DNA of 63,840 nt, filler included, from an uncultured Methanosarcinales archaeon (GTDB lineage Archaea > Nanobdellota > Nanobdellia > Woesearchaeales > CAYSVS01), in the NCBI GenBank assembly GCA_964434475.1. It is 8 parts of 8 records of this genome, joined end to end, with 100 filler letters (N's around TTAATTAATTAA, not from the genome) between each part and the next. Parts side by side here need not be neighbours in the genome. Positions count along the whole stretch, not along the records: positions 26,765 to 34,886 come from CAYSVS010000056.1; 7 more parts are not named here. One strand, written 5' to 3'. How positions within the stretch are numbered: the first letter of the stretch is position 1; each line of letters starts with the position of its first letter. Shown here in pieces: positions 1 to 63,840 of this stretch. Below the pieces are notes generated by a model that ran no database searches, was not told where the DNA came from, and saw nothing but the letters and a program-made list of their open reading frames with translations. A program made the translations under genes and the position numbers.

Positions 1-3
1 AAT

Positions 4-55
4 GTGCAATTAATCTAAAAAGCTAAGCTAAACAGCAATTATGCAAAGTTCTCTA
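4..55 (-). mobile_element. Terminus of multicopy IS-like element A (end TAGAGAACTTTGCATAA...)
   Basis: Exact 52-bp reverse complement of 42989-43040; both copies lie at or next to contig ends. Confidence 0.6.
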
Positions 56-83
56 CAGAATCAACAAAAATTTCTAATATCTG

Positions 84-151
84 ACTATCCAACCACAGCA
101 AACTACAGAGTATACACCTGATTTGTTGCTTAGAAATAGGAATATTTAAGA
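84..151 (+). repeat. Dispersed REP-like repeat (core AGCAAACTRCAG..TAT), possibly derived from IS200/IS605 ends
   Basis: Similar to 13426-13492 and 49848-49883. Confidence 0.5.
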
Positions 152-257
152 CAAAAAATATTTGATAAACCTAACTTTGATGTTGTAAATATAAATATTT
201 ACAATTATTAACCATAAACAGTTACAGAACAACAGAAATGTAAAAAGCTGTTTGTAA

Positions 258-1148
258 TCAAAAAAGTAATTTTAAATCATCTAAAACCTTAACAGCCTTC
301 AATGCGCTTTTTTCTTTATCCTTTATCTCAAGCATAATATCAAAATCATATTTTTTTGTTTCTTGAACATATTTTTTAAAATCACGTATATTAATATGCT
401 CTGCATGCTTACCTTTTCTTTCTCTTTTTTTCTGGCTGCTATAATCTGTCATCAATAATCCGTCCTTTCTTCTCCATGTTGAATCTGCTAAAGATACAGC
501 TTCAGAATAGCTTTCTCCATTATTATAACAAAAATGATGAAAATTATCGAAAATGATAGGAATTTTTGTCTTTTCATTTATATCAAGACAATCTTTTAAG
601 CTATACATATAATGGTCATTCTCTATAGCCAACCTTTTCTTGATCAGATAAGGAAGCTTCTTGTATTCTTTAACAAACCTCTCTTTGGATTTTTCTTTAT
701 CGCCATATACTCCCCCTATATGTATCTGAACTTTTGCACTGGAATCAAGACCCATAGCATCTAGAACCTGACAATGATATTTTAATTCAGAAATACTCCT
801 CTTGACTATATCTTTTTTCAACGCATTTATCAATACAAACTGGTCAGGATGCATACTTATCCTTATTTTATTATTCAGAATAAATCTACCAATCTCCTTG
901 AATCTTCTATCAAAATGTTTAACCCAATCGAACTTACATACAGGATGAGAAGCAAAAGGAATCAAATCAGAAGAAATCCTAAAAAACATCAATCCTTTTG
1001 ATAGGTTCCACCGAAGGATTTTAAATAAGCAATCTAGATTATTGCTAACCTTTTCAATCAACAATCCCTCTGAATAATTCCTTAACCTAAACGTCCTATT
1101 AGCAGTACAGCCAATACTTCTATTTATACAAGGATATCCTATCTTCAT
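258..1148 (-). CDS. uvsE: UV damage endonuclease
   Basis: MKIGYPC, FFRISSDLIPFASHP, SMHPDQF, HIGG, LAIENDH, FDNFHH, DIMLEIKDKE motifs. Confidence 0.95.
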   Translation of the reverse strand: MKIGYPCINRSIGCTANRTFRLRNYSEGLLIEKVSNNLDCLFKILRWNLSKGLMFFRISSDLIPFASHPVCKFDWVKHFDRRFKEIGRFILNNKIRISMHPDQFVLINALKKDIVKRSISELKYHCQVLDAMGLDSSAKVQIHIGGVYGDKEKSKERFVKEYKKLPYLIKKRLAIENDHYMYSLKDCLDINEKTKIPIIFDNFHHFCYNNGESYSEAVSLADSTWRRKDGLLMTDYSSQKKRERKGKHAEHINIRDFKKYVQETKKYDFDIMLEIKDKEKSALKAVKVLDDLKLLF

Positions 1149-1180
1149 ACAATCACATCAAAAATTAAAAAACAAAAAAC

Positions 1181-1561
1181 CTAATCCTGCCACAATCCAT
1201 GAACATTACAGTAAGCTCTTGCCTTGACGCCTTCTGGATTTTCTAGTTCAAATAATACTTCTGGTTTGTCTCCAGGATATAGTCTTTTGCTCGCTATAAC
1301 TTCATCTCCACCCATTATCTCGATAAGCTCTATAAAATGCTTATCATCCATAGGATGCGGTGTTGAACCAACTTTTACATTAATCTTATTACCATCTATT
1401 TCAACAACAGGCTTATGCTTTTCTGTGCCTTCATCCTCAGTTTTCGCTTCCTGCAATATCATATCTTTGCCGCAGCAAACCAATGTTCCTTCATGCGCCT
1501 CTATAACTTCAACAACATTTCCACATACTTCACATTTATATATTCCATCTTTTTTTGCCAT
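1181..1561 (-). CDS. dfx: Desulfoferrodoxin (2Fe superoxide reductase)
   Basis: YKCEVCGN...CCG desulforedoxin centre; EKHKP, HPM, HFI, YCNVHGLW catalytic centre. Confidence 0.95.
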   Translation of the reverse strand: MAKKDGIYKCEVCGNVVEVIEAHEGTLVCCGKDMILQEAKTEDEGTEKHKPVVEIDGNKINVKVGSTPHPMDDKHFIELIEIMGGDEVIASKRLYPGDKPEVLFELENPEGVKARAYCNVHGLWQD

Positions 1562-1577
1562 GATTATTACCTCCTAG

Positions 1578-1763
1578 TCATTTAATTCTACAAGTATTTA
1601 TGCCCATCAAAGCGTATGCTAAACAAAAACCACTAACAGCAGTAAAAACCAATATTAAAGTCAGCAGATACCACCAAGCATTATATACATATCCTAAATA
1701 CGCAAAAATTATCGCCAAGACCCATCTTATAATCTTATCGTTTTTTCCTATATTTCTTTTCAT
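1578..1763 (-). CDS. DUF2892/YgaP-like small membrane protein
   Basis: MKRNIGKNDKIIR...GFCLAYALMGINTC pattern; two hydrophobic segments. Confidence 0.85.
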   Translation of the reverse strand: MKRNIGKNDKIIRWVLAIIFAYLGYVYNAWWYLLTLILVFTAVSGFCLAYALMGINTCRIK

Positions 1764-1775
1764 TTAATTCACCTT

Positions 1776-2786
1776 TTATCTCAAAGACATTATTTTTTTA
1801 CCTTTAAGTTTTGCCTTAATGTTCTTAATTGTAGTATCCAATATCCTTACTAAAGCTTCCTTTGAATTAAAAGCATTATGAGGAGTAAACACTACATTTT
1901 CCATCTTGAACAACTTTTGATCCCTTACTATAGCCTTCCATTTCTTCGGATTTTTCTTGGTTTTCAAAAGCTGATGCTCTTCTTTGATAAGTTCTTCACC
2001 TTCAATAACATCTAGTCCTGCTCCTCCAAGTATATTATTTTTTAAAGCCCAATACAAGGCATCAGTATCAACAACACCTCCTCTTGAAGTGTTTATCAAC
2101 AAAGGTTTTTTCTTCATCTTTTTCAGGTTTGCTTTATTTATCATATGATGCGTATGTTTATTATATGGAACATGTAGAGTTATTATATCTGAAACCTTAA
2201 GAAGTTCGTCAAGATCAAGATATTTGAAGTTTATAACTTCTGCCAAAAAATCATCCCTGTTTATATCAAAAACCCTTACATGCATCCCAAATGCTCTTGC
2301 TATCCTTGCTACATGAAGTCCTATGTGACCTCCTCCAATAATGCCTATAGTCTTGTCCTTAAGATCAAACCCAGTCAAACCTTTTATAGAAAAATCATTC
2401 TTCAATGTCCTAACATGACTTTTGTGTATATTCCTTGATAAAGCAAGTATAAGTCCAAAAGTATGCTCTGCAACAGTATTTTCACCATATGCAGGAACAT
2501 TGCATACTGTAATATCCCTTTTTTTACACTCTTCAACATCTATATGATCATAGCCAGTCGATCTTGTACTAATCAACTTTAATTTCAACAATTTATCCAA
2601 CATATTCTTATCAACACAAGAAGAGATAAATACAGATATCATATCAAAATGTTTTATCTTTGAAACATTATTGTGATCAAGTTTACTTTCAAAGAATTTT
2701 AAAGTATGGTTCTTAAGTTTTTTTGACAGATAATCTTTTTCCCAATCTTTTATATCAAAAAAAGCTATCTTAACCATCTCAAACAC
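1776..2786 (-). CDS. D-isomer-specific 2-hydroxyacid dehydrogenase (D-lactate dehydrogenase-like)
   Basis: RSTGYDHID, NVPAYG, GGGHIG, INTSRG, GLDVIEGE, TPHNAF. Confidence 0.9.
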   Translation of the reverse strand: MFEMVKIAFFDIKDWEKDYLSKKLKNHTLKFFESKLDHNNVSKIKHFDMISVFISSCVDKNMLDKLLKLKLISTRSTGYDHIDVEECKKRDITVCNVPAYGENTVAEHTFGLILALSRNIHKSHVRTLKNDFSIKGLTGFDLKDKTIGIIGGGHIGLHVARIARAFGMHVRVFDINRDDFLAEVINFKYLDLDELLKVSDIITLHVPYNKHTHHMINKANLKKMKKKPLLINTSRGGVVDTDALYWALKNNILGGAGLDVIEGEELIKEEHQLLKTKKNPKKWKAIVRDQKLFKMENVVFTPHNAFNSKEALVRILDTTIKNIKAKLKGKKIMSLR

Positions 2787-2797
2787 CTCTTACAGTC

Positions 2798-3706
2798 TCA
2801 TTTGCCTTTTCTGCCTGCCAAATATCTAGCAGCCTTAAGCAATGCCATACAGCCTTGTCCTGCTGCAATCACGTATTGATATTCATGACTTGAAGCGCAG
2901 TCACCTGCTGCAAAGATACCTTCCACATCTGTTCTTGTCCCACAATCTATATCGATATGCTTATGTTCATCCATCTTAACGAGATTTTCAAAAGGCTCTG
3001 TATTGGGTATCCTGCCTATCTCAATAATAACTCCTTCCACTTCAACTTCTGATTCTTCTCCATCTTTTTGGTACTTTAAGCTTTTGACAAACTTATCGCC
3101 TAAAATCTCTTTTGTCTCTGCATTATAGATGATCTCTAGATTTTTTATTTTCTTTATATTATCCTGAAGGTATTCATGCCCCCCTAATCTATCCTCAAGA
3201 ACAATAAGATATATTTTTTTTGCTACATCTTTCATGAAATCAACAGCCTCTAATGCAGAAGCTCCTCCACCAACAACTGCAACTTCTTTGTCTGAAAACA
3301 AAGGTCCGTCGCAAACAGCGCAATAGGTAACACCTTTTTTAGCGAACTTCTCTTCCCCAGGAACACCAAGCTTTCTTGGACGTGCGCCTGAAACGATTAT
3401 CACAGTCTTAGTTTCGTATTCTTTTTTATCGCTGACGACAATAAAAGTACTGTCTTTTTTCTTAACTTCTTTGACAGTCTCTTGTTTGACATCAACATCG
3501 TTAAACTTAATCTGTTCCTCCATCTTAGAAGCAAACCCTTCGCCATTTGTCTTAACAATTCCAGGATAGTTCAACACCTCTCCACTTTCCATAAACTGTC
3601 CGCCAAAATCTGTAGAAAGTATCTCAAACTTCATGTTTTTCCTTGAAGCATATATTGCAGCCGTTAATCCTGCAATACCTGCACCGATTATTATTGTATC
3701 GTACAT
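2798..3706 (-). CDS. trxB: Thioredoxin reductase (FAD-dependent disulfide oxidoreductase)
   Basis: GAGIAG, GVTYCAVCDG, VVGGGASA, GIFAAGD. Confidence 0.9.
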   Translation of the reverse strand: MYDTIIIGAGIAGLTAAIYASRKNMKFEILSTDFGGQFMESGEVLNYPGIVKTNGEGFASKMEEQIKFNDVDVKQETVKEVKKKDSTFIVVSDKKEYETKTVIIVSGARPRKLGVPGEEKFAKKGVTYCAVCDGPLFSDKEVAVVGGGASALEAVDFMKDVAKKIYLIVLEDRLGGHEYLQDNIKKIKNLEIIYNAETKEILGDKFVKSLKYQKDGEESEVEVEGVIIEIGRIPNTEPFENLVKMDEHKHIDIDCGTRTDVEGIFAAGDCASSHEYQYVIAAGQGCMALLKAARYLAGRKGK

Positions 3707-3707
3707 C

Positions 3708-3947
3708 TTACTTTAATGCTTCTTCAATCGCATCCTTATCAAAGCCTACTATAATCTTGTCTCCTATCATTATTACAGGAACACCCATCTGGCCGGACTT
3801 TTCAACCATATCATCTCTTGCTTTTTCATCCTCTGCAACATTCTTATCTTCAAACTCAATATTTTTTTCTTTCAAGAACTCCTTTATTTTCTTACACCAT
3901 GGACATGTCGGCGTTGAATAAACAATAACTTTTGCCATCGCATTCAC
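3708..3947 (-). CDS. Glutaredoxin-like NrdH/YruB redoxin (start possibly 3938)
   Basis: YSTPTCPWC and SGQMGVPVI motifs; adjacent to trxB. Confidence 0.92.
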   Translation of the reverse strand: MNAMAKVIVYSTPTCPWCKKIKEFLKEKNIEFEDKNVAEDEKARDDMVEKSGQMGVPVIMIGDKIIVGFDKDAIEEALK

Positions 3948-3948
3948 C

Positions 3949-4617
3949 TCATTTTAATATTTCATTTGTTTTCATATACCACATATAAAAATCAAGCTCT
4001 GCTTGACTTAAGTTCAATTTAGAGCATATCTTAACAAGCTTATCCTCAATCTCTAAATAAGCATTCTTATTTAATGATTTTGGTTTCTCAACAAGCAAAT
4101 GATTCTCAACCAAAATATTTAATATATGCCTGTCAAGTATTGCCAAATTCTTATACCCTACATTCCTTAAGAAATGCGAAGCTTCCTTATAACCAATGCC
4201 TTTAATATTGTCGACAAGCCATTCTCTTGCTTGTTTCTCACCATCAAATCTTTTAATCTTATTTTTTATGTCAATGTTCTTTCTTGCTTCGATTATATAT
4301 TTTGTCTTGTTGTTATGAAATCTATGCTTATTCTTTATGATACATTGCCTAATATCATCTGCGCAACTATCGCAGAATCCTTTTGCCCCTAAATCTTTCT
4401 GGATATTTATCGCTGTTTTTGCTTTTGAATTAGCTGTCAACATACAAAAACAAAGTTCAGAAAACCATTCTTTATTAGATTTTCTGTTCAAGGTTTCAAA
4501 CTGCTTTATCCTTTTGTCTACTATTTTCTTTACATCTGATCCTTTCAAAGATTCTATTTCCTTTATTAACCTGTTTTCTGTCATTTTTGTTTTTATTTTC
4601 TTATTTTCATTTATCAA
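3949..4617 (-). CDS. ogg: 8-oxoguanine N-glycosylase/DNA lyase (OGG2 type); start possibly 4584
   Basis: ELCFCMLTANS, HRFHNNK, IKGIGYKEASHFLRNVG, AILDRHI, LDFYMWYMKT. Confidence 0.92.
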   Translation of the reverse strand: MINENKKIKTKMTENRLIKEIESLKGSDVKKIVDKRIKQFETLNRKSNKEWFSELCFCMLTANSKAKTAINIQKDLGAKGFCDSCADDIRQCIIKNKHRFHNNKTKYIIEARKNIDIKNKIKRFDGEKQAREWLVDNIKGIGYKEASHFLRNVGYKNLAILDRHILNILVENHLLVEKPKSLNKNAYLEIEDKLVKICSKLNLSQAELDFYMWYMKTNEILK

Positions 4618-4636
4618 ACCACATTTTCAAGATAAA

Positions 4637-5290
4637 TCATCTACTTTGCTTAATACCAACGCGATTGCAATATTTTTTTATAGGACATCTGCTACAATAT
4701 GGAGATACAGGCCTACATAGATTCTGGCCAAAAGCCACAAATATGCTGTTAAATGTTCTCCAATATCTTTTAGGCAATTTCTTCCTCAAAGCCATCTCTG
4801 TCTGTAATGGCGTTGTTGTTTTCACATACCCTAACCTGTTCATTATCTTATGCACATGAGTATCAACACAAACACCATAATCCTTAAACGCTATCGCCAC
4901 AACAAGATTTGCTGTCTTTCTTCCAACACCTGGAAGCTTGACCAATTCTTCAACTGTTCTGGGAATCTTATTATTAAAATTCTTTTCCAACACTTTTGGA
5001 AGCTGTTTAAGATGCTTTGATTTTGTCTTGTAAAAACCCACAGGAAATATCAATTTCTCTATCTGTTTTTGCGTTAACTTGTGCAGATCTTCAGGATTTC
5101 CAATTTTTTCAAACAATCTTTTTGCAGCCTGACTCGTAACTTCATCTTTTGTTCTTGCAGACAATATTGTCGCTACCAGCACCTTAAAGGGATCATCTGT
5201 CTGTATTTCTATAAGATCAACTATAGGCGCATCGTAATTCTTAACTTCTTTCTTCAATATCCTATGGATTTTTGCAATATCTACTTTCAT
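4637..5290 (-). CDS. nth: Endonuclease III
   Basis: HhH LPGVGRKTA, VDTHV, C-terminal Fe-S motif CX6CX2CX5C. Confidence 0.95.
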   Translation of the reverse strand: MKVDIAKIHRILKKEVKNYDAPIVDLIEIQTDDPFKVLVATILSARTKDEVTSQAAKRLFEKIGNPEDLHKLTQKQIEKLIFPVGFYKTKSKHLKQLPKVLEKNFNNKIPRTVEELVKLPGVGRKTANLVVAIAFKDYGVCVDTHVHKIMNRLGYVKTTTPLQTEMALRKKLPKRYWRTFNSIFVAFGQNLCRPVSPYCSRCPIKKYCNRVGIKQSR

Positions 5291-5297
5291 CTTTAAT

Positions 5298-5474
5298 TCA
5301 ATAATAACTACTCTTTGAAGGTTTTTCTACTGAAACACACCATCCTGAACTACAATCTATGCCCCATCTAAAAACACCATAAGATTCATTTTTGAAGCTA
5401 TACCTACTACTATTATATCCAGTTATTATGCTATAAGTTGCTCTTCCACTCCCGTATGATGAATTATATGACAT
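5298..5474 (-). CDS. 58-aa Ser/Tyr/Gly-rich peptide (MSYNSSYGSGRATYSIITGYNSSRYSFKNESYGVFRWGIDCSSGWCVSVEKPSKSSYY)
   Basis: Hand-translated; below the ORF-track cutoff; fills the gap and stops 7 nt before the nth start. Confidence 0.55.
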   Translation of the reverse strand: MSYNSSYGSGRATYSIITGYNSSRYSFKNESYGVFRWGIDCSSGWCVSVEKPSKSSYY

Positions 5475-5516
5475 TTTTATCTCTTATAAATAATTAAAAA
5501 AATAAATTAAAAAAAA

Positions 5517-5612
5517 TCAATCTTCTTTTGATTGTTCTTCTTCCTTTTTCTTCTGCTCTTTCCACTCTTCTTCACTTAAATGTTCACATCCACAACATCC
5601 TTCACATCCCAT
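5517..5612 (-). CDS. 31-aa Cys-rich peptide (MGCEGCCGCEHLSEEEWKEQKKKEEEQSKED)
   Basis: Hand-translated; ATG 1 nt after the rubrerythrin stop, GGGGGT RBS-like motif upstream, T-tracts downstream. Confidence 0.6.
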   Translation of the reverse strand: MGCEGCCGCEHLSEEEWKEQKKKEEEQSKED

Positions 5613-5613
5613 C

Positions 5614-6168
5614 TTAATTACCCCCATTACATGCATCACATTCTTCTGCAAAGCAAAAACATTCAGGCTCATAATATTCGCTTGGATGCTTACAGCTAGG
5701 ACATTCTTCAGGCGGCTCTTCTGCTATATGTATATAACCACATTTACTGCATTTCCACCTTATTGGTTTTTCTCTTTTGTACAAAGTACCATTTTCAAGC
5801 ATATCAAGTAATTTCTTGAACCTATTCCTGTGCTGCTCCTCTACTTTGGCTATCATCCTAAACAAAGCAGCAGCTTCTTTGTTACCTTCTTCTTCAGCTA
5901 TCTTCGCAAACTCAGGATACATCTCTAGAGTTTCATGATTTTCTCCTTCAATAGCTTCTTTTAAGTTTGCAGCTGTATCTCCAATACCATTAAGCAGTTT
6001 AAATTCATCCTTTGCATGCTGCATCTCATTTATCGCTGTTTCCTCAAAGATTTTAGCAATATAATGATATCCTTGTTTTCTTGCAACCTTTGCAAAATAA
6101 TTGTATTTATTTCTTGCTTGACTCTCGCCAGCAAAAGCAGCTTTCAAATTTTCTTCTGTTTTACTCAT
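5614..6168 (-). CDS. rbr: Rubrerythrin
   Basis: AFAGESQARNKY, ExxH di-iron motifs, WKCSKCGY...CPSCKHP rubredoxin domain. Confidence 0.95.
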   Translation of the reverse strand: MSKTEENLKAAFAGESQARNKYNYFAKVARKQGYHYIAKIFEETAINEMQHAKDEFKLLNGIGDTAANLKEAIEGENHETLEMYPEFAKIAEEEGNKEAAALFRMIAKVEEQHRNRFKKLLDMLENGTLYKREKPIRWKCSKCGYIHIAEEPPEECPSCKHPSEYYEPECFCFAEECDACNGGN

Positions 6169-6299
6169 TTTTTTATACCTCCTTACATCTCTTATGTTTA
6201 ATATTAACTATTGTCTCAATCTCTTATTTTATACAACTACTGCAATTTATTATCTTAAACTTAATTTCATCGCATTTAAACTGACTAATCAGTTCAATC

Positions 6300-6743
6300 T
6301 TATTTTCTATTTCCATCACCTCTACTACATTTTTTACATATTCCATGGAACAATACCATTACTGAAGTTGGAATAAAATCATCGCTTGTTATTCTCATCA
6401 TAGCATAATCAGATATCTCTTTGTCAAAAAAATCCTGAACACAACCGCATCTATCACATACACAATGCTGGTGATTGCTTATATCTCCATCAAATCTTGC
6501 TTCGTTATTGACTTCAATTTTCAAAATTTGGCCTTGCTTTGCCAACAAATTAAGGTTTCTATAAATTGTAGCTATACCAATATTAGGCATATCATTCTTT
6601 ATGCCTTCATATACCATCTCAGCATTAGGGTGTGTATTTACACTACGCAAATATTCAATAATCTTTTTTCGCTGACAAGTATTTCTTCTGTTTATCACAT
6701 AAATAACCTTGTTTTCAATAATTTTTAGCTTATTTTTGTTCAT
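6300..6743 (-). CDS. Fur/PerR family transcriptional regulator
   Basis: HPNAEMVY, IATIYRNL, HQHCVCDRCG, GICKKC. Confidence 0.92.
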   Translation of the reverse strand: MNKNKLKIIENKVIYVINRRNTCQRKKIIEYLRSVNTHPNAEMVYEGIKNDMPNIGIATIYRNLNLLAKQGQILKIEVNNEARFDGDISNHQHCVCDRCGCVQDFFDKEISDYAMMRITSDDFIPTSVMVLFHGICKKCSRGDGNRK

Positions 6744-6746
6744 TAA

Positions 6747-6761
6747 CGATAATTATTATCA
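6747..6761. promoter_or_regulatory. Fur/Per-box-like operator cGATAAT-T-ATTATCa
   Basis: 7-1-7 inverted repeat between the minus-strand TATA (about 6780-6787) and the regulator start. Confidence 0.65.
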
Positions 6762-6797
6762 ATAAAAAATAACAACCAATATATAAATATTCGTATC

Positions 6798-7046
6798 TTA
6801 AAAGAAATATTTCTTTGTCATAGCCTTAATCCAGTCCAAATGTAGAATAATATGCACCAACACAAGAATCCCCATAAATAATCCTGAAAAATCATGCATC
6901 CTGCCAATCAATCTCCAATCCGTTATAAAACCTAAATTTCTTCTTAAACTCGGCCATTTCAGAATACCAGTAACAAATGCAATCAAAAAAGTTATCATCA
7001 ATCCAACATCAACAATATAATTGATCTTTAGTTTATCCATAATCAC
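6798..7046 (-). CDS. DUF4405-like small membrane protein
   Basis: TG...W..MHDFSG...LVHIILHLDWI pattern with two TM histidine sets. Confidence 0.75.
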   Translation of the reverse strand: MIMDKLKINYIVDVGLMITFLIAFVTGILKWPSLRRNLGFITDWRLIGRMHDFSGLFMGILVLVHIILHLDWIKAMTKKYFF

Positions 7047-7222
7047 ACCTCTTTAAAGATATTTAGTATCTTATTTCCTTAATTTTATTTAATATTTTTT
7101 ATTTAAAGTAATCTATTTATTAGAAAATAATATTTAAAAATATCACACAATCAATACATTTAAATAATATAATATACAAATAAGTATAATAAAATACAAA
7201 AAACAATACGGTAGGTGATAAT

Positions 7223-7963
7223 ATGAAAAAAATGTTTACTATACTTTTGATATTAAGCCTTATGTGCTCATCAGTTATAGCACTGCAAGGAGATTCAAAA
7301 GAACAAAGACAAGATAATGTTTTGACTAATTCTGAAGCAGAATTTGAAGAATTAGATAAATCAACAGACAACGAAAAAATCAAAACTGGAGAAGCTAAAC
7401 CGATCAAAGCTCAAGAAAATATAGAAACAAAAGCAACAGCAATAGTCAAAGCACAAGTTAAAGCTCAAAATAAAGAAGAAGTTAAAGCAATGGTTCAAGC
7501 TAAAGAACAGGAATTAGAACAGAATTTAGCAGGCAAATCCGAAAAAGAGCAAAATGTTCTAAAAAACCAGAACCAAGTAAGAACAGCTGTTCATGCATTA
7601 TTAGCTATGGAAGATATGGTTGGCGGCATAGGTACGCAAGTCAGGGAAATAGCTAGAAACTTCAACAACTCAGTTCAGGCAACAATAAATGCTGAACAGA
7701 AAATACAAGAAAGAGGCGCATTCGCAAGATTCTTTGCAGGCGGAGATGCTAAAGCAGCAGAAGAACTAGAAACAGAAGTAGAATCAAACAAGGAAAAACT
7801 ACAGCTTTTGAAAGAACTTAAAGACCAAAGCAATTCAACTCCTGACACAAAAGAATTACTTCAAGAACAGATCCAAAATATGGAACAAGAGCAAAATAGG
7901 CTGGAAGAGCTTGCCCAGAAAGAGAAAAACAGTAAAGGATTGTTCGGCTGGCTTTGGAAATAA
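7223..7963 (+). CDS. Secreted coiled-coil hypothetical protein
   Basis: Signal peptide, Q/E/K-rich helices, GGIGTQVREIA motif, C-terminal GLFGWLWK; GGTGA RBS. Confidence 0.8.
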   Translation: MKKMFTILLILSLMCSSVIALQGDSKEQRQDNVLTNSEAEFEELDKSTDNEKIKTGEAKPIKAQENIETKATAIVKAQVKAQNKEEVKAMVQAKEQELEQNLAGKSEKEQNVLKNQNQVRTAVHALLAMEDMVGGIGTQVREIARNFNNSVQATINAEQKIQERGAFARFFAGGDAKAAEELETEVESNKEKLQLLKELKDQSNSTPDTKELLQEQIQNMEQEQNRLEELAQKEKNSKGLFGWLWK

Positions 7964-8068
7964 AATAAACATTTTTTCTTTTTAATTTTCTTATCAATAT
8001 TTTAAATTCATAGATAAATATATAAAGCAAAAGATTAAAAATAATATAAAAATATAATTAAAGTTGAG

Positions 8069-8800
8069 GTGAAATTTATGAATTTTGAACAAGCTATAAA
8101 AAGACCATTTCTTAATGTAAAAAAATTAATAATAGGCATTTTGCTTAGCATAATTCCGATAATAAATCTATTCTCATTAGGCTACATACTAGAATGTGCA
8201 AATGTGAAAAAGAAAAAGATCAAAGGATTACCTGAATGGAAAAATTTTGGCAATTTATTCCTGCAAGGATTGCTAGGAACCATAACTTGGATAATATATC
8301 TAATACCTGCACTATTGGTTGTTTTGATAGGTGCAGGAAAATCCATCTCTGAATTGATTAAAACATTGATAAAGATTTTACCAGCAGAAACATTAGAGTC
8401 AGTTGCTGCAGGCCAAACATCCTTTCAGGTAATAGAACAGACAATCCAGAACAATGCAACCCTACTTATGCCTTTTGTCGCAGAAATAATACCCTTTATA
8501 ATAATTGCAGGCATACTTGTTTTAATTGCAACATATTTATTTCCAGCAGGAATAATGAATTATCTGAGCTCAAACAGATTCTCAGACATATTAGCGTTCA
8601 ATAAAATATTTAAAAAATCGCTAAATGGAGAATATTTTGTTGCTTGGATTGTTACGATTGTCGTTTTTATAATAACAAGCATCATTGCAAGCGTTATATT
8701 CTTCTTTTCTCCAGCACTAGCTAACGGAGTAAACATGTTCATAGGAGGAGTTATAGCATACACATTGCTCGGAGAAGCTTATAATAAGATAAAAGTTTGA
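8069..8800 (+). CDS. DUF4013-like membrane protein
   Basis: IPIINLFSLGY...LPEWKNFGNLF pattern; multiple TM segments. Confidence 0.8.
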   Translation: MKFMNFEQAIKRPFLNVKKLIIGILLSIIPIINLFSLGYILECANVKKKKIKGLPEWKNFGNLFLQGLLGTITWIIYLIPALLVVLIGAGKSISELIKTLIKILPAETLESVAAGQTSFQVIEQTIQNNATLLMPFVAEIIPFIIIAGILVLIATYLFPAGIMNYLSSNRFSDILAFNKIFKKSLNGEYFVAWIVTIVVFIITSIIASVIFFFSPALANGVNMFIGGVIAYTLLGEAYNKIKV

Positions 8801-8886
8801 TTTTTTTATTTTTTTTCTATTGCTATTTTTTTATTGATCAACCTTCTCAGTTAGATTTAAAAATAAATAACACCTAACTAACTTAT

Positions 8887-8986
8887 NNNNNNNNNNNNNN
8901 NNNNNNNNNNNNNNNNNNNNNNNNNNNNNNTTAATTAATTAANNNNNNNNNNNNNNNNNNNNNNNNNNNNNNNNNNNNNNNNNNNN
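8887..8986. other. Artificial contig linker (also 17823-17922, 26665-26764, 34887-34986, 43041-43140, 51082-51181, 59057-59156)
   Basis: N44-TTAATTAATTAA-N44 six-frame-stop spacer. Confidence 0.98.
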
Positions 8987-9040
8987 TGTACTGGAGAATA
9001 TAGATGCGATGATTTCAAGAATTATTAGCTATGCACATAC
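8987..9040 (-). mobile_element. Left end of IS-like element B (TIR GTATGTGCATAGCT)
   Basis: Exact 54-bp reverse complement of 34833-34886. Confidence 0.75.
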
Positions 9041-9146
9041 TGTTTCTTGAACATAAACCCAGGAACTTTAGTTCCGCTGCTTTTTTTTACAGAAAGCTAA
9101 GAAGCTTCTGCTTCCTTTGACTTCTGTTTTTTTGTTAATGTTTTAT

Positions 9147-11318
9147 CTATTGAGTCTCTGTCAATCCTTTTCTACTTCTAATCTGCGCTGTTATCTTATT
9201 CTGCATCTCCATAGGCAGTTTTTCAAACACCTGATCAACCAATGAACTTGTGCCTCTTCCGCCTGTTGCACTCCTTAACTCACTACTCCAGCCAAACATC
9301 TCGCCTACAGGCAGTTTAGCTCTAACAGTTACCATAGCACCTTCTTGTTTCATATCAAGAAGCTGTCCTCTCTTATTGCTGACCAGTTTAGATATATCTC
9401 CCATATATTCAACAGGTCCCTCTATAAGATTAACTTGTAAAGGTTCAAAAAGTACAGGAGCTGCTGTTCTCATCGCTTCTCTTATACCTTCCCTGACTGC
9501 AGGATATACCTGTGCAGGTCCTCTGTGTATAGTATCTTCATGCAATTTCATATCTTTAAGCATAATCTTTACACCAAGACATGGTTCTCTTGCTAAAGGA
9601 CCAGCTTTCATGACATCCTCAAACATATCCAAAATCATCTCAATAACTTCCTGAAGATGAACCTGACCTTTTGTCTCGTCGATAAACATATTGCCTTCAA
9701 AGATATCCTTTACTTTAGGAGCCAGTTTTGAGTTCATACCTAAAGATACTAAAGCATCTCTTAATTCTATATCTTTCTTCTTTACTCTTCCAGAAGGAAC
9801 TTTTCCTTCTTTTATGCCTTTGTAGATCTCAGGCTCTAAAGGTTCCACAACAAAATAAAACTTATTATGTTTATTAGGAGATTTACCTTCTACCTGTTGA
9901 GATAATTTAGATACAGTTTCTCTATATACGACAATAGGCGGACTTGTTTTGACATCAACACCTTTTTCTGTCTTGATCCTATTCTCTATGACTTCAAGAT
10001 GCAGTTCACCCATTCCATGAAGCAAGTGTTCTCCAGTCTCTTCATTAATCTCTATTTTAACAGTAGGATCCTCCTTAGAGACCATCCTCAAAACATCTAT
10101 CAATTTTGGCAAATCACTTGGCTTTGCTGCTTCTATTGCTTTAGTCACAACAGGATCAAATATATGTGTAATCGCTTCAAAAGGTTCAGCAAGTTCTTCT
10201 GTTATGGTTTCACCAGGGCTTGATTTGACACCTGCAACACCTATAATATTTCCACTAGGTACATTATCAACTATCTCTTTCTTAGCACCATTGTATATGA
10301 ATACCTGTTGGATCCTTGAATTAATCTTACCTCTATTCAGATAAACATCCATTCCTTTCTTCATAGTTCCTGAATAAAGCCTTCCTGCACTGATCTCACC
10401 AGCCTGGGGATCCACAACAATCTTTGTGATCACAAAATAAAGAGGTCCATTAGGATTGCATGCTGCCAAGGATTTTCCATCCTCACTTTCAGCATCTCCT
10501 CTCCAGATCTTAGGAATCCGGTATTTCTGAGATTTAACAGGGTCAGGCAAATGCCTTATAACCATGTTAAGTACAACCTGATGTATAGGTGCTTTTTTAG
10601 CCAGCTCTTTTACTTTATCTGTATCATTTGTGCTGTATGCATCTATTACATCCTTAAAAGTTAGTCCGTGCTTCTGCATAAAAGGTATGCTCAAAGCCCA
10701 ATTATGGAATGCTGAACCAAAAGCTACGCTTCCTCCCTGTACATTCGTCTGCCACTTTTCTCCGTATTCTTCTTCAGCTATCCTTTTTATCAATTTGTTT
10801 ACATTAGTTATAATCTTGATAAACCTTTCCTGCATCTGTTCAGGTGTAAGCTGCAATTCTTTTATCAGCCTGTCAACTTTATTGATAAACAATGTCGGCT
10901 TTACCCTTTCCCTTAAAGCCTGTCTTAATACTGTTTCAGTCTGAGGCATGATACCTTCAGAAGCACAACATAATACGATAGCACCATCAACAGCCCTCAT
11001 TGCTCTTGTTACATCTCCGCCAAAATCAACGTGACCCGGAGTGTCTATAAGGTTAATCAACCATTCCTCATTGTCAAAAGTATGCACCATAGAAACACTA
11101 GCAGAATCTATAGTTATACCTCTTTCCTGTTCATCTTCGTGGAAATCCATCACACATGCTTTTCCTGCAAGTTCTTCTGACATCATTCCCGCACCTGCAA
11201 GCAGATTATCTGAAAATGTTGTTTTTCCATGATCAATATGCGCACATATAGCGATATTTCTTATATTAGTAGGATTCTTCATAAGTCTTGTAACTTTATC
11301 AACCATCTTTTCTCCCAT
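9147..11318 (-). CDS. fusA: Archaeal elongation factor EF-2
   Basis: AHIDHGKTT, RGITI, DTPGHVDF, NKVD; diphthamide loop LHEDTIHRGPAQ. Confidence 0.98.
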   Translation of the reverse strand: MGEKMVDKVTRLMKNPTNIRNIAICAHIDHGKTTFSDNLLAGAGMMSEELAGKACVMDFHEDEQERGITIDSASVSMVHTFDNEEWLINLIDTPGHVDFGGDVTRAMRAVDGAIVLCCASEGIMPQTETVLRQALRERVKPTLFINKVDRLIKELQLTPEQMQERFIKIITNVNKLIKRIAEEEYGEKWQTNVQGGSVAFGSAFHNWALSIPFMQKHGLTFKDVIDAYSTNDTDKVKELAKKAPIHQVVLNMVIRHLPDPVKSQKYRIPKIWRGDAESEDGKSLAACNPNGPLYFVITKIVVDPQAGEISAGRLYSGTMKKGMDVYLNRGKINSRIQQVFIYNGAKKEIVDNVPSGNIIGVAGVKSSPGETITEELAEPFEAITHIFDPVVTKAIEAAKPSDLPKLIDVLRMVSKEDPTVKIEINEETGEHLLHGMGELHLEVIENRIKTEKGVDVKTSPPIVVYRETVSKLSQQVEGKSPNKHNKFYFVVEPLEPEIYKGIKEGKVPSGRVKKKDIELRDALVSLGMNSKLAPKVKDIFEGNMFIDETKGQVHLQEVIEMILDMFEDVMKAGPLAREPCLGVKIMLKDMKLHEDTIHRGPAQVYPAVREGIREAMRTAAPVLFEPLQVNLIEGPVEYMGDISKLVSNKRGQLLDMKQEGAMVTVRAKLPVGEMFGWSSELRSATGGRGTSSLVDQVFEKLPMEMQNKITAQIRSRKGLTETQ

Positions 11319-11331
11319 TTTGTAACCTCCG

Positions 11332-11823
11332 TCAATTTAATATATGTAAATCATGCACTGTTGTATAGCTGTGAAGTTCTTCTTTCTCAAACCACAAGGA
11401 TATCTCTTTTTCAGCCTCTTCAGGCTTTCCTGATGCGTGTATCAGGTTCTTTACAGGAAGCTCTTTTTTATCTGCATATGAAAAGCTGACATGAGCAAAG
11501 TCTCCCCTTATAGTTCCAGGCGGTGCTGTCTTCGGCTCTGTTCCACCAACGATTTTCCTTACATTCTCTACTGCATTTACGCCTTCAATACATAAAGCCA
11601 CAACAGGCCCTAAAGTCATATATCCCAGCAATGATTTCAATACTTTTTCTCCTCTTCTTTCAGCAACATCAAAATAATGTCTCTTTCCAAACTCTTCATC
11701 AATCCAGACCATCTTAGCTCCAACTACCTTAAAACCAGCATCTTCAAACCTTTGGATAATCCTTCCCATAATTCCTCTTTGTACACCATCCGGTTTAATC
11801 AATACAAGTGTTCTTTCTATCAT
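11332..11823 (-). CDS. ndk: Nucleoside diphosphate kinase
   Basis: ERTLVLIKPDGVQRG, PGTIRGDF, NLIHAS. Confidence 0.97.
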   Translation of the reverse strand: MIERTLVLIKPDGVQRGIMGRIIQRFEDAGFKVVGAKMVWIDEEFGKRHYFDVAERRGEKVLKSLLGYMTLGPVVALCIEGVNAVENVRKIVGGTEPKTAPPGTIRGDFAHVSFSYADKKELPVKNLIHASGKPEEAEKEISLWFEKEELHSYTTVHDLHILN

Positions 11824-11835
11824 GTTCCATCCACC

Positions 11836-12009
11836 TTATTTTTTCTGTCTGCGTAAACTCCATCTTGTCTCAATAGGTTTTCGCTTAAGCTTAAACATAT
11901 TTTTTTCGCATTTCATTGAACACATGTTCACTTGTTTGCCATCGTTCATGACAATTATCTTGCCTGTTCCTTTAGGAATCTGTTCACCGCAAAAAGCACA
12001 TTTAACCAT
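11836..12009 (-). CDS. rpl24e: 50S ribosomal protein L24e (57 aa)
   Basis: Hand-translated MVKCAFCGEQIPKGTGKIIVMNDGKQVNMCSMKCEKN...W; canonical position between S28e and ndk. Confidence 0.95.
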   Translation of the reverse strand: MVKCAFCGEQIPKGTGKIIVMNDGKQVNMCSMKCEKNMFKLKRKPIETRWSLRRQKK

Positions 12010-12019
12010 TTTTATTCAC

Positions 12020-12307
12020 CTATTTGCCTCTGCCTTTTCTTGTCAAAGGCTTAGCTTCAATCTCAGTCTCCCTTAACATAAGTATGTCTCCTTTCCTTAC
12101 CGGACCTTTAACATTTCGTCTTAATATCTTGTCCTGATCCCTGCCTGCAAGAACCTTGCATCTTACCTGGACAGCTTCTCCTCTTGTTCCAGTTCTGCCG
12201 ATAACCTCTTCAACATTTGCAGGAACAGCAAAACTGAAATATGCTCCTTTTCCCTTATCTTCCTGTTTACCTTTCTTTTTATCCTTGCCAAGTTTTTTAA
12301 CTGCCAT
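12020..12307 (-). CDS. rps28e: 30S ribosomal protein S28e with basic N-terminal extension
   Basis: [19 protein letters not shown]...[15 protein letters not shown]. Confidence 0.95.
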
Positions 12308-12309
12308 TT

Positions 12310-12991
12310 TTATTCACTCTTTTTTTCTGATTCTTCTTTAGATTCCTCTTTAGGTTCTTCTTNNNNNNNNNNNNNNNNNNNNNNNNNNNNNNNNNNNNNN
12401 NNNNNNNNNNNNNNNNNNNNNNNNNNNNNNNNNNNNNNNNNNNNNNNNNNNNNNNNNNNNNNTAGATTCTTCTTTAGATTCTTCTTTAGATTCTTCTTTA
12501 GATTCTTCTTTAGATTCTTCTTTAGATTCCTCTTTAGGTTCTTCTTTAGAGTCCTCTTTAGGTTCTTCTTTAGATTCCTCTTTAGATTCTTCTTTAGATT
12601 CTTCTTTAGATTCTTCTTTAGACTCAGACTTTTCTGGTTTTGGTTCAGGCTGAACTTCAGCATATATCTCTTTAAGAACTTTTTTAGAATCTCCCTCTTC
12701 TGTTATAGCAACAGCCACTGTCGGAACATCTATACCTGCAGCAGCTCCTAACTCGTCTCTTGTCGAAACTTCAACAACAGGGATGCCTTTATCTTCGCCA
12801 AGTAAAGGAAGATGCATAACAATTTCAGGAGGATTTACATCTTTTGCAACAGCAACCAGTTTAGCTGTACCTCTCTCAATTGTCTTTGTTACTTCATTTG
12901 TACCTTTCTTTATCTTTCCAGTCGCTTTAGCTATCTCGACTGCTTCATATACTTTATCAATCATTTCTTTTGAAACTTGCGTACCTACCAT
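12310..12991 (-). CDS. rpl7ae: 50S ribosomal protein L7Ae with long acidic repeat tail spanning the N gap
   Basis: [30 protein letters not shown]; the (EESK)n tail resumes after the gap and ends EESEKKSE* at 12310. Confidence 0.93.
12331..12630. repeat. 12-bp tandem repeat (TTCTTCTTTAGA-like) encoding EESK/EEPK
   Basis: Visible directly; interrupted by assembly gap 12363-12462. Confidence 0.95.
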
Positions 12992-13000
12992 TTTTACATA

Positions 13001-13085
13001 CCTCCAAGGTTTTTGTGCTAGGTAAAAAAAGAATTATTTTACCTCGCTCAGGCTTGTTAAGCCTTCATTGTTTCATTGGTTTAAC
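13001..13085 (-). promoter_or_regulatory. L7Ae mRNA leader with two tandem kink-turns
   Basis: RNA reads ACC-AAU-GA-AAC-AAU-GA-AGGCUU-AAC-AAGCCU-GA-GC-GA-GGU; TATA at about 13104-13111. Confidence 0.7.
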
Positions 13086-13425
13086 AGCAGGAAAAGTAAT
13101 TTATTTATAAATGTTTCCTTTGAAAAATACTGTCCAGAAAGTATTAAATATGTATGCTGGCAGAAATATCGTATATCAAAAAACAATAAATCTAGAATCC
13201 AGCATAGTTTGATGAATTAAAGAAATTAATTAAATAAGTTTGCTATCTTCAGCATATTAATTTGTACTATCATCATTTAGTGTTAAATACTTATACGCAA
13301 CATCAATATGTTTCGTTGCTGATTTTATATGCAAAATAAGTGAAGTCTTTACAACAATTTATTTCTTGATAATATGAATCGAAATGACCTGAATGGCTTA
13401 AATCAATAAAAATTCCTAAAATCTA

Positions 13426-13492
13426 ACTACCCTTCGTAGCAAACTACAGGATATACGCTAGATTTTTTGCTACGCAATCGGAATTTTTAAGA
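13426..13492 (+). repeat. REP-like dispersed repeat, second copy
   Basis: Similar to 84-151. Confidence 0.5.
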
Positions 13493-13816
13493 TTACAAAC
13501 TGAAAATTGTTGCAAAGCAACTGGTTATAAAACCCAGTTTGTAATTAAAAAAATACCCTCAAAGAATTCAATTCACAACCCAGTTCAAAGAATAGACTTA
13601 GAAGATGCCTAAATATAATATCGAAAGAGTGGCAAAGTCTTTGAAATTGCGGAGTTATCAAATCTATATGAACTGCATCCTTTGAAAAGACCCATAGAAA
13701 AAGTCTCGCTCACTGTAACTCACCCATAATCTTTGCTGCTGAAATTCACTATTATTTATACAAAACACTTTGAGACATAAGAACTTATTTAAATATAAAC
13801 AAATAACAATACAACA

Positions 13817-14017
13817 ATGAAAAGATTTATCGCATTGATTATTATCCTTATGCTATGCGGATGTATGAGTCAAACAGAAACAGATAAAGACAATAAAGAT
13901 AAGGGAAAGCAGAAAGAGTATACTGAAGACACCCACATAGATAATATAATAAAGGAAGATATGAATTGTACAGATATAGACCAAATAACATCAGATCTAG
14001 AAGAGCTGGAGTGGTAG
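13817..14017 (+). CDS. Small putative lipoprotein
   Basis: Signal peptide ending LCGC; acidic tail. Confidence 0.65.
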   Translation: MKRFIALIIILMLCGCMSQTETDKDNKDKGKQKEYTEDTHIDNIIKEDMNCTDIDQITSDLEELEW

Positions 14018-14039
14018 GTATTTTTCTTATTTCTTATAT

Positions 14040-15596
14040 TTAACTTATCTTTTCTCCAATAATACTTCTTAACATATGTCCGGTGACTTTTACGTCGATA
14101 AACTTATCTAGCTCTAATCTACCAGATATTCCAACGACAAGAGGATAAGTACCAACTTGTCTTGCAAATGTTGTTTTTCCGTCATATATCTCTGTTCTTA
14201 GATTTCTTAATATTGTTCCTTCTGGCACCAATTTCTTTAGCATAGGCCAATCAATCTCTTGCCTTATCTCATTTCTCCATTTCCAATAGTATTTCTTGTT
14301 CTTCTTGATATACTTGTTCTTAACGCTATTGAACAAAGGCGTGCCAGGAAAAACAACAACCTGTCTTATGTTTATCCTTCTGATCAACAGATTTTCATCA
14401 AGCATTTTCTTAAGCCAACACATATTTTTTTCGTGTGTTGCTTTGCTTTCTCTTTCCAATCCAAACAAGATGTTAATCCCAGGAAGGAATTTAGGCATCC
14501 CATTTTTCCCTCTTTCTGCACCATATTTGTTCATGATCTTCACTGCACAGCAGGTAGTTTCAGGATCTGAATTCAGATTGTTAGCCTTGATAACCACAGA
14601 ATCAAACGACTCTTGACCCATTGCAGCTATGTTGCCTTCTGTACAATATCTTGTTACAAGCTTTACTTTATCTTCTGTAACATTTGCAGGATTTATGTTA
14701 TCTATATGCAATATTTCTGAATATTTGCTTGCGTTCTTCAATAGTTTATCTAGTTGAGGATATGAGAACAAGTCAGATTGCTTTCCTATCCTGAAATTAT
14801 TTATGCCTTGTCTGCTCAATGCTTTAATCTCTTCTATTATGTCGTCAACATCTCTGTTCTCTATCTTTTGCTTTAAAGGTTCTGTGCAGAAGCTGCACCC
14901 TGTTTTTCTTGAGCAGCCTTTTGCAGTCTCTATCTCTGCTATCAGAAATCCTTTAGAATTTGCACAAGGATATTGATTGACAATATCAGCACCCAACACA
15001 CTTATCTTTTTTATCTTATCGTATGTATAGCTTATTTCTTGAATTTCAGAGAAATTAGTTTTTAACAATTCTTTCAACTTTATCTCAATATCTGGCACAA
15101 TAAAATTAAATACCCCTTTTTTAATCTCAGTAGCCATCTTTCCTCCAAACAACCCTGTTCCTGATTTTGATGCTGGACCAGCAAGTATTTTTGGGTTTAG
15201 ATTGATGTTTGATATCTTCTTGACAATATCACCTGCTTCTTTCAATGTGCCTGGCAAAGCCGACAAATATTTTCCAGGAGTATGAACTCCGCATACGATT
15301 ATGAACAAGTCTGAACTTTTAAGTATATTCTCTATGTTATCATAATTCTTAGATAAGTTTCTTACCTTGATATCTGTTTTCATAAAGGAAAAGTTTTTTT
15401 TGTTTATATCAACTTTGCTCATCCCTTTATATTTTTCTGAAAAGAATGCCCTTAGGTCATCTATCGTCAAATATACTGCTTTGTTTCCTGATTCAATTAT
15501 GCTTCCAGCTATGTATCTAGGATAAGTACCAATGTATGGAATTACTCCTAATCCTGCAGGCTCGTCTGTGTAGCAGTCTATGATTGTAATTTTCAT
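14040..15596 (-). CDS. COG1031-type radical SAM protein with C-terminal TRAM-like domain
   Basis: IIDCYTDEPAGLGVIPYIGTYPRY; ETAKGCSRKTGCSFCTEP; IRRINIRQV; ARQVGTYPLVVG. Confidence 0.88.
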   Translation of the reverse strand: MKITIIDCYTDEPAGLGVIPYIGTYPRYIAGSIIESGNKAVYLTIDDLRAFFSEKYKGMSKVDINKKNFSFMKTDIKVRNLSKNYDNIENILKSSDLFIIVCGVHTPGKYLSALPGTLKEAGDIVKKISNINLNPKILAGPASKSGTGLFGGKMATEIKKGVFNFIVPDIEIKLKELLKTNFSEIQEISYTYDKIKKISVLGADIVNQYPCANSKGFLIAEIETAKGCSRKTGCSFCTEPLKQKIENRDVDDIIEEIKALSRQGINNFRIGKQSDLFSYPQLDKLLKNASKYSEILHIDNINPANVTEDKVKLVTRYCTEGNIAAMGQESFDSVVIKANNLNSDPETTCCAVKIMNKYGAERGKNGMPKFLPGINILFGLERESKATHEKNMCWLKKMLDENLLIRRINIRQVVVFPGTPLFNSVKNKYIKKNKKYYWKWRNEIRQEIDWPMLKKLVPEGTILRNLRTEIYDGKTTFARQVGTYPLVVGISGRLELDKFIDVKVTGHMLRSIIGEKIS

Positions 15597-15620
15597 CTTA
15601 TACCTTATTTTAAATTTTTT

Positions 15621-16463
15621 TCAAATGCTTTGGATAAAATCACAAATTACTTTGAAACTTCTCTCTCTATCGTGATCTATGATAAATACATGATACGCAT
15701 CTTTTACCCAATATATTTTCCTTTTTTTTGAATTAACATTCCTAAATATATACCCAACACTCTTTTCATCGACACCAAAGTCTGCAGTAGATTGCATTAT
15801 CAATACTGGTGCAACAACTTTTGGAAGCAATCTTTTACATAATTTTATGCCTTTTACCAAATCAAGCAATTTGCTTAGAGGAACAACAGGATAGGTTATC
15901 CTATGTTTTATTATTTCTCTATCCAGTTCCTTATGATACCATTTTTTTTTGTAGTTAAAGATAAAATAATTAACTATAAAATATATCTTTGCAATAATCT
16001 TTTTTTTATTATATATCGGTGTACCCATAGAAATAACCCCGTCAACATCATGCTTTGCCGCCAACATTAATGCAAGGTTTCCTCCGAAACTGTCTCCTCC
16101 GACTATAACTTTAGTGCAATGTTTTTTTAACTCCTTAAGTCCGTTCTCTGCACTTTTTATCCAATCTTTTAAATTAGTGGCGGTCATATTTTCAGGACAT
16201 GTTCCATGACCTTTGAGCAAAATTGCATTGACAGATATATTTCTGTCCGCTAAATATTGACCTAAATATTTACCATCATACGCAGAGGAAGTAAATCCAT
16301 GTATGAGCAATATTCCTGTCTTTCCGCGCTTATAGAAAAAAGGTTCTGCTCCAGGAATGATCTGGGTCATCTTTTTGTATCTAGGTTTTCTTATTATTAT
16401 CCTTAACTTGTTCAATATAGAATACACAAATAACATCCAGAGTACTTCCACAATCATTTTCAA
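15621..16463 (-). CDS. Carboxylesterase, alpha/beta hydrolase (YvaK/Est30-like); start probably at MTQII (16370)
   Basis: LLIHGFTSS, LKGHGT, GDSFGG nucleophile elbow, Asp and His of the triad. Confidence 0.88.
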   Translation of the reverse strand: MKMIVEVLWMLFVYSILNKLRIIIRKPRYKKMTQIIPGAEPFFYKRGKTGILLIHGFTSSAYDGKYLGQYLADRNISVNAILLKGHGTCPENMTATNLKDWIKSAENGLKELKKHCTKVIVGGDSFGGNLALMLAAKHDVDGVISMGTPIYNKKKIIAKIYFIVNYFIFNYKKKWYHKELDREIIKHRITYPVVPLSKLLDLVKGIKLCKRLLPKVVAPVLIMQSTADFGVDEKSVGYIFRNVNSKKRKIYWVKDAYHVFIIDHDRERSFKVICDFIQSI

Positions 16464-16539
16464 GCACGAAAAGAAAGTTATTATATAAATGTATTCGAAA
16501 AAAGTTTATCCTGGAACTCAATCTTTCTCGATAACTTAA

Positions 16540-17025
16540 CTAAAAGACAAAAGGCAAAAACAATCCAATAAGTATATAAAATCCATATTTTTTTATTATC
16601 TTAAGATAGACGTACTTCCATTGCTTCTTTATCATGCTATATCTTGTCAAAGTACCTACAGGAAATCCCAACAACAATATAAGAGATGTCTGGATCAATG
16701 CCATGTTCCTATTTAAAGAACTGAAGTAGAATACGAAACCAAGAAGAAAATAAGCAAGAGTATTTTTACGCAAAGTCTGGTTTGTATCTAGGACATAATA
16801 TATCAGAAACAATAAAGCAAATATAGATAACAATGCATAGTACTTATTCAACATATAAAAACTGAATATAAAAAATATCAAACCGACAATGATATATTTG
16901 AAGATTAAAAGATATCTTTTCATATCCTCTGTTAATTCTTCAGGAGCTATCTGTGCTAGAGCTACTCCGAAGAACAATCCTAAAAAAGATAATAACAAAG
17001 ATAATGAATACTGCAGATAAACCAT
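16540..17025 (-). CDS. Hypothetical multi-pass membrane protein
   Basis: Several hydrophobic segments; LAQIAPEEL motif. Confidence 0.75.
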   Translation of the reverse strand: MVYLQYSLSLLLSFLGLFFGVALAQIAPEELTEDMKRYLLIFKYIIVGLIFFIFSFYMLNKYYALLSIFALLFLIYYVLDTNQTLRKNTLAYFLLGFVFYFSSLNRNMALIQTSLILLLGFPVGTLTRYSMIKKQWKYVYLKIIKKYGFYILIGLFLPFVF

Positions 17026-17207
17026 AAAAAAAAGGATTGGTTAATCATTATTTAAAATTTGCGTTTGATATCAATGCAGAAAAGTCATGATTTCATAAGC
17101 CAAAGTATTTTCGATTGTAAAACAATACTTATCAGCCTATGATGTCAACTAAGCTTATGCGTATGGGCTGCAATGAGCGAGACTTGTTCTACAGAAGCTA
17201 TTTGATA

Positions 17208-17717
17208 TCAAAAAATATGAGGGCATTCTTTCTTTAGTGCTCTAAGGTATTCAAAAACAACATTTTTGTCCTTGGTTACCTCCTGCAATGCCTGAGTTAT
17301 ATCATACAATAACCGTTCGCGGGATGTGTAGCTCCTTTTCCTTAATCTTTCAAGGCTTTCCACACAAGACAACAAATTATCAGGTATTTTTCGGATATAT
17401 ATCTTATGATGCTTTAATGCTTTCTTATCGCTGCTCTCCTTCTTAAGCATCTTTTCTTCCTTTTTAAGATTTGCAAGAATATCACGAAGTTCCTTTATTC
17501 TATCTCTCCATATATCTTCAACGTCCATAACCTTTAACTCAAACTCTTTTCTTTTACCTGTATCTGAAATAGAATCTGCAAACTGCAACTCTTTTTCTTC
17601 TGCATAGTTATTGAAGAGCATCTCTTCTGTAGAGAAAGAACCTCCTATTATGTTTCCTCTGCTAAGCACAGGACCTTGGATACTCTTACGTACTTCTCTT
17701 CTTAATCTTTTTCTCAT
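17208..17717 (-). CDS. Hypothetical protein
   Basis: 169-aa ORF with upstream TATA box. Confidence 0.7.
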   Translation of the reverse strand: MRKRLRREVRKSIQGPVLSRGNIIGGSFSTEEMLFNNYAEEKELQFADSISDTGKRKEFELKVMDVEDIWRDRIKELRDILANLKKEEKMLKKESSDKKALKHHKIYIRKIPDNLLSCVESLERLRKRSYTSRERLLYDITQALQEVTKDKNVVFEYLRALKKECPHIF

Positions 17718-17772
17718 AAAGAATTATCTAAAATATCAAAGATATAAATATATTTCTATTATTTGACAAAAC

Positions 17773-17822
17773 TGTACGATTTGAAAATTCTTGCAATTTC
17801 TATATTTATTAATTTTGCAATA
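17773..17822 (+). mobile_element. Terminus of multicopy IS-like element C (begins TGTACGATTTG; a TGT end suggests IS481-like)
   Basis: Identical to 59006-59055; both at contig ends. Confidence 0.6.
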
Positions 17823-18000
17823 NNNNNNNNNNNNNNNNNNNNNNNNNNNNNNNNNNNNNNNNNNNNTTAATTAATTAANNNNNNNNNNNNNNNNNNNNNN
17901 NNNNNNNNNNNNNNNNNNNNNNTTATTTAACTATTAATTAAAAGTGATAGGAAATCTTTGCAAATTCACACAGATAACAAATCTATGCGACGCGAAAATA

Positions 18001-18105
18001 AATTGAAACAAACATCTCAAATCGCTGTTATACACCCCAAGCGAAGCGAGAGTGCAGCATTTCCGACTGACTGAAAGGAAGGAGAGTAATTTTTAGTGGC
18101 GTTCC
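18001..18105 (-). repeat. attC-like repeat family member
   Basis: Shares GAACGCC.CTAAAA.TTACTCT and TATAACAG...ATGTT modules with 43612-43710, 49236-49338 and 50766-50846. Confidence 0.5.
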
Positions 18106-18191
18106 TTTAAACTTGTAAGAGCCTTAGAGAACATACTTATGGGAGTTCCGTTCAATCAATGCGAACAAAGTGATTCTTTAAGAACAAATAT

Positions 18192-19307
18192 TTAGGAGCG
18201 AGAAAACATGTATTTATCTTCACAACAACTATTCATATATTTATCACAACTAACTGCTCTCATATTGCTCAAATCATTCCATAAATTGGGAAGTGTTATT
18301 TCAAGAACATTTCCTATGGGTTTAGCAGTGAAATCGCAAGGATGCATCTCTCCATATGGGCTTATATAAAAATAATTTCTACCTGCTGAACATCCAAATG
18401 TTGATTGGTCTCTAAACCTAGCATAGCAAAAAATTCCAGGAAAATCTTTTTTTGCATTATATTTATCTACTATTGCAAATAATCTCTTTTTATCTATCTT
18501 TTTGTTGTTGATATCTTTTTTGTGGGAATACATACCAACAGGTAATGTATCAAAAAGGATTAATTCATTTACTTTAAGTCTTTTAGCTAAATGAATCATT
18601 TTTTCAAAACTTCCATCTTCTATATCATCCTGAATAACAGTTGTTGATATTGCTGTAAGCAAACCAATTCTTTGGGCCTTTTTTATTCCTTTAATTGCTT
18701 TTTCAAAAAGTCCTGGAAGATGTCTATATCTGTCATGTTTTTCAGCTGTTGTTCCATCTAAACTTACAATTATCATCATCAAGCCAGATTTTTTTAATTT
18801 ATCACATTTTTCTTCTAGAAACCATCCGTTTGTAAAAATACTCGAAGATGATTTATCTTTATCAATTGAGGATATAATTTCAGAAAGCTCATCTCTTAAA
18901 AGAGGTTCGCCTCCAACAAAATTTATTACAGAACAACCAAAATCTTGGCAAGATTTAATTATCTCTTTTACTTGATTAATGCCCAATACTTTTTGTTTTT
19001 TCTTGTCCATAGCAGTATAGAAACTGCAATGTTCACATTTAGCATTACATTTATCTGTCACTGCTATATTAGCCATACCAGGTAAAGGTTTTTGCATCAA
19101 ATTACTCATAAGCCTTCTTGCAAGAGTATTTCCTAAAGCTTTACTAAGACCCGGAGTCAGAAAAGCCGAATAGACAGGATGCCCTTTAAACCATCCAATT
19201 ATTTTGTGATGTCCTAAATAATAATCAAGGAAGTAATCATTAAATGAATTAAGATAACTGCCTGTATTTTTTAATGTTGATAATATATATCTAATTTTAT
19301 TCAGCAT
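18192..19307 (-). CDS. Radical SAM protein with SPASM/Twitch-like C-terminus
   Basis: CNAKCEHC, GGEPLL, FTNG, VSLDG, GCSAGR...PC. Confidence 0.92.
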   Translation of the reverse strand: MLNKIRYILSTLKNTGSYLNSFNDYFLDYYLGHHKIIGWFKGHPVYSAFLTPGLSKALGNTLARRLMSNLMQKPLPGMANIAVTDKCNAKCEHCSFYTAMDKKKQKVLGINQVKEIIKSCQDFGCSVINFVGGEPLLRDELSEIISSIDKDKSSSSIFTNGWFLEEKCDKLKKSGLMMIIVSLDGTTAEKHDRYRHLPGLFEKAIKGIKKAQRIGLLTAISTTVIQDDIEDGSFEKMIHLAKRLKVNELILFDTLPVGMYSHKKDINNKKIDKKRLFAIVDKYNAKKDFPGIFCYARFRDQSTFGCSAGRNYFYISPYGEMHPCDFTAKPIGNVLEITLPNLWNDLSNMRAVSCDKYMNSCCEDKYMFSRS

Positions 19308-19355
19308 AATAACCTATTTAAAGACATAGATTATAAATCTTTTGTTGGGCATCGA

Positions 19356-19604
19356 CTATCCTAAGCATATACCCAATACAGTGAATAATTTAACAGCCAA
19401 AAGAGAAATAGACCAAATAAAAATAAAAAGAGAGAATATAACTATAAAGCTATCCTTAAAATTAAGTTGGATAATTTTTTTCTCTAATTTTAAAAATAAT
19501 ATTATTAGGATAATATAGAAAATTAGCAATAGTGGAATTAAATGTAATATGAAACAATTCATTGTATCTGGAGTAAAACAAATAGCAGCTTCGTCTAATA
19601 TCAT
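19356..19604 (-). CDS. Small membrane protein
   Basis: Two hydrophobic segments; tightly packed in the operon. Confidence 0.55.
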   Translation of the reverse strand: MILDEAAICFTPDTMNCFILHLIPLLLIFYIILIILFLKLEKKIIQLNFKDSFIVIFSLFIFIWSISLLAVKLFTVLGICLG

Positions 19605-19607
19605 TTT

Positions 19608-19856
19608 TTACTTTTTAGAAATCTTTCCTAATTTCTTATAAATAGCAATACCTGCAAAAATCACTAAGGGTATTGCAATTGGCCAGGCTAAAATGAATAA
19701 ACATATGATTATAGGCATTATTGCAATTGAACCACCTATTATAGTAATCAATATTACTATAGTCAAAAAAATTCTTCCTACTTTTTTGTCTGCTGAATCT
19801 TTACTATGACTTTCAGGAACTTCTGCTGAAATACCTTGAGGTGCATAATCATCCAT
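19608..19856 (-). CDS. Small membrane protein
   Basis: Two hydrophobic segments; GAGGTGA RBS; overlaps upstream stop. Confidence 0.7.
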   Translation of the reverse strand: MDDYAPQGISAEVPESHSKDSADKKVGRIFLTIVILITIIGGSIAIMPIIICLFILAWPIAIPLVIFAGIAIYKKLGKISKK

Positions 19857-20376
19857 TTAATTTCACCTCAAATAAATGATTAACATACTTATAGAATGCT
19901 AATATCAATGCTGTAAATAATGGTACTGCATATATTGCTTCAAGCGGAACTGTTGTTAGTGGAATCGTAAATCCAGTCATTGTTTCAGTAAGAATTGGCG
20001 CATACTTTCTTATGCCTGTCTCTAATAACATCATTTCTAAAGGGACTGTTATTGCTTCGCTAAATAGAAGATACAACCAGAATCTTTTTCTTTCTGGTAG
20101 GTGGTAGAATGCATAATCTACTATCAATATAGAGACCATAAATATATTAACCCACCCAAGTGTGATTATCCATGTTATATCCTTATACAGATATGCCCAA
20201 GAGTCAAATCCTATATTTATCCACATAGACTCACTCATCAATTCAAAAAGCAAAACTCCCACAAATAAGATTATCAATTTACGAAGTATATTTTTGTGAC
20301 CTTTCTTTTTCATAAAGACGTATATGCCTACTGTAAAGAGAATGATAAAGATTTCGAGAAATAAGGCAAAACTCAT
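19849..20376 (-). CDS. Membrane protein, paralogue of 20373-20915; remote lycopene-cyclase/CruF-like motifs
   Basis: LLFE...W...WAYLYKDITWIITLGW; LE...GIRKY; VPLEAIY. Confidence 0.7.
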   Translation of the reverse strand: MSFALFLEIFIILFTVGIYVFMKKKGHKNILRKLIILFVGVLLFELMSESMWINIGFDSWAYLYKDITWIITLGWVNIFMVSILIVDYAFYHLPERKRFWLYLLFSEAITVPLEMMLLETGIRKYAPILTETMTGFTIPLTTVPLEAIYAVPLFTALILAFYKYVNHLFEVKLNG

Positions 20377-20915
20377 TTCTTTTTACCTCTATTTGATTTT
20401 AGCTTTTGTTTTGTTTTTTCATCAAAACAAATTTCCCAATATCTAACAAAAGATACCATTAATGCCATAAAAACAGGGATATAATATAAAGCTTCGATTG
20501 GCACTTTACCATAACCAAGCATTATGCCAGACAATGATTGTTTAACTGCTTCTGGGTAGAATCTTATTTCAAGACCAACTACAACCCATTCAGCAAAAAA
20601 TCCTATTATTCCTATGAAAATAACCGAAATAACATATCTAAACCTTTCTGTAAGGTTTGGTAAATAAAGATTAATTAGTTCCATACAAACAGTAATTATT
20701 CCAGCCCAACCAATAGTAAGAATCCAATTGATATCTAGATACAAATATGACCATGGCTCTAGATTATGATTTAACCACAATGCTTGGGTAAAATATTCAA
20801 AAAGTAATACAGCAACAAAAGCTAAGCCAAATCTTCTTAATACTTTGTTATTTAACTTATAAAGAATAAGTAAAAATAATGCTACTAAAGAAATGATCGA
20901 TATCTCAAATATCAT
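20373..20915 (-). CDS. Membrane protein, paralogue of 19849-20376; remote lycopene-cyclase/CruF-like motifs
   Basis: LLFE...W...WSYLYLDINWILTIGW; AEW...EIRFY; KVPIEALY. Confidence 0.7.
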   Translation of the reverse strand: MIFEISIISLVALFLLILYKLNNKVLRRFGLAFVAVLLFEYFTQALWLNHNLEPWSYLYLDINWILTIGWAGIITVCMELINLYLPNLTERFRYVISVIFIGIIGFFAEWVVVGLEIRFYPEAVKQSLSGIMLGYGKVPIEALYYIPVFMALMVSFVRYWEICFDEKTKQKLKSNRGKKK

Positions 20916-20967
20916 ATTACTTATAATTTGCTAATATTTATATATAAATGTTTGGTTTTTAAATGCT

Positions 20968-23361
20968 ATGGTGAAGTTAGCATATAACAGAATAGGAAAT
21001 AAGGCAAAAAATTTATTATTACTTAGGAATTCTTACAACGTTCCAGCTTTTTTCACTATTTCATCTGATAATATACATAATATTCTAAAAAAAATAGGAG
21101 TTACAAAAAATGATTTAGATAAGGCTTTTGAAAGCGATCCTAAAAATAGAAAATTTATAAGAGATATGATTAGCAAAAATAAGATAAATCTGAATTTTCC
21201 AAACTTAAGGCAATTAGGTAAGAAACTAATTATCCGTTCATCTGCTTTAGGAGAAGATGGAAAAAAGTATAGTTTTGCAGGGATATATGAATCAAAAATT
21301 ACAGAAAACTTTAACCAATTTGAAGAAGATTTCAAGTATGTCTTAAGTTCTGCATTTTCAGAAAGAGTGTGGCATTACTGCAAACAGATTGGGATGCAAA
21401 CTTTCCCTGAGATTTCCTTAATAGTCCAAGATTATATTGATCCAGAATATTCAGGCATTACCTTTACTCAAACTAAATATGATAATAAAAAAGGTATGCT
21501 AATAAATGCAGTTAAGGGAAGTGGGGAAAATGCTGTTCTAGGAAAGGGTATTTTAGAAATATTCATTCATAATAATAAGATTCCAAGAAGCAAAATACCT
21601 AATAAAATCTTAGTTGAAGTTGCTAAGAGTTCCAGACAAATAGAATCCTACTTTAATAAACCTCGGGATATAGAATGGTGTTATGCAGATGATAAGCTAT
21701 GGGTATTACAATCAAGAGCAATAACAAAGAATGTGCATGAACAAATCAATGTATGGGATAATTCTAATATTGCTGAAAGTTATAGTGGGATTGTATTGCC
21801 ATTGACATGCTCTTTTGCTCAGTTTATCTATACGCAAGTATATAGAAATTTAGCAAGAACATCGAATATAAGCCCTAACAAAATTGAAAAATACTCTGAT
21901 GTATTTGAGAATCTGCTTGGATTTTTTTATGGTAGATTTTATTATAATATCCTAAATTGGTATAAGATGCTTACTCTATTCCCTGGTTATGAAAGAAATA
22001 AGAAAAATCTAGATATGATGATTTCAGCAAAAAACAGGACTAAATTGAATAAAGAACATTATCTAAATGTAAATTTTAGTGATAAGCTTCGTTATTACCC
22101 TTACATTCTTTATAGAATCTTTAGATTTGAAAAAGACATTAAACAATTTAAAAATCATGTGAAAAACTATCTGGAACATGTTAAAGAGAATCAGTTTGAG
22201 CAAGCTGAATTAAAAGAATTATGGGGATGGTTTAAAGATTTTCAGGAAAACCTACTTAAAAAATGGAGCATCACAGTTGATAATGACTTTTTAGCCATGA
22301 CCTGGTTTGGTTTTTTTAAAAAATATTCTAAGAAATATGGGCTGAATGAGAGCCAAATTTTATCTCAGATTACTTCAATTAAATCTTTGGTTAGTGCTCA
22401 ACAAGTAAAAGCTCTTAAAGAATTATCAGACGAATTTCATAAGAATAAGAAACTAATAGACATTGCCAAATCTTCTAAATGGGACTTATGTTATAAAGAG
22501 ATGATGAAAGATACTAATTTGAATAATATGATTACAGACTATTTAAAAATATACGGTGGAAGATTTGCAAATGAACTTAAGCTGGAAGCAAAAGACCTTG
22601 ATTCTGATCCTGAATTTTTCCCTCAATTACTATATCAATATAAAACAAATAATAAGAAAATGATTTTTAATGAAGAAAAAATAAATCTTCCCTTTTTCAA
22701 CCGTTTTTTACTGAATATTCTCTCAAAGAAATCAAAGCACTATTTAAAACATAGAGAAGAATTAAGGTTATTAAGATCTCAGACATTCAGTTATACGAGA
22801 AGATTATTTATTGCTATTGGAAAAATATTTGAAAAAAGGAGAAAGATAGATAATTTTAATGATATTTTTTATTTGAAATTAGATGAAATCGAAACTGCTA
22901 TCAAAGAGAAGAATACGAAATTCAGGAGAATAATACTTAAGAGAAAAGAAGAGTATGCAGAATATAAAAATATTGAATTAGACAATGTGTTAGTTACTAG
23001 AGGCGAAGAAATGCCAAAACCAAAGCATTTTAAGAAAATAAATGCTTCAAATAAATTAAAAGGCATTGGATGTTCATTAGGTTCTGTATCTGGAAAAATA
23101 ACAATTATGCATGAATTCAGATTACCTAAAAAACATTTAGAAATTGTTGTTGTTAAACATACAGATCCAGGATGGACCCCTTTATTTGGGATATGTAAAG
23201 GACTGATTGTGGAAAATGGAGGTTTATTATCTCATGCTGCTATAATTTCAAGAGAATTAAATCTTCCTTGCATAATCGGAGTTGAAAATGCAACAAAATT
23301 ATTAAAAGATGGAAGGTATATCACTATGGATGGTAGTACTGGAGAAATAAACATTGAATGA
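20968..23361 (+). CDS. PEP-synthase-related phosphotransferase with rifampin-phosphotransferase-like architecture
   Basis: ATP-grasp RSSALGED..SFAG, DIEW, LQSRAIT; middle domain WDNSNIAESY; His swivel TDPGWTPLF...GGLLSHAAIISRE. Confidence 0.9.
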   Translation: MVKLAYNRIGNKAKNLLLLRNSYNVPAFFTISSDNIHNILKKIGVTKNDLDKAFESDPKNRKFIRDMISKNKINLNFPNLRQLGKKLIIRSSALGEDGKKYSFAGIYESKITENFNQFEEDFKYVLSSAFSERVWHYCKQIGMQTFPEISLIVQDYIDPEYSGITFTQTKYDNKKGMLINAVKGSGENAVLGKGILEIFIHNNKIPRSKIPNKILVEVAKSSRQIESYFNKPRDIEWCYADDKLWVLQSRAITKNVHEQINVWDNSNIAESYSGIVLPLTCSFAQFIYTQVYRNLARTSNISPNKIEKYSDVFENLLGFFYGRFYYNILNWYKMLTLFPGYERNKKNLDMMISAKNRTKLNKEHYLNVNFSDKLRYYPYILYRIFRFEKDIKQFKNHVKNYLEHVKENQFEQAELKELWGWFKDFQENLLKKWSITVDNDFLAMTWFGFFKKYSKKYGLNESQILSQITSIKSLVSAQQVKALKELSDEFHKNKKLIDIAKSSKWDLCYKEMMKDTNLNNMITDYLKIYGGRFANELKLEAKDLDSDPEFFPQLLYQYKTNNKKMIFNEEKINLPFFNRFLLNILSKKSKHYLKHREELRLLRSQTFSYTRRLFIAIGKIFEKRRKIDNFNDIFYLKLDEIETAIKEKNTKFRRIILKRKEEYAEYKNIELDNVLVTRGEEMPKPKHFKKINASNKLKGIGCSLGSVSGKITIMHEFRLPKKHLEIVVVKHTDPGWTPLFGICKGLIVENGGLLSHAAIISRELNLPCIIGVENATKLLKDGRYITMDGSTGEINIE

Positions 23362-24368
23362 AAATGGAAATAATAGGATATGAGCATGAAAAAAAGAGAA
23401 TTGAAGAGTATATTGGTTTTTTAAGAATTCATTATTCTCAAGATTTAAGGATTTCTAATCAATTAAAAAGGATCAAGAACTTGTTAGATAAAGATAATCC
23501 TTTTTTTGAATATGGAGATATCAAGAATTTTCTTGTTAAAGAGGATGAAAAGACACTAGGCCATTGTTCAGCAATTATAGACAAAAGAAATAAAGATATT
23601 GGATTAATTGGATTTTATGATTGTGTAAAAAATCAAAAAGTAAGCCATTTGTTATTAGATAAATGCATAAATTGGTTGAAAACGAAAGGGTGTTCAAAAA
23701 TTAGAGGTCCTGTAAACCTAACAATATGGTGTGATTATAGATTTATATCTAAATGCAAAAGAAAGCCAGATTTATTTGATCCTTTTAGTAAAGATTATTA
23801 TATCGACTTTTGGAAGAAAAAGGGATTTACAAATGCAGGAAAATATGTTTCTGCTGTAAGACAAGACTTTAATTATGTTATTCCTTATACAAAGGAAGCT
23901 TATGAAAATTTATCTGAACAGGGATTCAAATTAAGAAAATTCAATAATGATTCGGATGATCTAAAATTAATCTTAGATTTAGCGAATAAGATATTTGCTC
24001 AAAGCTGGAATTTTGTTCCGTTGTCTTATGAAGAATTTAGATTTCTTTATGAAGATATTATCAATAATGTTGATCTGTCATTTATTGAAATTGCAGAAGA
24101 TAAAGATGGAAAACCTGTTGGTTTTTGTTTTACTTTACCGCACCCTTACAATAAGGAACAGATAATTCTTAAGACAATCGGGGTTTTACCTTATTTGAGA
24201 AAACAAAATATAGCAGGAGCTTTGCTTTATTCTCAGCATACTAAAGCAAAAAAAGAAGGATTTAGGGAATTTTATTATCCATTGATCAGAGTTGGTAATG
24301 ATGTAACCAAATTTCCTTATGAAGGATATGAACTAATAACAGAATATGAAGTTTTTGAACTTAGTTAA
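23358..24368 (+). CDS. GNAT-fold N-acyltransferase (YghO-like, two GNAT lobes)
   Basis: GLIGFYDC, KIRGPVN, SWNFVP, KTIGVLPYLRKQNIAGAL; ATGA overlap with the kinase. Confidence 0.8.
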   Translation: MKMEIIGYEHEKKRIEEYIGFLRIHYSQDLRISNQLKRIKNLLDKDNPFFEYGDIKNFLVKEDEKTLGHCSAIIDKRNKDIGLIGFYDCVKNQKVSHLLLDKCINWLKTKGCSKIRGPVNLTIWCDYRFISKCKRKPDLFDPFSKDYYIDFWKKKGFTNAGKYVSAVRQDFNYVIPYTKEAYENLSEQGFKLRKFNNDSDDLKLILDLANKIFAQSWNFVPLSYEEFRFLYEDIINNVDLSFIEIAEDKDGKPVGFCFTLPHPYNKEQIILKTIGVLPYLRKQNIAGALLYSQHTKAKKEGFREFYYPLIRVGNDVTKFPYEGYELITEYEVFELS

Positions 24369-26046
24369 GGTATATATTTTCTCCAGATTTCACTCTATTT
24401 AATAAGCATGATGGAACAAGCTTATTATCATATAGCATTGCATCGGGACAGCTATTACAAATATTCCATGAATCTTCAATCTTATCAGGAGCATCTATTA
24501 AAAGAACAACTTGTGAATTAATATAATCTCCATTGTATCTTTTTGCATTTTTGAGTATCGCTCTCACAGATTTATTGGTAAATGCAGGCAATAATTTTGA
24601 TATTTTGATGGGCTTATTCTTGATTGTGATAAAATGCTTATTTTTCTTTTTATAATATCTTTGCTGTATAGATTTGTAAATATCTTTGTCAAAAGATCCT
24701 AGATAATTTCCGTTTTTATAAGCAGACAAAGAAAAAAGCCATGAAATATCCTTTGATTTATTTTTGCCAAGATATGCGCAATAAGATAACCCAAATGCAT
24801 CTTTGACAGCTGAACTAGCTTCTTCCATGGTTAATGCTAACTCTTTATCCAGTGTTTTGTTAGGGAGCATTTCCTTTATTGTGGTAAATACAACCAAATT
24901 AATAATATCTGAATTTTTCTTATAAAAATCTGCTAAGATGGGCAAATCTACAATGTTCTTTTTAGAAAGAGGCATGATGAAACCAAGATTTACTCCTCCG
25001 ATCTTCCTGAATAATTCACAATATTTCTTTCTTATATTATTCATTTCCTTTTCTGATTCAGAATTCCTTTGATATTTGTCAATATGAATAATAAATTCTG
25101 TTGCTCCGTATTTTTTCAAATTTCTTAATCTTTCTTCATTTAGTGCTACAGCATTCGTATATATTTTTGTTTTCAGGTTTTTTGAACTGATATAGCTTAT
25201 TAGTTTTTCAATATGGGGATATAGTAAAGGTTCTCCGCCTGCTAATGATATTGACTGCACGTTTCTGTTATCAATAAACCAATCAACCTGTTTTTTTAGA
25301 TTTTGTAAGTCTTCATGTTTGTTTTTATGGCTTTTTTCTGCTAATCCTCTGTAACATCCAGGACATTTAAATTGACAGAATGTTGTTGGTTCAATCCATC
25401 CATTTGGATTATTGTAAATAGACCAGTTTAATTCAAATAAATTGTCTTTATTTAATAAAGGTTGATTGATAATTATATCATAAGTTTCATCTGCTAAAGG
25501 CTGAAGATCTTCTGGAAAAGATGAATGCCTAAATGGTTTTTTGAATCCAATATTAACATGAGGATTATTATAGGCAATATTAACAGGGAAAATTAAGCTG
25601 TTTTTTACTTCTCTATTTAGATAATTAGCTCCTACTTTTACTTTATACTTCTTATTTTCTTGCTCAAGTTTTCCTGATGGAAATATAAATATTGTTTCTC
25701 CTTTGTTTAAAAGTAGCTTTGATTTCTCAAGAACTGATTTTCCGTCATTTTGTTTTGTAGATATACACCCATAAAGCAATAAAAAAGGTTTTAATAGAAT
25801 ATTCTTCATGTATTTTTCTGCTGTTATAAATCTTAAAGGTATTAGTTTGATGAAGTTTTTTAATGGAATGGAATATGATATCAAGAATGGATCGATCTTC
25901 TTAGGATGGTTGGCAATAATTATGTGAGTTTTGTTTTTTTCTAGTTTAAAATCAATGTTTGTATTAACTTGGAAAATTATTTTTAAAGGTATTCCTATTA
26001 AAAAATAGGTTAAAAATTGCCAGAACATTACTATTATATTTTTCAT
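24361..26046 (-). CDS. Fusion of a PlsC-type lysophospholipid acyltransferase and a radical SAM domain
   Basis: N-half ANHPKKIDP and IFPSG; C-half CQFKCPGC, GGEPLL, CNSCPD...PSC. Confidence 0.88.
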   Translation of the reverse strand: MKNIIVMFWQFLTYFLIGIPLKIIFQVNTNIDFKLEKNKTHIIIANHPKKIDPFLISYSIPLKNFIKLIPLRFITAEKYMKNILLKPFLLLYGCISTKQNDGKSVLEKSKLLLNKGETIFIFPSGKLEQENKKYKVKVGANYLNREVKNSLIFPVNIAYNNPHVNIGFKKPFRHSSFPEDLQPLADETYDIIINQPLLNKDNLFELNWSIYNNPNGWIEPTTFCQFKCPGCYRGLAEKSHKNKHEDLQNLKKQVDWFIDNRNVQSISLAGGEPLLYPHIEKLISYISSKNLKTKIYTNAVALNEERLRNLKKYGATEFIIHIDKYQRNSESEKEMNNIRKKYCELFRKIGGVNLGFIMPLSKKNIVDLPILADFYKKNSDIINLVVFTTIKEMLPNKTLDKELALTMEEASSAVKDAFGLSYCAYLGKNKSKDISWLFSLSAYKNGNYLGSFDKDIYKSIQQRYYKKKNKHFITIKNKPIKISKLLPAFTNKSVRAILKNAKRYNGDYINSQVVLLIDAPDKIEDSWNICNSCPDAMLYDNKLVPSCLLNRVKSGENIYLN

Positions 26047-26067
26047 ATGGTGAATAACCTCTCATTA

Positions 26068-26388
26068 CTATTTAAATATATTTACTAAAATTAAAATTAT
26101 ATCTGAGCCGACATAAAATAAAATGGCATTAATTTGAAAGTAAATACTTGAAATTTTATTTTTTAAAAAATAAATCATTATTAGTGATATTAAACAAACA
26201 ATGAAAAAAGTGAAAGATATAATATAAAAAAGATAACCTACATTTAATAAAAATAAAATCCATAATAAAAATAAGAATGCTAATATAATAATTAGAGAAT
26301 ATATTATACATGATTTTTTTAAACCAAATCTAACAGAATATGTGTCGTTTCCTTGAGTTTCTTCTCTAGTAACTTTAATTTTCCGATT
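26068..26388 (-). CDS. C-terminal fragment of a UbiA-prenyltransferase-like membrane protein (5' part lost at chimeric junction)
   Basis: RKIKVTREETQGNDTYSVRFG followed by TM helices; upstream sequence switches abruptly to high GC. Confidence 0.55.
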   Translation of the reverse strand, partial: NRKIKVTREETQGNDTYSVRFGLKKSCIIYSLIIILAFLFLLWILFLLNVGYLFYIISFTFFIVCLISLIMIYFLKNKISSIYFQINAILFYVGSDIILILVNIFK

Positions 26389-26664
26389 CTGGTCGCCTAC
26401 CCACAGCAAGACACCTTCGTCTGTATGAACCCGCTCAACCCCGACTCCGACGGCGACGGCCTGCTCGACGGCGTCGAGGACCTCAACCACGACGGCATCT
26501 TCGACTTCGAGCCGGGTGATTTCGACCACGCGGGCCAGGGGCCCATCCCCGGCCCGGCGCAGGACAACCCCGAGGAGACCAACCCCTGCGACCCCGACAC
26601 CGACGACGACGGGCTCACGGACTTCGACGAGCGCAACCAGCCCAACCCGCCGGCGGGCACGACC
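26389..26664 (+). other. High-GC foreign fragment encoding Ca-binding DxDxDG(L)xD repeats
   Basis: DSDGDGLLDGVED, DTDDDGLTDFDE; third positions almost all G/C, unlike the rest of the window. Confidence 0.8.
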
Positions 26665-26764
26665 NNNNNNNNNNNNNNNNNNNNNNNNNNNNNNNNNNNN
26701 NNNNNNNNTTAATTAATTAANNNNNNNNNNNNNNNNNNNNNNNNNNNNNNNNNNNNNNNNNNNN

Positions 26765-26998
26765 TGTCTCATTTAGTTCTGTTTTATTTTCCACGTATGT
26801 AATATTTGTTTCATTCAAGTCAATGCTTTCATTCATCCAAGTATCATTGATCATATCAACAATTGTCTCATTCATTATTCCTGCGTTGTAGCTTGCATTT
26901 GTCTCATTGAAAGCGAATGCAAATCCTGAAGCTAGAGCAAGCATCATCAATAATGCAAAAATCATCTGCACGTTCCTTTTTTTAGTCGCGTGCATCAT
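26765..26998 (-). CDS. N-terminus of a secreted glycoprotein (truncated by contig end)
   Basis: Signal peptide followed by many N-x-T/S sequons. Confidence 0.7.
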
Positions 26999-27543
26999 TT
27001 TTCCAGCTTCCTCCTTGATCTATCGTATACTGTCCAGATTGTTCTTGGATCTCTGTTCAACAATTTTGCGATGTCTGTAAGACTAAGTTCAAGAACATCT
27101 TTCAGGTGTTTAACGATGGTTTCTAATACACTCAGTCTTTTGTCAGAAAATATTTCAAGCGGCAAAAATTGTTGAGAATTTGTGTCTAATTTTTCAGGAT
27201 ATTTTTGTGTGGCTTTCTTATAAGTTATAGAAATAGGAATAGGATTTCTGTAGAGTAATTTTGCAATTTCGGTGAATTTTAGCTTATGCTCGTCGCGAAG
27301 GTACTTAACCATGCTTTCTAGGGCACTTAATTTGTCGCTGAAAATAGACAAAGGTATTGATTTTTTTTGCTTTGTTTTTTCTCTTTTGTCCAGCAACTCT
27401 AATATTTTATTTTTATCAATATTATGCTTTTCTTTAAGTTTTAAAAACAAATTTTCTATAGAATCAAGAGCATTGTAAATATCTAAATTGTATTCTTTAT
27501 TATATTGATTACTATGTTCTTTTTTTTTCTTGTTACTGACCAC
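26995..27543 (-). CDS. Tandem-duplicated HTH DNA-binding protein
   Basis: Two copies of PLxIFSDKxLSxLExxVKxLxD...LxxTxIAKLLxRxP. Confidence 0.85.
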   Translation of the reverse strand: MVSNKKKKEHSNQYNKEYNLDIYNALDSIENLFLKLKEKHNIDKNKILELLDKREKTKQKKSIPLSIFSDKLSALESMVKYLRDEHKLKFTEIAKLLYRNPIPISITYKKATQKYPEKLDTNSQQFLPLEIFSDKRLSVLETIVKHLKDVLELSLTDIAKLLNRDPRTIWTVYDRSRRKLEK

Positions 27544-27564
27544 TTAATTAAACACCTGAAAATA

Positions 27565-27797
27565 TATATTATGTAAGTAATAAATGATATTTAAATGTTT
27601 TTATTATATATTATGTAAGGTGTTGTTTCTGTGTTTTATTGATGTTTATTTTTAAGAACGAAAGAAATAGCTCAAATTATGTTCTCTCAGGTTACTTTGC
27701 CCATAATTTTCCTTTTCATTATGTCTTTTTGATTCATTATTTATATTATGTAAGTATAATTCATATATAAATGTTTCTTTTTATTATATTATGTAAG
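27565..27797. promoter_or_regulatory. Four direct repeats TATATTATGTAAG (27565, 27607, 27742, 27785); putative operator
   Basis: Two pairs spaced 42 and 43 bp, each bracketing a minus-strand TATA-like box. Confidence 0.7.
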
Positions 27798-27892
27798 TAG
27801 AATTCAATTGCCAATCTACAAAAACAAAACATTTATATATGGGTATACCTAATACTATACTGAAATATATAAATGGGGTAGAGGTACAAAAA

Positions 27893-28099
27893 ATGAAAAA
27901 AATTTCACTAATATTGGTATTACTGGTAATAGTTGCTTTGCCTTTTGTTTTTGCAAACAATGGAGCACAATTACTAGAAGAAAAAGGCTATAGCGCTAAG
28001 ATAAGCGAAGATACAGAATTATTTCTTGATCCAGAAAACAGTTGCTTGGAAGATTCATGTGAATTGACAAGATCAGGAAATGTTATACAATTCAGCTAA
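27893..28099 (+). CDS. Small secreted protein
   Basis: GAGGT RBS before MKKIS; signal peptide. Confidence 0.6.
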   Translation: MKKISLILVLLVIVALPFVFANNGAQLLEEKGYSAKISEDTELFLDPENSCLEDSCELTRSGNVIQFS

Positions 28100-28550
28100 A
28101 AATATTTTTTAATTTTCTTGCTATAGTCATCTTATATTCTACTTTTATTACTCCTGTATAAACTCCTTCATCTATTCCTTTTGGTATTATTGCTGTGATC
28201 TCTAATTTTTTTGGCTCAGTTATCACAAATTTGTCCTCTTCTATGTCGATAAATTGCTTTATTTCTCCAGAAGATCCTACATAGACTATAGCAGGCTGTG
28301 CTTTGCCTATATCGAGTTCAATAAATTTTTTGACCCTTAATCCTGAAGATACAATGCCGAAATCCAGTATGTCTGTCTGTTTATTTTCAACATTCATGAA
28401 ATCTTCTTTAATTTCTATCTTTGCAGGAAACTCAAAACTTTTTATAGTCTTATATGGAATAAATAGCATAAATATTGCGATAATCACTATACTGACAATC
28501 ATAAGATACACTAACTGTTCCCTGTTAAAAACTGGCTCTTTCCAACCCAT
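28092..28550 (-). CDS. Membrane-anchored Ig-like hypothetical protein
   Basis: N-terminal TM; LDFGIV...GVYTG beta-sandwich pattern. Confidence 0.75.
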   Translation of the reverse strand: MGWKEPVFNREQLVYLMIVSIVIIAIFMLFIPYKTIKSFEFPAKIEIKEDFMNVENKQTDILDFGIVSSGLRVKKFIELDIGKAQPAIVYVGSSGEIKQFIDIEEDKFVITEPKKLEITAIIPKGIDEGVYTGVIKVEYKMTIARKLKNIFS

Positions 28551-28583
28551 GTTAAATATGTTAGAATATGCCTTATTTAAACT

Positions 28584-29438
28584 TTACTCAAATTCCAGTC
28601 TGAATAGCAGTATTTTATGGTATAAGTTTTCAATCAATTCCTTATCCCATCTCTTTATTTTACGAACTATCTGATTTTTATTCAAGTTTAGATCCATCAA
28701 TTGATTTATTTTCAGCATCAGACCATATATTTTTTCTTTTGTATATTTTGACCTTGGTAGGTTTTGATTCAATATATCCATATTTATGCTTATTTTTTCG
28801 ATAGTGTTTTCATCTATTCTTTTTTTCTTTAATTCAGAAAGTATTGTTCTTTTTGCAGTTCCTTTTTTAAGTTCATCAAAAATAAATTCAATTATATTGG
28901 TGTTTTTTTTCTTTCTAATATTTTTCTTTGACTTTAATATTTTTTTATGTTCATGATATTTTTCATACCCTAAGAATATTATCAATAAGCTAACTATTAT
29001 GAAAAAGAGATATTTAGCGATATCGTATGTTTTCTGGTTTATCGCTGTTTTATCTTTTATTTTTAGTTTGATGTTCTGTTCTAATTTTATTTTATATTCT
29101 AAATTTTTTATTATTGGTTCCTTGCTTTCTATACTTAACTTAGGAGAATATTCTATAGGAAAAGCATTTTCAGAAACATCCAATTTTATTTCAATATAAT
29201 ATGGAACGTTTTTCTTTAATGTTGTTTTATTAGGATATATCTCAAACCACTCTTTATATTTGTCTTCTATCTTGAGTAAGAATGTGACATTATCATATCG
29301 CTTTTCTGTTAAAGCAAATCTTTTGCTGTATGTTTTTCCTGCTTCAACTTCTCCAAAATCTATATTCGATATAGATATGGCGGATGCATTTGGTATGATT
29401 ATCATACAAATAACAAGATAGAATATTAATTTATTCAT
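28584..29438 (-). CDS. Secreted single-pass membrane hypothetical protein
   Basis: Signal peptide, IDFGEV Ig-like domain, TM, basic cytoplasmic part. Confidence 0.7.
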   Translation of the reverse strand: MNKLIFYLVICMIIIPNASAISISNIDFGEVEAGKTYSKRFALTEKRYDNVTFLLKIEDKYKEWFEIYPNKTTLKKNVPYYIEIKLDVSENAFPIEYSPKLSIESKEPIIKNLEYKIKLEQNIKLKIKDKTAINQKTYDIAKYLFFIIVSLLIIFLGYEKYHEHKKILKSKKNIRKKKNTNIIEFIFDELKKGTAKRTILSELKKKRIDENTIEKISINMDILNQNLPRSKYTKEKIYGLMLKINQLMDLNLNKNQIVRKIKRWDKELIENLYHKILLFRLEFE

Positions 29439-30457
29439 TCTTTACCTTTGTGCTTAACAATCAATCTTTCAATATCTTGTTTTATACTTGTTTTCAATCT
29501 TGCTCCTATTATTTGAACGATTCTGCTTGCTGCATAGCTTCCAATCTTTCCGCACAATGCAATATCCTTATTATTGCTCAATCCGTAAAGAAAGCCTGCT
29601 GCAAACATATCTCCTGCACCCGTTGTATCTACAGCATCAACAGGAAATCCTGATATCTTATAGAGCATATCGCCTTTCTTGATCAAACTGCCGTCCTTGC
29701 CTATCTTGACGATTGCAATATTGCATAATTTAGCGATTTCATGCACTGCTTCTGTTGGTTCTAACTCAGTCAAAGCTTTTGCTTCTTCCTCGTTTACAAA
29801 AACTATGTCTGCATATGTTTTCACTATTGACAAAAGCTCTGCATGATTTCTTCTTATCAAGTTAGGGTCTGCTAGATCAATACTTATCTTAACGCTATTC
29901 GCTTTCGCTATATCCATGGCATGCAGTGCTGTTTCCTTCAGCAAAGGTTCTTCCAATTGATAGCCTGTAAGATGCAGGAATCCGCTTTGCTTTATATCAT
30001 CCTCAAATATGTCTTCTTTCATCAATTTTAGAGCAACTCCAAGATGTACTGCAAATGTCCTTTCACTGTCAGGAGTTATAAAACTGATAGCTTTACCTGT
30101 AATACCTTGAACCTTTGCAAGTCTATGTGCCATGCTTGCTTTATCTAATGTTTGCTCATAATACATTGCATGTTCATCCTCTCCTACTTTTCCGCAAAAG
30201 ACAACATTTCCGCCTAAATTAGCTATGCCTGCTAATGTGTTTGCAGTAGAATCTCCTGGAGCTATTTTAACATCAAACTCTTTTATCTTTTCCTGTATGT
30301 TTATCAATTGCTCTTCACTGACAAGATGCATGTTGCCCTTTTCAAGATTAAGTTCCATAAGCGTATTTTCATTTACTTTGATAATCATATCTACAAGCGG
30401 ATTTCCTATCCCTACGACATCATGTTTCATTTTATTATCACCTTGTTTTTTGATCAT
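29435..30457 (-). CDS. PfkB-family carbohydrate/adenosine kinase (start probably at MKHDV)
   Basis: GIGNPLVD, PGDSTANT, NEEEA, VDTTGAGDMFAAGF. Confidence 0.92.
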   Translation of the reverse strand: MIKKQGDNKMKHDVVGIGNPLVDMIIKVNENTLMELNLEKGNMHLVSEEQLINIQEKIKEFDVKIAPGDSTANTLAGIANLGGNVVFCGKVGEDEHAMYYEQTLDKASMAHRLAKVQGITGKAISFITPDSERTFAVHLGVALKLMKEDIFEDDIKQSGFLHLTGYQLEEPLLKETALHAMDIAKANSVKISIDLADPNLIRRNHAELLSIVKTYADIVFVNEEEAKALTELEPTEAVHEIAKLCNIAIVKIGKDGSLIKKGDMLYKISGFPVDAVDTTGAGDMFAAGFLYGLSNNKDIALCGKIGSYAASRIVQIIGARLKTSIKQDIERLIVKHKGKE

Positions 30458-30522
30458 GTGTTTTTTTTGATAAGCAATATATAAACTTAACCTATATCTT
30501 TTTTTTATATGGTGCTTTGTCT

Positions 30523-31530
30523 TTATTTGCTATATAATATATTATCTATGGCTTGCGATGCATAGTTGATATAATATTGTATGTTGCTTTTTTCATCAAA
30601 TAATTTTTGTGTATATTTTATCACGTTTTTGTTTCTGCATGCCATATTGCTTAAGTTTGCGTTTCTTTCTTGAAGCATATTTATTAATTTCTTGCAGTTC
30701 ATCTTATTATCCTGTGCATAAAAATATATCATGGGAGCTGTTATCGTAATATTTTTTATCTGTTTTTCTCTTATCTTAGCCCCTATATTTTTGACATTAT
30801 TTTTTTTATCATATACTATAGGATTTCCTATTGTCAGATAAGCTTTAGGCTCAACTTCATATTTATTTGGTGTTTTGGCTATCGCATATATGTCCATCAG
30901 AGCATTCAATAATCCTGCAATAGGTGGTGGAAATCTTTCTTTGTTCTTGATGTTTTTTTTAAAAGTCCAGTCTTCAAAAACCCTGCTGTAATCTATAGTG
31001 GCGGGATATATATATGTTTTTTTGCTGCTTGTCTTTAAAGCATTGCAAACCAGTTTTAATAATCCTGTTTCTGCTTCCTTTACAAACCCATCTTTTGTTC
31101 TTCCGTCTTGTATTGTTACGAATATTGGGTATTTGTTCAAGTCTGAATTTGTTAGCAGTTTCTTAAATCCTTTGATATACTCTCTGTTGCTTGTAATAAG
31201 CTTTCTGTCCACAGCTATCACACCTATCTTTCTTATATCCATAAGCAATGTCTTACCTATCAAAGGAGTAGTTATTCCAGGAATAAAAAGGTTTTTCCCT
31301 CCCAAAAATTTCATTATCTTATTCTTTTTCTTGTACATCGTATATCCTACTAAAATTTGATCTAGCTCGCTTCTGTGTGTAGGTACAATAATTATATTTG
31401 AATCTTCATCAACTATATTTTCTATGCCTTTTATCTCTATTCCTGAGAAAACTTTATTCAGATAATCTGTAACTCTTTTCTCCTCTAACTGGTAATATTT
31501 TTCATCTATGAGATCTTCTATTAGTTTCAT
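30523..31530 (-). CDS. PlsB-like glycerol-3-phosphate/DHAP acyltransferase (catalytic domain only)
   Basis: PTHRSELD (HX4D), GGKNL, QDGRTKDG, IYPATIDYSRVFED blocks. Confidence 0.82.
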   Translation of the reverse strand: MKLIEDLIDEKYYQLEEKRVTDYLNKVFSGIEIKGIENIVDEDSNIIIVPTHRSELDQILVGYTMYKKKNKIMKFLGGKNLFIPGITTPLIGKTLLMDIRKIGVIAVDRKLITSNREYIKGFKKLLTNSDLNKYPIFVTIQDGRTKDGFVKEAETGLLKLVCNALKTSSKKTYIYPATIDYSRVFEDWTFKKNIKNKERFPPPIAGLLNALMDIYAIAKTPNKYEVEPKAYLTIGNPIVYDKKNNVKNIGAKIREKQIKNITITAPMIYFYAQDNKMNCKKLINMLQERNANLSNMACRNKNVIKYTQKLFDEKSNIQYYINYASQAIDNILYSK

Positions 31531-32576
31531 TTTTTATAGTAATCTTCTTTGCTTCTTTTCAGAATATCATCGACAGCTGTTAAACAGTCCTTTTTATCGT
31601 ATATTACGTGATATGCTTCTTCTATGAATGGAGCTTTTATGCCGCAATTTTTCATTATTTTATATAGTGTACTTATAGTATCTGGTCCTTCTGGTCTTTG
31701 TTTTATTCTGTCAAAGTATTTTATTATCTGTTCGATGCTCTTTCCTTCCCCTATCATCCTTCCTACTTGGCTGTTTCTTCCTACTTTTGATGTAACATCA
31801 AGATCACCTATTCCTGCAGGACCTAAGATTGTTCTTTTTGATGATATTCTTCTATATTCTCCGAAATAATGTCTTGTTTTATCTAGTATGTATTCCATCT
31901 CTTTAAGCCTATATCTTAGAAGAGCAGATTCTGTGTTTTTTCCGAATCTTTTGTTTTTATTTTCCTTGCTTTTAACAAGATAATCTCCTATGCCTATTAT
32001 TATTGCATAAGCGTTCTTTAAAGCTCCGCAAACCTGTATTCCAACAATATCTTTGCTTGGCTCAAGTACAAAAAAATCTTTGTTGTAGAATAATCCTATC
32101 AAACCTTTTGCAAGCTTTTTTTTTCTTGATGCTAATGTGGTTTCTGTTATCACTTCTTTGTTTACTTCAACAGCTATATTTCCTCCGCTGATAGCTGCAA
32201 ATCTTTTTTCATCTATGTCTAGCTTATTTTCTAGATATTGGCTTGTTACCTTGATTTTATTCTTTATCTTAAGAAAACCTTTGGAAGCGCATATAGCTAT
32301 AGCTTTATCTTTTATGTTTTCTTTTTTTATCTTTTTTATTGTATCAGGCAGAAATTTAGTATTCACAGCAAATACAAGAAAATCTTTCTCAGCTATCGCT
32401 TCATTGATATCTTCTGTGATGTATATCTTTTTATCTGGTTTAAATTCAGGATATGTATGTGTCTTGTCATAAACCCACAACGTAACATCCTTGCCGTTTT
32501 TTGCAAGAATATTAGCTAATGTAATAGACCATGGTCCTCCTCCTATCTGTGCTATCTTTCTGTTGTTCATCTTCAA
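31527..32576 (-). CDS. gpsA: NAD(P)H-dependent sn-glycerol-3-phosphate dehydrogenase
   Basis: GGGPW, ASKG, SGGNIAVE, GALKNAYAI, AGIGDL, GRN, PEG. Confidence 0.9.
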   Translation of the reverse strand: MKMNNRKIAQIGGGPWSITLANILAKNGKDVTLWVYDKTHTYPEFKPDKKIYITEDINEAIAEKDFLVFAVNTKFLPDTIKKIKKENIKDKAIAICASKGFLKIKNKIKVTSQYLENKLDIDEKRFAAISGGNIAVEVNKEVITETTLASRKKKLAKGLIGLFYNKDFFVLEPSKDIVGIQVCGALKNAYAIIIGIGDYLVKSKENKNKRFGKNTESALLRYRLKEMEYILDKTRHYFGEYRRISSKRTILGPAGIGDLDVTSKVGRNSQVGRMIGEGKSIEQIIKYFDRIKQRPEGPDTISTLYKIMKNCGIKAPFIEEAYHVIYDKKDCLTAVDDILKRSKEDYYKK

Positions 32577-32587
32577 TAATCTAATCC

Positions 32588-33907
32588 TTAAATCTGATTT
32601 TTCTTATAGAGCAATACAGCATTGTGTCCGCCGAATCCTGCTGAGATTTTCATTCCGTATATGATTTCAGGAGCGCTTAATGTATTATTAGGTATTATAT
32701 TAAGACTACATTCAGGATCAAAATTACTATAGTTTGCAGTTGGCGGCAATGTTCCATATTTTAATGCAAGTGCCATAGCTATGAATTCAACAGCTCCTGT
32801 TGCTCCTAGCAGGTGTCCTGTATTTCCTTTTGTTGAGCTTATCCTTAGTTTCTCGGAATATTTTCCAAAAACATTCCTTAATGCTTTAGTTTCTGTTTTG
32901 TCATTTAGAGGAGTAGATGTTCCATGGCAATTGACATACAAAATGTCTGCAATATCTGCTGGTTTTAAACCTGCTTCTTCAATTGCACAATTTATCGCTT
33001 TACTTAATGATTTAGCTTCAGGATCGGGTTGTGTTGGATTCAATGCATCAGATGTTCCGCAATATCCTTCTATTGTCCCATATATGTCTGCTTTTCTTTT
33101 TTTTGCAGTTTTGTAATTTTCAAGAACAATAGCTCCTGCTCCTTCGCCCATAACAAATCCGTCTCTTTCTTTATCAAAAGGTCTGCTTGCAGTTTCAGGA
33201 TCTTCATTTCTCCTGCTTGTAGCTTCAGCATTTGCGAAAGACCCTATACCTATCTCAGTTATTGAAGCTTCACTTCCGCCTGTTACTGCCATCTTATATT
33301 TGTGAGGAAATGCTTTTATCTTTTCATAGCAATTGCCTATTGCGTGAGTAGAACTTGCGCACGCTGTAGTAATACAGGCTGTTTCTCCTTTTAAACCATA
33401 CATTTGAGATATTGTTCCTACTGCTGCATTTGCCATTATAGTTGAGATCAATGTAGGGCTTATTCTTTTTGCAGCAAGCATCTTATCAGATACATCTTTT
33501 CCTTCTTGTGATTTTTGTTTAAATATATATTTTTCAAACTCTTTGCATATTGTAGTTATTCCTCCTATTCCTGACGCGAATAACGAAAACTTATCGTATT
33601 CATTGTAATCCATAGAATCATGTTTAGCGTTTTCCATGGCTTCATTTGAGGCAACAATAGCATATTTGACAAAATCATCTAGTCTTCTGATGTTTATTCC
33701 TCTCTCTTTTTTAAGAAAATTTGAAAATTCTTTGTTAATACCAAAATCTTTTAACTCTGCTGCTAACTGTGTGTGGAAATTAGAAGCATCAAATTTAGTT
33801 ATTTTGTTTATCCCTACTTTTTTGTTCATCAAACTTTTCCAATAATCTTCTAAGTTGTTTCCTATAGGTGTAACAGCACCAAATCCTGTAACTGCAACTC
33901 TTGCCAT
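32588..33907 (-). CDS. fabF: Beta-ketoacyl-ACP synthase II
   Basis: RVAVTGFG, TACASS, SRPFDKERDGFVMGEGAG, HGTST, KGNTGHLLGA, GFGGHN (Cys-His-His intact). Confidence 0.93.
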   Translation of the reverse strand: MARVAVTGFGAVTPIGNNLEDYWKSLMNKKVGINKITKFDASNFHTQLAAELKDFGINKEFSNFLKKERGINIRRLDDFVKYAIVASNEAMENAKHDSMDYNEYDKFSLFASGIGGITTICKEFEKYIFKQKSQEGKDVSDKMLAAKRISPTLISTIMANAAVGTISQMYGLKGETACITTACASSTHAIGNCYEKIKAFPHKYKMAVTGGSEASITEIGIGSFANAEATSRRNEDPETASRPFDKERDGFVMGEGAGAIVLENYKTAKKRKADIYGTIEGYCGTSDALNPTQPDPEAKSLSKAINCAIEEAGLKPADIADILYVNCHGTSTPLNDKTETKALRNVFGKYSEKLRISSTKGNTGHLLGATGAVEFIAMALALKYGTLPPTANYSNFDPECSLNIIPNNTLSAPEIIYGMKISAGFGGHNAVLLYKKNQI

Positions 33908-34052
33908 AAAAATCCCTCCACAAATATTATATGGGGAACAACTTTTTGTTGGTTTTTAAATATTGTACAATCTTAAAATATATTATATAATATAAATATT
34001 GAACACTACAGTTAAAGTATGGCCAAATATAGAAATAAAAAAATAAAATATT

Positions 34053-34784
34053 CTATTCTTCTTTCTTTTCCTCTTTTTTTTCTTCTGCTTCTAAAGATTC
34101 GCCAGCTTCTAATTTTGGCGTTGATTCTTCTATCTCTTTATCAGCTTCATTAAGCAATTCCTGTGCTGTCTCTTTATGATTTTCTGGTGCTGGAGGTTCT
34201 TCAGCTGTTTTTTCTCCTTCTTGTTTTAGTTCTTCTTTATTTGTTTCTTCTGCTGGTTCTTCTTTATTTGTTTTTTCTGCTGGTTCTTCTTTTTTCTTTT
34301 CTTCTGATTCCTCTTTTTTAATGTGCAGAGCTTCTCCTACCTTTTCAGTCGCTTCATCTAATTTTTCTTTTATATCTTCTACAGTATCTTTGGCTTTTTC
34401 TAACATTCCTTCTTTTTCACTCTCTTGCTTTTTTTCTTCAGAATCTTCACTTTCTTTTTTCTTTTCTTCTTCTTTTTGTTCAGGCATATCTTCAGGAGGA
34501 TTTTCTACTGTTTTTTCTTTTTCTGTCTCTTCCGGCAGGTTAGCTTCAGAGATAGGTTCTTTTACATCTTTGGTAGGTTCATGATGTTGTGTTTCTTCTT
34601 CTTCCGATTTTTCAGAGTTTATATCTTCTGAAGCTTCATTTATAAGTTCTTGTGCGCTTTCTTCAGGTATTGTATCTTTTTCAGATTTAGATTTCTCTTC
34701 TTTCTCGAGTATTTCCTCTTCTTCTTCATATGCCATATAACATCCTCCGCATTTCTTACAAGGGTATTTTTCCATAATTATCAC
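34053..34784 (-). CDS. Highly acidic low-complexity protein with N-terminal CxxCxxC
   Basis: E/K-rich; internal KEEPAExTN repeat. Confidence 0.75.
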   Translation of the reverse strand: MIIMEKYPCKKCGGCYMAYEEEEEILEKEEKSKSEKDTIPEESAQELINEASEDINSEKSEEEETQHHEPTKDVKEPISEANLPEETEKEKTVENPPEDMPEQKEEEKKKESEDSEEKKQESEKEGMLEKAKDTVEDIKEKLDEATEKVGEALHIKKEESEEKKKEEPAEKTNKEEPAEETNKEELKQEGEKTAEEPPAPENHKETAQELLNEADKEIEESTPKLEAGESLEAEEKKEEKKEE

Positions 34785-34832
34785 CTAATGTTATCAGAAC
34801 AAACAAATCATATTAATATTTTTTGTTGTAGT

Positions 34833-34886
34833 GTATGTGCATAGCTAATAATTCTTGAAATCATCGCATCTATATTCTCCAGTACA
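34833..34886 (+). mobile_element. Left end of IS-like element B, preceded by target sequence GTTGTAGT (34825-34832)
   Basis: Starts with TIR GTATGTGCATAGCT; identical to the reverse complement of 8987-9040. Confidence 0.78.
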
Positions 34887-34986
34887 NNNNNNNNNNNNNN
34901 NNNNNNNNNNNNNNNNNNNNNNNNNNNNNNTTAATTAATTAANNNNNNNNNNNNNNNNNNNNNNNNNNNNNNNNNNNNNNNNNNNN

Positions 34987-35040
34987 ATGGACAAAACCCA
35001 TTTTATTCTTTAAAAGCTCTAATCTAAGCTATGCACATAC
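34987..35040 (+). mobile_element. Right end of IS-like element B (a different copy)
   Basis: Ends AGCTATGCACATAC; matches 59157-59208; its flank does not match 34825-34832. Confidence 0.75.
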
Positions 35041-35098
35041 AGATAATCAAAATATATTTAAATTAGATAATGTATTCTTTAATGTTGGGGGTATTATT

Positions 35099-36877
35099 TT
35101 GAAAAAAAAGAGTGTTTTGATAGTGATATTAATTTTTGCTGCATTTATACCTGTAGTTTGTGCTCCTCCTGAATTTCACAGTGTTTCAGGTACTGCTTAT
35201 GAATCAGATTGCAGCACAAAATATTCTGGTGTTGATATGACTATCTTGGATGAAGACAGCGATGATAGGCAGCATCTGAATGCTTTATCAGATCCGCCTT
35301 TTTTAGCAGGAACATATTCTACTCAAGTATATGGAAATGACGGAGACACGACTTATGTTTGGGCGTATAATGACAGCCACTATGGTGAACAGGTTATAAT
35401 TCTTGCAGGAGATCATTCTGATGTTGATGTATGTGTCAATATGACCAGGCCTGCAGAACCTAAAGTAACTATAGTCAGACCTGAAAAGGATGTAAACGTA
35501 AGTGAAGGAGATTTTATAGTAAATGTGACAATAGAAAACATAGGCTATACTTTGGGAACAAACTGTGCTGCATATATATCTTTTAATTCATCAGATATAG
35601 ATTTTGATAATGATACTGCGCAGCATAATCTTACAAATATTGCTGTAGGAAGTACAATCCAAACATATTGGAACCTTACAACAAAAACTCAAGGACATTA
35701 TAAAGTAACAGTAAATGCTACCTGTGACAATAGCACTAATCTTGAAAATTATACTGAAAGAAAACAAGATTTTGTTATTGTTTCGGATACTCAAGCGCCA
35801 AATATAACATTGGTTTCTCCTGCAAATGATTCTGTATGGGATACAAACAATTTAGTGATTTTTACATATAGTGTCAATGATAACAGCAAGATTGCCAACT
35901 GCAGCTTGTTTATAGATGGGACCTTAAATTCTACTAATTCTTCTATAACAAGAGATGAAAACCAAAGTTTTGAAGTAACTATGCCTAACGGTAACTATAC
36001 CTGGAAAGTACGATGTACAGATAATAGTTCGAATATCAACACAGGTGATTCAAAGACTTTTTCTTTAGGAGTAAATTACATATTCTATTTTTATGTTAAT
36101 AGTGTGGATCTTGATGATCTTGACGGGTTGGCTAATGGTATAGATCTGGAGTCTAACAATAAGTCTAGTGTAAACTGTTCTGGCAAAGCAGCTTTTTCAG
36201 AGGGCTGGAACAATATTAGTTCAGTAAGTGCGGTCATATTTGATGGAAATAATTCTTTCAGCTCTGATTCTGACGGCTATACAAAACACTATACAAACAG
36301 CAGCTGTCATACTTATAATATTAGTTCAACAGAATTGAATTTTGAATGTCTTTTTGATGTGTATTTTCATGCTAATCCTGGGCCATGGAAGTGCAATGCA
36401 ACAGCTACATTGAATAACGGATCTGATGCATACAACACTACATCTGAAACAATAAACGAATTATTGGCTATAGATATTGAAGAGTCTGAGGTTGATTTTG
36501 GAACTTTACAGGTAGGAAGTGACACAGGCGATAAGGATTATAATATAACCATAAAGAATTTAGGCAATATCGCCTTTAATCTTACCTTATATGCATACGG
36601 ACAGAATGTTTCAGATAATCTGTCTATGCTTTGTGAAACAAATAATATTACTGTGGAAAGCATAAAGTATTCTGGTGATACTGGACAGGATTATTCATCC
36701 AAAACATCTTGTCTTAAGGATGGCAATAGTTTTTCGTTAAATTTAAATAAGCAGACAAGCGATACAAGCACAGAACCTACAAATAAAACTATGTATTGGG
36801 GGATGGGTATTCCTTCAGATACTGCTGTTACAGGACAATGTTCAGGATATGTTAATATTCAAGCAAACAGGCCGTGA
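35099..36877 (+). CDS. Secreted multi-Ig-like surface glycoprotein
   Basis: Signal peptide; DTQAPNITLVSP...CSLFIDG...GNYTWKVRC; many sequons. Confidence 0.85.
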   Translation: MKKKSVLIVILIFAAFIPVVCAPPEFHSVSGTAYESDCSTKYSGVDMTILDEDSDDRQHLNALSDPPFLAGTYSTQVYGNDGDTTYVWAYNDSHYGEQVIILAGDHSDVDVCVNMTRPAEPKVTIVRPEKDVNVSEGDFIVNVTIENIGYTLGTNCAAYISFNSSDIDFDNDTAQHNLTNIAVGSTIQTYWNLTTKTQGHYKVTVNATCDNSTNLENYTERKQDFVIVSDTQAPNITLVSPANDSVWDTNNLVIFTYSVNDNSKIANCSLFIDGTLNSTNSSITRDENQSFEVTMPNGNYTWKVRCTDNSSNINTGDSKTFSLGVNYIFYFYVNSVDLDDLDGLANGIDLESNNKSSVNCSGKAAFSEGWNNISSVSAVIFDGNNSFSSDSDGYTKHYTNSSCHTYNISSTELNFECLFDVYFHANPGPWKCNATATLNNGSDAYNTTSETINELLAIDIEESEVDFGTLQVGSDTGDKDYNITIKNLGNIAFNLTLYAYGQNVSDNLSMLCETNNITVESIKYSGDTGQDYSSKTSCLKDGNSFSLNLNKQTSDTSTEPTNKTMYWGMGIPSDTAVTGQCSGYVNIQANRP

Positions 36878-36880
36878 GGG

Positions 36881-38473
36881 GTGAAAAAAATGAAAAAAAT
36901 GAAAAAGACGATTATTTATTTTTTAATGACAATCTTTTTGATAGGTTGTGTTGATGCAACAGGTGTTGCTATTTCTCCTGGAACCATAGATTTTGGAGAT
37001 ATGGTCAAGGGAGGTTATGCTGAGGCAAGGGTCAGGATAAGTACAACAAAAGATATAGGGACTTTTAATAGGCGGATGAGTCCTTTAAGTGAAACTCCTG
37101 AATGGATAACTTTTGCACCTGATGAAAAAAGTTTTGAGGTTGAAAAGGGTTATCCTGAATATATCAAAATAAAGATTAATGTGCCTAATGACGCTAGAAA
37201 CGGATTTTATGAAAACAGGGTAAGTTTTTTGATGGAAAAAGAGCCGGATGAAATGGAAACAGGTGTTTCTTTAATCCCTAGTGTAGGAGTAGATGTAAAT
37301 ATAAATGTTACAGATACGCAAATACTTAAATGTAATGTTAACAGTTTATCTATTGCTGATGCGGAATTTAAGAAGTCCCTTTCTTTAAGTGCTGAAATTA
37401 AGAACACAGGAAACGTAAGGATATTGCCTGAAGCAAGGATAAAAATATGGGATTCAAACAAAGAAAATATAGTTTCTGAAAAAACCGTATTGTTTGATGA
37501 AATTTTAGCTACTGTTCTTTCCAATCAAAAATTAAGTGTTGAAAATGAACTAGATGAAGGCCAGTATTGGGCAGACATGTCTGTGGACCAATGCGGTTTC
37601 AGCACAGTATCTGAATTTGATGTATTTGGAGAAGGTGCCTTGAAAGCAGATGGAGAAATACTAAGGCTTGAAAGGATGAGCTGGATGGAAGTTGGACAGA
37701 TAACGCCTATCTCTGTATATTTCAAGAATACTGGTGAAAAAGCATATGATGCAGTGTTCAAAGGAACCATAGAATCATATGGAGAGATAATTCAAGTACT
37801 TGAATCTGAAAAATTAAAAATAGATAAGGGAGATATAGAGATATTTGAGATGTATTGGACTCCTGAAAAACCAGGAAGATACGGGGTATATGGTTCGGTC
37901 TATTATGACAATAAAAAAACATCTGAATTTAACAGCAACATAAATGTAAACTCTGCTTTTGACAAAGATCTTGTTCCTGAACATATACGTACCCTGCTTG
38001 ATGCAGATGTAAGCTCTGGAACAAAAGATGAGATAGAAAGATTAATTGATGTTGTTGAATCTGATCCTGATTCAAAACTGAATGTTTTCAGAAAGATAGA
38101 TCTTAATCCTGTGGAAGATGAAGATTATAAAAGCAAGGTTACTTTGTTGTTCAAAGCTGAAGAAGATATGGATAATGTAAGGATACTTGAAGCACTGCCA
38201 AAAAGCATAGTGGAAAACACAGACGATATAAAGTTCTTGGAAAGCGGATATACTATCTTAGAAAAGGATCCTATCTTTTATTGGGATCTCGGTAAAGTGA
38301 AAAAAGGAGAGATAAAGAAAGTCAATTACCTTATCAAGGATGAAGTGCGGAAAATAGAGCTTGATGTTTTTGGAGTAAAAACAGGTAAAATGTCTTGGAT
38401 CACTGCTAAAAATCTTTTGATAGCTATTGTTGTTGTGTTGGCGTTCATAACATTTACAAAGAAAAAGAGCTAA
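36881..38473 (+). CDS. Surface protein with Ig-like domains and C-terminal TM anchor
   Basis: Signal peptide, GVAISP, KNTGNV, WTPEKPGRY, terminal TM plus KKKS. Confidence 0.85.
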   Translation: MKKMKKMKKTIIYFLMTIFLIGCVDATGVAISPGTIDFGDMVKGGYAEARVRISTTKDIGTFNRRMSPLSETPEWITFAPDEKSFEVEKGYPEYIKIKINVPNDARNGFYENRVSFLMEKEPDEMETGVSLIPSVGVDVNINVTDTQILKCNVNSLSIADAEFKKSLSLSAEIKNTGNVRILPEARIKIWDSNKENIVSEKTVLFDEILATVLSNQKLSVENELDEGQYWADMSVDQCGFSTVSEFDVFGEGALKADGEILRLERMSWMEVGQITPISVYFKNTGEKAYDAVFKGTIESYGEIIQVLESEKLKIDKGDIEIFEMYWTPEKPGRYGVYGSVYYDNKKTSEFNSNINVNSAFDKDLVPEHIRTLLDADVSSGTKDEIERLIDVVESDPDSKLNVFRKIDLNPVEDEDYKSKVTLLFKAEEDMDNVRILEALPKSIVENTDDIKFLESGYTILEKDPIFYWDLGKVKKGEIKKVNYLIKDEVRKIELDVFGVKTGKMSWITAKNLLIAIVVVLAFITFTKKKS

Positions 38474-38743
38474 GGTTTTTTTATTTTTTTTAACTTTTGA
38501 TGTGTTTTTACACGTGAAAATCTTATTGTTAGTCACCAGGTGTATTTTTGTTTTTAAGTGGTTATTTATTTAGTTATTTTTATTGTTTGTTATTTTAATT
38601 ACTTTCTTATTTTTCTTTTTTAGTTATTTAATTTATTAGTTATTTAGTTTATTAGTTTTTTTATTAAAAAAAATAGAAACATATATAAATAACTAAGTAT
38701 ATATGTTATAAAAATATCTGAAAAAAAAGAGATTCGAATAGTA

Positions 38744-38905
38744 ATGGCAAGGGTTAATGTAAAAATACCGGATGATGTACATACTAAAGCTAAACTTATT
38801 TCTATACTTAAAAGACAAACCCTGAACGATTTTTTAGAAAAAGCTATCGCTTCTGCAGTCGAAAAAGACAAGAGCATAATCAAGAAACTAGGTGATAAGC
38901 AATGA
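38744..38905 (+). CDS. Ribbon-helix-helix protein, 53 aa (MARVNVKIPDDVHTKAKLISILKRQTLNDFLEKAI...)
   Basis: Hand-translated; beta-alpha-alpha pattern; ATGA overlap with the next gene. Confidence 0.8.
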   Translation: MARVNVKIPDDVHTKAKLISILKRQTLNDFLEKAIASAVEKDKSIIKKLGDKQ

Positions 38906-39672
38906 AAAGCCATATTATATTTAAGATAAGTATGATTTTTCTTATTTTGTTGATGCCTTTAGTTTTTGCAGATATTAATTTAGGCGATATTAATAACACT
39001 ATTGAGGAAGATTACGTAAATCTTATGGTTAAGCCTCTGGAACTTGACAATTATCTTATTAATGGCGTGACTACGATAATAAAGGCAAATATTGTGAATA
39101 TAGGTTCTAATGATGCTGATCAAGTTATAATAAAATTTTATGTAGACAAAAATTTAGAGGATACCTTCATAGTAGATGAGCTGCCTTCTGGTCAGGATTT
39201 AGCTGTTGCTTTTGACTGGGTTCCAGATGAAGGTATGCACCTTTTGCAAATTATGGTGGACTCATCAAACAAAGAATCAGATATAGAAGACAATATAGCG
39301 AACAAGCACGTAAAAGTAGAGAATATAATACCTGTAAATATAGATAATTTGGACGGCACATTAAGCATGCCTCCTTATTTCGCATTAGATGAAATATCTG
39401 AATTTGAAGTTCAGAGCCATATAACAAATTATGGTAAAGAAGATATAAGGAATTTGCCTGTTGACTTGTATATTGATGGAGGCATAAATATGAAAGGTCC
39501 TGCAAGAAAAACATTGTTTTCACTTAAAGCAGGAGAAAGTAAAGTTTTGACATGGACTTTGACGACAGGCACAAAATACACAAGACCAGGGAATGTAATC
39601 ATATTGAAGATTGCAGATAAACCTGTATCAAACAAAAAAATTACTTATGACGGGGAGCACGGATTTGTATGA
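38902..39672 (+). CDS. CARDB-domain secreted protein
   Basis: I.NIGS..A...FYVD...W...G.H...VDS..ESD..DN. Confidence 0.8.
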   Translation: MKSHIIFKISMIFLILLMPLVFADINLGDINNTIEEDYVNLMVKPLELDNYLINGVTTIIKANIVNIGSNDADQVIIKFYVDKNLEDTFIVDELPSGQDLAVAFDWVPDEGMHLLQIMVDSSNKESDIEDNIANKHVKVENIIPVNIDNLDGTLSMPPYFALDEISEFEVQSHITNYGKEDIRNLPVDLYIDGGINMKGPARKTLFSLKAGESKVLTWTLTTGTKYTRPGNVIILKIADKPVSNKKITYDGEHGFV

Positions 39673-42548
39673 ACGCTAAGACTATTTTTTGGATGTTTGT
39701 ATTCTTTGTTTTTGCTAGTTTTGTTTGTGCTCAAGGTTCTGTATGGACAGGAGCATTAAGCCCTTCAACAGTAAGTATGTGTGGAGAGTACTCTGATCAA
39801 GCTACTATAACAGCATCAAATGTATGGAATGCTGAAACAATACAATTAGAGGACTTGACTGCTGTATTGATAATACCTGATTCATCTGACCTTAACCTGA
39901 TTTCAAGCGAGAGTGTAAATCTAGGCGATGTGGCTGGACAAAGTAAATCAAATATAGATCCTTCGTGGGTAATCGAATGCAATAATAGTATTGCAGGTAC
40001 TTTTACATTGTATGTAAATTATACAACTTCAAACGGATATAATGGTTCATCTATAGATCAAGCTACGACAGAAGTGACAACTTATGCTGATGTGGATAGT
40101 GATGCACCTTTAATATTATCGCATCATCCTGGTGAGTATGTCAATACTCAGTTGATAGAGCTTTATGTAGAAACAAATGAAAATGCGAATTGCAGATACA
40201 GCACTTCTGATGTGTCCTATGATAGTATGTCATCAACCTTTAGCATTACAGGTTCAACAGAGCATAATCGTACTTTAAGCGGATTGACAGAAGAACAGCA
40301 TACATATTATATAAGATGTGAAGATGCTAACGGAAACAAGATGTCAAGCTCATACGCTGTATCTTTTACAGTAGACAAAACTTTGCCTGTAATAACAAGC
40401 CATGAGCCGGAAGCACATATATCAGGAAGTACCACAAATATAAAAGTTGTAACAAATGAATATGCAAAATGCAGGTATTCGAGTATAGCTGATAAAGATT
40501 ATGAAAATATGGAGAACGCTTTAACTAGTGTATATTCTTTAGAGCATAGTAAACCATTATCAGGATTAAGTTCACAGCCTTATACTTATTATGTGAAATG
40601 TATAGATAAGGCAGGAAACGATATGGTAAACGATTATGAGATTAGTTTTGAACAAGATTTGCCGCCTAGTGCTGAGATTGAATTAAGCGTTTCCAGCCCT
40701 TTAAAACCTGGAACATTGGAAGTGACTGTGACAACTTCAGAAGATGTGCAATATAAGCCAATACTTAAATACACTATAGATGGGTCAACAACAGATGTTC
40801 CTTTGTTTGGTTCAGGCAATGATTGGAGCGGATATATGATTATCTCTTCAGGAGATGAAGGCGTAGGTTCGTTTAGCTTTACTGCTACTGACCTTAATGG
40901 TAATGAAGGAACAGAGATAACAGATGGAAGCGTATTTATCGTTGATTCAAATGCTCCTTCAACCCCTATAGATCTTGCAGGAAAGAGTTATTTTAATGGA
41001 GATATAGATCTAAGATGGTATCATGACGGAGAGGATGTATCTGGGTATAATATATATAGATCATCTACTCCAGGCGTATCTATAACTGATTATTTTGATA
41101 ACTGCTCTTCAAAAAGCTATGAAGATAATTCTGCAAAACCAGGAAACACTTATTATTATGCGGTTAGTGCTGTAGATGGTGCAGGAAATGAAGGTCAATT
41201 GTCTTTAGAGATTGAGGTTGTTTCGATAGATGAAGAAGATGAAGATGATGCAGAAGATGGAGAAGATGAAGAATCTACTCAAGAAGAAGAATCAATTTCA
41301 GAAGGATTGGATGTTGATCTGCATTATAAAGTGGACAACAAGGTAGAGGATATCAAGAACCTTATAACTGATGTCGAAGATGCGAAGGATACTATGCTTA
41401 AATCAAATGAAGATATTTCAAAAATGTTAGGGTTTGATGATATTTACTCAGAATATAAAGATAAGCTTGAAAATTTAAAGTCTGATTCAGAAAATTTGAA
41501 GAATAGAGTGATGACTCAATCTGAGCTGAATTCAGAATTAAGCAAGATAAATGTTGAACTTGCATCTATGCGGAAAGAGATACCTGTAATGGTGGATATA
41601 GATGATGAATCAAAGGAAACATATGATCCAGACTCATTAGATATAGAAGAAGCTGTTGAAGAATACCTTAAGTCAAGAAGGATGAGTAATATAGAGTCTT
41701 CTGAAAAACAGGATTTTATAGAAGAGATTACAGCTATGCAGGCAAATTTTATGGTCGAAAATGTTGCAAAGGAACTTAAGATAAAATATTTAGACGGGGA
41801 AAAAGAGTATAAAATATTGATAGAAAAAAATATAGAGTTAAAGGATGATAGTGAAGAACTTATACTGATCGAAACAATACCTAAATCTATTGCAGAGGAT
41901 GTTTCTGAGATTAGTTTTTCAGGTTTAAACTATAAAGTTATCAATTCTGATCCTGTTGTCAAGATAGAATATGATGATCCTGGAAAAAGTGTTAAAATAT
42001 CTTATGTGGTAAATAATAAGGTAGATTCTGCAAAAGGTATAAAAACAATATTTGTCAAGGATTATAACATAGAAAGATCAGAGAGCAAGGAAGAAAACAA
42101 TAAATTTACAGGTGCAGTTATAGGAGATAAAATAGGTTCAAGTTTTGATATTGTTAAGGATAATCTTTCTACAATAGCATTATTGGGAATAGTTGCATGG
42201 CTTTTGTTTGTTAATTATTTTAATAATGGCGGAAGCATAGGTTCAAATATAGGTAAAAATACTAAAGGATTCGGTCAGATGTATGAGATAAAGTCAAAGA
42301 TAAAAGATTATTTTGATACTTCTAGGCAATTGAAATTGATAAACGGCAAAAGGCTGAAGGACTTAAATGATCTGTATTCTTATTTGAATAGCATAGATAA
42401 TAATGTGTTTAGGTTTCATCAGCAAAATAATGATTTCAGTTATTGGACAGGCAATGTTTTAGGTTTTAAACAGTTTGCATCAAAGATAGGTTATGCTAAA
42501 GACCAGAAAGAGATGCAAAGGATGATGATTGATCATTTCAGAAGATGA
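39669..42548 (+). CDS. Large surface protein: Ig-like repeats, FN3, acidic linker, coiled coil, TM, cytoplasmic DUF5752-like domain
   Basis: TNExAxCRYS repeats; GYNIYRS...YYYAVSAVD; NGKRLKDLNDL...FRFH..NNDFSYW. Confidence 0.85.
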   Translation: MNAKTIFWMFVFFVFASFVCAQGSVWTGALSPSTVSMCGEYSDQATITASNVWNAETIQLEDLTAVLIIPDSSDLNLISSESVNLGDVAGQSKSNIDPSWVIECNNSIAGTFTLYVNYTTSNGYNGSSIDQATTEVTTYADVDSDAPLILSHHPGEYVNTQLIELYVETNENANCRYSTSDVSYDSMSSTFSITGSTEHNRTLSGLTEEQHTYYIRCEDANGNKMSSSYAVSFTVDKTLPVITSHEPEAHISGSTTNIKVVTNEYAKCRYSSIADKDYENMENALTSVYSLEHSKPLSGLSSQPYTYYVKCIDKAGNDMVNDYEISFEQDLPPSAEIELSVSSPLKPGTLEVTVTTSEDVQYKPILKYTIDGSTTDVPLFGSGNDWSGYMIISSGDEGVGSFSFTATDLNGNEGTEITDGSVFIVDSNAPSTPIDLAGKSYFNGDIDLRWYHDGEDVSGYNIYRSSTPGVSITDYFDNCSSKSYEDNSAKPGNTYYYAVSAVDGAGNEGQLSLEIEVVSIDEEDEDDAEDGEDEESTQEEESISEGLDVDLHYKVDNKVEDIKNLITDVEDAKDTMLKSNEDISKMLGFDDIYSEYKDKLENLKSDSENLKNRVMTQSELNSELSKINVELASMRKEIPVMVDIDDESKETYDPDSLDIEEAVEEYLKSRRMSNIESSEKQDFIEEITAMQANFMVENVAKELKIKYLDGEKEYKILIEKNIELKDDSEELILIETIPKSIAEDVSEISFSGLNYKVINSDPVVKIEYDDPGKSVKISYVVNNKVDSAKGIKTIFVKDYNIERSESKEENNKFTGAVIGDKIGSSFDIVKDNLSTIALLGIVAWLLFVNYFNNGGSIGSNIGKNTKGFGQMYEIKSKIKDYFDTSRQLKLINGKRLKDLNDLYSYLNSIDNNVFRFHQQNNDFSYWTGNVLGFKQFASKIGYAKDQKEMQRMMIDHFRR

Positions 42549-42988
42549 TGTCTTATTTTTAGTTTTTAATATACGCGAATGTTCAAATACTTTATAGATA
42601 TTGTGGTAATCTTAGATAATCTTTTTAGATTATTCTTGATTTTAATGAGTGATGTTAGAATATAATTAGTCTAAATAGATCATATTTAAAATTAAAACAA
42701 AATTTGATTTCTTGCTGTGTTTCATACTCTGCAGATTGCTCTTTTTGGGTTTTCTGCATGATTCAAATGCCTGCACTTTAATCCTAAATTTTCAATGCTA
42801 AAAATTCTTGACTTTTGAGCATTTTTTTAATCTGTTGCGAGTAATACCTATTAGGTTTTGGATATTCTTATAATTCATAGATTTGTGGTATCTTGAACAA
42901 ATTTCAACAGGACGAGCAATCAAGAGACAAATTTTTGTTATTTCTAAGAATCTGTGTTTGGATATATTTTGGTTAAACAAGTATCCTA

Positions 42989-43040
42989 TAGAGAACTTTG
43001 CATAATTGCTGTTTAGCTTAGCTTTTTAGATTAATTGCAC
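42989..43040 (+). mobile_element. Terminus of IS-like element A, second copy
   Basis: Reverse complement of 4-55. Confidence 0.6.
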
Positions 43041-43140
43041 NNNNNNNNNNNNNNNNNNNNNNNNNNNNNNNNNNNNNNNNNNNNTTAATTAATTAANNNN
43101 NNNNNNNNNNNNNNNNNNNNNNNNNNNNNNNNNNNNNNNN

Positions 43141-43439
43141 TTGGTTTAGTTCTTGTCCTTTTAACAGGACTGATTGCTGTTCCAATGGCTGCACTAGTCT
43201 TGTTCGTGCTTGGATTGATTGTAGGGTTTCTAAATATTAGAGCAAAAGAAACTGAAAAGTTTTTGCTTGCAACTATTGCCCTGATGCTATTAGGGATAGG
43301 AAGCATAGAAACTTTAACAATCTTAGGAACAACTATTAGCACTGCGCTGAATACAATTCTAGCTAGTTTGACAGCATTTGCAGGAGCTTCAGCATTAGTT
43401 GTTGCAGTTAAAGCCGTACTAGAAATAGGAAAAGCCTAA
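43141..43439 (+). CDS. Small membrane protein (5' truncated by contig start)
   Basis: LGLIVGFLNI..KE..KFLLATIAL pattern; frame open from the contig edge. Confidence 0.75.
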
Positions 43440-43611
43440 TATTTTTTTTTATTTTTTATAATCTTTGATTTGTTTGAATTTTTTTGTTCATTCTTATCAC
43501 ATAACACATGAAAATACCTATTCCTTTATAATCTTATTCTTAATAAGAAGATTGATTTAATAAAATGATTATAAATTGTCCAGTAGATTCTTATTTTTGA
43601 TTGCCCACTGC

Positions 43612-43710
43612 GTTCGCTCGATAGAACGCCTCTCAAGATTACTCTGCGGACGCAATCCTACCCCCTTTGTAGGTTAAAAGAGCATAACAGGACCCTATGT
43701 TAATTGCAAT
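43612..43710 (+). repeat. attC-like repeat, near-identical to 49236-49338
   Basis: About 90-bp direct repeat with CCTAC..GTAGG hairpin, ending ATAACAGGACCCTATGTTAATTG. Confidence 0.7.
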
Positions 43711-44051
43711 TTTTGAGAATGCCTACAAGTTAGAGTTCAAACAAAGAAATAGGAAACAATATTTTTTCTCCCGCCCAATAGGAGAGATGCACACAGTTCT
43801 CTTTTCAATAAAACTAAATAGCAAAAACTTCGTTTTTGGATTTATAGGGGATTGCCTTAGTCCTTCTGACAGATAATCTCGGCTTCGCCTCGCAGAAAAA
43901 CTTCTTTTATCCGACCAACGAAAACAGAAAAGAAATTAAAATTTCTTCTAACAAAGGATGAAAGGTTTCACCCTGATTTTTCTGATTAATAGTTAAAGGG
44001 CTGAAATTTTTCGATATCTTTTTATACCATTATTATTAATATTATTATAAT

Positions 44052-47000
44052 ATGAAAAAGAGGAGATTTATTTTATTAGTTTGTATATTGTTATTTATAT
44101 CTTTAATTAGTTATATTTCTGTTGCGTCTATTGATTTATTCTCACCCGATAATGAATCAATGCTTTCTAACAGTTTAGTTACATTTAATTACAATATAAC
44201 TTCTGGACAAAATATTGAAAACTGCACCATCAATATAGCGGGAGATTTAAAAGAGATAGACACAGATGGTTTAGGAGGCAGTCAAACTTTTAGTTTAGGT
44301 ATTGAAGATAATATTTTAGTGACTGCTGATACTTCCGGGAGTGTAGGTTTGGGAGTATTTAATATATCTGACAAAAGTAATCCAGTTAGAACATATATTG
44401 AAGATTTTAGTGCAGGTGGTGTAGATATTGAAAACCAAATTGCCTATATAACTGATTATTCGAACGCTCTTTTAAAAATATACAATGTTTCAAATCCCAA
44501 CAATGTTAGAAATATAGCTAATATTTCTGTTGGCTCATTCCCTGTTCCTGTTGAGGTTCATGAAGGTTATGCTTATCCTCAAGAGTATAGTGGATCAAAT
44601 ATGTATATTGTGAATGTTACTGATCCTTTCAACCCTTCCTTACTTAGCACAATAGGATTATCTGCGACGACTCCTTATGGGAATGGTGTTAAAATAATCA
44701 AAAATACTCTTTTCGTAGCAACAAAAAATGGGAAAGTCACTATTTATAATATAACAAATAAATCAAATCCTAATCAAATTAAACAATATTCTTACACAGG
44801 AAGTCCAGAACTTACAGGTATTGATGTTGATGAAAATTATATGTATATAGCAGATTATACAAATAATAGATTGAGTATATTAAATAATCCTTGTTCTTTA
44901 TTTTCTTCTCCATCTTGTCTGGATACATGGACAGAAATAGGAAATAACAATAAAACTGAAGGATTTACCAAACCCCGTCACCTTGATATTCAAGGAGATT
45001 TTGTTTATTTTGCTAGACACGCAAACCCTGGAGGTATTCAGATATATGATGTTAGTGATAGAACAAATCCAAGATTAATTGACAGTCAATATGTTTGGAC
45101 TAGTCCAAATACTGTTGAAGCTACAGGAAATTATATTTATGCTAGTATGAATCAAGGAGCTTTAAAAACTTTAGAATTTAACATAACTTCAGATACTGAA
45201 CAATCTATATCAGATGGAATTCAAAATTTTACAAAAATATTAAAAGATGATTCATATAAATGGTTTATCTCATGTACAGACAATACAACTAATAAAAATT
45301 CTAGTGTTATTTATACATTTATTATAGATACTACTAATCCCTTAATCAAATATAATCCTAATACCAACCCTTCCGGATATCAAGACCAAGATTGGATATT
45401 AATTAATATAACTGCTTCTGATACAAATAAAGACTCTGTTAAACTATACTGGCAAGGTTCTCTAGAAGATTTTCAAAATCAAGATGGAGATATTTATTGG
45501 AGTAATAAAACAGGATTAATAGATGGAAATTATAGTTTTTATAGTTGGATTAATGATNNNNNNNNNNNNNNNNNNNNNNNNNNNNNNNNNNNNNNNNNNN
45601 NNNNNNNNNNNNNNNNNNNNNNNNNNNNNNNNNNNNNNNNNNNNNNNNNNNNNNNNNGATTGGATATTAATTAATATAACTGCTTCTGATACAAATAAAG
45701 ACTCTGTTAAACTATACTGGCAAGGTTCTCTAGAAGATTTTCAAAATCAGGACAGAGATATTTATTGGAGTAATAAAACAGGATTAATAGACGGAAATTA
45801 TAGTTTTTATAGTTGGATTAATGATACGGCAGGACAAACAAATATAACTTCAACAAGAACTACTGAAATTGATACCACTAATCCACTAATCGAATATAAT
45901 CCTAATACCAACCCTTCCGGATATCAAGACCAAGATTGGGTATTAATTAATATAACTGCTTCTGATACAAATAAAGACTCTGTTAAACTATACTGGCAAG
46001 GTTCTCTAGAAGATTTTCAAAATCAAGATGGAGATATTTATTGGAGTAATAAAACAGGATTAATAGATGGAAATTATAGTTTTTATAGTTGGATTAATGA
46101 TACGGCAGGACAAACAAATGAAACTTCAACAAGAACTACTGTAATTGATACACTTTTGCCTGTTGTAACTTTTATTTCACCCCCTAATCAGAGTTTTTCA
46201 AATGGAAATCAAACATTTAAATTTAATGTTACTGATGAAGGAGGAATTGCAAACTGCAGTTTAATTTTAGATGATTCTATAAATTTAACTGATAACTCAA
46301 TAAATGTTGAGATAAATCAAACATTCAAAAAAGTTTTATCAGCAGGTTCTCATAATTGGAGCATTAATTGTACTGACAATGTAGGAAAGAAAGATTCAAC
46401 AAAAACAAGAACAATTACAGTTATAAAATCAACTAATTTTTCAGGAAAATCAACTGACTTTTCACAATATAATTCTACTTCAATTCAGAATATAAGTAAC
46501 CTTATTTTAGAAGAACCCAATTATGGTAAAATTAATTTTACTTCTTCAGTTAATTTATCTGGAGGCAAGGATATAGATGCTCATATTAACATATTTGATA
46601 AAAGCATTTCAATTAATTCTACTGCATTACCAGAATTAAACAAATCAGCAATCATTTATTTTTATGGAGTTACATATACTGGTCCAGGAATTTTAAGGGA
46701 CGGAGAAACATGTCCTTCAGCTATTTGCCAGGAGATAAGTTATTCTTCAAATACGTATATAGTAAATGTAACGGAATTTAGTAAATATACTATAACAGAA
46801 ACTTATTCTGCACCAACAACTGAAGAAGAAACAACAACATCTTATTCAAGAGGAGGAGTCCCAATATACTACCCCACAGAATCAAACTTACAAGAAGGAT
46901 ATTCAAAAATCTTAGGCAAAAATGGGAAATTACGATTTAATATCATAAATGAAACTCACGAGTTAAAAGTTGATAATATACAAAACAATTCGGCAACAAT

Positions 47001-47421
47001 TACAATTTCAAGTAACCCGATAACTTTTAATTTATCAATAAATGAAACTAAAAAAATTGACTTTGATAATAATGGATTTTATGATCTCTCGGTCTTACTT
47101 AAGAACATAACAGGACATACTTATTATCGAAAAGCAGAAGTTCATACTAAATCCATTAATGAAGAAATTCAAGATCAATCAAATAAAATTGAACAAGACA
47201 ACAATAAAACTAAAGATACAAATTTAACTGAAAAAGACAATAATCTTAATGAGAAAGACAATCTGCAAAAAGGCAATAATAAAACTAAAGACACTATCCA
47301 AGAAAATATTAAATACGATAAATCAATTTATGTAATTATAGGGGTTATTTCAATTGCTATTATAATCACTCTTTTAATTCTAAAATTCAAACCAAGAAAG
47401 AAAGGAAAAGGAAAAAAATAA
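44052..47421 (+). CDS. Large surface glycoprotein: LVIVD beta-propeller, tandem 92-aa Ig-like repeats, C-terminal TM; one gene across the N gap
   Basis: LKIYNVSNP, YIVNVTDP and IQIYDVSD repeats; the same repeat unit lies on both sides of gap 45558-45657. Confidence 0.85.
45322..46152 (+). repeat. 276-bp intragenic tandem repeat (at least 3 copies; true number unresolved)
   Basis: Near-identical DTTNPLI.YNPNTNPSGYQDQDW...SWIND units. Confidence 0.9.
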
Positions 47422-47483
47422 ACAGTCTACCAAAATCTTTTTAAAAAAAGCAAAAAGACGAAAATCTCTGCGTCATACTGTGC

Positions 47484-47543
47484 CTTCACTTCGGCATTTT
47501 TTCTTGCAGAAAAAACGTATAACAACGCGATGTTAAGTTCAAT
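47484..47543 (+). repeat. attC-like repeat family member
   Basis: TTTTTTCTTGCA.AAAAAACGTATAACA shared with about 49800-49830; ends GTTAAGTTCAAT. Confidence 0.55.
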
Positions 47544-47644
47544 AAAATAAGAGTTCCTTTTTTAGAAATAGGAAATCCCTATTCCTCTGGACATTTTGCT
47601 TTTCTCTTCGAAAACCAAATTTATTTTGAAGGGATGCTCTCAAC

Positions 47645-48928
47645 CTATTTATCTTGTGCTTTCAGCTTTGCATTATCTACATAACCTTTAGGTGTCCAAA
47701 ATCCTTTAAGAAGAGTTGAATCAATTTTGCTTCTTCCTTCGCCTTCATATTGAACTCCTTGTTTTGCAAATTCATCTAATGCTCTCTGAACTGGTTGAGC
47801 ACAATATCTTAATTCACTAACTAATTGAGGACTCAAATTACCTTGAGAATCAAAATTATATATGTGCTGTTCTACAAAACGAAGAGGATATGTTGGGTCA
47901 AGTGTAACTTCATTCAATAATTCCTTTTTTTGATTAAGAGTTGCTGGATCTTGTGGGTGACCTAACTCTTTATCTGCCAATACAGTTATCGCATATTGAA
48001 AAAGCTTTAATCGATATTCTTGTAATTGAGAAATATCCTTTGATTCTCGATATATCTCCAAAAAATTATGCTGAATTCCTAAATCTCTTTGAGTTTCTGG
48101 AGAATTTTTCAAATCTTCAAAAATAACTTTCTGATAGAATTGTGCAATCTATTCCATTGTAGCAGTAGTAAGAGCAGTATCTTTAGTCAGGAAATATGGA
48201 AGATCATTTGTTTTTGTAATTACTTGGTTTAAAGCATGACCCATTCCTTCATGACCATATAAAGTAATTAAATCTCTTTCTCTAATATGTAAACTTCCCT
48301 CTTCTGTTGTAAAACAAATTGCGGGAATTCCAATTGCTAAAGTATTAGTGATTGGATGAAAATATGATCTTCCTCCTGTTGTAGGAACTGCACTAATATC
48401 TCTTAAAAATTCTCCAACTTGTGTCAAATCTTGAAAAAGTTTTCCTAATCTCTTATGATATTTTTGAATATGAACTGCTGCAACTTCTTCAGCTTGTCTT
48501 CTTACTCCAGGAATATCAGTAGGAAGTTCCAATTCATATTTCTGAATATCTTTAATTTGATACAATCTTTCTATAGCTTCTTGAGTTTTTGGTCTGTTTA
48601 CAACAAGCCAATCTCTTAATCCACTTATATCAGATTCAGGAATACCATACATAGAAACTACAGTATCAAAATCATAATGCATTGGTGTAATTCTCTGTTC
48701 AAGAGTCAAAGCTTCTCCATTCAATCTTCTTTTTAATTCAGATTGAACTAATTGATCTTGATTTTCAGGAGATTCAATATCAGGAAGAGAATCAGCAAGT
48801 TCTTTCATCTCAGCCACAGTTCTAGATGCTTCTTGATATGGAAATACTTTATATTTGCTTCCGAATTTTCCCATTCTATCAAGCTTTTTTAATAATCCTT
48901 CACTTGCAACTACAATACCATCACTCAT
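47645..48928 (-). pseudogene. Zn-metallopeptidase-like gene (HEGMGH...E) interrupted by an in-frame TAG at 48149-48151
   Basis: The two ORFs share a frame: ...TATME*IAQFYQKVIFEDLKNSPET... Confidence 0.75.
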
Positions 48929-49061
48929 TTTCTAACCTCAAAAATTGATTTAATGCATATTCAATTAAATGACTTTTATTTCTAAATAAACCCTTATTTA
49001 CTTTATTCTCTCTTGTATTAATCATATTCTCTTCAATAGTGATACTCAATTTTTGCTTCAT
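48921..49061 (-). CDS. CopG/MetJ-like ribbon-helix-helix regulator, 46 aa (MKQKLSITIEE...FRNKSHLIEYALNQFL)
   Basis: Hand-translated; overlaps the peptidase start; TATA upstream. Confidence 0.8.
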   Translation of the reverse strand: MKQKLSITIEENMINTRENKVNKGLFRNKSHLIEYALNQFLRLENE

Positions 49062-49235
49062 AGTATGATGTAGTATAAAACACTACTACTTAAATGTTTC
49101 TGTGTAATAACTACTCTTGAGTAAATAATTGTTTCTTATTTGCTGTTGAGAGCACCCTTGATACTTGTTCTTGTTGCATTAAGAAATCAAATATTTCTGG
49201 TGTCTCAAAAATACAGGGTTTTTGAGCATATCACA

Positions 49236-49338
49236 TTCGCTCTCTAGATAGAACGCCTCTAAAATTTACTCTGCGGACGCAATCCTACCCCACTTTGTAG
49301 GATAAAAGAGCATAACAGGACCCTATGTTAATTGTAAT
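49236..49338 (+). repeat. attC-like repeat, near-identical to 43612-43710
   Basis: Direct sequence match. Confidence 0.7.
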
Positions 49339-49443
49339 TAAATTCTCACTTAACCTTAAAGCAGAGGAATCCAAATACTAAATACATTGGCTCGTTTTAG
49401 TGAATCAAAATAATTATATAATAAGAAACATTAAATAATTAAA

Positions 49444-49686
49444 ATGTCAAGTAAAAAAAAGATAAACCTAAGAAAGATAAGGAATAATCTAGATTTACTA
49501 ATGATACTCCTTTTGTGGATTTCTACATTTTTTGGGATATTTTATAAAGGTTCTATTAATGCAGGTATTTGGGGAAAGTGGCAAGGTTTAGAAATTGTGT
49601 TTCCTCTAATCATTTCTTTTTTCATCTCATCAGTTATAATATTACCCATCTATTTAATAAGGATATTTTATAAGAAAAAGAAATAA
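49444..49686 (+). CDS. Small two-TM membrane protein
   Basis: Hydrophobic pattern; TATA upstream. Confidence 0.6.
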   Translation: MSSKKKINLRKIRNNLDLLMILLLWISTFFGIFYKGSINAGIWGKWQGLEIVFPLIISFFISSVIILPIYLIRIFYKKKK

Positions 49687-49729
49687 TATTTCTTTTTGAT
49701 TAACTTAATTATTAAGTCTGGACTCCCCC

Positions 49730-49850
49730 ACAGTCCTAACGGACATATACACTCCCTGCGGTCGAATTGATCATTGTGAAAATTTAACTGAGCCTTAGGC
49801 TTTTTTTCTTGCAAAAAAAACGTATAACAGGACCCGAAATTAAATGAAAC
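49730..49850 (+). repeat. attC-like repeat with a possible R'' (GTCCTAAC) and a degenerate R', followed by a REP-like copy (49848-49883)
   Basis: CCTAAC...ATATAC...CGTATAACAGGACCC. Confidence 0.5.
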
Positions 49851-49935
49851 TCCCAACCGCAGCAAACTGCAGGGTATTAAACCCAGATAGGAATAAAGTT
49901 TATAAAGATTAAAAAATATTTATTTTTTATGAGGT

Positions 49936-50667
49936 GTGAAAATGTTTAATCTAAAAAATAAAGTTGCTATTATCACAGGAGCTTCTGGAGGGTTGGGTGA
50001 ATCTATGGCTATAGCTTTATCTGCACAAGGTGCTAATATAGCCATCCTTGATTTAAAAGATGGAACTGCGGTTGCTAAAAAACTGAAAACCAAATCTAAA
50101 TATTATAAATTAGATGTTACAAATGAAGAAGAGATTAAAAAAGTAGTAAGTGAGATAATAAAAGAATTTGGTTCTATTGATATCTTGATTAATAATGCAG
50201 GAGTTTATTTTACAACACCCATAGTTGAAACGAAAGTTGAAGATTGGGATAAATTGATTAATATTAATTTAAGAGGATATTTTTTAATGGCCAAACATTG
50301 TGTCCCTAAAATGAAAAAAGGCGGGAGAATTATTAATGTTTCTTCTGTTGCAGGACATCATGCTTTTGCAAGTTCTGCTGCTTACAATGCAAGTAAAGGG
50401 GCAGTTATTCAGTTAACAAAAACCATGGCTACAGAATATGCTGAAAAAATTAATGCAAATGCAATATGTCCAGGGATTTTTGTTACCCCTATGACAAAAG
50501 GATTATTAAAAAGCATGAAACCTACAATAAAAAATTATGTTCCATTAAAAAGAGCAGGGGAAGCAAAAGAAATAGGAGGATTAGTAGTTTATCTTTCTTC
50601 GGATGAATGCAGTTATATGACTGGTTCTATAATTACAATAGATGGTGGATGGACTTGTCATTTATAG
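49936..50667 (+). CDS. Classical short-chain dehydrogenase/reductase (FabG/KduD-like)
   Basis: TGASGGLG, INNAG, NVSS, YNASK, ICPG, IDGG. Confidence 0.93.
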   Translation: MKMFNLKNKVAIITGASGGLGESMAIALSAQGANIAILDLKDGTAVAKKLKTKSKYYKLDVTNEEEIKKVVSEIIKEFGSIDILINNAGVYFTTPIVETKVEDWDKLININLRGYFLMAKHCVPKMKKGGRIINVSSVAGHHAFASSAAYNASKGAVIQLTKTMATEYAEKINANAICPGIFVTPMTKGLLKSMKPTIKNYVPLKRAGEAKEIGGLVVYLSSDECSYMTGSIITIDGGWTCHL

Positions 50668-50765
50668 TTATGTATTATTCCCTTATTAATTGAGAAGTTT
50701 TTTAAGTAACCAGTGCTTCCAGCATTTACGAAAAACAAACTATTTTGCGGTCCATTTTTACTCTA

Positions 50766-50846
50766 CTCACTATGTTCGCTGGGACGTTGCACTTCTCACT
50801 TCGTTCGACCCCATTTAACAGGTCCCTATGTTAAATTCAATTTTTG
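50766..50846 (+). repeat. attC-like repeat family member
   Basis: CACTTCGTTCG...TTAACAGGTCCCTATGTTAAATTCAATTTTTGA. Confidence 0.55.
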
Positions 50847-51252
50847 AATTGCTAACAAAAGAAAAGGCGTTTCTTTATGCATAGGAAACAACATACAAAA
50901 GTATCACATAGAGTTTGATGATAAAGATGCAACTTTTAAGATATATCTTCCCAGAAGATTAAATAAAAGACACATAAAAACAATAGTTTCGCAAGGAAAT
51001 AAAGAGAGAGAAATTCTACATAATAATTACTGGAGTTGTGCAGATTTTTCTAAAAACCGAAAAAATTAGGTAGTTGAACACNNNNNNNNNNNNNNNNNNN
51101 NNNNNNNNNNNNNNNNNNNNNNNNNTTAATTAATTAANNNNNNNNNNNNNNNNNNNNNNNNNNNNNNNNNNNNNNNNNNNNATTTATAAACCAACTTGAT
51201 CAAATAAATTTTGCAGAATTATCGAATTTCACAATAGCCTAATTTATATATC

Positions 51253-51916
<664 letters not shown>

Positions 51917-52087
51917 ATTATAAGATAAATTCAGATATTATTTAAAACTTTCTTATTTTGTCTCCTTATAGTGGTGAAAATAGAAAGATTTATATATTTC
52001 TTTTGATTATATTTATAAAAACCTATATATTTTTATATGAAACCTTTATTTGGTTTCCATATCAAAGAAAAATAAGGGGGATTTTTT

Positions 52088-53917
52088 ATGGAAGAAGAAA
52101 AAGAAAGACATGATGTTCCTGAAGAAGTTAAAGAAGATTCAAAAGAAAATAAAATAGAAGAAAATAAAGACGAAAATATGTCTAACGAAGAAAAAGTAGA
52201 AAAACCTGAACAGAAAGAACATAAAGAGGAAAAGGTAAAAGAAGCTGAAGAAAAGTTTCAAGAACCTAAGGCTGGAAATGTTGAAAAGGATAATGAAGAA
52301 AAAAAAGATACAGTAAAAGGGTCAAAGCCAATAAAAAGTAAAACAAACTGGAAAAAGATTGGCATCTATGCTGGTATAATAATTGCGATAATACTTTTAT
52401 TCTATACATACAGATCATTCACATCACCTACTGGTAATGTTATAGGCGTTGATGAAAAAGTCAAGGTTGACTTTTATGTAATGTCGCAATGTCCTTATGG
52501 ATTACAAGTTGAAGATGCAGTAGCTCCTGTTTTGGCTAAGATGGGTGATAGCATAGATTTCAACCTTAATTTTATAGCAAATGAGCAAGGCGACACATTT
52601 AGAAGCTTGCATGGAGAACCAGAATGGAAAGGAAACATAGTGCAGCTTTGCGCAGCAAAATACGATCCAGACAAATATATGGACATGGTTGTTTGTATGA
52701 ACAAAAATGTAGGTGCTATTCCTGGTAATTGGGAAGAGTGTGCATCTGAAAATAGTCTAGATGTATCAAGTATCAAATCATGTTATGAAGGAGAAGAAGG
52801 CAAGGAATTGCTTAGGGAAAACATCAAGCTTGCACAAGAAGTTGGAGCAACAGGATCGCCTACTATCTATGTAAATGATCAAAAATATCAGGGCGGAAGA
52901 ACAGAGAATGACTTTATGAGATCTTTCTGCAATTTTTTTGAAACTGCAAGACCTGAAACATGTTCTGAGATTCCTGAACCTGTAAAAGTAAATCTCGTAG
53001 TGCTTAATGATGAAAGGTGCGCAGAGTGTGATGTTTCAAGATTGGTTGTACAGCTAAAATCAATATTTCCTGGTTTAGATGTAGAATACGTAGATTATAT
53101 GGATGAAGAAGGTAAGCAGTTGTTCCAGGATACTCAAGTAAATCTTCTACCTGCTATATTATTTGATGAAACAGTAGAAGAAGGAGAAGGCTATACAAAT
53201 GTCCAGAATTATCTTGTAGAAACAGGAGATTACAAAAGTCTAAAGATCGGTGCTCAGTTTGATCCTACTAAGGAAATATGCGATAATGGTATAGATGATA
53301 CAGGCAATGGATTGATAGATTGTGCAGATCCTCAATGTGAAGGAGATTTTGGATGCAGGAAAGAAATAAAAGAACATCTTCAGGTATTCATAATGAGCGA
53401 TTGCCCTTACGGAATAAAAGCTATAGAGGCTCTTAAGCCTGTTGTTGATAACTTCGGCGATGATATCAATTATGAAGTGCATTACATTGCAAACGAGGAT
53501 GGAGACGGTTTTAGAAGCTTGCACGGTCAATATGAAGTTGATGAGAATATAGTTCAATTGTGTGTAAACAAATATAGTGATGAAGAATATATGGATTATA
53601 TGTACTGCAGAGCAACAAAAGGTGTGAAAGGTAAGGACTGGAAAACATGTGCTGAAGAAACAAACGTAGATGTAGAAAAGGTAGAGGAGTGTTTTAATGG
53701 AGATGAAGGCAAGGAATTGTTAAGAGAAGATATAAAGATTGCTCAATCTCTAGGAATCGGAGCTTCACCAACTTGGCTTGCTAACAACAAGTATAAGTTT
53801 TCAGGAATAGACAGTGAAACAGTAAAGACAAACTATTGCAAGCATAATCAAGAATTAGCAGGATGTGTAAACACACTAAGTTCAGATACTGGCGGAGTAG
53901 CTGAAGGAAGCTGTTGA
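52088..53917 (+). CDS. Membrane-anchored protein with two GILT/DsbA-like thioredoxin-fold domains
   Basis: MSQCPYG and MSDCPYG, SLHG..E, GSPT/ASPT cis-Pro loops; acidic N-terminus, then TM. Confidence 0.85.
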   Translation: MEEEKERHDVPEEVKEDSKENKIEENKDENMSNEEKVEKPEQKEHKEEKVKEAEEKFQEPKAGNVEKDNEEKKDTVKGSKPIKSKTNWKKIGIYAGIIIAIILLFYTYRSFTSPTGNVIGVDEKVKVDFYVMSQCPYGLQVEDAVAPVLAKMGDSIDFNLNFIANEQGDTFRSLHGEPEWKGNIVQLCAAKYDPDKYMDMVVCMNKNVGAIPGNWEECASENSLDVSSIKSCYEGEEGKELLRENIKLAQEVGATGSPTIYVNDQKYQGGRTENDFMRSFCNFFETARPETCSEIPEPVKVNLVVLNDERCAECDVSRLVVQLKSIFPGLDVEYVDYMDEEGKQLFQDTQVNLLPAILFDETVEEGEGYTNVQNYLVETGDYKSLKIGAQFDPTKEICDNGIDDTGNGLIDCADPQCEGDFGCRKEIKEHLQVFIMSDCPYGIKAIEALKPVVDNFGDDINYEVHYIANEDGDGFRSLHGQYEVDENIVQLCVNKYSDEEYMDYMYCRATKGVKGKDWKTCAEETNVDVEKVEECFNGDEGKELLREDIKIAQSLGIGASPTWLANNKYKFSGIDSETVKTNYCKHNQELAGCVNTLSSDTGGVAEGSC

Positions 53918-53974
53918 TTTTTTATTTTTTTTATTTTAGATTAATTTTATAAATTTATAACATTTTACAACAAT

Positions 53975-54604
53975 ATGGATGATGTAAAAGTAGATAAAAG
54001 TCATTTGTATTTTTTGATTATTGATTCTTATATTACTTTTGTTCCTCTAAAACAATTTATACCTGAAGGCTCAGAAATACCTCTTGTTGATGTTATTCAA
54101 CATATACGGAAAAACTGCTTTAATTTAGAGGAAATCAAGTTTGGAGATAATATGTATGTATCTAGGGCTGAGCCAATGTCCCTTGCACAGTTTAGAGAAG
54201 TTTATGATAGGGCAAAATTTTCTCATGAAAATAGATCAGAAGATGATATGAGATATTTGTTTTATGAATACTTGCAAGAGCATAAATTGCTGCTTGATAC
54301 TTATCTAAGCGTAATAGACGAATTTGATGAAACTAAAGTTGTTAATGTCTGTGAACATGGAATAAAAAAATATGCTAATGTTCATCTGATGTGTAAAACA
54401 GACAAAAAATATTCTATTGAAAATAATTTATCTTTTCCAGTACCTTCAAAAAAAGGAGATTTTGATCTTAAGTTATATAAAGCATTTGGAGATACTTTAA
54501 CATTTGTTGCAAATAATTCTCATGAACTTTGCCTGGTTGAAAGATTAAATGAAGAATTCTTAAATATGAGTGTACCTCTTGTACTTCATTATAAGTCAAA
54601 ATGA
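53975..54604 (+). CDS. Hypothetical protein
   Basis: 209-aa ORF overlapping the rlmH start. Confidence 0.7.
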   Translation: MDDVKVDKSHLYFLIIDSYITFVPLKQFIPEGSEIPLVDVIQHIRKNCFNLEEIKFGDNMYVSRAEPMSLAQFREVYDRAKFSHENRSEDDMRYLFYEYLQEHKLLLDTYLSVIDEFDETKVVNVCEHGIKKYANVHLMCKTDKKYSIENNLSFPVPSKKGDFDLKLYKAFGDTLTFVANNSHELCLVERLNEEFLNMSVPLVLHYKSK

Positions 54605-55062
54605 TAAAGATTATAGCTCTTGGCAAGATAAAAGAAAAAGAGACAGCTGTCCTTATTCAAGATTATATCAAGAGGATAATGTGCTTCTGCAGGATTAAAG
54701 TAATAGAATTAAAGGACGAGAAGATAAGAGGCACCAATATAAACAAGATAAAGGATCTAGAAGCAGAAAAGATACTTGACAAACTTAGCAGTCTTGATTA
54801 TATTATAGTATGCGATGAGCAAGGTAAGAGCTTATCCTCTATCGGATTTTCAGACCTTATCAAGAACAAGCTCATCGAGAATAAGAATATTGTCTTTGTG
54901 ATAGGAGGAGCATTAGGTTTGTCTGATAGGATATTGAAACGCGCTAACCTTAGGATGAGCTTTTCTTCGATGACCTTTCCTCACAGATTGTTCAGGTTGA
55001 TTCTTGTAGAGCAGATATATCGGGCATTTTCTATAATCAACAATAAAGATTATCACAAGTAG
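54601..55062 (+). CDS. rlmH: 23S rRNA pseudouridine-1915 N3-methyltransferase (SPOUT)
   Basis: FVIGGALG, SFSSMTFPHRLFRLILVEQIYRAFSI...YHK. Confidence 0.93.
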   Translation: MIKIIALGKIKEKETAVLIQDYIKRIMCFCRIKVIELKDEKIRGTNINKIKDLEAEKILDKLSSLDYIIVCDEQGKSLSSIGFSDLIKNKLIENKNIVFVIGGALGLSDRILKRANLRMSFSSMTFPHRLFRLILVEQIYRAFSIINNKDYHK

Positions 55063-55436
55063 GAAAAACTTTCATAATGTGTTTTGATTCTTGTATGATA
55101 TGAAACTGGATTTTTCACATCTGTTGATTGTATTGTTATTTATTTTAGTCTTACTTTTTATTCTCTCCTTTATCGTTACCAAAAAAAAAGAAATAATATC
55201 TTTGGTTATATTGCTCTTAATTTTCTTAAAGAATACAGGGAATTGAATATAATAACTCCTGGATATGGTGTTTATGGTTCAGGATTAATGTTTATACTTG
55301 ACATAAGGCTTGAAAATAACTCAGAAAATCTTTCTCATGACCCTGTTTTGACAGGATGTATAAGGAATATTTTGTATGTAAAAGATTGTTTTAAGTGTGG
55401 TTTGTTATTTGTATTATGTTTTTTATAACTTTTAAG

Positions 55437-55940
55437 TTAACCTAGGATCTTCTTTATCATAACTTCCTGTATGTCAGGATAAGGCATGTTTAATAGCCTA
55501 ATGTTCTTGTGTCCTATTAATTTTTCTATATCAACATCATGCTGCATCTTAATATCAGGAAATTCCTTGCATATCTTAGGCATCTTTTCATATATAAGGC
55601 ATCCTTTTTCCTTGTCCCAAAACGGACAAACATCTGCGTCTATAAAATAATCTATAATATATACCTTGTCTTTGTCAGCATCATAGAATACTTTTTTTGG
55701 CAGTATCTTGATATCTATGTCTTGTTTTTTAGCTTCTTTCTCTAGCCTTTCTTTTTCTTCCTTGGTTATTGTTATTGTATATTTTGAAAAAGGATATAGA
55801 TAGATTATGCCTGTTTTTAGATAGATCTTCCCTTTTATTCTTAAATCCTCTTCTTTGTTTAGAAATTCTTCCTCGCGAAAATGACAGCATCCCCCGCATC
55901 TGACACAGTTTGGCTTTTTATTGCATTTGAATCTTGTCAT
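55437..55940 (-). CDS. YkgJ/FliB-family CxxCxxCC Fe-S/Zn cluster protein
   Basis: CVRCGGCC...CPFWD...CLIYE..PKICKEFP. Confidence 0.85.
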   Translation of the reverse strand: MTRFKCNKKPNCVRCGGCCHFREEEFLNKEEDLRIKGKIYLKTGIIYLYPFSKYTITITKEEKERLEKEAKKQDIDIKILPKKVFYDADKDKVYIIDYFIDADVCPFWDKEKGCLIYEKMPKICKEFPDIKMQHDVDIEKLIGHKNIRLLNMPYPDIQEVMIKKILG

Positions 55941-55997
55941 TTTTCAAGATAGTCTTATTGTGATTATAAATGTAACTGTTTCAATTTCTGCTTGAAA

Positions 55998-57251
55998 TCA
56001 GATAAACCTTAATTCTTGATTGATGCAATGTGTAAAAATTCTTGTTCTTAGCAGATCCAAAGAATCCTGATTGTCTGTTGATGATATGAATGAGCTGTTA
56101 TTTGTAATAGGCAAAAATTCCGTCCTATCCTTGAAATCTGTATTACTCAGCAAAGCAAGTTGATGAGCAAGGATAAATTTCTGTTTTATGCAGTTGTTCG
56201 CTACAAATCTCACCGAATTAAGAAATTTAAAGAAATTATCTCCTAATAATCCGAAGATAAGATCAAACTTGTACTTTATCTTTGATTGGTTTAACAACCC
56301 TATATTTTTCTTTATCTTATCTAAGTCTATTTCTCTTTTGCAAAGTTTATTAACTTCTTTGTCAGTGGATTGCAGTCCTATTTCTGCACTTATCTCTCCG
56401 CAATCTTCTAATGCTTTTATTTGGGCTGCATTCAAGAGCATAGGATTAAGCTCGACAACTATCTTAGCATTATTTTTATTGTGCTTTTTAATAATGCTGC
56501 ATATTTCGATCATCCTTTTTTCGTCATAGTTGAAATTAGCATCCAGTATTGTAAAAACTTTAGGGTCATACTCTTGAAAAACGGTTTTTATCACTTCTTT
56601 AATATATTCAAGAGAAAATTGTTCATATCTTATCTTTGCATAGTTGCAATAGCTACAGTTGAACACACAACCTCTTGCTGTCTCTATCTGCACAATCTTC
56701 AGGTTAGTATTAAATACTTTTTCAACGAATGGATTAGGCAGTTCATCCAGCTTAATATCCTGCTGAGCTAATCCTGTTGTATTGCCTCTATAAGTTATGT
56801 TTTTGATACTTGCCAACTCTTCGGTATTTATCTCTTCTAATCTATTGTTGTGCTTATCCAAAATCTTAACAATATCCAAAAATGCTTTTTCTCCATGTCC
56901 ATGTATAAGAAAATCCTTATGTTTTGTTTTAGGATGTATTTCAGGTCCTCCCATTATTTGAGTTATGCAAGGATTTTTTTGCTTAATCATATCTGATAAT
57001 TGTTCTATAAAATCAATGTTCCACATATAGCATGAGAAACCTACAACATCTGGCTTAACACTATCTACTATCGCCATTGTTTTGGTTATGAGATTAAAAT
57101 TGCTTGTTTTTGTTTTATGTATATCAAAATAGAAAGACTCAATCTTTATGTCGTGTTTAGTTGTATGTTTATCTGCATAAGCCTTGATATATCCTAATGC
57201 TAAAGGTGCAACATCCTTGCTGATCTTAAAATCTAAAAGTAAAATGTTCAT
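55998..57251 (-). CDS. Cobalamin-binding radical SAM protein
   Basis: PLALGYIKAY, DVVGFSCYMWN, GGPE, ETARGCVFNCSYC, EIGLQS. Confidence 0.9.
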   Translation of the reverse strand: MNILLLDFKISKDVAPLALGYIKAYADKHTTKHDIKIESFYFDIHKTKTSNFNLITKTMAIVDSVKPDVVGFSCYMWNIDFIEQLSDMIKQKNPCITQIMGGPEIHPKTKHKDFLIHGHGEKAFLDIVKILDKHNNRLEEINTEELASIKNITYRGNTTGLAQQDIKLDELPNPFVEKVFNTNLKIVQIETARGCVFNCSYCNYAKIRYEQFSLEYIKEVIKTVFQEYDPKVFTILDANFNYDEKRMIEICSIIKKHNKNNAKIVVELNPMLLNAAQIKALEDCGEISAEIGLQSTDKEVNKLCKREIDLDKIKKNIGLLNQSKIKYKFDLIFGLLGDNFFKFLNSVRFVANNCIKQKFILAHQLALLSNTDFKDRTEFLPITNNSSFISSTDNQDSLDLLRTRIFTHCINQELRFI

Positions 57252-57885
57252 TTTTATTTCCCATAAATCCTATAATGTCTTTGATGTATCTATTGTCTAT
57301 CTTTTTTGGATTTTTTGTGTTTTTTCTGCAGTATTTTTTTAGACTGCATCCTTTACATATATCCTTTTTAGCATTAACATTTACACCATAGCCTTTATTC
57401 TTTGACTCAAAAAGTTCATTGCAATGCTTTATGTCAGCCTCACAGAAAGCCATATTTTCTGTTACTGCATATATCCTGTTCATAAGGCACAGGACCAATA
57501 TATTATCTATGTTTTTTTTATATTTGTCTATTACAAAAACAATCTTGTTTGCTTTCAATATATTTATGTTCTTTTCAATAAACTCTTTTGTATTCTCATT
57601 ATATTTTAATTTGAGCTCAATAAAATGGTTGTCAAAATTTCTCTTTATTTTAGATATAATTTCTATTATTTTTTCATCATTATCAATCACCAAAGAAAAA
57701 TACTTTATCTTTGTTTTCAATGAATATAGATCAGAGTCAAAGAAATGCATATTTTTGGTTTGTATCCCAAGGAACTTATTGTTATTTAGAATGTCTATGT
57801 GTTTACTAAAATCATCACTTACCAAAATGCTGTTTTTAGTTATCTTTTCTATTTCATCAGGATCCACATACTCTTTGTATATCAT
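57226..57885 (-). CDS. Hypothetical protein resembling a radical SAM C-terminal part (C-terminal CxxCx5C, no CxxxCxxC)
   Basis: ENMAFC...KKDICKGCSLKKYC; overlaps the downstream radical SAM gene. Confidence 0.65.
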   Translation of the reverse strand: MIYKEYVDPDEIEKITKNSILVSDDFSKHIDILNNNKFLGIQTKNMHFFDSDLYSLKTKIKYFSLVIDNDEKIIEIISKIKRNFDNHFIELKLKYNENTKEFIEKNINILKANKIVFVIDKYKKNIDNILVLCLMNRIYAVTENMAFCEADIKHCNELFESKNKGYGVNVNAKKDICKGCSLKKYCRKNTKNPKKIDNRYIKDIIGFMGNKNEHFTFRF

Positions 57886-57946
57886 GATGTAGCTATTTCT
57901 GTGTTAGTTTTTAAATATTTGGTAAAGATTTTTATTTATCGGTTGA

Positions 57947-58330
57947 ATGTCATACCTGATGAACAGAAAAAAACTTATGGAAAACATAGGAAAACTGGAA
58001 AGATTGATTGAAGATATGGGTCATAACGGAAGCTTGAAAAGATTTAGGTCAAAAGAAGATATCATATCTTTATCTTCATATACAAGAAAGAAAAAATTTC
58101 TTTGTTTTTATCTTGAGGATCTAAGCTTTGGAGATTTTACAGATCTAAGACATTTTATATATTTTGGAAGGGAACTTTATACTAGCACAACTTCAGAATC
58201 CACTGCGTTTAGTGACTATGCAGCCGAAAGTATGCCTATACGCGATAGAGAAGAATCAACAATGCGGATAATCGAGATGTATCCTATGCTTTCAGAATAT
58301 ATAGAAAAAGCAAAAGAAAAAATAAATTAA
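57947..58330 (+). CDS. Hypothetical protein
   Basis: 127-aa ORF. Confidence 0.6.
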   Translation: MSYLMNRKKLMENIGKLERLIEDMGHNGSLKRFRSKEDIISLSSYTRKKKFLCFYLEDLSFGDFTDLRHFIYFGRELYTSTTSESTAFSDYAAESMPIRDREESTMRIIEMYPMLSEYIEKAKEKIN

Positions 58331-58331
58331 A

Positions 58332-58625
58332 TTATTTTTTGTGTTTTCTCATAACTGCTCCGATTGCAGCTCCTACTGCAGCAGCGATAAGCACTGCTTT
58401 TTCTGGATTCTTTTTTATTGTATTCCTTGCTTTTTTCTCAGCAGCCATGAATTTCTTTTTAGCAGACTTTAGCTCGCTTGTAGCTTTTTTCTTTGCAGCA
58501 GCAGCCTTCTTTTTAGCCATAGCTTGTGCTTTTTTTACCTTGCTCTTTACTTTTTTTGTAGTTTTTTTTACAGTTCCCTTTTTTGTTGTTCTTTTCTTAG
58601 CAACTTTTCTTTTTTTTGCAGCCAT
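58332..58625 (-). CDS. Lys/Ala-rich protein with ElaB/YqjD (DUF883)-like tail anchor
   Basis: Histone-H1-like N-terminus; IKKNPEKAVLIAAAVGAAIGAVMRK; GAGGTGA RBS. Confidence 0.8.
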   Translation of the reverse strand: MAAKKRKVAKKRTTKKGTVKKTTKKVKSKVKKAQAMAKKKAAAAKKKATSELKSAKKKFMAAEKKARNTIKKNPEKAVLIAAAVGAAIGAVMRKHKK

Positions 58626-58631
58626 TATAAT

Positions 58632-58952
58632 TCACCTCATTAAAAGTTTAAACAATTGCGACAATATTATTATCGCCATACCTATTATCAGAAATGTCCA
58701 CCCATAGCTTAATTGTGTATATTCCTGAAGCAGGAATGTTACTGATAATAGTATGAATATGATGCCTGTCATCAGGCTTATACTGGTCAAAATATTCTTT
58801 ATAGCTTTTCTTTCTATTTCATATATTCTCATTCTTGCATTTTCTATTCCCTGTGACGTGAATTTTCCTATCTGTTTCAATAAAGTTGATTTAAAAATCT
58901 CTTTAATCGTTTCAGCAAAGTTATTTTCCTCTTTTTTTGTTTTTTTTGCCAT
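58632..58952 (-). CDS. Two-TM YqjE/phage-holin-family-like membrane protein
   Basis: Amphipathic N-terminus plus two TMs; paired with the DUF883-like gene. Confidence 0.65.
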   Translation of the reverse strand: MAKKTKKEENNFAETIKEIFKSTLLKQIGKFTSQGIENARMRIYEIERKAIKNILTSISLMTGIIFILLSVTFLLQEYTQLSYGWTFLIIGMAIIILSQLFKLLMR

Positions 58953-59005
58953 TTTATACTTTTTTATTTTGTCTATATTTAAACTTTTTTATTTAATCTC
59001 TTTAT

Positions 59006-59056
59006 TGTACGATTTGAAAATTCTTGCAATTTCTATATTTATTAATTTTGCAATAT
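59006..59056 (+). mobile_element. Terminus of IS-like element C, second copy
   Basis: Identical to 17773-17822. Confidence 0.6.
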
Positions 59057-59156
59057 NNNNNNNNNNNNNNNNNNNNNNNNNNNNNNNNNNNNNNNNNNNN
59101 TTAATTAATTAANNNNNNNNNNNNNNNNNNNNNNNNNNNNNNNNNNNNNNNNNNNN

Positions 59157-59208
59157 GGACAAAACCCATTTTATTCTTTAAAAGCTCTAATCTAAGCTAT
59201 GCACATAC
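59157..59208 (+). mobile_element. Right end of IS-like element B, followed by target duplication GTTGTAGT (59209-59216)
   Basis: TIR AGCTATGCACATAC; flank equals 34825-34832. Confidence 0.8.
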
Positions 59209-59230
59209 GTTGTAGTTTTTCAGTTATTTA

Positions 59231-60625
59231 CTAATTATCTGTCCATTGTTCTTCACAGTTTACCTTATCATTCTTTCTTCTGAATATAGGTTTTCCTGGT
59301 TCAGAACTTATGTTCCATCTTCCTTCCCATGCTGCATAATCCACTTGCTTGTTGCCCAAATTCATAAGTATTAGCAGTCCATCCTTGTTCTTGAGGCTGA
59401 AACTTGGCAGGATTTTTTTATAACCTTTCGCTTTTATCTTTCCTTTCAGCACTTGTGTTGATCTGTTGTTTGATAGTTTCCAATAATCTATATCTATCTC
59501 TTTTTCTGCTGTATTATGAAGGTAAATATATTCTTTATCTGTATCTTTACCTTCTGGATCATACATTATTTCGTCTATCACTATATTTTCTGCTTCTTTT
59601 ATCTTATCTTCAAATATTACGTAATTCCATATGCTTTCAAATTCCTCTAGATATCTTTCTGCTAATTTTTCATCTTCTATTATGATTATATTTTCATCAT
59701 TATTCTTATCCGCATTATTACTTGGGTTAAAGCTTCCTGTGATTACTATTTTTTTGTCTATGATTATGGTCTTATGATGCATATTATATTTGTTTCTGTC
59801 CCATTTCACAGATATGTTTTGGTATTCAAGTAAGGGCTTTTTATTGTATCTGCTGTTCTGGCTTTTTTCAAGTACTCCTTTAATATCTAATCCTTCTTTT
59901 TTTTTCATTACCAATGCATTGGCAATCTTGCCGTGCGTAAAACTGAAAATCATGAAATATATCTCATTTTTAGCTTTCATAAGCTCAGCATATATCCTGT
60001 CTCCGCACCTATCTTCTGGACAGAAATAGTTATTTATTCTTTTTTTATTCCATTTTATCTCTGGGTTTTTTACTTTGCTGCCCTCTCCGAACATGTTCTG
60101 CCATAGTTCTTTAAATTCCTGTTCGTAATTTTCTGCAAGAAGCTTTGACTCTATTATGATAAGATTGTTGTTATTGAAAAAAGCCCCTTTGTCAGTAGGA
60201 TTGAAGCTTCCTGTTGTTATTATATTATTATCTATTATACAAAATTTATTATGGCTGTATTGGCTGCTTGTGTCGAATTTTATGAAAGAATAGTTTTCAA
60301 GATCTTCTTTATTGTAATCATCAACAACAACTTTTATATCAAATCCATATTTATGCTTTAATTCCAATAATTGTATTATCTTTTTAAGATCAAGATCAAA
60401 GAATGCGCAGTGTACACTTTGTTTTGATTCATATATTCTATCGAATAGTTTTTTGTCGCATCTATCTTCTGGACAGAAATATGCTTCAATATTTTTATCA
60501 TTGTTTTCAGATAATATTTTTATTTGGTTATGGTTTTCCTTTTCAAACACAGTATTTCCTGTTATGCCGCATCCTGAAATCAAAACAACGCAAGAAAATA
60601 TTATTACAAAAGGACATTTATTCAT
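59231..60625 (-). CDS. Exported phospholipase D-superfamily protein (two HKD motifs) with lamin-tail domain
   Basis: HNKFCIID...TGSFN and HHKTIIID...TGSFN; IDEIMYDPEG.D...EYI; lipobox-like ISGC. Confidence 0.9.
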   Translation of the reverse strand: MNKCPFVIIFSCVVLISGCGITGNTVFEKENHNQIKILSENNDKNIEAYFCPEDRCDKKLFDRIYESKQSVHCAFFDLDLKKIIQLLELKHKYGFDIKVVVDDYNKEDLENYSFIKFDTSSQYSHNKFCIIDNNIITTGSFNPTDKGAFFNNNNLIIIESKLLAENYEQEFKELWQNMFGEGSKVKNPEIKWNKKRINNYFCPEDRCGDRIYAELMKAKNEIYFMIFSFTHGKIANALVMKKKEGLDIKGVLEKSQNSRYNKKPLLEYQNISVKWDRNKYNMHHKTIIIDKKIVITGSFNPSNNADKNNDENIIIIEDEKLAERYLEEFESIWNYVIFEDKIKEAENIVIDEIMYDPEGKDTDKEYIYLHNTAEKEIDIDYWKLSNNRSTQVLKGKIKAKGYKKILPSFSLKNKDGLLILMNLGNKQVDYAAWEGRWNISSEPGKPIFRRKNDKVNCEEQWTDN

Positions 60626-61187
60626 TTTTTTTGTCTTTTTGCGTAAGATCTATGTATCCTTTTGCTCCTTCGTGATTGTTGAATATCTCTTTCAGATTTT
60701 TCCAGAACCTTTTTCCCCAAATTTTTGGAAAAAAAGTACTTACTAATTTTATGTATGTCTCATATTCGTTCCTGAAAACATATATCATATACTGCTCTTC
60801 GTGCTTAATCAGTATGTGAAATATCCATATCACAAAAATGGTTGAAATAAGTATCGGCTTTGATTTCATCAATAATCCTGCTGCAGGATAGAAACAGAAC
60901 ATTACTGCCGAATAAGTAGGATGTCTGACAAATTTATATGCTCCTTTTCTTTTCAATATTCTTGATCTTTCTGATAACGGTAGAATTTTTAATGCATTAT
61001 AAGTTATAGCTGCTCCTATCAATATAAGTATAGCAGCGATAATACTTGCATTGAAATCAGAAATATTTAGTTTTGCTATGTTTTGTGTTTTTTCTATATA
61101 ATATGCGAAAATAAAGAAAAATATTAGAAATATCATCGCTATGTGGCCTATGCCCATCATATCCTTGAATCTTGATTGTTTCACCAT
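60618..61187 (-). CDS. Isoprenylcysteine carboxyl methyltransferase/PEMT-family membrane methyltransferase
   Basis: GAYKFVRHPTYS, HEEQYM..F..EY..Y...FFP. Confidence 0.85.
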   Translation of the reverse strand: MVKQSRFKDMMGIGHIAMIFLIFFFIFAYYIEKTQNIAKLNISDFNASIIAAILILIGAAITYNALKILPLSERSRILKRKGAYKFVRHPTYSAVMFCFYPAAGLLMKSKPILISTIFVIWIFHILIKHEEQYMIYVFRNEYETYIKLVSTFFPKIWGKRFWKNLKEIFNNHEGAKGYIDLTQKDKKNE

Positions 61188-61714
61188 GATATCACTTCAA
61201 TTGATTTAGCATAGCTGTGTTTCATGCCTTTATGCTTTTTTTCAACATTATCTAAAAATAAATCTATCTCATCTTTTTTTCTTTCTGTAAGGTCCAAATT
61301 TTTGATATTAGCAAAAATATTTAGATCTTTTAACAGGATACTATCAAATATAGTTATATAATTTAAACCTTTGCTTTTATGGTTACTATTAAAAAATAGT
61401 TCAAGGTTATCGTGAATTTTGTCATCCAAACAATGCTCTGTTATTACCTTGTTTATTCTGTTTTTTATAATTATATTCTCTACTTTGTTATCTGTAATTT
61501 TTGTGAAAAATAAATATATTTTTGGATCCTTTATTATTTTTTTGATAAAATATCCAGCAGTATCTCCTATAACAAGTACTCGGTCTCCTTTTGCGATTGG
61601 TTTATTGATTCTTAGTTTTTTTCTCACCTTTTTTTCTAGAACTTCTATAAAGCAATTTCTACATAGATCAGTATTTGGCAAATCTTTGTTTCTATTACAT
61701 CTTCTGCAAATCAT
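61181..61714 (-). CDS. Zn-finger protein resembling a degenerate TtcA/Ncs6/Ctu2 family member
   Basis: CRRC...LCRNCFIEVLEKKVRK, KGDRVLV, HCLDD; no SGGKDS PP-loop. Confidence 0.6.
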   Translation of the reverse strand: MICRRCNRNKDLPNTDLCRNCFIEVLEKKVRKKLRINKPIAKGDRVLVIGDTAGYFIKKIIKDPKIYLFFTKITDNKVENIIIKNRINKVITEHCLDDKIHDNLELFFNSNHKSKGLNYITIFDSILLKDLNIFANIKNLDLTERKKDEIDLFLDNVEKKHKGMKHSYAKSIEVISW

Positions 61715-61888
61715 TTTCTTACTTATTTCTAAACCAAGAATAGGTTTATAAAAATTATGTATTTGCTTTGCTTACATCCCCTTGAAACACCACTAAAGAG
61801 TACTAAATTACGAAACATTTATATATATCTAAATCTTACATTATATAGATATAATACAACAATCACTAATTGTCTATCACCTCTTTTT

Positions 61889-61923
61889 CCCCAGGAAATG
61901 TCTTTCGGGACATTTCCTAGGGG
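61889..61923. other. Strong hairpin AGGAAATGTC-TTTCGG-GACATTTCCT downstream of the protease gene
   Basis: Perfect 10-bp stem extended by CCCC/GGGG; function unknown. Confidence 0.55.
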
Positions 61924-61952
61924 TTTTAATCATTATTGTTGCTTGATAAGGC

Positions 61953-63716
61953 TTATTTTCTCTTTTTAGACAATTTTAAACCTAAAAAAACACCTATGGT
62001 AAGACCAAGAATAAAATATATTGTACTGCTAGATTTTAGTTGAATTTTAGGCATATTTATTTTTTTAGCTGCTGGCTCTTTAAAGTAAATATTAAGATTG
62101 CTTAGCTCTAGAGCGTATTCTCCATAAAGCATGCTTGAGTAATAATCTTTGTCCTCAACCAATTCGTTTGCGTATTCGAAATAACTATAACCAACAATAG
62201 GAAAAACATTGTTCTTGATGTTTTTTGCGATATTTTTTCTTGTTACATTGAGTTTGTTTTTTATGAAGCTATGGTATTTGTCTTTTTTGATGCCTATGAA
62301 ATTTAATATGCTGTTAAGTTGGGCTTTTGATTTGCTCGCTCTAAAGAGACATAGTTCATAATTTTCTTTAGCTTTTTCATCTTTAGCTTTTTCAAGATAT
62401 TCTTTTTGTTCTTTCATATCTGCCATGAAAAGATTAAGGTACTGATATCTTTCTTCAGCCTCTGCAATTTTTTTTGTGCATGATTTTTTCAGCACATCTT
62501 TTTTAAATTCAAATTCTTTGCCTGGCTGTCCTATGAATTTAGCCCAAGATCTAGCACTATATAATCTTTCTTCTGCATAAGCGTAATCTGCATAATGAGT
62601 ATTGTTATTTTTCTTTTTTTCATAAGCGTCTTTTATGCTGTCTTTAGCTTCTGCTAATCTTTCCTTGACTACCATGATTGCCTGAAGATCCGTTATTGTC
62701 TTGTATTTAATGTTGTTTATCTCTTCAGAATACGAGCTTATCTGTTCAGCAAGTGAATCTATATCTGTTTTATTTTTTAACTCCAGCAATAGTTCTTTGT
62801 ATTTTACGTTCGCTCCAAAGCAATAGGATGCTGATGAATAATATTTTTTGTTATCCAATGCCTTGTACCCTTTTTCAGTAAGATTAGATGCAAGCTCTAT
62901 CCTGCTCAGGTTCTTGTCAGCTTTTGCAATATCTTTTAAGCTTTCTGACATTATTTCTTTTTGCAGTTCTTTGCTTTTGCTGCATAAGTTTTCGGCAAGC
63001 TTTTTCATTGTTTCAGAATAACTTTCTTTAATCTCTATTTTATTGATTTCAGGATACTTTTTTCCTGTAAATTCATATATCACTTCATTTATGTCCTTGA
63101 CCTGCACAACTGTTATGTTAAGCTCTTTGCCGTATTCTATAAGGTTTGTCGTGTTTGTTTCATTATCTTCTTCCAGGATGCTTGTTCCTGTAGGGATTAA
63201 AGCTTTTCTTATGCCTTCTTCTGCAGCAGCTTCTATCTTTTCTTTTACTCCTCCCACTGGTCCTATAAATCCTCCTGAATTTATTGTTCCTGTCAATGCA
63301 ATATCTTGGTCATATTCCAGATCATCCAATAATATTATAGTCAATGCTGTGATGGCACTGCTTCCGCTGGGTCCTCCTATAATATGTGTATTTGCACGTA
63401 TTGTATAGAAGAAATCATATCTTTCGCAGTATTTACCTAAAAAATCGCATGCTATCTCTTTCGCGAATCTTGTGCTTATCTGTGTATCCACTTTTGATAA
63501 AGGATATGTGTCTATAAACAATCTTCCTGTGCCTGGAACGATCTCAAGATCGAGGTTTGCTAAGCTGCCTTTTAATTTGTTATCTTCTATTTCACTTACA
63601 GCAAGAAGTTTCATGCTGCCTTTTATCGCAGAACCGAAAGGCAGGATTAAGATAGTTACCAATATGATGAGTGTAATCCTGTTTTTTACATTAATCTTTG
63701 ATTTTTTTTTAATCAT
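61953..63716 (-). CDS. Archaeal ATP-independent S16 (Lon-C) serine protease, COG1750-like
   Basis: IGGPSGS catalytic Ser, ALTGTINSGGFIGPVGGVKEKIEAA catalytic Lys; signal peptide and C-terminal TM. Confidence 0.9.
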   Translation of the reverse strand: MIKKKSKINVKNRITLIILVTILILPFGSAIKGSMKLLAVSEIEDNKLKGSLANLDLEIVPGTGRLFIDTYPLSKVDTQISTRFAKEIACDFLGKYCERYDFFYTIRANTHIIGGPSGSSAITALTIILLDDLEYDQDIALTGTINSGGFIGPVGGVKEKIEAAAEEGIRKALIPTGTSILEEDNETNTTNLIEYGKELNITVVQVKDINEVIYEFTGKKYPEINKIEIKESYSETMKKLAENLCSKSKELQKEIMSESLKDIAKADKNLSRIELASNLTEKGYKALDNKKYYSSASYCFGANVKYKELLLELKNKTDIDSLAEQISSYSEEINNIKYKTITDLQAIMVVKERLAEAKDSIKDAYEKKKNNNTHYADYAYAEERLYSARSWAKFIGQPGKEFEFKKDVLKKSCTKKIAEAEERYQYLNLFMADMKEQKEYLEKAKDEKAKENYELCLFRASKSKAQLNSILNFIGIKKDKYHSFIKNKLNVTRKNIAKNIKNNVFPIVGYSYFEYANELVEDKDYYSSMLYGEYALELSNLNIYFKEPAAKKINMPKIQLKSSSTIYFILGLTIGVFLGLKLSKKRK

Positions 63717-63840
63717 TTTTTTATAGTTAATTTTATTTTTTCAGATATATATTCCTATAACTGTTATTTAAATCTTGCCAATTATCGATGATGGGTCTTT
63801 GTTCTGGCTTTTTAAAAAATAACAAAAACGCTTCCTATGG

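Follow-up and report, generated by a model that had tools for sequence, protein, structure and literature searches.

Can a single protein both acylate a lipid and perform radical chemistry on it? The question is raised by a gene of a tiny, symbiotic-type archaeon, a Woesearchaeota-type member of the DPANN (Nanobdellota; GCA_964434475.1), in which the initial annotation recognized a PlsC-type acyltransferase and a radical SAM domain within one 561-aa reading frame. The usual view of DPANN archaea and CPR bacteria is that they cannot produce membrane lipids themselves and depend on those of a host. The window, by which we mean the whole stretch of 63,840 nt that was analysed, is a chain of separate MAG contigs, and the true neighbourhood of this gene is restricted to positions 17923-26664 (contig C55). 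The features of this neighbourhood are collected in Table 1.

Table 1. Features of the fused gene and of its neighbours, in window coordinates (residue numbers are those of the 561-aa fused protein)
Feature	Coordinates	Strand	Basis
Complete fused gene (561 aa and stop codon)	24361..26046	-	ORF, Pfam, homologues, AF2 model
PlsC/LPLAT-type acyltransferase (AT) domain, residues 1-198	25453..26046	-	PF01553, fold
N-terminal hydrophobic helix, residues 2-24, likely membrane anchor	25975..26043	-	AF2 model; Kyte-Doolittle
HX4D catalytic motif, H47...D52	25891..25908	-	motif; subfamily alignment
FPSG, motif III, residues 122-125	25672..25683	-	motif; F, P and G conserved, G125 invariant
Radical SAM (RS) domain, unnamed family of ~365 aa, residues 199-561	24364..25452	-	PF04055, fold
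CX3CX2C cluster motif, C224/C228/C231	25354..25377	-	conserved in 85/85 RS family members
GGEP SAM-binding motif, residues 270-273	25228..25239	-	G271 85/85, E272 83/85
C-terminal CxxC-x13-C, C530/C533/C547, candidate auxiliary Fe-S site	24406..24459	-	conservation
UbiA prenyltransferase, C-terminal third, upstream of the fusion, at contig break	26068..26352	-	weak UbiA match
Tandem-GNAT N-acyltransferase, convergent with the fusion, ends overlap by 8 nt	23358..24368	+	model, synteny
PEP-synthase-like phosphotransferase, PPDK_N plus swivel domain, without PEP/pyruvate barrel	20968..23361	+	domain models
Polytopic membrane protein of 180 aa, outside known families	20373..20915	-	hydropathy; syntenic
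Polytopic membrane protein, 175 aa, paralogue of the 20373..20915 protein	19849..20376	-	hydropathy
Radical SAM/SPASM protein, 371 aa, recurrent at cluster end	18192..19307	-	domain models; relatives

The fused gene is a single uninterrupted ORF with an ATG start and no internal stops, and both of its domains score above the Pfam curated cut-offs: Acyltransferase (PF01553) at residues 34-157 with 47.1 bits (cut-off 23, E = 2.7e-12) and Radical_SAM (PF04055) at residues 218-341 with 68.7 bits (cut-off 29.5, E = 8.9e-19). Every motif named in the initial annotation was found, namely NHPKKID (residues 46-52), FPSG (122-125), CQFKCPGC (224-231), GGEP (270-273) and CNSC...C (530-547). The AF2 model of the whole protein has a mean pLDDT of 93.5 and a pTM of 0.83, and the boundary between the domains falls near residues 195-205, or at about window positions 25430-25460, in agreement with the earlier guess of about 25450. 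A stop or frameshift at this junction was looked for, and none was seen in the ORF or in a separately assembled contig from run X1. That contig (2552 nt) matches window positions 23841-26384 with no differing letters and no gaps; its support for the whole ORF and the junction is at the level of contigs rather than raw reads, and X1 is possibly the source sample itself.

Might the single ORF nevertheless be an artefact, in which an assembly or sequencing error merged two genes? Such an error is conceivable at this locus, since in 11 related loci the AT gene lies directly upstream of the RS gene in a different frame, with the AT stop overlapping the RS start by 8-20 nt (11/11), so that one erroneous base could mimic a fusion; five short contigs (L154, L166-L169) are also split, and a chimeric tail is present at the end of the same contig. 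Against this, six other full-length fused proteins (P0002-P0007; 557-572 aa) align to ours with 52-81% identity and 99-100% coverage, the fused form recurs in four loci besides the window (L021, L101, L102 and L104), and the second assembly yields an identical ORF. All five fused sequences moreover fall in one clade (support 97/95) of an RS tree that covers 47 of the 82 distinct RS sequences. Given the six further fused proteins, the four further loci and the X1 contig without differences, the fusion is real and lies beyond chance or assembly error, and the artefact explanation is close to refuted. The fusion may have originated when the stop codon of an AT gene was lost at the AT/RS overlap. 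It is a new domain architecture made from known families, and full-text literature searches, in which subscription journals were thinly covered, found no published description of either the fusion or its gene cluster.

We then considered what each half of the protein resembles. The AT domain is a member of the LPLAT/AGPAT superfamily, with a PlsC/GPAT fold and an intact HX4D motif. Residues 1-198 of the model match PlsC from Thermotoga maritima (5KYM; PF01553) with Z scores of 14.4-15.3 over 178-190 aligned residues, GPAT1 (Z 14.2) and the squash GPAT (Z 11.9) match as well, and 5kym is also the only PDB sequence match of the AT subfamily profile (E = 2.9e-5). Besides the fold, PlsC and the AT domain share aligned HX4D, FPxG and Pro-containing motifs, and both proteins carry an N-terminal hydrophobic helix, which in the fused protein corresponds to its sole Kyte-Doolittle hydrophobic stretch (residues 3-24). 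In contrast to PlsC, however, the AT domain is shorter (about 195 aa), has a single N-terminal helix and belongs to its own subfamily of ~190-205-aa proteins; it also scores below the cut-off of the NCBIfam model for PlsC proper (TIGR00530 AGP_acyltrn, 45.6 versus 102.95 bits).

Within this subfamily, the active site appears viable: N46, H47 and D52 are invariant in all members of two alignments (27/27 in A2 and 31/31 in A7). The LPLAT/AGPAT consensus of motif III is FPEG, and its Glu is replaced by Ser in the fused protein, a substitution that the initial annotation read as a hint of an acceptor other than lysophosphatidic acid. This hint is weak. Among the 27 subfamily members position 124 varies freely (T 7, E 7, R 4, S 3, G 2, Q 2, N 1, A 1) and Glu is not conserved, so FPSG says little about the acyl acceptor. 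The missing Glu could also be taken to mean that the AT domain is catalytically idle and only anchors the protein in the membrane or binds lipid, bringing the RS domain to its substrate, a reading to which its reduced length and single N-terminal helix lend themselves, as does the absence of any adjacent AT from 60 of the 82 distinct RS sequences, which marks the AT as an accessory rather than a fixed partner of RS. Yet among 27 members whose mean column identity is 38%, the three HX4D-region residues never change, nor do G125 and G139, and R72, F73 and P154 hardly do, the pattern expected of a catalytically constrained enzyme, and we consider an idle domain very improbable.

The RS domain belongs to a family spread over DPANN archaea, CPR bacteria and some anaerobes, with hundreds of members in anaerobes; its stand-alone members begin about 20 residues upstream of CX3CX2C. 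Residues 199-561 have the partial TIM-barrel fold of the radical SAM superfamily, and all of their top fold matches are radical SAM enzymes. Towards the C terminus, C530, C533 and C547 are conserved in 84/85, 83/85 and 84/85 family members, and no fourth Cys is universal (C343 occurs in 68/85). Nearby, D535 is found in 80/85 and M537, four residues past the second Cys, in 59/85. Based on this conservation, the three-Cys site is a candidate for holding an auxiliary Fe-S cluster. A SPASM domain (PF13186) was not found in the fused protein at E values up to 0.1; the neighbouring protein at 18192-19307 has one. A search of the PDB with the C-terminal 79 residues alone returned only 2w0m (E = 0.042), which we judged to be a chance match, and an ESM Atlas search returned only unnamed radical SAM clusters.

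Two specific activities were considered for this domain and set aside. An HpnH-like adenosylation is disfavoured by a score of 32.6 bits on the HpnH model (cut-off 225) and by a fold match to MqnE of only Z 13. A B12-dependent lipid methylase or desaturase, of the B12 families treated in the available part of one source (10.1101/2025.10.20.683597), was discarded because the protein has no B12-binding domain.

The predicted fold of the RS domain is instead closest to that of the tetraether synthase GDGT-MAS/Tes. The structure 7tol matches model residues 190-555 with Z 25.0 and an rmsd of 3.4 over 312 aligned residues, 5.6 Z units and about 90 aligned residues ahead of the next match, viperin (Z 19.4, 224 aligned); BlsE (Z 15.7) and DesII (Z 14.7) are further fold neighbours. 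Foldseek recovers GDGT-MAS with E = 4.5e-13, and a search independent of Foldseek gave the same ranking (7tom, Z 24.6). Similarly, the best PDB match of the RS family profile is 7tol (E = 1.4e-16, the next being 1.1e-10). Tes and RS alike have a radical SAM core and, after it, a C-terminal domain in which three Cys are conserved; in Tes, the Met that completes the auxiliary site is labile, and a conserved Tyr lies close to the substrate. As far as the accessible text of two papers goes (PMC9433317; PMC13459092), GDGT-MAS binds lipid tails and co-purifies with E. coli phospholipids, the ligands of its C-terminal cluster are three Cys and a Met, and the cluster that sits in Tes's C-terminal domain captures the lipid radical.

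At the sequence level, by contrast, the similarity to Tes is generic: on the family model NF045702 (cut-off 450) the fused protein reaches 38.4-38.9 bits and is outscored by the unrelated rSAM/SPASM neighbour (61 bits), and aligned identity to GDGT-MAS is about 16-17%. Neither the rubredoxin domain of Tes nor its N-terminal [4Fe-4S] domain is present, the only Cys N-terminal to CX3CX2C being C94 within the acyltransferase domain. The place of these metal domains is taken by the acyltransferase in the fusion and by nothing in most RS family members. Furthermore, GGGPS, CarS and G1P dehydrogenase were not detectable in the genome, which suggests that the substrate of Tes may not be made by the cell itself.

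Taken together, these results lead us to propose, with a probability of roughly 0.55, that the fused protein is anchored in the membrane and remodels lipids with two coupled activities, acyl transfer and radical chemistry on the lipid. The coupling suggested by the initial annotation gains support on three counts: the RS domain is structurally closest to a lipid-tail enzyme, AT and RS are adjacent overlapping genes in relatives, and the cluster around the gene is lipid-related. Both the substrate and the reaction we infer. Points against this reading are the generic sequence similarity to Tes, the lack of its N-terminal metal domains, the 60 of 82 RS sequences with no AT beside them, the unconserved Glu of motif III and the wide pairing of RS with a tandem GNAT. 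At the membrane surface, the AT domain would esterify a glycerolipid intermediate with a fatty acyl chain; this intermediate may be what the upstream UbiA enzyme makes, or a scavenged lysolipid. The RS domain would cleave SAM, and the resulting 5′-deoxyadenosyl radical would abstract a hydrogen from an unactivated hydrocarbon-chain carbon of the same lipid, with the three-Cys site acting as an auxiliary cluster as in GDGT-MAS. Candidate outcomes of the radical step are C-C coupling or macrocyclisation, a cross-link and a desaturation, and the remaining enzymes of the cluster would build or modify the head group. Another of the closest known systems is the bacterial membrane-spanning lipid synthase Mss (enzymes from Thermotoga and Thermoanaerobacter), a radical SAM enzyme that couples acyl chains tail to tail and whose homologues are reported, in the portions available of two papers (PMC13159169; PMC11868695), from candidate phyla, the FCB group, Chloroflexi, deltaproteobacteria and DPANN. 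As a list of taxa, this resembles the spread of the RS family.

The lipid context comes from a conserved cluster that comprises a YegS-type lipid kinase, a betaine-lipid-synthase-like DUF3419 protein, UbiA, the fusion, a tandem GNAT, a PEP-synthase-like kinase, two membrane proteins and an rSAM/SPASM protein. The cluster carries on in contig C60 of the same genome: in a tblastn search with the UbiA proteins of relatives, residues 198-295 aligned at 26068..26352 and residues 1-200 at the start of C60. Separately, the end of C55 was found to be chimeric, and run X2 matched this chimeric tail only. The tandem GNAT is syntenic in relatives, and the PEP-synthase-like gene is syntenic in both DPANN and CPR loci. 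The rSAM/SPASM protein recurs at 54-67% identity in six loci (L101, L105, L106, L108, L111 and L136) and at 35% identity in Gracilibacteria-type loci (L027 and L123). One Gracilibacteria-type locus has an extra CDP-alcohol phosphatidyltransferase gene.

Some of these neighbours would also suit a hydrophobic product other than a membrane lipid, for example a secondary metabolite that is prenylated or acylated, or a surface glycoconjugate linked to a polyprenyl chain, which the fused protein would acylate and tailor by radical chemistry. According to NCBIfam matches, rifamycin phosphotransferase and prodigiosin ligases share the architecture of the PEP-synthase-like protein; the surroundings of one bacterial member (L023) contain a glycosyltransferase, a carbamoyltransferase, an MBOAT and an acyl-AMP ligase; PMT_2 glycosyltransferases adjoin two loci; and the cluster is rare and patchy, since of 401 genomes in the phylum only four, counting that of the window, were found to have a real homologue of the fused protein. 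The lipid kinase, DUF3419, UbiA, the PlsC-type AT and, in one lineage, the CDP-alcohol phosphatidyltransferase are glycerolipid enzymes, however, and the hosts have reduced genomes of 0.5-1.5 Mb, in which secondary metabolism is unusual. We therefore view such a hydrophobic compound as an improbable product of the cluster.

A closer alternative concerns which end of the lipid is modified. The AT domain could still acylate the lipid backbone while the RS domain acts on the polar head group rather than the hydrocarbon tail, for example by epimerisation, dehydrogenation, decarboxylation or C-C formation on an amino-acid-like moiety from a DUF3419/BtaA-type enzyme or on another amine-bearing group. 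The tandem GNAT is the RS partner that travels most widely: it adjoins RS in cluster loci and in nine distinct 'GNAT-only' Bacteroidales-type sequences, including loci without UbiA and DUF3419, and distant rSAM-GNAT fusions exist (P0120). Its model (pLDDT 93.8) is best matched by tandem GNATs, namely MAB_4324 (Z 24.2), a glucosamine N-acetyltransferase (Z 22.4) and MshD (Z 20.3), relatives that act on amines of sugars and thiols and N-acylate amino sugars and amines. This partnership and these fold relatives point to head-group chemistry as much as to tail chemistry. Radical SAM enzymes with small polar substrates (viperin, BlsE and DesII) are likewise among the fold neighbours of the RS domain, but the lipid-tail enzyme GDGT-MAS leads them by more than 5 Z units and about 90 aligned residues. 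In addition, the more distant RS clades adjoin acyl-chain enzymes rather than head-group enzymes, their neighbours being GDSL lipases, DLH-type hydrolases, an acyl-AMP ligase with MBOAT and a KASIII-like gene. On balance, we think action on the head group unlikely, though with an appreciable chance of being right.

A comparison with betaine lipids bears on what this head group might be. The available text of one paper places an algal betaine lipid synthase under DUF3419 (PMC10685587), the same Pfam family as the cluster gene and BtaA/BTA1 of the betaine-lipid pathway. The presence of the gene suggests a diacylglycerol-like lipid whose head group is of an amino-acid kind derived from SAM. No NCBIfam model matches the DUF3419 protein of the cluster. 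Unlike the betaine-lipid pathway, the cluster includes the tandem GNAT and the PEP-synthase-like phosphotransferase, and no BtaB-type methyltransferase was seen in it.

Beyond the proposed lipid-remodelling role of the fused protein, the whole cluster could be read more boldly, and in our view doubtfully, as an unrecognised DPANN/CPR membrane-lipid pathway for hybrid ether/ester, macrocyclic or membrane-spanning lipids whose head group is N-acylated and of the amino-acid type. A hybrid ether/ester lipid would then arise when UbiA adds a prenyl chain and the PlsC-type domain an acyl chain to the same backbone. RS, a Tes reduced to its minimum by the lack of the N-terminal metal domains, would link unactivated carbons of the chains by joining or cross-linking them, and the head group would come from DUF3419, the tandem GNAT and the PEP-synthase-like enzyme. 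Were this speculative scheme true, the fused protein would be the first enzyme to couple acyl transfer and radical C-C chemistry on one lipid.

The cluster is conserved across the archaeal-bacterial divide, and the gene and its cluster offer a concrete lipid-remodelling candidate for DPANN archaea and CPR bacteria alike. Because it combines ester-forming, prenyl-transferring and radical enzymes, the cluster also bears on the 'lipid divide'. As a Rosetta-stone link, the fusion ties an uncharacterised, widespread RS family, a predicted stripped-down structural relative of tetraether synthase, to lipid-linked chemistry. One member of this family, at 33% identity (L033), is encoded by the cultured bacterium Mangrovibacterium lignilyticum, which provides an experimental entry point.

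The fusion of an acyltransferase with a radical SAM domain in this gene is real. The frame starts with ATG downstream of a Shine-Dalgarno-like GAGG, runs for 561 aa with zero internal stops, and contains every motif named in the initial annotation. Pfam matches Acyltransferase (PF01553, 47.1 bits, cut-off 23), Radical_SAM (PF04055, 68.7 bits, cut-off 29.5) and Fer4_12. Searching 5.8 billion clustered proteins, we identified six further proteins with both domains at full length (P0002-P0007, 52-81% identity), along with a fragment (P0008); every motif is kept in the alignment of fused relatives. The fused frame is also present in four other loci (L021, a duplicate of L018; L101; L102; L104). 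Finally, a separately assembled contig from sequencing run X1, whose probable origin is the source sample, crosses the domain junction with 0 differences and 0 gaps, a comparison with contigs rather than raw reads. The proteins, loci and X1 contig bear out the initial annotation's proposal of a single-ORF fusion.

Features in the window and in related contigs and proteins
Feature	Position	Strand	Remark
Fused ORF	24361-26046	-	561 aa
PF01553; PF04055	res 34-157; res 218-341		fused protein
NHPKKID; FPSG	res 46-52; res 122-125		fused protein
CQFKCPGC; GGEP	res 224-231; res 270-273		fused protein
CNSC-x13-C	res 530-547		fused protein
Contig C55	17923-26664		true neighbourhood of fused gene
X1 contig match	23841-26384		X1 contig ends at 26384
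UbiA, res 198-295	26068-26352		
C55 tail	26353-26664		looks like chimeric end
UbiA (N-terminal 200 residues), DUF3419, YegS-type lipid kinase	C60:1-2511		outside window
Lipid gene row, C56	29435-33907	-	
Two candidate 82-aa ORFs	19356-19856		strongly hydrophobic stretches
N runs	8887, 12363, 17823, 26665, 34887, 43041, 45558, 51082, 59057		
Variant cluster, L027	4429-16114		code 25
Three RS paralogues, L019 (G326:C6)	~8581-15976		

The window joins contigs C53-C59 and C78, all from one MAG; linkers of 12 bases lie between N runs, and genes on opposite sides of an N run are not neighbours. The source genome, 1.5 Mb in 148 contigs and 97% complete, belongs to an archaeon: it encodes ribosomal protein S8e, a family that among the control genomes was detected in the four archaeal ones alone, and its nearest relatives are labelled Woesearchaeota or Nanoarchaeota. 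The last ~300-310 bases of C55 have a GC content of 0.64, compared with 0.28 in the fused ORF and 0.17-0.28 in adjoining sequence, and form a GC-rich repeat that many other contigs of different composition also cover, with joints and repeats. This tail looks like a chimeric contig end truncating the UbiA gene. UbiA residues 1-200 lie at the start of contig C60, followed by DUF3419 and the lipid kinase; C60 is therefore the continuation of C55 past the tail. The tail codes for acidic Asp/Gly-rich repeats (DSDGDGLLDG...).

Modelled with AlphaFold2 from 85 aligned sequences, the full-length protein has a mean pLDDT of 93.5 and a pTM of 0.83. The acyltransferase half (AT, residues 1-198) adopts a PlsC/GPAT fold, matching PlsC (5kym, Z 14.4, 178 residues aligned), human GPAT1 (Z 14.2), squash GPAT (Z 11.9) and PatA (Z 11.6). 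Among PDB sequences, the AT subfamily profile matched only 5kym (E 2.9e-5), with motifs I, III and IV aligned. Five residues (N46, H47, D52, G125 and G139) never vary across 27 subfamily members (mean column identity 38%), and three more (R72, F73 and P154) are nearly invariant; given this conservation, the active site looks viable. The position of the FPEG glutamate in motif III is freely variable in the subfamily, and the fused protein falls below the cut-off of the PlsC-specific NCBIfam model (45.6 vs 102.95 bits). Its sole hydrophobic helix spans residues 2-24.

The remainder (RS, residues 199-561) belongs to an unnamed radical SAM family in which C224, C228 and C231 are invariant (85/85 members) and C530, C533 and C547 are kept in 83-84 of 85. 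We found no universal fourth cysteine among these 85, and no match of the fused protein to the Pfam SPASM model. The closest solved structure is the tetraether lipid synthase GDGT-MAS (Tes; Foldseek E 4.5e-13 over 428 columns; VIA-align Z 25.0, rmsd 3.4 over 312 residues, model 190-555 vs chain 25-479), followed in VIA-align by viperin (Z 19.4, 224 residues). A Foldseek-independent search gave the same ranking, and among PDB sequences the family profile ranked the GDGT-MAS entry 7tol highest (E 1.4e-16; next E 1.1e-10). According to two reports, Tes parks a radical on a C-terminal [4Fe-4S] cluster ligated by three cysteines and a labile methionine, and binds E. coli phospholipids when expressed in E. 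coli (PMC9433317; PMC13459092). The RS family itself is not Tes: the fused protein scores 38 bits on the Tes model (cut-off 450), less than an unrelated rSAM/SPASM neighbour (61 bits), and lacks the rubredoxin and N-terminal cluster domains of Tes.

The order shared by DPANN-type loci is a YegS/BmrU-type lipid kinase, DUF3419, a NAD_binding_4 reductase (some loci only), a UbiA prenyltransferase, AT then RS, a tandem GNAT and a PEP-synthase-like phosphotransferase (both on the opposite strand), two paralogous polytopic membrane proteins and, often, an rSAM/SPASM protein. DUF3419 is the heading under which PMC10685587 annotates an algal betaine lipid synthase. In CPR-type loci (Minisyncoccia and metagenome contigs), AT is absent and DUF3419, UbiA, RS, the PEP-synthase-like gene and GNAT are retained; Gracilibacteria-type loci, translated with code 25, additionally encode a CDP-alcohol phosphatidyltransferase and join AT to a different membrane domain; Bacteroidales-type loci retain RS and GNAT alone. 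Distant RS clades adjoin DLH-type hydrolases (6 loci), GDSL lipases (3), PMT_2 transferases (2) and a NAD_binding_4 reductase (1). In others the neighbour is an acyl-AMP ligase together with an MBOAT (L023) or a KASIII-like gene (L033).

Two intact catalytic modules share one chain with an N-terminal anchor helix, in a lipid-type neighbourhood with repeated gene adjacency and fusion. We assign the fused enzyme to lipid chemistry with a probability of roughly 0.7. The AT domain would acylate a glycerolipid intermediate at the membrane, and the RS domain would next carry out SAM-dependent hydrogen abstraction on a hydrocarbon chain of the same lipid molecule, its three-cysteine site being a putative auxiliary cluster. 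For the RS domain, we put action on the chain rather than the head group at about even odds; head-group chemistry is the main rival, since RS has no more faithful partner than the tandem GNAT. The best fold matches of this GNAT are MAB_4324 (Z 24.2), a glucosamine N-acetyltransferase (Z 22.4) and MshD (Z 20.3). If RS does act on the chain, Tes-like C-C coupling is only one among the possible outcomes.

In the source genome, we did not find PcrB/GGGPS, CarS, Fe-ADH_2 (G1P dehydrogenase) or PlsY. Yet on contig C56 of this archaeal genome, one gene row carries lipid genes of bacterial type: a PfkB kinase, another PlsC-like acyltransferase (335 aa), GpsA (NAD-dependent G3P dehydrogenase) and a ketoacyl synthase of the FabF type.

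An exhaustive HMMER search returned stand-alone proteins of ~190-205 aa matching residues 1-195 (identity up to 54%) and many stand-alone radical SAM proteins of ~360-390 aa matching residues ~199-561. In 11 loci (L105-L107, L110, L112-L115, L118, L119, L136), AT lies directly upstream of RS in another frame, as it does on five short contigs (L154, L166-L169). In all 11, the AT stop falls 8-20 nt within the RS gene, so one small change at the overlap would fuse the two. The set of 82 distinct RS sequences comprises 5 fused, 10 split, 60 without an adjacent AT and 7 at contig edges. A maximum-likelihood tree of 47 of these (all cluster-context rows and 15 chosen outgroups, the other 35 omitted) places all 5 fused sequences in one clade (support 97/95), together with a near-identical no-AT pair (L022, L103) and the bacterial L023; it requires two state changes, e.g. 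one fusion and one loss. The fused gene is rare in the phylum: a real homologue occurs in only 4 of 401 genomes, the source genome included, and one genome of the same genus lacks it.

Surveys of homologues of Tes and of Mss, the bacterial membrane-spanning lipid synthase, list matches in DPANN and candidate phyla (PMC8941075; PMC13159169; PMC11868695); the thresholds given there for Tes (E < 1e-50, length > 400 aa) would leave the RS family out. In full-text searches whose coverage leaves out most subscription journals, neither a PlsC-radical SAM fusion nor this gene cluster was described. We rate the domain architecture as new, and likewise the context in which these known families occur.

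Several further arrangements were observed. One protein, P0120 (583 aa), distantly related, fuses radical SAM with GNAT, and P0165 (344 aa) has a GNAT stretch ahead of sequence matching the RS family's C-terminal half; both may be further links between these partners. The first of the tandem RS paralogues in L019 (556, 389 and 389 aa) carries a ~200-aa extension with no Pfam family, and the three are followed by a B12-binding radical SAM protein, an Lgt-like diacylglyceryl transferase and an alpha/beta hydrolase. The Gracilibacteria-type L027 cluster, with its CDP-alcohol phosphatidyltransferase, encodes a 359-aa protein joining an unassigned polytopic membrane domain to the acyltransferase, and a 323-aa membrane protein resembling, by eye, both small membrane paralogues joined (common YLY.DI.W motif). 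In the window, the two candidate 82-aa ORFs lie between a 175-aa membrane protein and the rSAM/SPASM gene.

Follow-up and report, generated by a model that had tools for sequence, protein, structure and literature searches.

Bacterial-type lipid genes in DPANN archaea, including Woesearchaeota, have already been published (Castelle et al. 2021, PMC8204110; Coleman et al. 2019, PMC6431249), with further such reports by Zhang et al. 2024 (PMC10936187) and Sahonero-Canavesi et al. 2022 (PMC13159169). The portions of these four works covered here together describe GpsA of Woesearchaeota, PlsC and PlsY in DPANN bins, FabG, FabI and FabZ, and homologues of Mss and Ger. No archaeal PlsB is reported in the covered portion of Coleman et al. 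2019, and neither a GPAT1/PlsB-type enzyme nor a FabF-GpsA-acyltransferase operon is mentioned in the portions covered of any of the four. One supplementary file of Castelle et al. 2021 has 0 occurrences of 'acyltransferase', 'ketoacyl' and 'PF01553', and its sole 'glycerol-3-phosphate' entry is the GlpA/GlpD-type fam00008 (K00111, DAO). The archaeal GPAT1/PlsB-type enzyme described below and its pairing with GpsA appear to be unreported; the theme of bacterial-type lipid genes in DPANN is already known.

The locus lies in a stretch of 63,840 nucleotides (the window, i.e., the whole of the DNA analysed), which consists of at least 8 MAG contigs artificially concatenated with N44-TTAATTAATTAA-N44 linkers (8887-8986, 17823-17922, 26665-26764, 34887-34986, 43041-43140, 51082-51181 and 59057-59156). 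The operon contig spans 26765-34886 (8,122 bp), a length identical to that of the longest contig (8122) on record for these proteins. The features are as follows.

24361..26046, minus strand: candidate PlsC-like acyltransferase and Tes/GDGT-MAS-like radical SAM fusion, 561 aa, on another contig of the bin (17923-26664)
26665..26764: artificial linker at the low end of the operon contig
28092..29438, minus strand: two genes without an assigned family (284 aa and 152 aa), continuing from PfkB on the same strand; no Pfam match
29435..30457, minus strand: PfkB-family sugar/nucleoside kinase (PF00294, 162.7 bits), a conserved neighbour 65 nt downstream of the acyltransferase
30523..31530, minus strand: mini-GPAT, a putative minimal GPAT1/PlsB-type glycerol-3-phosphate acyltransferase, 335 aa (PF01553)
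31527..32576, minus strand: GpsA-type NAD(P)H-dependent glycerol-3-phosphate dehydrogenase, 349 aa (PF01210 and PF07479)
32588..33907, minus strand: KAS II/FabF, 439 aa, heading the operon (PF00109 and PF02801)
33908..34052, minus strand: AT-rich spacer of 145 nt upstream of FabF, presumed promoter/leader region
34053..34784, minus strand: ORF for an acidic 243-aa protein upstream of FabF; no Pfam match
34887..34986: artificial linker at the high end of the operon contig

The three operon genes are co-oriented minus-strand ORFs (33907..32588, 32576..31527 and 31530..30523), with an 11-nt gap between FabF and GpsA and a 4-nt overlap between GpsA and the acyltransferase, exactly as the sequence-only reading had described; its statement that the catalytic motifs are essentially intact also agrees with the alignments, in which the catalytic residues of all three proteins are kept. 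The same reading had placed the operon among archaeal-style genes, which as written does not hold: aEF-2 (TIGR00490, 1066.8 bits vs. a cut-off of 738.45) and the ribosomal proteins L7Ae, S28e and L24e are found on a separate contig (8987-17822) with artificial linkers in between, and physical linkage of the operon to archaeal genes is therefore not demonstrated within the window. What was observed there thus stands for the operon, the families, the motifs and the absence of ACP, and not for the archaeal gene setting. A GGAGG lies 8 nt ahead of the FabF ATG, and AT-rich TATA-like runs occur upstream, as such runs are expected to at ~30% GC. At the PfkB stop, there is a 4-nt overlap with the 284-aa gene.

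FabF passes the KAS II subfamily cut-off NF005589 (427.5 vs. 387) and falls under the fabF equivalog cut-off TIGR03150 (453 vs. 493.75). Its best PDB match is 1E5M (2.7 × 10−95), no homologue exceeds 48% identity to it, the nearest ones with names being bacterial, and its end branch in the tree is 1.03, vs. a median of 0.055. Residues 3-438 align with E. coli FabF and Synechocystis KAS II (2GFW and 1E5M), and the Cys, His and His of the active site coincide, whereas two insertions (~7 and ~14 residues) and the very long branch distinguish the window protein; unlike in those systems, FAS II partners such as ACP and FabD were not found nearby, and FabF appears to be orphaned. The GpsA ORF starts with TTG, with an in-frame ATG two codons on. 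It matches PF01210 (91.7 bits) and PF07479 (99.1 bits) and scores below the cut-off in all NCBIfam GpsA models (best NF000942, 182 vs. 257); the best PDB match is 1Z82 (1 × 10−26), and GALKN, GDL..T and RN are kept in the alignment.

The 335-aa protein matches PF01553 (44.5 bits), and PF19277 (GPAT_C) was not detected in it by Pfam search. Sequence matches include PlsB 9vuq (1.7 × 10−6) and GPAT1 8e4y, and Foldseek with the AF2 model (pLDDT 92.2) retrieves 8e4y at E = 3.4 × 10−11. In VIA comparisons, 302 of the 335 residues superpose on human GPAT1 at 2.7 Å (Z = 28.1), compared to Z = 15.6 for plastid GPAT and Z = 14.5 for PlsC. H52 and D57 (HX4D), R109, G143-R144 and P176 are kept and are (nearly) invariant in alignments of 12 and 48 sequences; in the latter, conservation takes in HX4D, the Arg of motif II, the G-R of motif III and the Pro of motif IV. 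No transmembrane segment was found (maximum KD19 hydropathy 1.28), and the closest relative among 1.84 billion representatives is at most 34% identical. Judged by sequence and predicted fold, the protein is a minimal GPAT1/PlsB-type enzyme comprising the catalytic core only. The earlier label 'PlsB-like' accordingly fits the 335-aa core but does not extend to the PlsB equivalog, which is the best NCBIfam match at 55.6 bits vs. a cut-off of 618.5.

Sequence comparisons make it very probable that the operon contig is archaeal, mainly because of its synteny with a contig of an archaeal relative. This 15.9-kb contig (locus L001 of genome G001) carries NMD3, then LonC-x-ICMT-PLD, then GpsA-miniGPAT-PfkB-p152, where p152 corresponds to the 152-aa protein; identities to the window copies are 73% for PfkB, 47% for p152 and 58% for PLD. 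In codon usage and GC3, the three operon genes agree with the remainder of the window (r 0.87-0.88; range 0.76-0.94), and one cluster-mate of the relative P0005 is named Candidatus Woesearchaeota. A binning error, by which the 8.1-kb contig would come from a co-occurring low-GC bacterium, e.g., of the CPR/Patescibacteria, where such genes are ordinary, would agree with the lack of any universal archaeal marker on 26765-34886, the attachment to archaeal contigs via artificial linkers only, the bacterial names of the nearest FabF homologues and the mostly bacterial ESM Atlas clusters around GpsA and the acyltransferase; moreover, the tetranucleotide similarity (r 0.92-0.98) is circular evidence, given that bins are built on tetranucleotides. 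Nevertheless, we consider such an error highly improbable: the GpsA-miniGPAT-PfkB-p152 order is shared with a contig that bears NMD3 and LonC-x-ICMT-PLD, the latter block occurs on another contig of the window's bin, the 73% identity of PfkB is consistent with the 85% identity between the aEF-2 of the bin and that of G001, and single contigs, one of 255 kb, carry mini-GPAT relatives amid archaeal genes for information processing. The genes that share contigs with the relatives' mini-GPATs comprise topo VI, TFS, NMD3, aIF5B, archaeal LonB, Kae1 and a Hel308-type helicase.

We sampled 300 genomes from the order of G001, of which 29 had strong mini-GPAT matches (E ≤ 1 × 10−20) and 113 had some PF01553-type match; in the family of G001, both genomes (2/2) have a mini-GPAT match. 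PF19277 GPAT_C is present in 4 of 17 annotated relatives. GpsA adjoins mini-GPAT in 4 of 18 annotated loci (L001/G001, L021/G101, L022/G255 and L025/G022) and, by coordinates, also in G004, so that the two genes are adjacent in 5 of the 10 genomes with both. A KAS gene is next to the acyltransferase in G059 and at most 1.4 kb from one in G093, FabF is absent from G001, and the exact FabF-GpsA-acyltransferase arrangement was seen only in the window among the genomes compared. In the tree, the window mini-GPAT pairs with that of G001 (SH-aLRT 99). The identities between the two are 27% for GpsA and 33% for mini-GPAT, vs. 47-73% for their neighbours, and the fast evolution of GpsA, mini-GPAT and FabF could reflect a relaxation of constraint or a switch of substrate. 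Next to mini-GPAT in G001, G255, G022 and G004, the GpsA copies score 49-73 bits in open frames of 404-486 aa; canonical copies score 115-195 bits. In G001, a second, canonical GpsA adjoins a cytidylyltransferase-like gene, which suggests that the two copies divide the work between them.

The fast evolution, the low-scoring, longer GpsA copies and this possible division of labour all favour a different chemistry of the same enzymes, with DHAP as acceptor (the GNPAT/acyl-DHAP route, followed by a GpsA-like reductase), with G1P or a lysolipid as acceptor instead, or with an acylglycerol phosphate made for a non-bilayer purpose, e.g., a glycolipid or polymer anchor; GNPAT is itself a homologue of GPAT1. 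PlsY and PlsC, moreover, accept both stereo-forms of glycerol phosphate, according to the covered part of PMC13400652. However, the substrate and catalytic motifs of the window GpsA are canonical, mini-GPAT retains the residues of the motifs by which GPAT-type enzymes bind G3P, and neither an alkyl-DHAP synthase nor any other gene specific to such a route was seen on the operon contig, so that we regard a different chemistry as unlikely.

With somewhat better than even confidence, we favour the interpretation that a Woesearchaeota-type DPANN archaeon produces G3P and then acylates it with chains obtained by salvage. GpsA would reduce DHAP to sn-glycerol-3-phosphate, the presumed substrate and stereo-form for the next step, in which the soluble 335-aa mini-GPAT, translationally coupled to GpsA, would place an acyl chain on G3P to give lysophosphatidic acid, a product that would presumably enter the membrane. 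The presumed donor would most likely supply chains salvaged from fatty acids or lipids of a host or the environment, not chains synthesized de novo, as the carrier protein, malonyl supply and other FAS II genes were not found. KAS II, its catalytic residues intact, might elongate or condense salvaged acyl thioesters, which is the weakest link. This tiny archaeon of symbiont type thus probably links fatty acids that it scavenges to a glycerol backbone, although the remaining pathway genes were not found.

We scanned 92 ORFs of the window (5 + 49 + 38 small) and identified 0 matches to PP-binding (ACP), consistent with the earlier remark that no ACP gene is visible; AcpS, FabD/H/Z/I, carboxylase, an acyl-activating enzyme, PlsY and fatty-acid kinase were likewise not found in the window. 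Among relatives, where absence counts here and below come from MAGs without completeness values, FabD was found in 0 of 12, carboxyltransferase in 0 of 5, AMP-binding in 1 of 5, FabZ in 3 of 12, and PP-binding in 5 of 46 but in 0 of the four FabF-bearing genomes of that set. The absences of FabD, carboxyltransferase and, in FabF-bearing genomes, PP-binding speak against full de novo synthesis of bacterial-type phospholipids, in which acpP, acpS, fabD/H/G/Z/I, acc, plsC and cdsA would lie elsewhere in the genome and FabF would elongate chains that feed mini-GPAT. So do the unrelated genes that flank FabF in G101, G027 and G059, and the FabG-like SDR on another contig of the window, which fits a glucose/gluconate dehydrogenase type (NF005559, 225.9 vs. 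a cut-off of 215) better than it fits FabG (TIGR01830, 211.3 vs. 297.75). De novo synthesis would nevertheless accommodate the position of FabF at the head of the operon, its preserved catalytic triad and its KAS II subfamily score, and the sequence read is only 63.8 kb of the bin. Pathway fragments also occur in relatives: besides FabZ, ACP and AcpS lie beside thiolase/DUF35 in G123, AcpS is present in G145, and G138 has an AcpS-MFS-(AMP-binding/PP-binding/acyltransferase)-hydrolase cluster. FabG, FabI and FabZ are published in DPANN in the covered portion of PMC10936187. On balance, we rate de novo synthesis as slightly less probable than the different chemistry above.

Salvage with acylation of G3P therefore retains one half of the proposal that the cell can 'build or remodel' bacterial-type phospholipids: remodelling or salvage is the best fit, whereas de novo building is not supported, ACP, FabD, carboxylase and others not having been found. 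Intact operonic enzymes for G3P formation and the first acylation likewise lend support to that proposal, but nothing in the analysis shows the bacterial host it had raised.

Head-group genes in relatives are patchy, with CarS in 2 of 5 and CDP-alcohol transferase in 2 of 5, neither of them in the closest relative G001. GGGPS exceeds the cut-off in 1 of 46 relatives, which fits the published view of DPANN without their own lipid synthesis; G001 retains a GGGPS, and its lineage may therefore still use ether lipids. The 561-aa fusion is, by sequence, a candidate second acyltransferase and lipid-tail modifier. PF01553 covers its residues 34-157 and PF04055 its residues 218-341, TIGR00530 scores below cut-off (45.6 bits), and the AF2 pLDDT is 91.7; its best PDB matches are 7TOL/7TOM (GDGT-MAS; E = 2 × 10−12 over 410-423 columns), followed by other radical SAM enzymes (8 × 10−9 over ~240-260 columns). 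Along with the 113 genomes that have a PF01553-type match, the G138 cluster and the rarity of GGGPS, the fusion provides a background of ester-lipid handling that favours the salvage reading.

The long branches (FabF above all), the low identity to the positional orthologues in G001, the missing pathway partners and the lack of FabF in G001 could also indicate relic or idle genes, drifting in a reduced genome after an old transfer from bacteria, with little or no present function. Yet none of the three frames is interrupted, the catalytic residues are preserved, the mini-GPAT fold is predicted at high confidence, the genes are translationally coupled, the GpsA/mini-GPAT pair is retained in several divergent genomes, and small DPANN genomes seldom retain dead genes; a relic is, in our view, quite improbable, a shade more so than de novo synthesis.

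Compared to known acyltransferases, mini-GPAT has, along its entire 335 residues, a predicted fold common to GPAT1 (PDB 8E4Y), the 302 aligned residues corresponding to GPAT1 residues 174-586, and it shares HX4D and the downstream motifs with both GPAT1 and PlsB (PDB 9VUQ; TIGR03703); full-length PlsB proteins are the next-best sequence matches behind the short family, and some relatives carry PF19277 (GPAT_C). In contrast, mini-GPAT is less than half as long as PlsB (~800 aa) or GPAT1, lacks the N-terminal and C-terminal domains of PlsB and a membrane segment, is only 15-18% identical to GPAT1 in structural alignments, and very probably belongs to an archaeon, whereas no PlsB from archaea is reported in the covered part of Coleman et al. 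2019. The soluble plastid GPAT (ATS1; squash 1K30/1IUQ, Myrmecia 8IA1) resembles mini-GPAT in solubility, length (~360 aa) and superfamily, but is a clearly poorer structural match than GPAT1 (Z 14.6-15.6), differs in its N-terminal helical domain and gives no sequence-level match; its donor is acyl-ACP, whereas no ACP was found here. With the PlsX/PlsY and FakA/FakB-PlsY routes, the proposed role is shared, namely to place salvaged fatty acids onto glycerol phosphate, although PlsY is a membrane enzyme of an unrelated family (PF02660) with acyl-phosphate as donor. PlsY and DegV were each found in 0 of the 5 mini-GPAT relatives searched, and mini-GPAT therefore looks like an alternative solution to these routes, not an addition to them.

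We identified three genes in a row on the minus strand, encoding a FabF/KAS II protein, a GpsA protein and an acyltransferase of 335 residues (here called mini-GPAT), with four further genes of the same strand flanking them, three downstream and one upstream:

33907..32588, minus strand, FabF/KAS II gene (439 aa)
32576..31527, minus strand, GpsA gene (349 aa; TTG start, with an ATG two codons on)
31530..30523, minus strand, mini-GPAT gene (335 aa)
30457..29435, minus strand, PfkB kinase gene, 65 nt downstream of the mini-GPAT gene
beyond the PfkB gene, minus strand, 284-aa gene overlapping the PfkB stop by 4 nt
after the 284-aa gene, minus strand, 152-aa gene (p152; ORF listing)
upstream of the operon, minus strand, acidic 243-aa gene (ORF listing)

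The ORF listing agrees with the sequence-only reading on the three genes, their strand and coordinates, the 11-nt gap between FabF and GpsA, and the 4-nt, ATGA-type overlap between GpsA and mini-GPAT. No RNA run is listed as carrying the operon, and one DNA run, from a microbial-mat metagenome, carries it and may be its source. The following features bear on how the window is put together:

8887-8986, 17823-17922, 26665-26764, 34887-34986, 43041-43140, 51082-51181 and 59057-59156, seven linkers of the form N44-TTAATTAATTAA-N44
12363-12462 and 45558-45657, two N100 scaffold gaps within contigs
26765-34886, the operon contig, whose 8,122 bp equal the longest contig on record for these proteins
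8987-17822, the contig with the aEF-2 (TIGR00490, 1066.8 bits), L7Ae, S28e and L24e genes
24361-26046, minus strand, fusion of a PlsC-like acyltransferase with a radical SAM part (561 aa; N-terminal helix; TIGR00530, 45.6 bits)

The seven linkers delimit eight pieces in order of size, the largest of 8,886 bp and the smallest complete one of 7,875 bp, with the last piece truncated; this has the look of metagenome-bin contigs put end to end. Because the window consists of joined bin contigs, gene neighbourhood across the linkers carries no meaning; within a contig, the ORF call for L7Ae (12350-12991) passes across one of the N gaps. The operon had been described as lying among archaeal genes, and as a statement of physical linkage this does not hold: the aEF-2, L7Ae, S28e and L24e genes are on contig 8987-17822, and the other lipid-flavoured genes (the acyltransferase/radical SAM fusion, an SDR at 49936-50667, and PLD and ICMT genes at 59231-61187) are on other contigs again. 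The binning of the operon contig therefore needs to be argued. Scans of the window for tRNAs and Rfam families found nothing.

Among GTDB species genomes, the acyltransferase has a single close relative, on a 15.9-kb contig (contig 19, L001) of the closest relative, G001, where the gene order is NMD3, Lon_C protein, small protein, ICMT/PEMT, PLD-LTD, GpsA, acyltransferase, PfkB and a 153-aa protein. Identities between the window and this contig are 73% for PfkB, 58% for PLD, 55% for both LonC and ICMT, 50% for x177, 47% for p152, 33% for the acyltransferase and 27% for GpsA. Gene order and identities together show that one archaeal contig joins the content of two window contigs with NMD3, a family of archaea and eukaryotes. 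The aEF-2 of the bin is 85% identical to that of G001 and 83% identical to that of another relative, G033, which is a consistent distance, and in GC, GC3 and codon frequencies the three operon genes match 18 other window genes (r 0.87-0.88, range 0.76-0.94). The tetranucleotide correlations among the window contigs are high (0.92-0.98) but circular as evidence within a bin, and end overlaps of at least 12 bp are absent from every pair of the eight contigs. Given the synteny with the NMD3-bearing contig of G001, the aEF-2 identity and the match in codon usage and GC3, we consider it very improbable that the operon contig belongs to a bacterium and was mis-binned. Among the related proteins, cluster-mates are named Candidatus Woesearchaeota, and others Nanoarchaeota.

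The same comparison yields two further observations. The positional orthologues of GpsA and mini-GPAT (window 30523-32576 vs. 6823-9032 of L001) have diverged faster than their flanks (47-73%) and than aEF-2. A block of genes for a Lon_C protein, a small protein, an ICMT-PEMT-like methyltransferase and a PLD-LTD (NucT-like) protein is conserved between the window (59231-63716, minus strand) and L001 (2098-6466), and in G001 it precedes GpsA and mini-GPAT. This synteny, from which we infer adjacency across contig ends that share no overlap, suggests that the window contigs 59157-end and 26765-34886 are genomic neighbours, and that FabF and the acidic gene have been inserted at the junction. The PLD-LTD gene itself (59231-60625) was considered as a cardiolipin or phosphatidylserine synthase and rejected, its NCBIfam matches being to NucT-type nucleases only and below cut-off, and it lies on another contig than the operon.

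The mini-GPAT matches PF01553, and among NCBIfam models PlsB fits it best, with 55.6 bits vs. a cut-off of 618.5; the PlsB equivalog (TIGR03703/NF003441) is matched over profile positions 265-452 of 799 only, and the protein has 335 residues vs. about 800. Motif I (HX4D) is present as HRSELD, in which H52 and D57 align to the PlsB/GPAT1 motif and are invariant in alignments of 12 and 48 sequences, as are R144 and G148; R109, G143, P176 and E186 are nearly invariant in both. The residues of motifs II to IV (R109, G143-R144-T145 and P176) are kept in at least 90% of the 48 sequences, where we take the motif names and roles (II Arg, III G-R-[ST], IV Pro) to be those of the PlsB/GPAT literature. 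PlsB has a Glu before motif III, whereas the mini-GPAT has an Asp at the same place. Searched exhaustively with HMMER, 1.84 billion representatives yielded 372 matches at E ≤ 1e-3, of which 12 reached 1e-10 and two reached 1e-30, one of these being the query itself. The nearest match in these representatives is the 354-aa protein of G001 (34% identity), and after a handful of proteins of 260-470 aa the matches pass to PlsBs of about 800 aa, aligned over their residues ~280-460. A word-based homologue search with the acyltransferase recovered only the query, and matches by sequence in the PDB were to PlsB (9VUQ, 1.7e-6) and GPAT1 (8E4Y).

The AlphaFold model of the mini-GPAT, built from a 48-row alignment, has a pLDDT of 92.2 and a pTM of 0.91. 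Foldseek placed human GPAT1 at the top (E 3.4e-11, TMq 0.69), ahead of squash GPAT (1.9e-4) and PlsC (3.3e-4), and VIA-align superposed 302 of the 335 residues at 2.7 A on GPAT1 residues 174-586 (Z 28.1), compared to Z scores of 15.6 for plastid GPAT and 14.5 for PlsC; the predicted fold is thus nearer to the GPAT1 catalytic core than to PlsC or plastid GPAT. The GPAT_C domain (PF19277) was undetected in the window protein, though the structural alignment extends through GPAT1 residue 586, and is present in 4 of 17 annotated relatives; no hydrophobic segment was found in the mini-GPAT. Because the motifs are conserved and the AlphaFold model, Foldseek and VIA-align all fit GPAT1 best, the mini-GPAT is predicted to work like the catalytic core of GPAT1/PlsB and is not a PlsB equivalog, so that the earlier label 'PlsB-like' stands for fold and motifs and falls short at the PlsB cut-off. 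Neighbours in the ESM Atlas, which serve as a lead only, are bacterial clusters of 317-443-aa 'hypothetical proteins' with PF01553, with or without GPAT_C. In a quick tree of 61 sequences, the window mini-GPAT pairs with that of G001 (SH-aLRT 99), and the 16 full-length PlsBs come together in a single starred group that lies within the short forms; because the root is a midpoint only, this does not establish the direction between PlsB and the short forms.

We searched 300 genomes sampled from the order of G001 (0.6-2.1 Mb each) with a family profile and found acyltransferase-family matches in 113, of which 29 were strong (E ≤ 1e-20); the tallies include the unpublished genomes G122, G113, G210, G133 and G208, the first two of which are among the 29. 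Both genomes of the family of G001 have a match, and the copy in G033 is on a 255-kb contig. Of 20 loci fetched, 17 were annotated (L026, L030 and L034 were left out). Archaeal contig neighbours of mini-GPAT include topo VI-B, TFS, RIO1 and NMD3 in G123, aIF5B in G019, a Hel308-type helicase, ELP3 and an ATP-dependent ligase in G138, and archaeal LonB and Kae1 in G059; a class I Tyr/Trp-tRNA synthetase is a very frequent one. On contig 1 of G033 (L016, 4064-9145), the mini-GPAT is preceded by a CARDB protein and an Ig-domain surface protein of 934 aa, a pair that resembles the CARDB/959-aa pair on the contig next to the operon contig in the window (38902-42548).

The window and G001 share the adjacency of GpsA and mini-GPAT with G101, G255 and G022, and by coordinates also with G004. 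GpsA was found in 10 of 26 genomes with mini-GPAT vs. 5 of 20 without, in a search that matched 10 of 10 bacterial controls and none of 4 model archaea. The copies adjoining mini-GPAT in G001, G255, G022 and G004 are divergent (49-73 bits). G001 has two GpsA genes, a divergent one beside mini-GPAT and a canonical one (161 bits; contig 12, L049, 7582-8971) that adjoins a cytidylyltransferase-like gene, possibly for CDP-glycerol. In the window, GpsA exceeds the cut-offs of both Pfam domains (PF01210, 91.7 vs. 23.1; PF07479, 99.1 vs. 25), and all 14 GpsA-type NCBIfam models score below theirs (best NF000942, 182.1 vs. 257), which marks it as a divergent member of its family. Aligned to the Thermotoga maritima enzyme (T. 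maritima 1Z82, 1e-26), it keeps GGGPWS, SKG, GALKN, GDLDVT and GRN, which we take to be the N-terminal dinucleotide-binding glycine motif and the catalytic Lys, Asp and Arg-Asn positions. A locus scan with GpsA alone gave 149 pattern matches, none of them confirmed; a separate locus scan, with a two-sequence alignment (A2), gave 2 loci.

The FabF protein has both ketoacyl synthase domains (PF00109, 157.8 bits; PF02801, 118.3 bits), exceeds the cut-off of the KAS II model NF005589 (427.5 vs. 387) and narrowly misses that of the fabF equivalog TIGR03150 (453 vs. 493.75). In the alignment to KAS II of Synechocystis (1E5M, 2.7e-95), which has two short insertions, TACASS, HGTSTP and TGHLLG line up, and these hold the Cys-His-His catalytic triad. 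Taken together with the alignments to 1Z82 and PlsB/GPAT1, this bears out that the catalytic motifs of all three enzymes are essentially intact. FabF-like genes occur in 22 of the 300 genomes of the order (E ≤ 1e-30), a tally that takes in the unpublished G183, and 6 of the 300 lie above the equivalog cut-off; G001 has no ketoacyl synthase. Within the order, FabF does not lie among FAS II genes, its neighbours being family-less proteins in G101 and LonB in G027; FabF adjoins mini-GPAT on the opposite strand in G059 (in the order LonB, mini-GPAT, FabF, Kae1), a KAS-like gene lies at most 1.4 kb from an acyltransferase match in G093, and FabZ is beside a FabF fragment only in G034. Among the scored candidates, homologues of the window FabF are at most 48% identical, and those with names come from bacteria (Tissierella, Omnitrophota and Elusimicrobiota). 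In a quick tree of 65 rows (every second of the 119 matches listed, plus four FabFs of the order), the window FabF has an end branch of 1.03 vs. a median of 0.055 and stands apart from G059, G101 and G027, all on long branches (0.53-2.14 for FabFs of the order); a single origin with these three members is neither established nor rejected (p-AU 0.506). FabF appears to be an orphan, no FAS II partner having been found among the window ORFs scanned.

As the sequence-only reading had it, no ACP gene is visible: among the 92 ORFs scanned in the 63.8 kb, there is no ACP, AcpS, FabD, FabH, FabG, FabZ or FabI, and the one generic SDR (49936-50667), FabG-like and on another contig, was rejected as evidence of FAS II. 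In relatives, a PP-binding (ACP) domain was found in 5 of 46 genomes, all with mini-GPAT and none with FabF, FabD in 0 of 12 and FabZ in 3 of 12. Of five mini-GPAT relatives, none has the carboxyltransferase, DegV or PlsY; an AMP-binding protein was found in 1 of 5, CarS in 2 of 5, a CDP-alcohol transferase in 2 of 5 and UbiA in 4 of 5. GGGPS exceeded its cut-off in 1 of 46 (G001). These absences are weak evidence because the completeness of the metagenome-assembled genomes is unreported throughout. PF13685 was rejected as a marker of G1PDH, since the model also matches 9 of 10 bacterial control genomes. What emerges is a backbone module with no visible source of acyl chains, in a lineage from which the genes for archaeal core lipids are mostly missing as well.

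Archaea build ether lipids on G1P and bacteria build ester lipids on G3P; this lipid divide is central to the study of early cell evolution, and DPANN archaea are thought to rely on other cells for membranes. The function we hold most likely, with confidence a little above even, is that GpsA would make G3P and that a minimal GPAT1-type enzyme, the mini-GPAT, would acylate it with salvaged acyl chains. Of the earlier proposal that the cell can 'build or remodel' bacterial-type phospholipids, an intact GpsA and mini-GPAT speak for the backbone, and de novo synthesis is unsupported, with no ACP or further FAS II enzyme among the window ORFs scanned.

Parts of this theme have precedents. In the parts consulted, Castelle et al. 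(2021; PMC8204110) report that bacterial genes for fatty acids and, close to MEP genes, a bacterial G3P dehydrogenase occur in some Woesearchaeota; in one supplementary file the family of that dehydrogenase is K00111/DAO, the GlpA/D type, and that file has no acyltransferase, ketoacyl or PF01553 entry. The consulted parts of Coleman et al. (2019; PMC6431249) describe GpsA in Woesearchaeota and PlsC/PlsY in DPANN bins, with no archaeal PlsB or PlsX and a membrane role judged unlikely, and those of Zhang et al. (2024; PMC10936187) describe FabG/I/Z and a cyclopropane synthase in DPANN. Full-text literature searches turned up no description of a GPAT/PlsB-type enzyme or of this operon in DPANN. 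Our claim is limited, the theme being already in print, the pathway incomplete and the genome a fragmented bin. What this adds is a GPAT1/PlsB-type core enzyme widespread in one archaeal order, its repeated pairing with GpsA, the gene that sets G3P stereochemistry, and a soluble acyltransferase of only 335 residues. With this small, cloneable gene pair, the making of G3P ester lipids by archaea and the donor used could be tested directly, and in the mini-GPAT nature supplies a pared-down form of an enzyme family that matters to medicine and biotechnology.

The fusion on contig 17923-26664 has a model with pLDDT 91.7 whose best structural match is the archaeal tetraether synthase GDGT-MAS/Tes (7TOL/7TOM; E 2e-12, 410-423 columns), compared to 8e-9 or worse over ~240-260 columns for other radical SAM enzymes. 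The fused form was found in only seven other clusters; on its own, the radical SAM part (~360-390 aa) occurs widely in Nano/Woesearchaeota and CPR bacteria, and may be a lipid-tail coupling enzyme common to both ultra-small lineages. Sahonero-Canavesi et al. (PMC13159169, consulted in part) report homologues of a bacterial membrane-spanning-lipid synthase, a remote Tes relative, in candidate phyla and DPANN. If its contig is from the same cell, the fusion might carry out the second acylation and couple the tails. Also on this contig, at 20968-24368 (plus strand), a gene for a 797-aa PEP-synthase-like protein (PPDK_N and PEP-utilizer; no NCBIfam cut-off is reached) shares 4 nt with one for a 336-aa protein with a C-terminal GNAT domain, and the pair converges on the fusion gene.

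A bolder reading, which we regard as rather unlikely, is that a DPANN lineage that has lost most archaeal lipid synthesis itself builds ester lipids of bacterial chirality: GpsA and the minimal GPAT1-like enzyme would supply the backbone, acyl chains would be stripped from neighbours (the donor may be ACP-independent, or transacylation may be used), and the PlsC-like/Tes-like radical SAM fusion would couple the tails into membrane-spanning lipids. If true, these cells would naturally carry a 'wrong-side' or mixed membrane, and short GPATs would be the ancestral form of the PlsB/GPAT1 family (full-length PlsB nests within them in the midpoint-rooted tree).

Three loci of relatives hold further lipid or acyl-chain genes. 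On contig 8 of G145 (L028, 1206-12901), a mini-GPAT that carries GPAT_C has as neighbours genes for a thiolase, DUF35, a MaoC dehydratase, an SDR, a fatty-acid desaturase, LigT and AcpS; LarA-like and HAD genes come next, with one for a 1,035-aa AMP-binding/PP-binding/HMG-CoA-reductase-like fusion, and a canonical GpsA is 8.8 kb away on the same contig. On contig 3 of G124 (L033, 8858-12896), ~1 kb separates a cluster of CarS/CDP-alcohol phosphatidyltransferase/phosphatidylserine decarboxylase genes from a weak family member of 446 aa that matches nothing in Pfam. On contig 8 of G138 (L051, ~4048-8932), AcpS, an MFS transporter, an AMP-binding protein, a next gene combining an AMP-binding C-terminus, PP-binding and acyltransferase, and a lysophospholipase-like alpha/beta hydrolase stand in a row, the AMP-binding gene appearing split across two ORFs. 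LplT-Aas is a bacterial pair that re-acylates lysophospholipids, and the row in G138 recalls this uptake and re-acylation pair.
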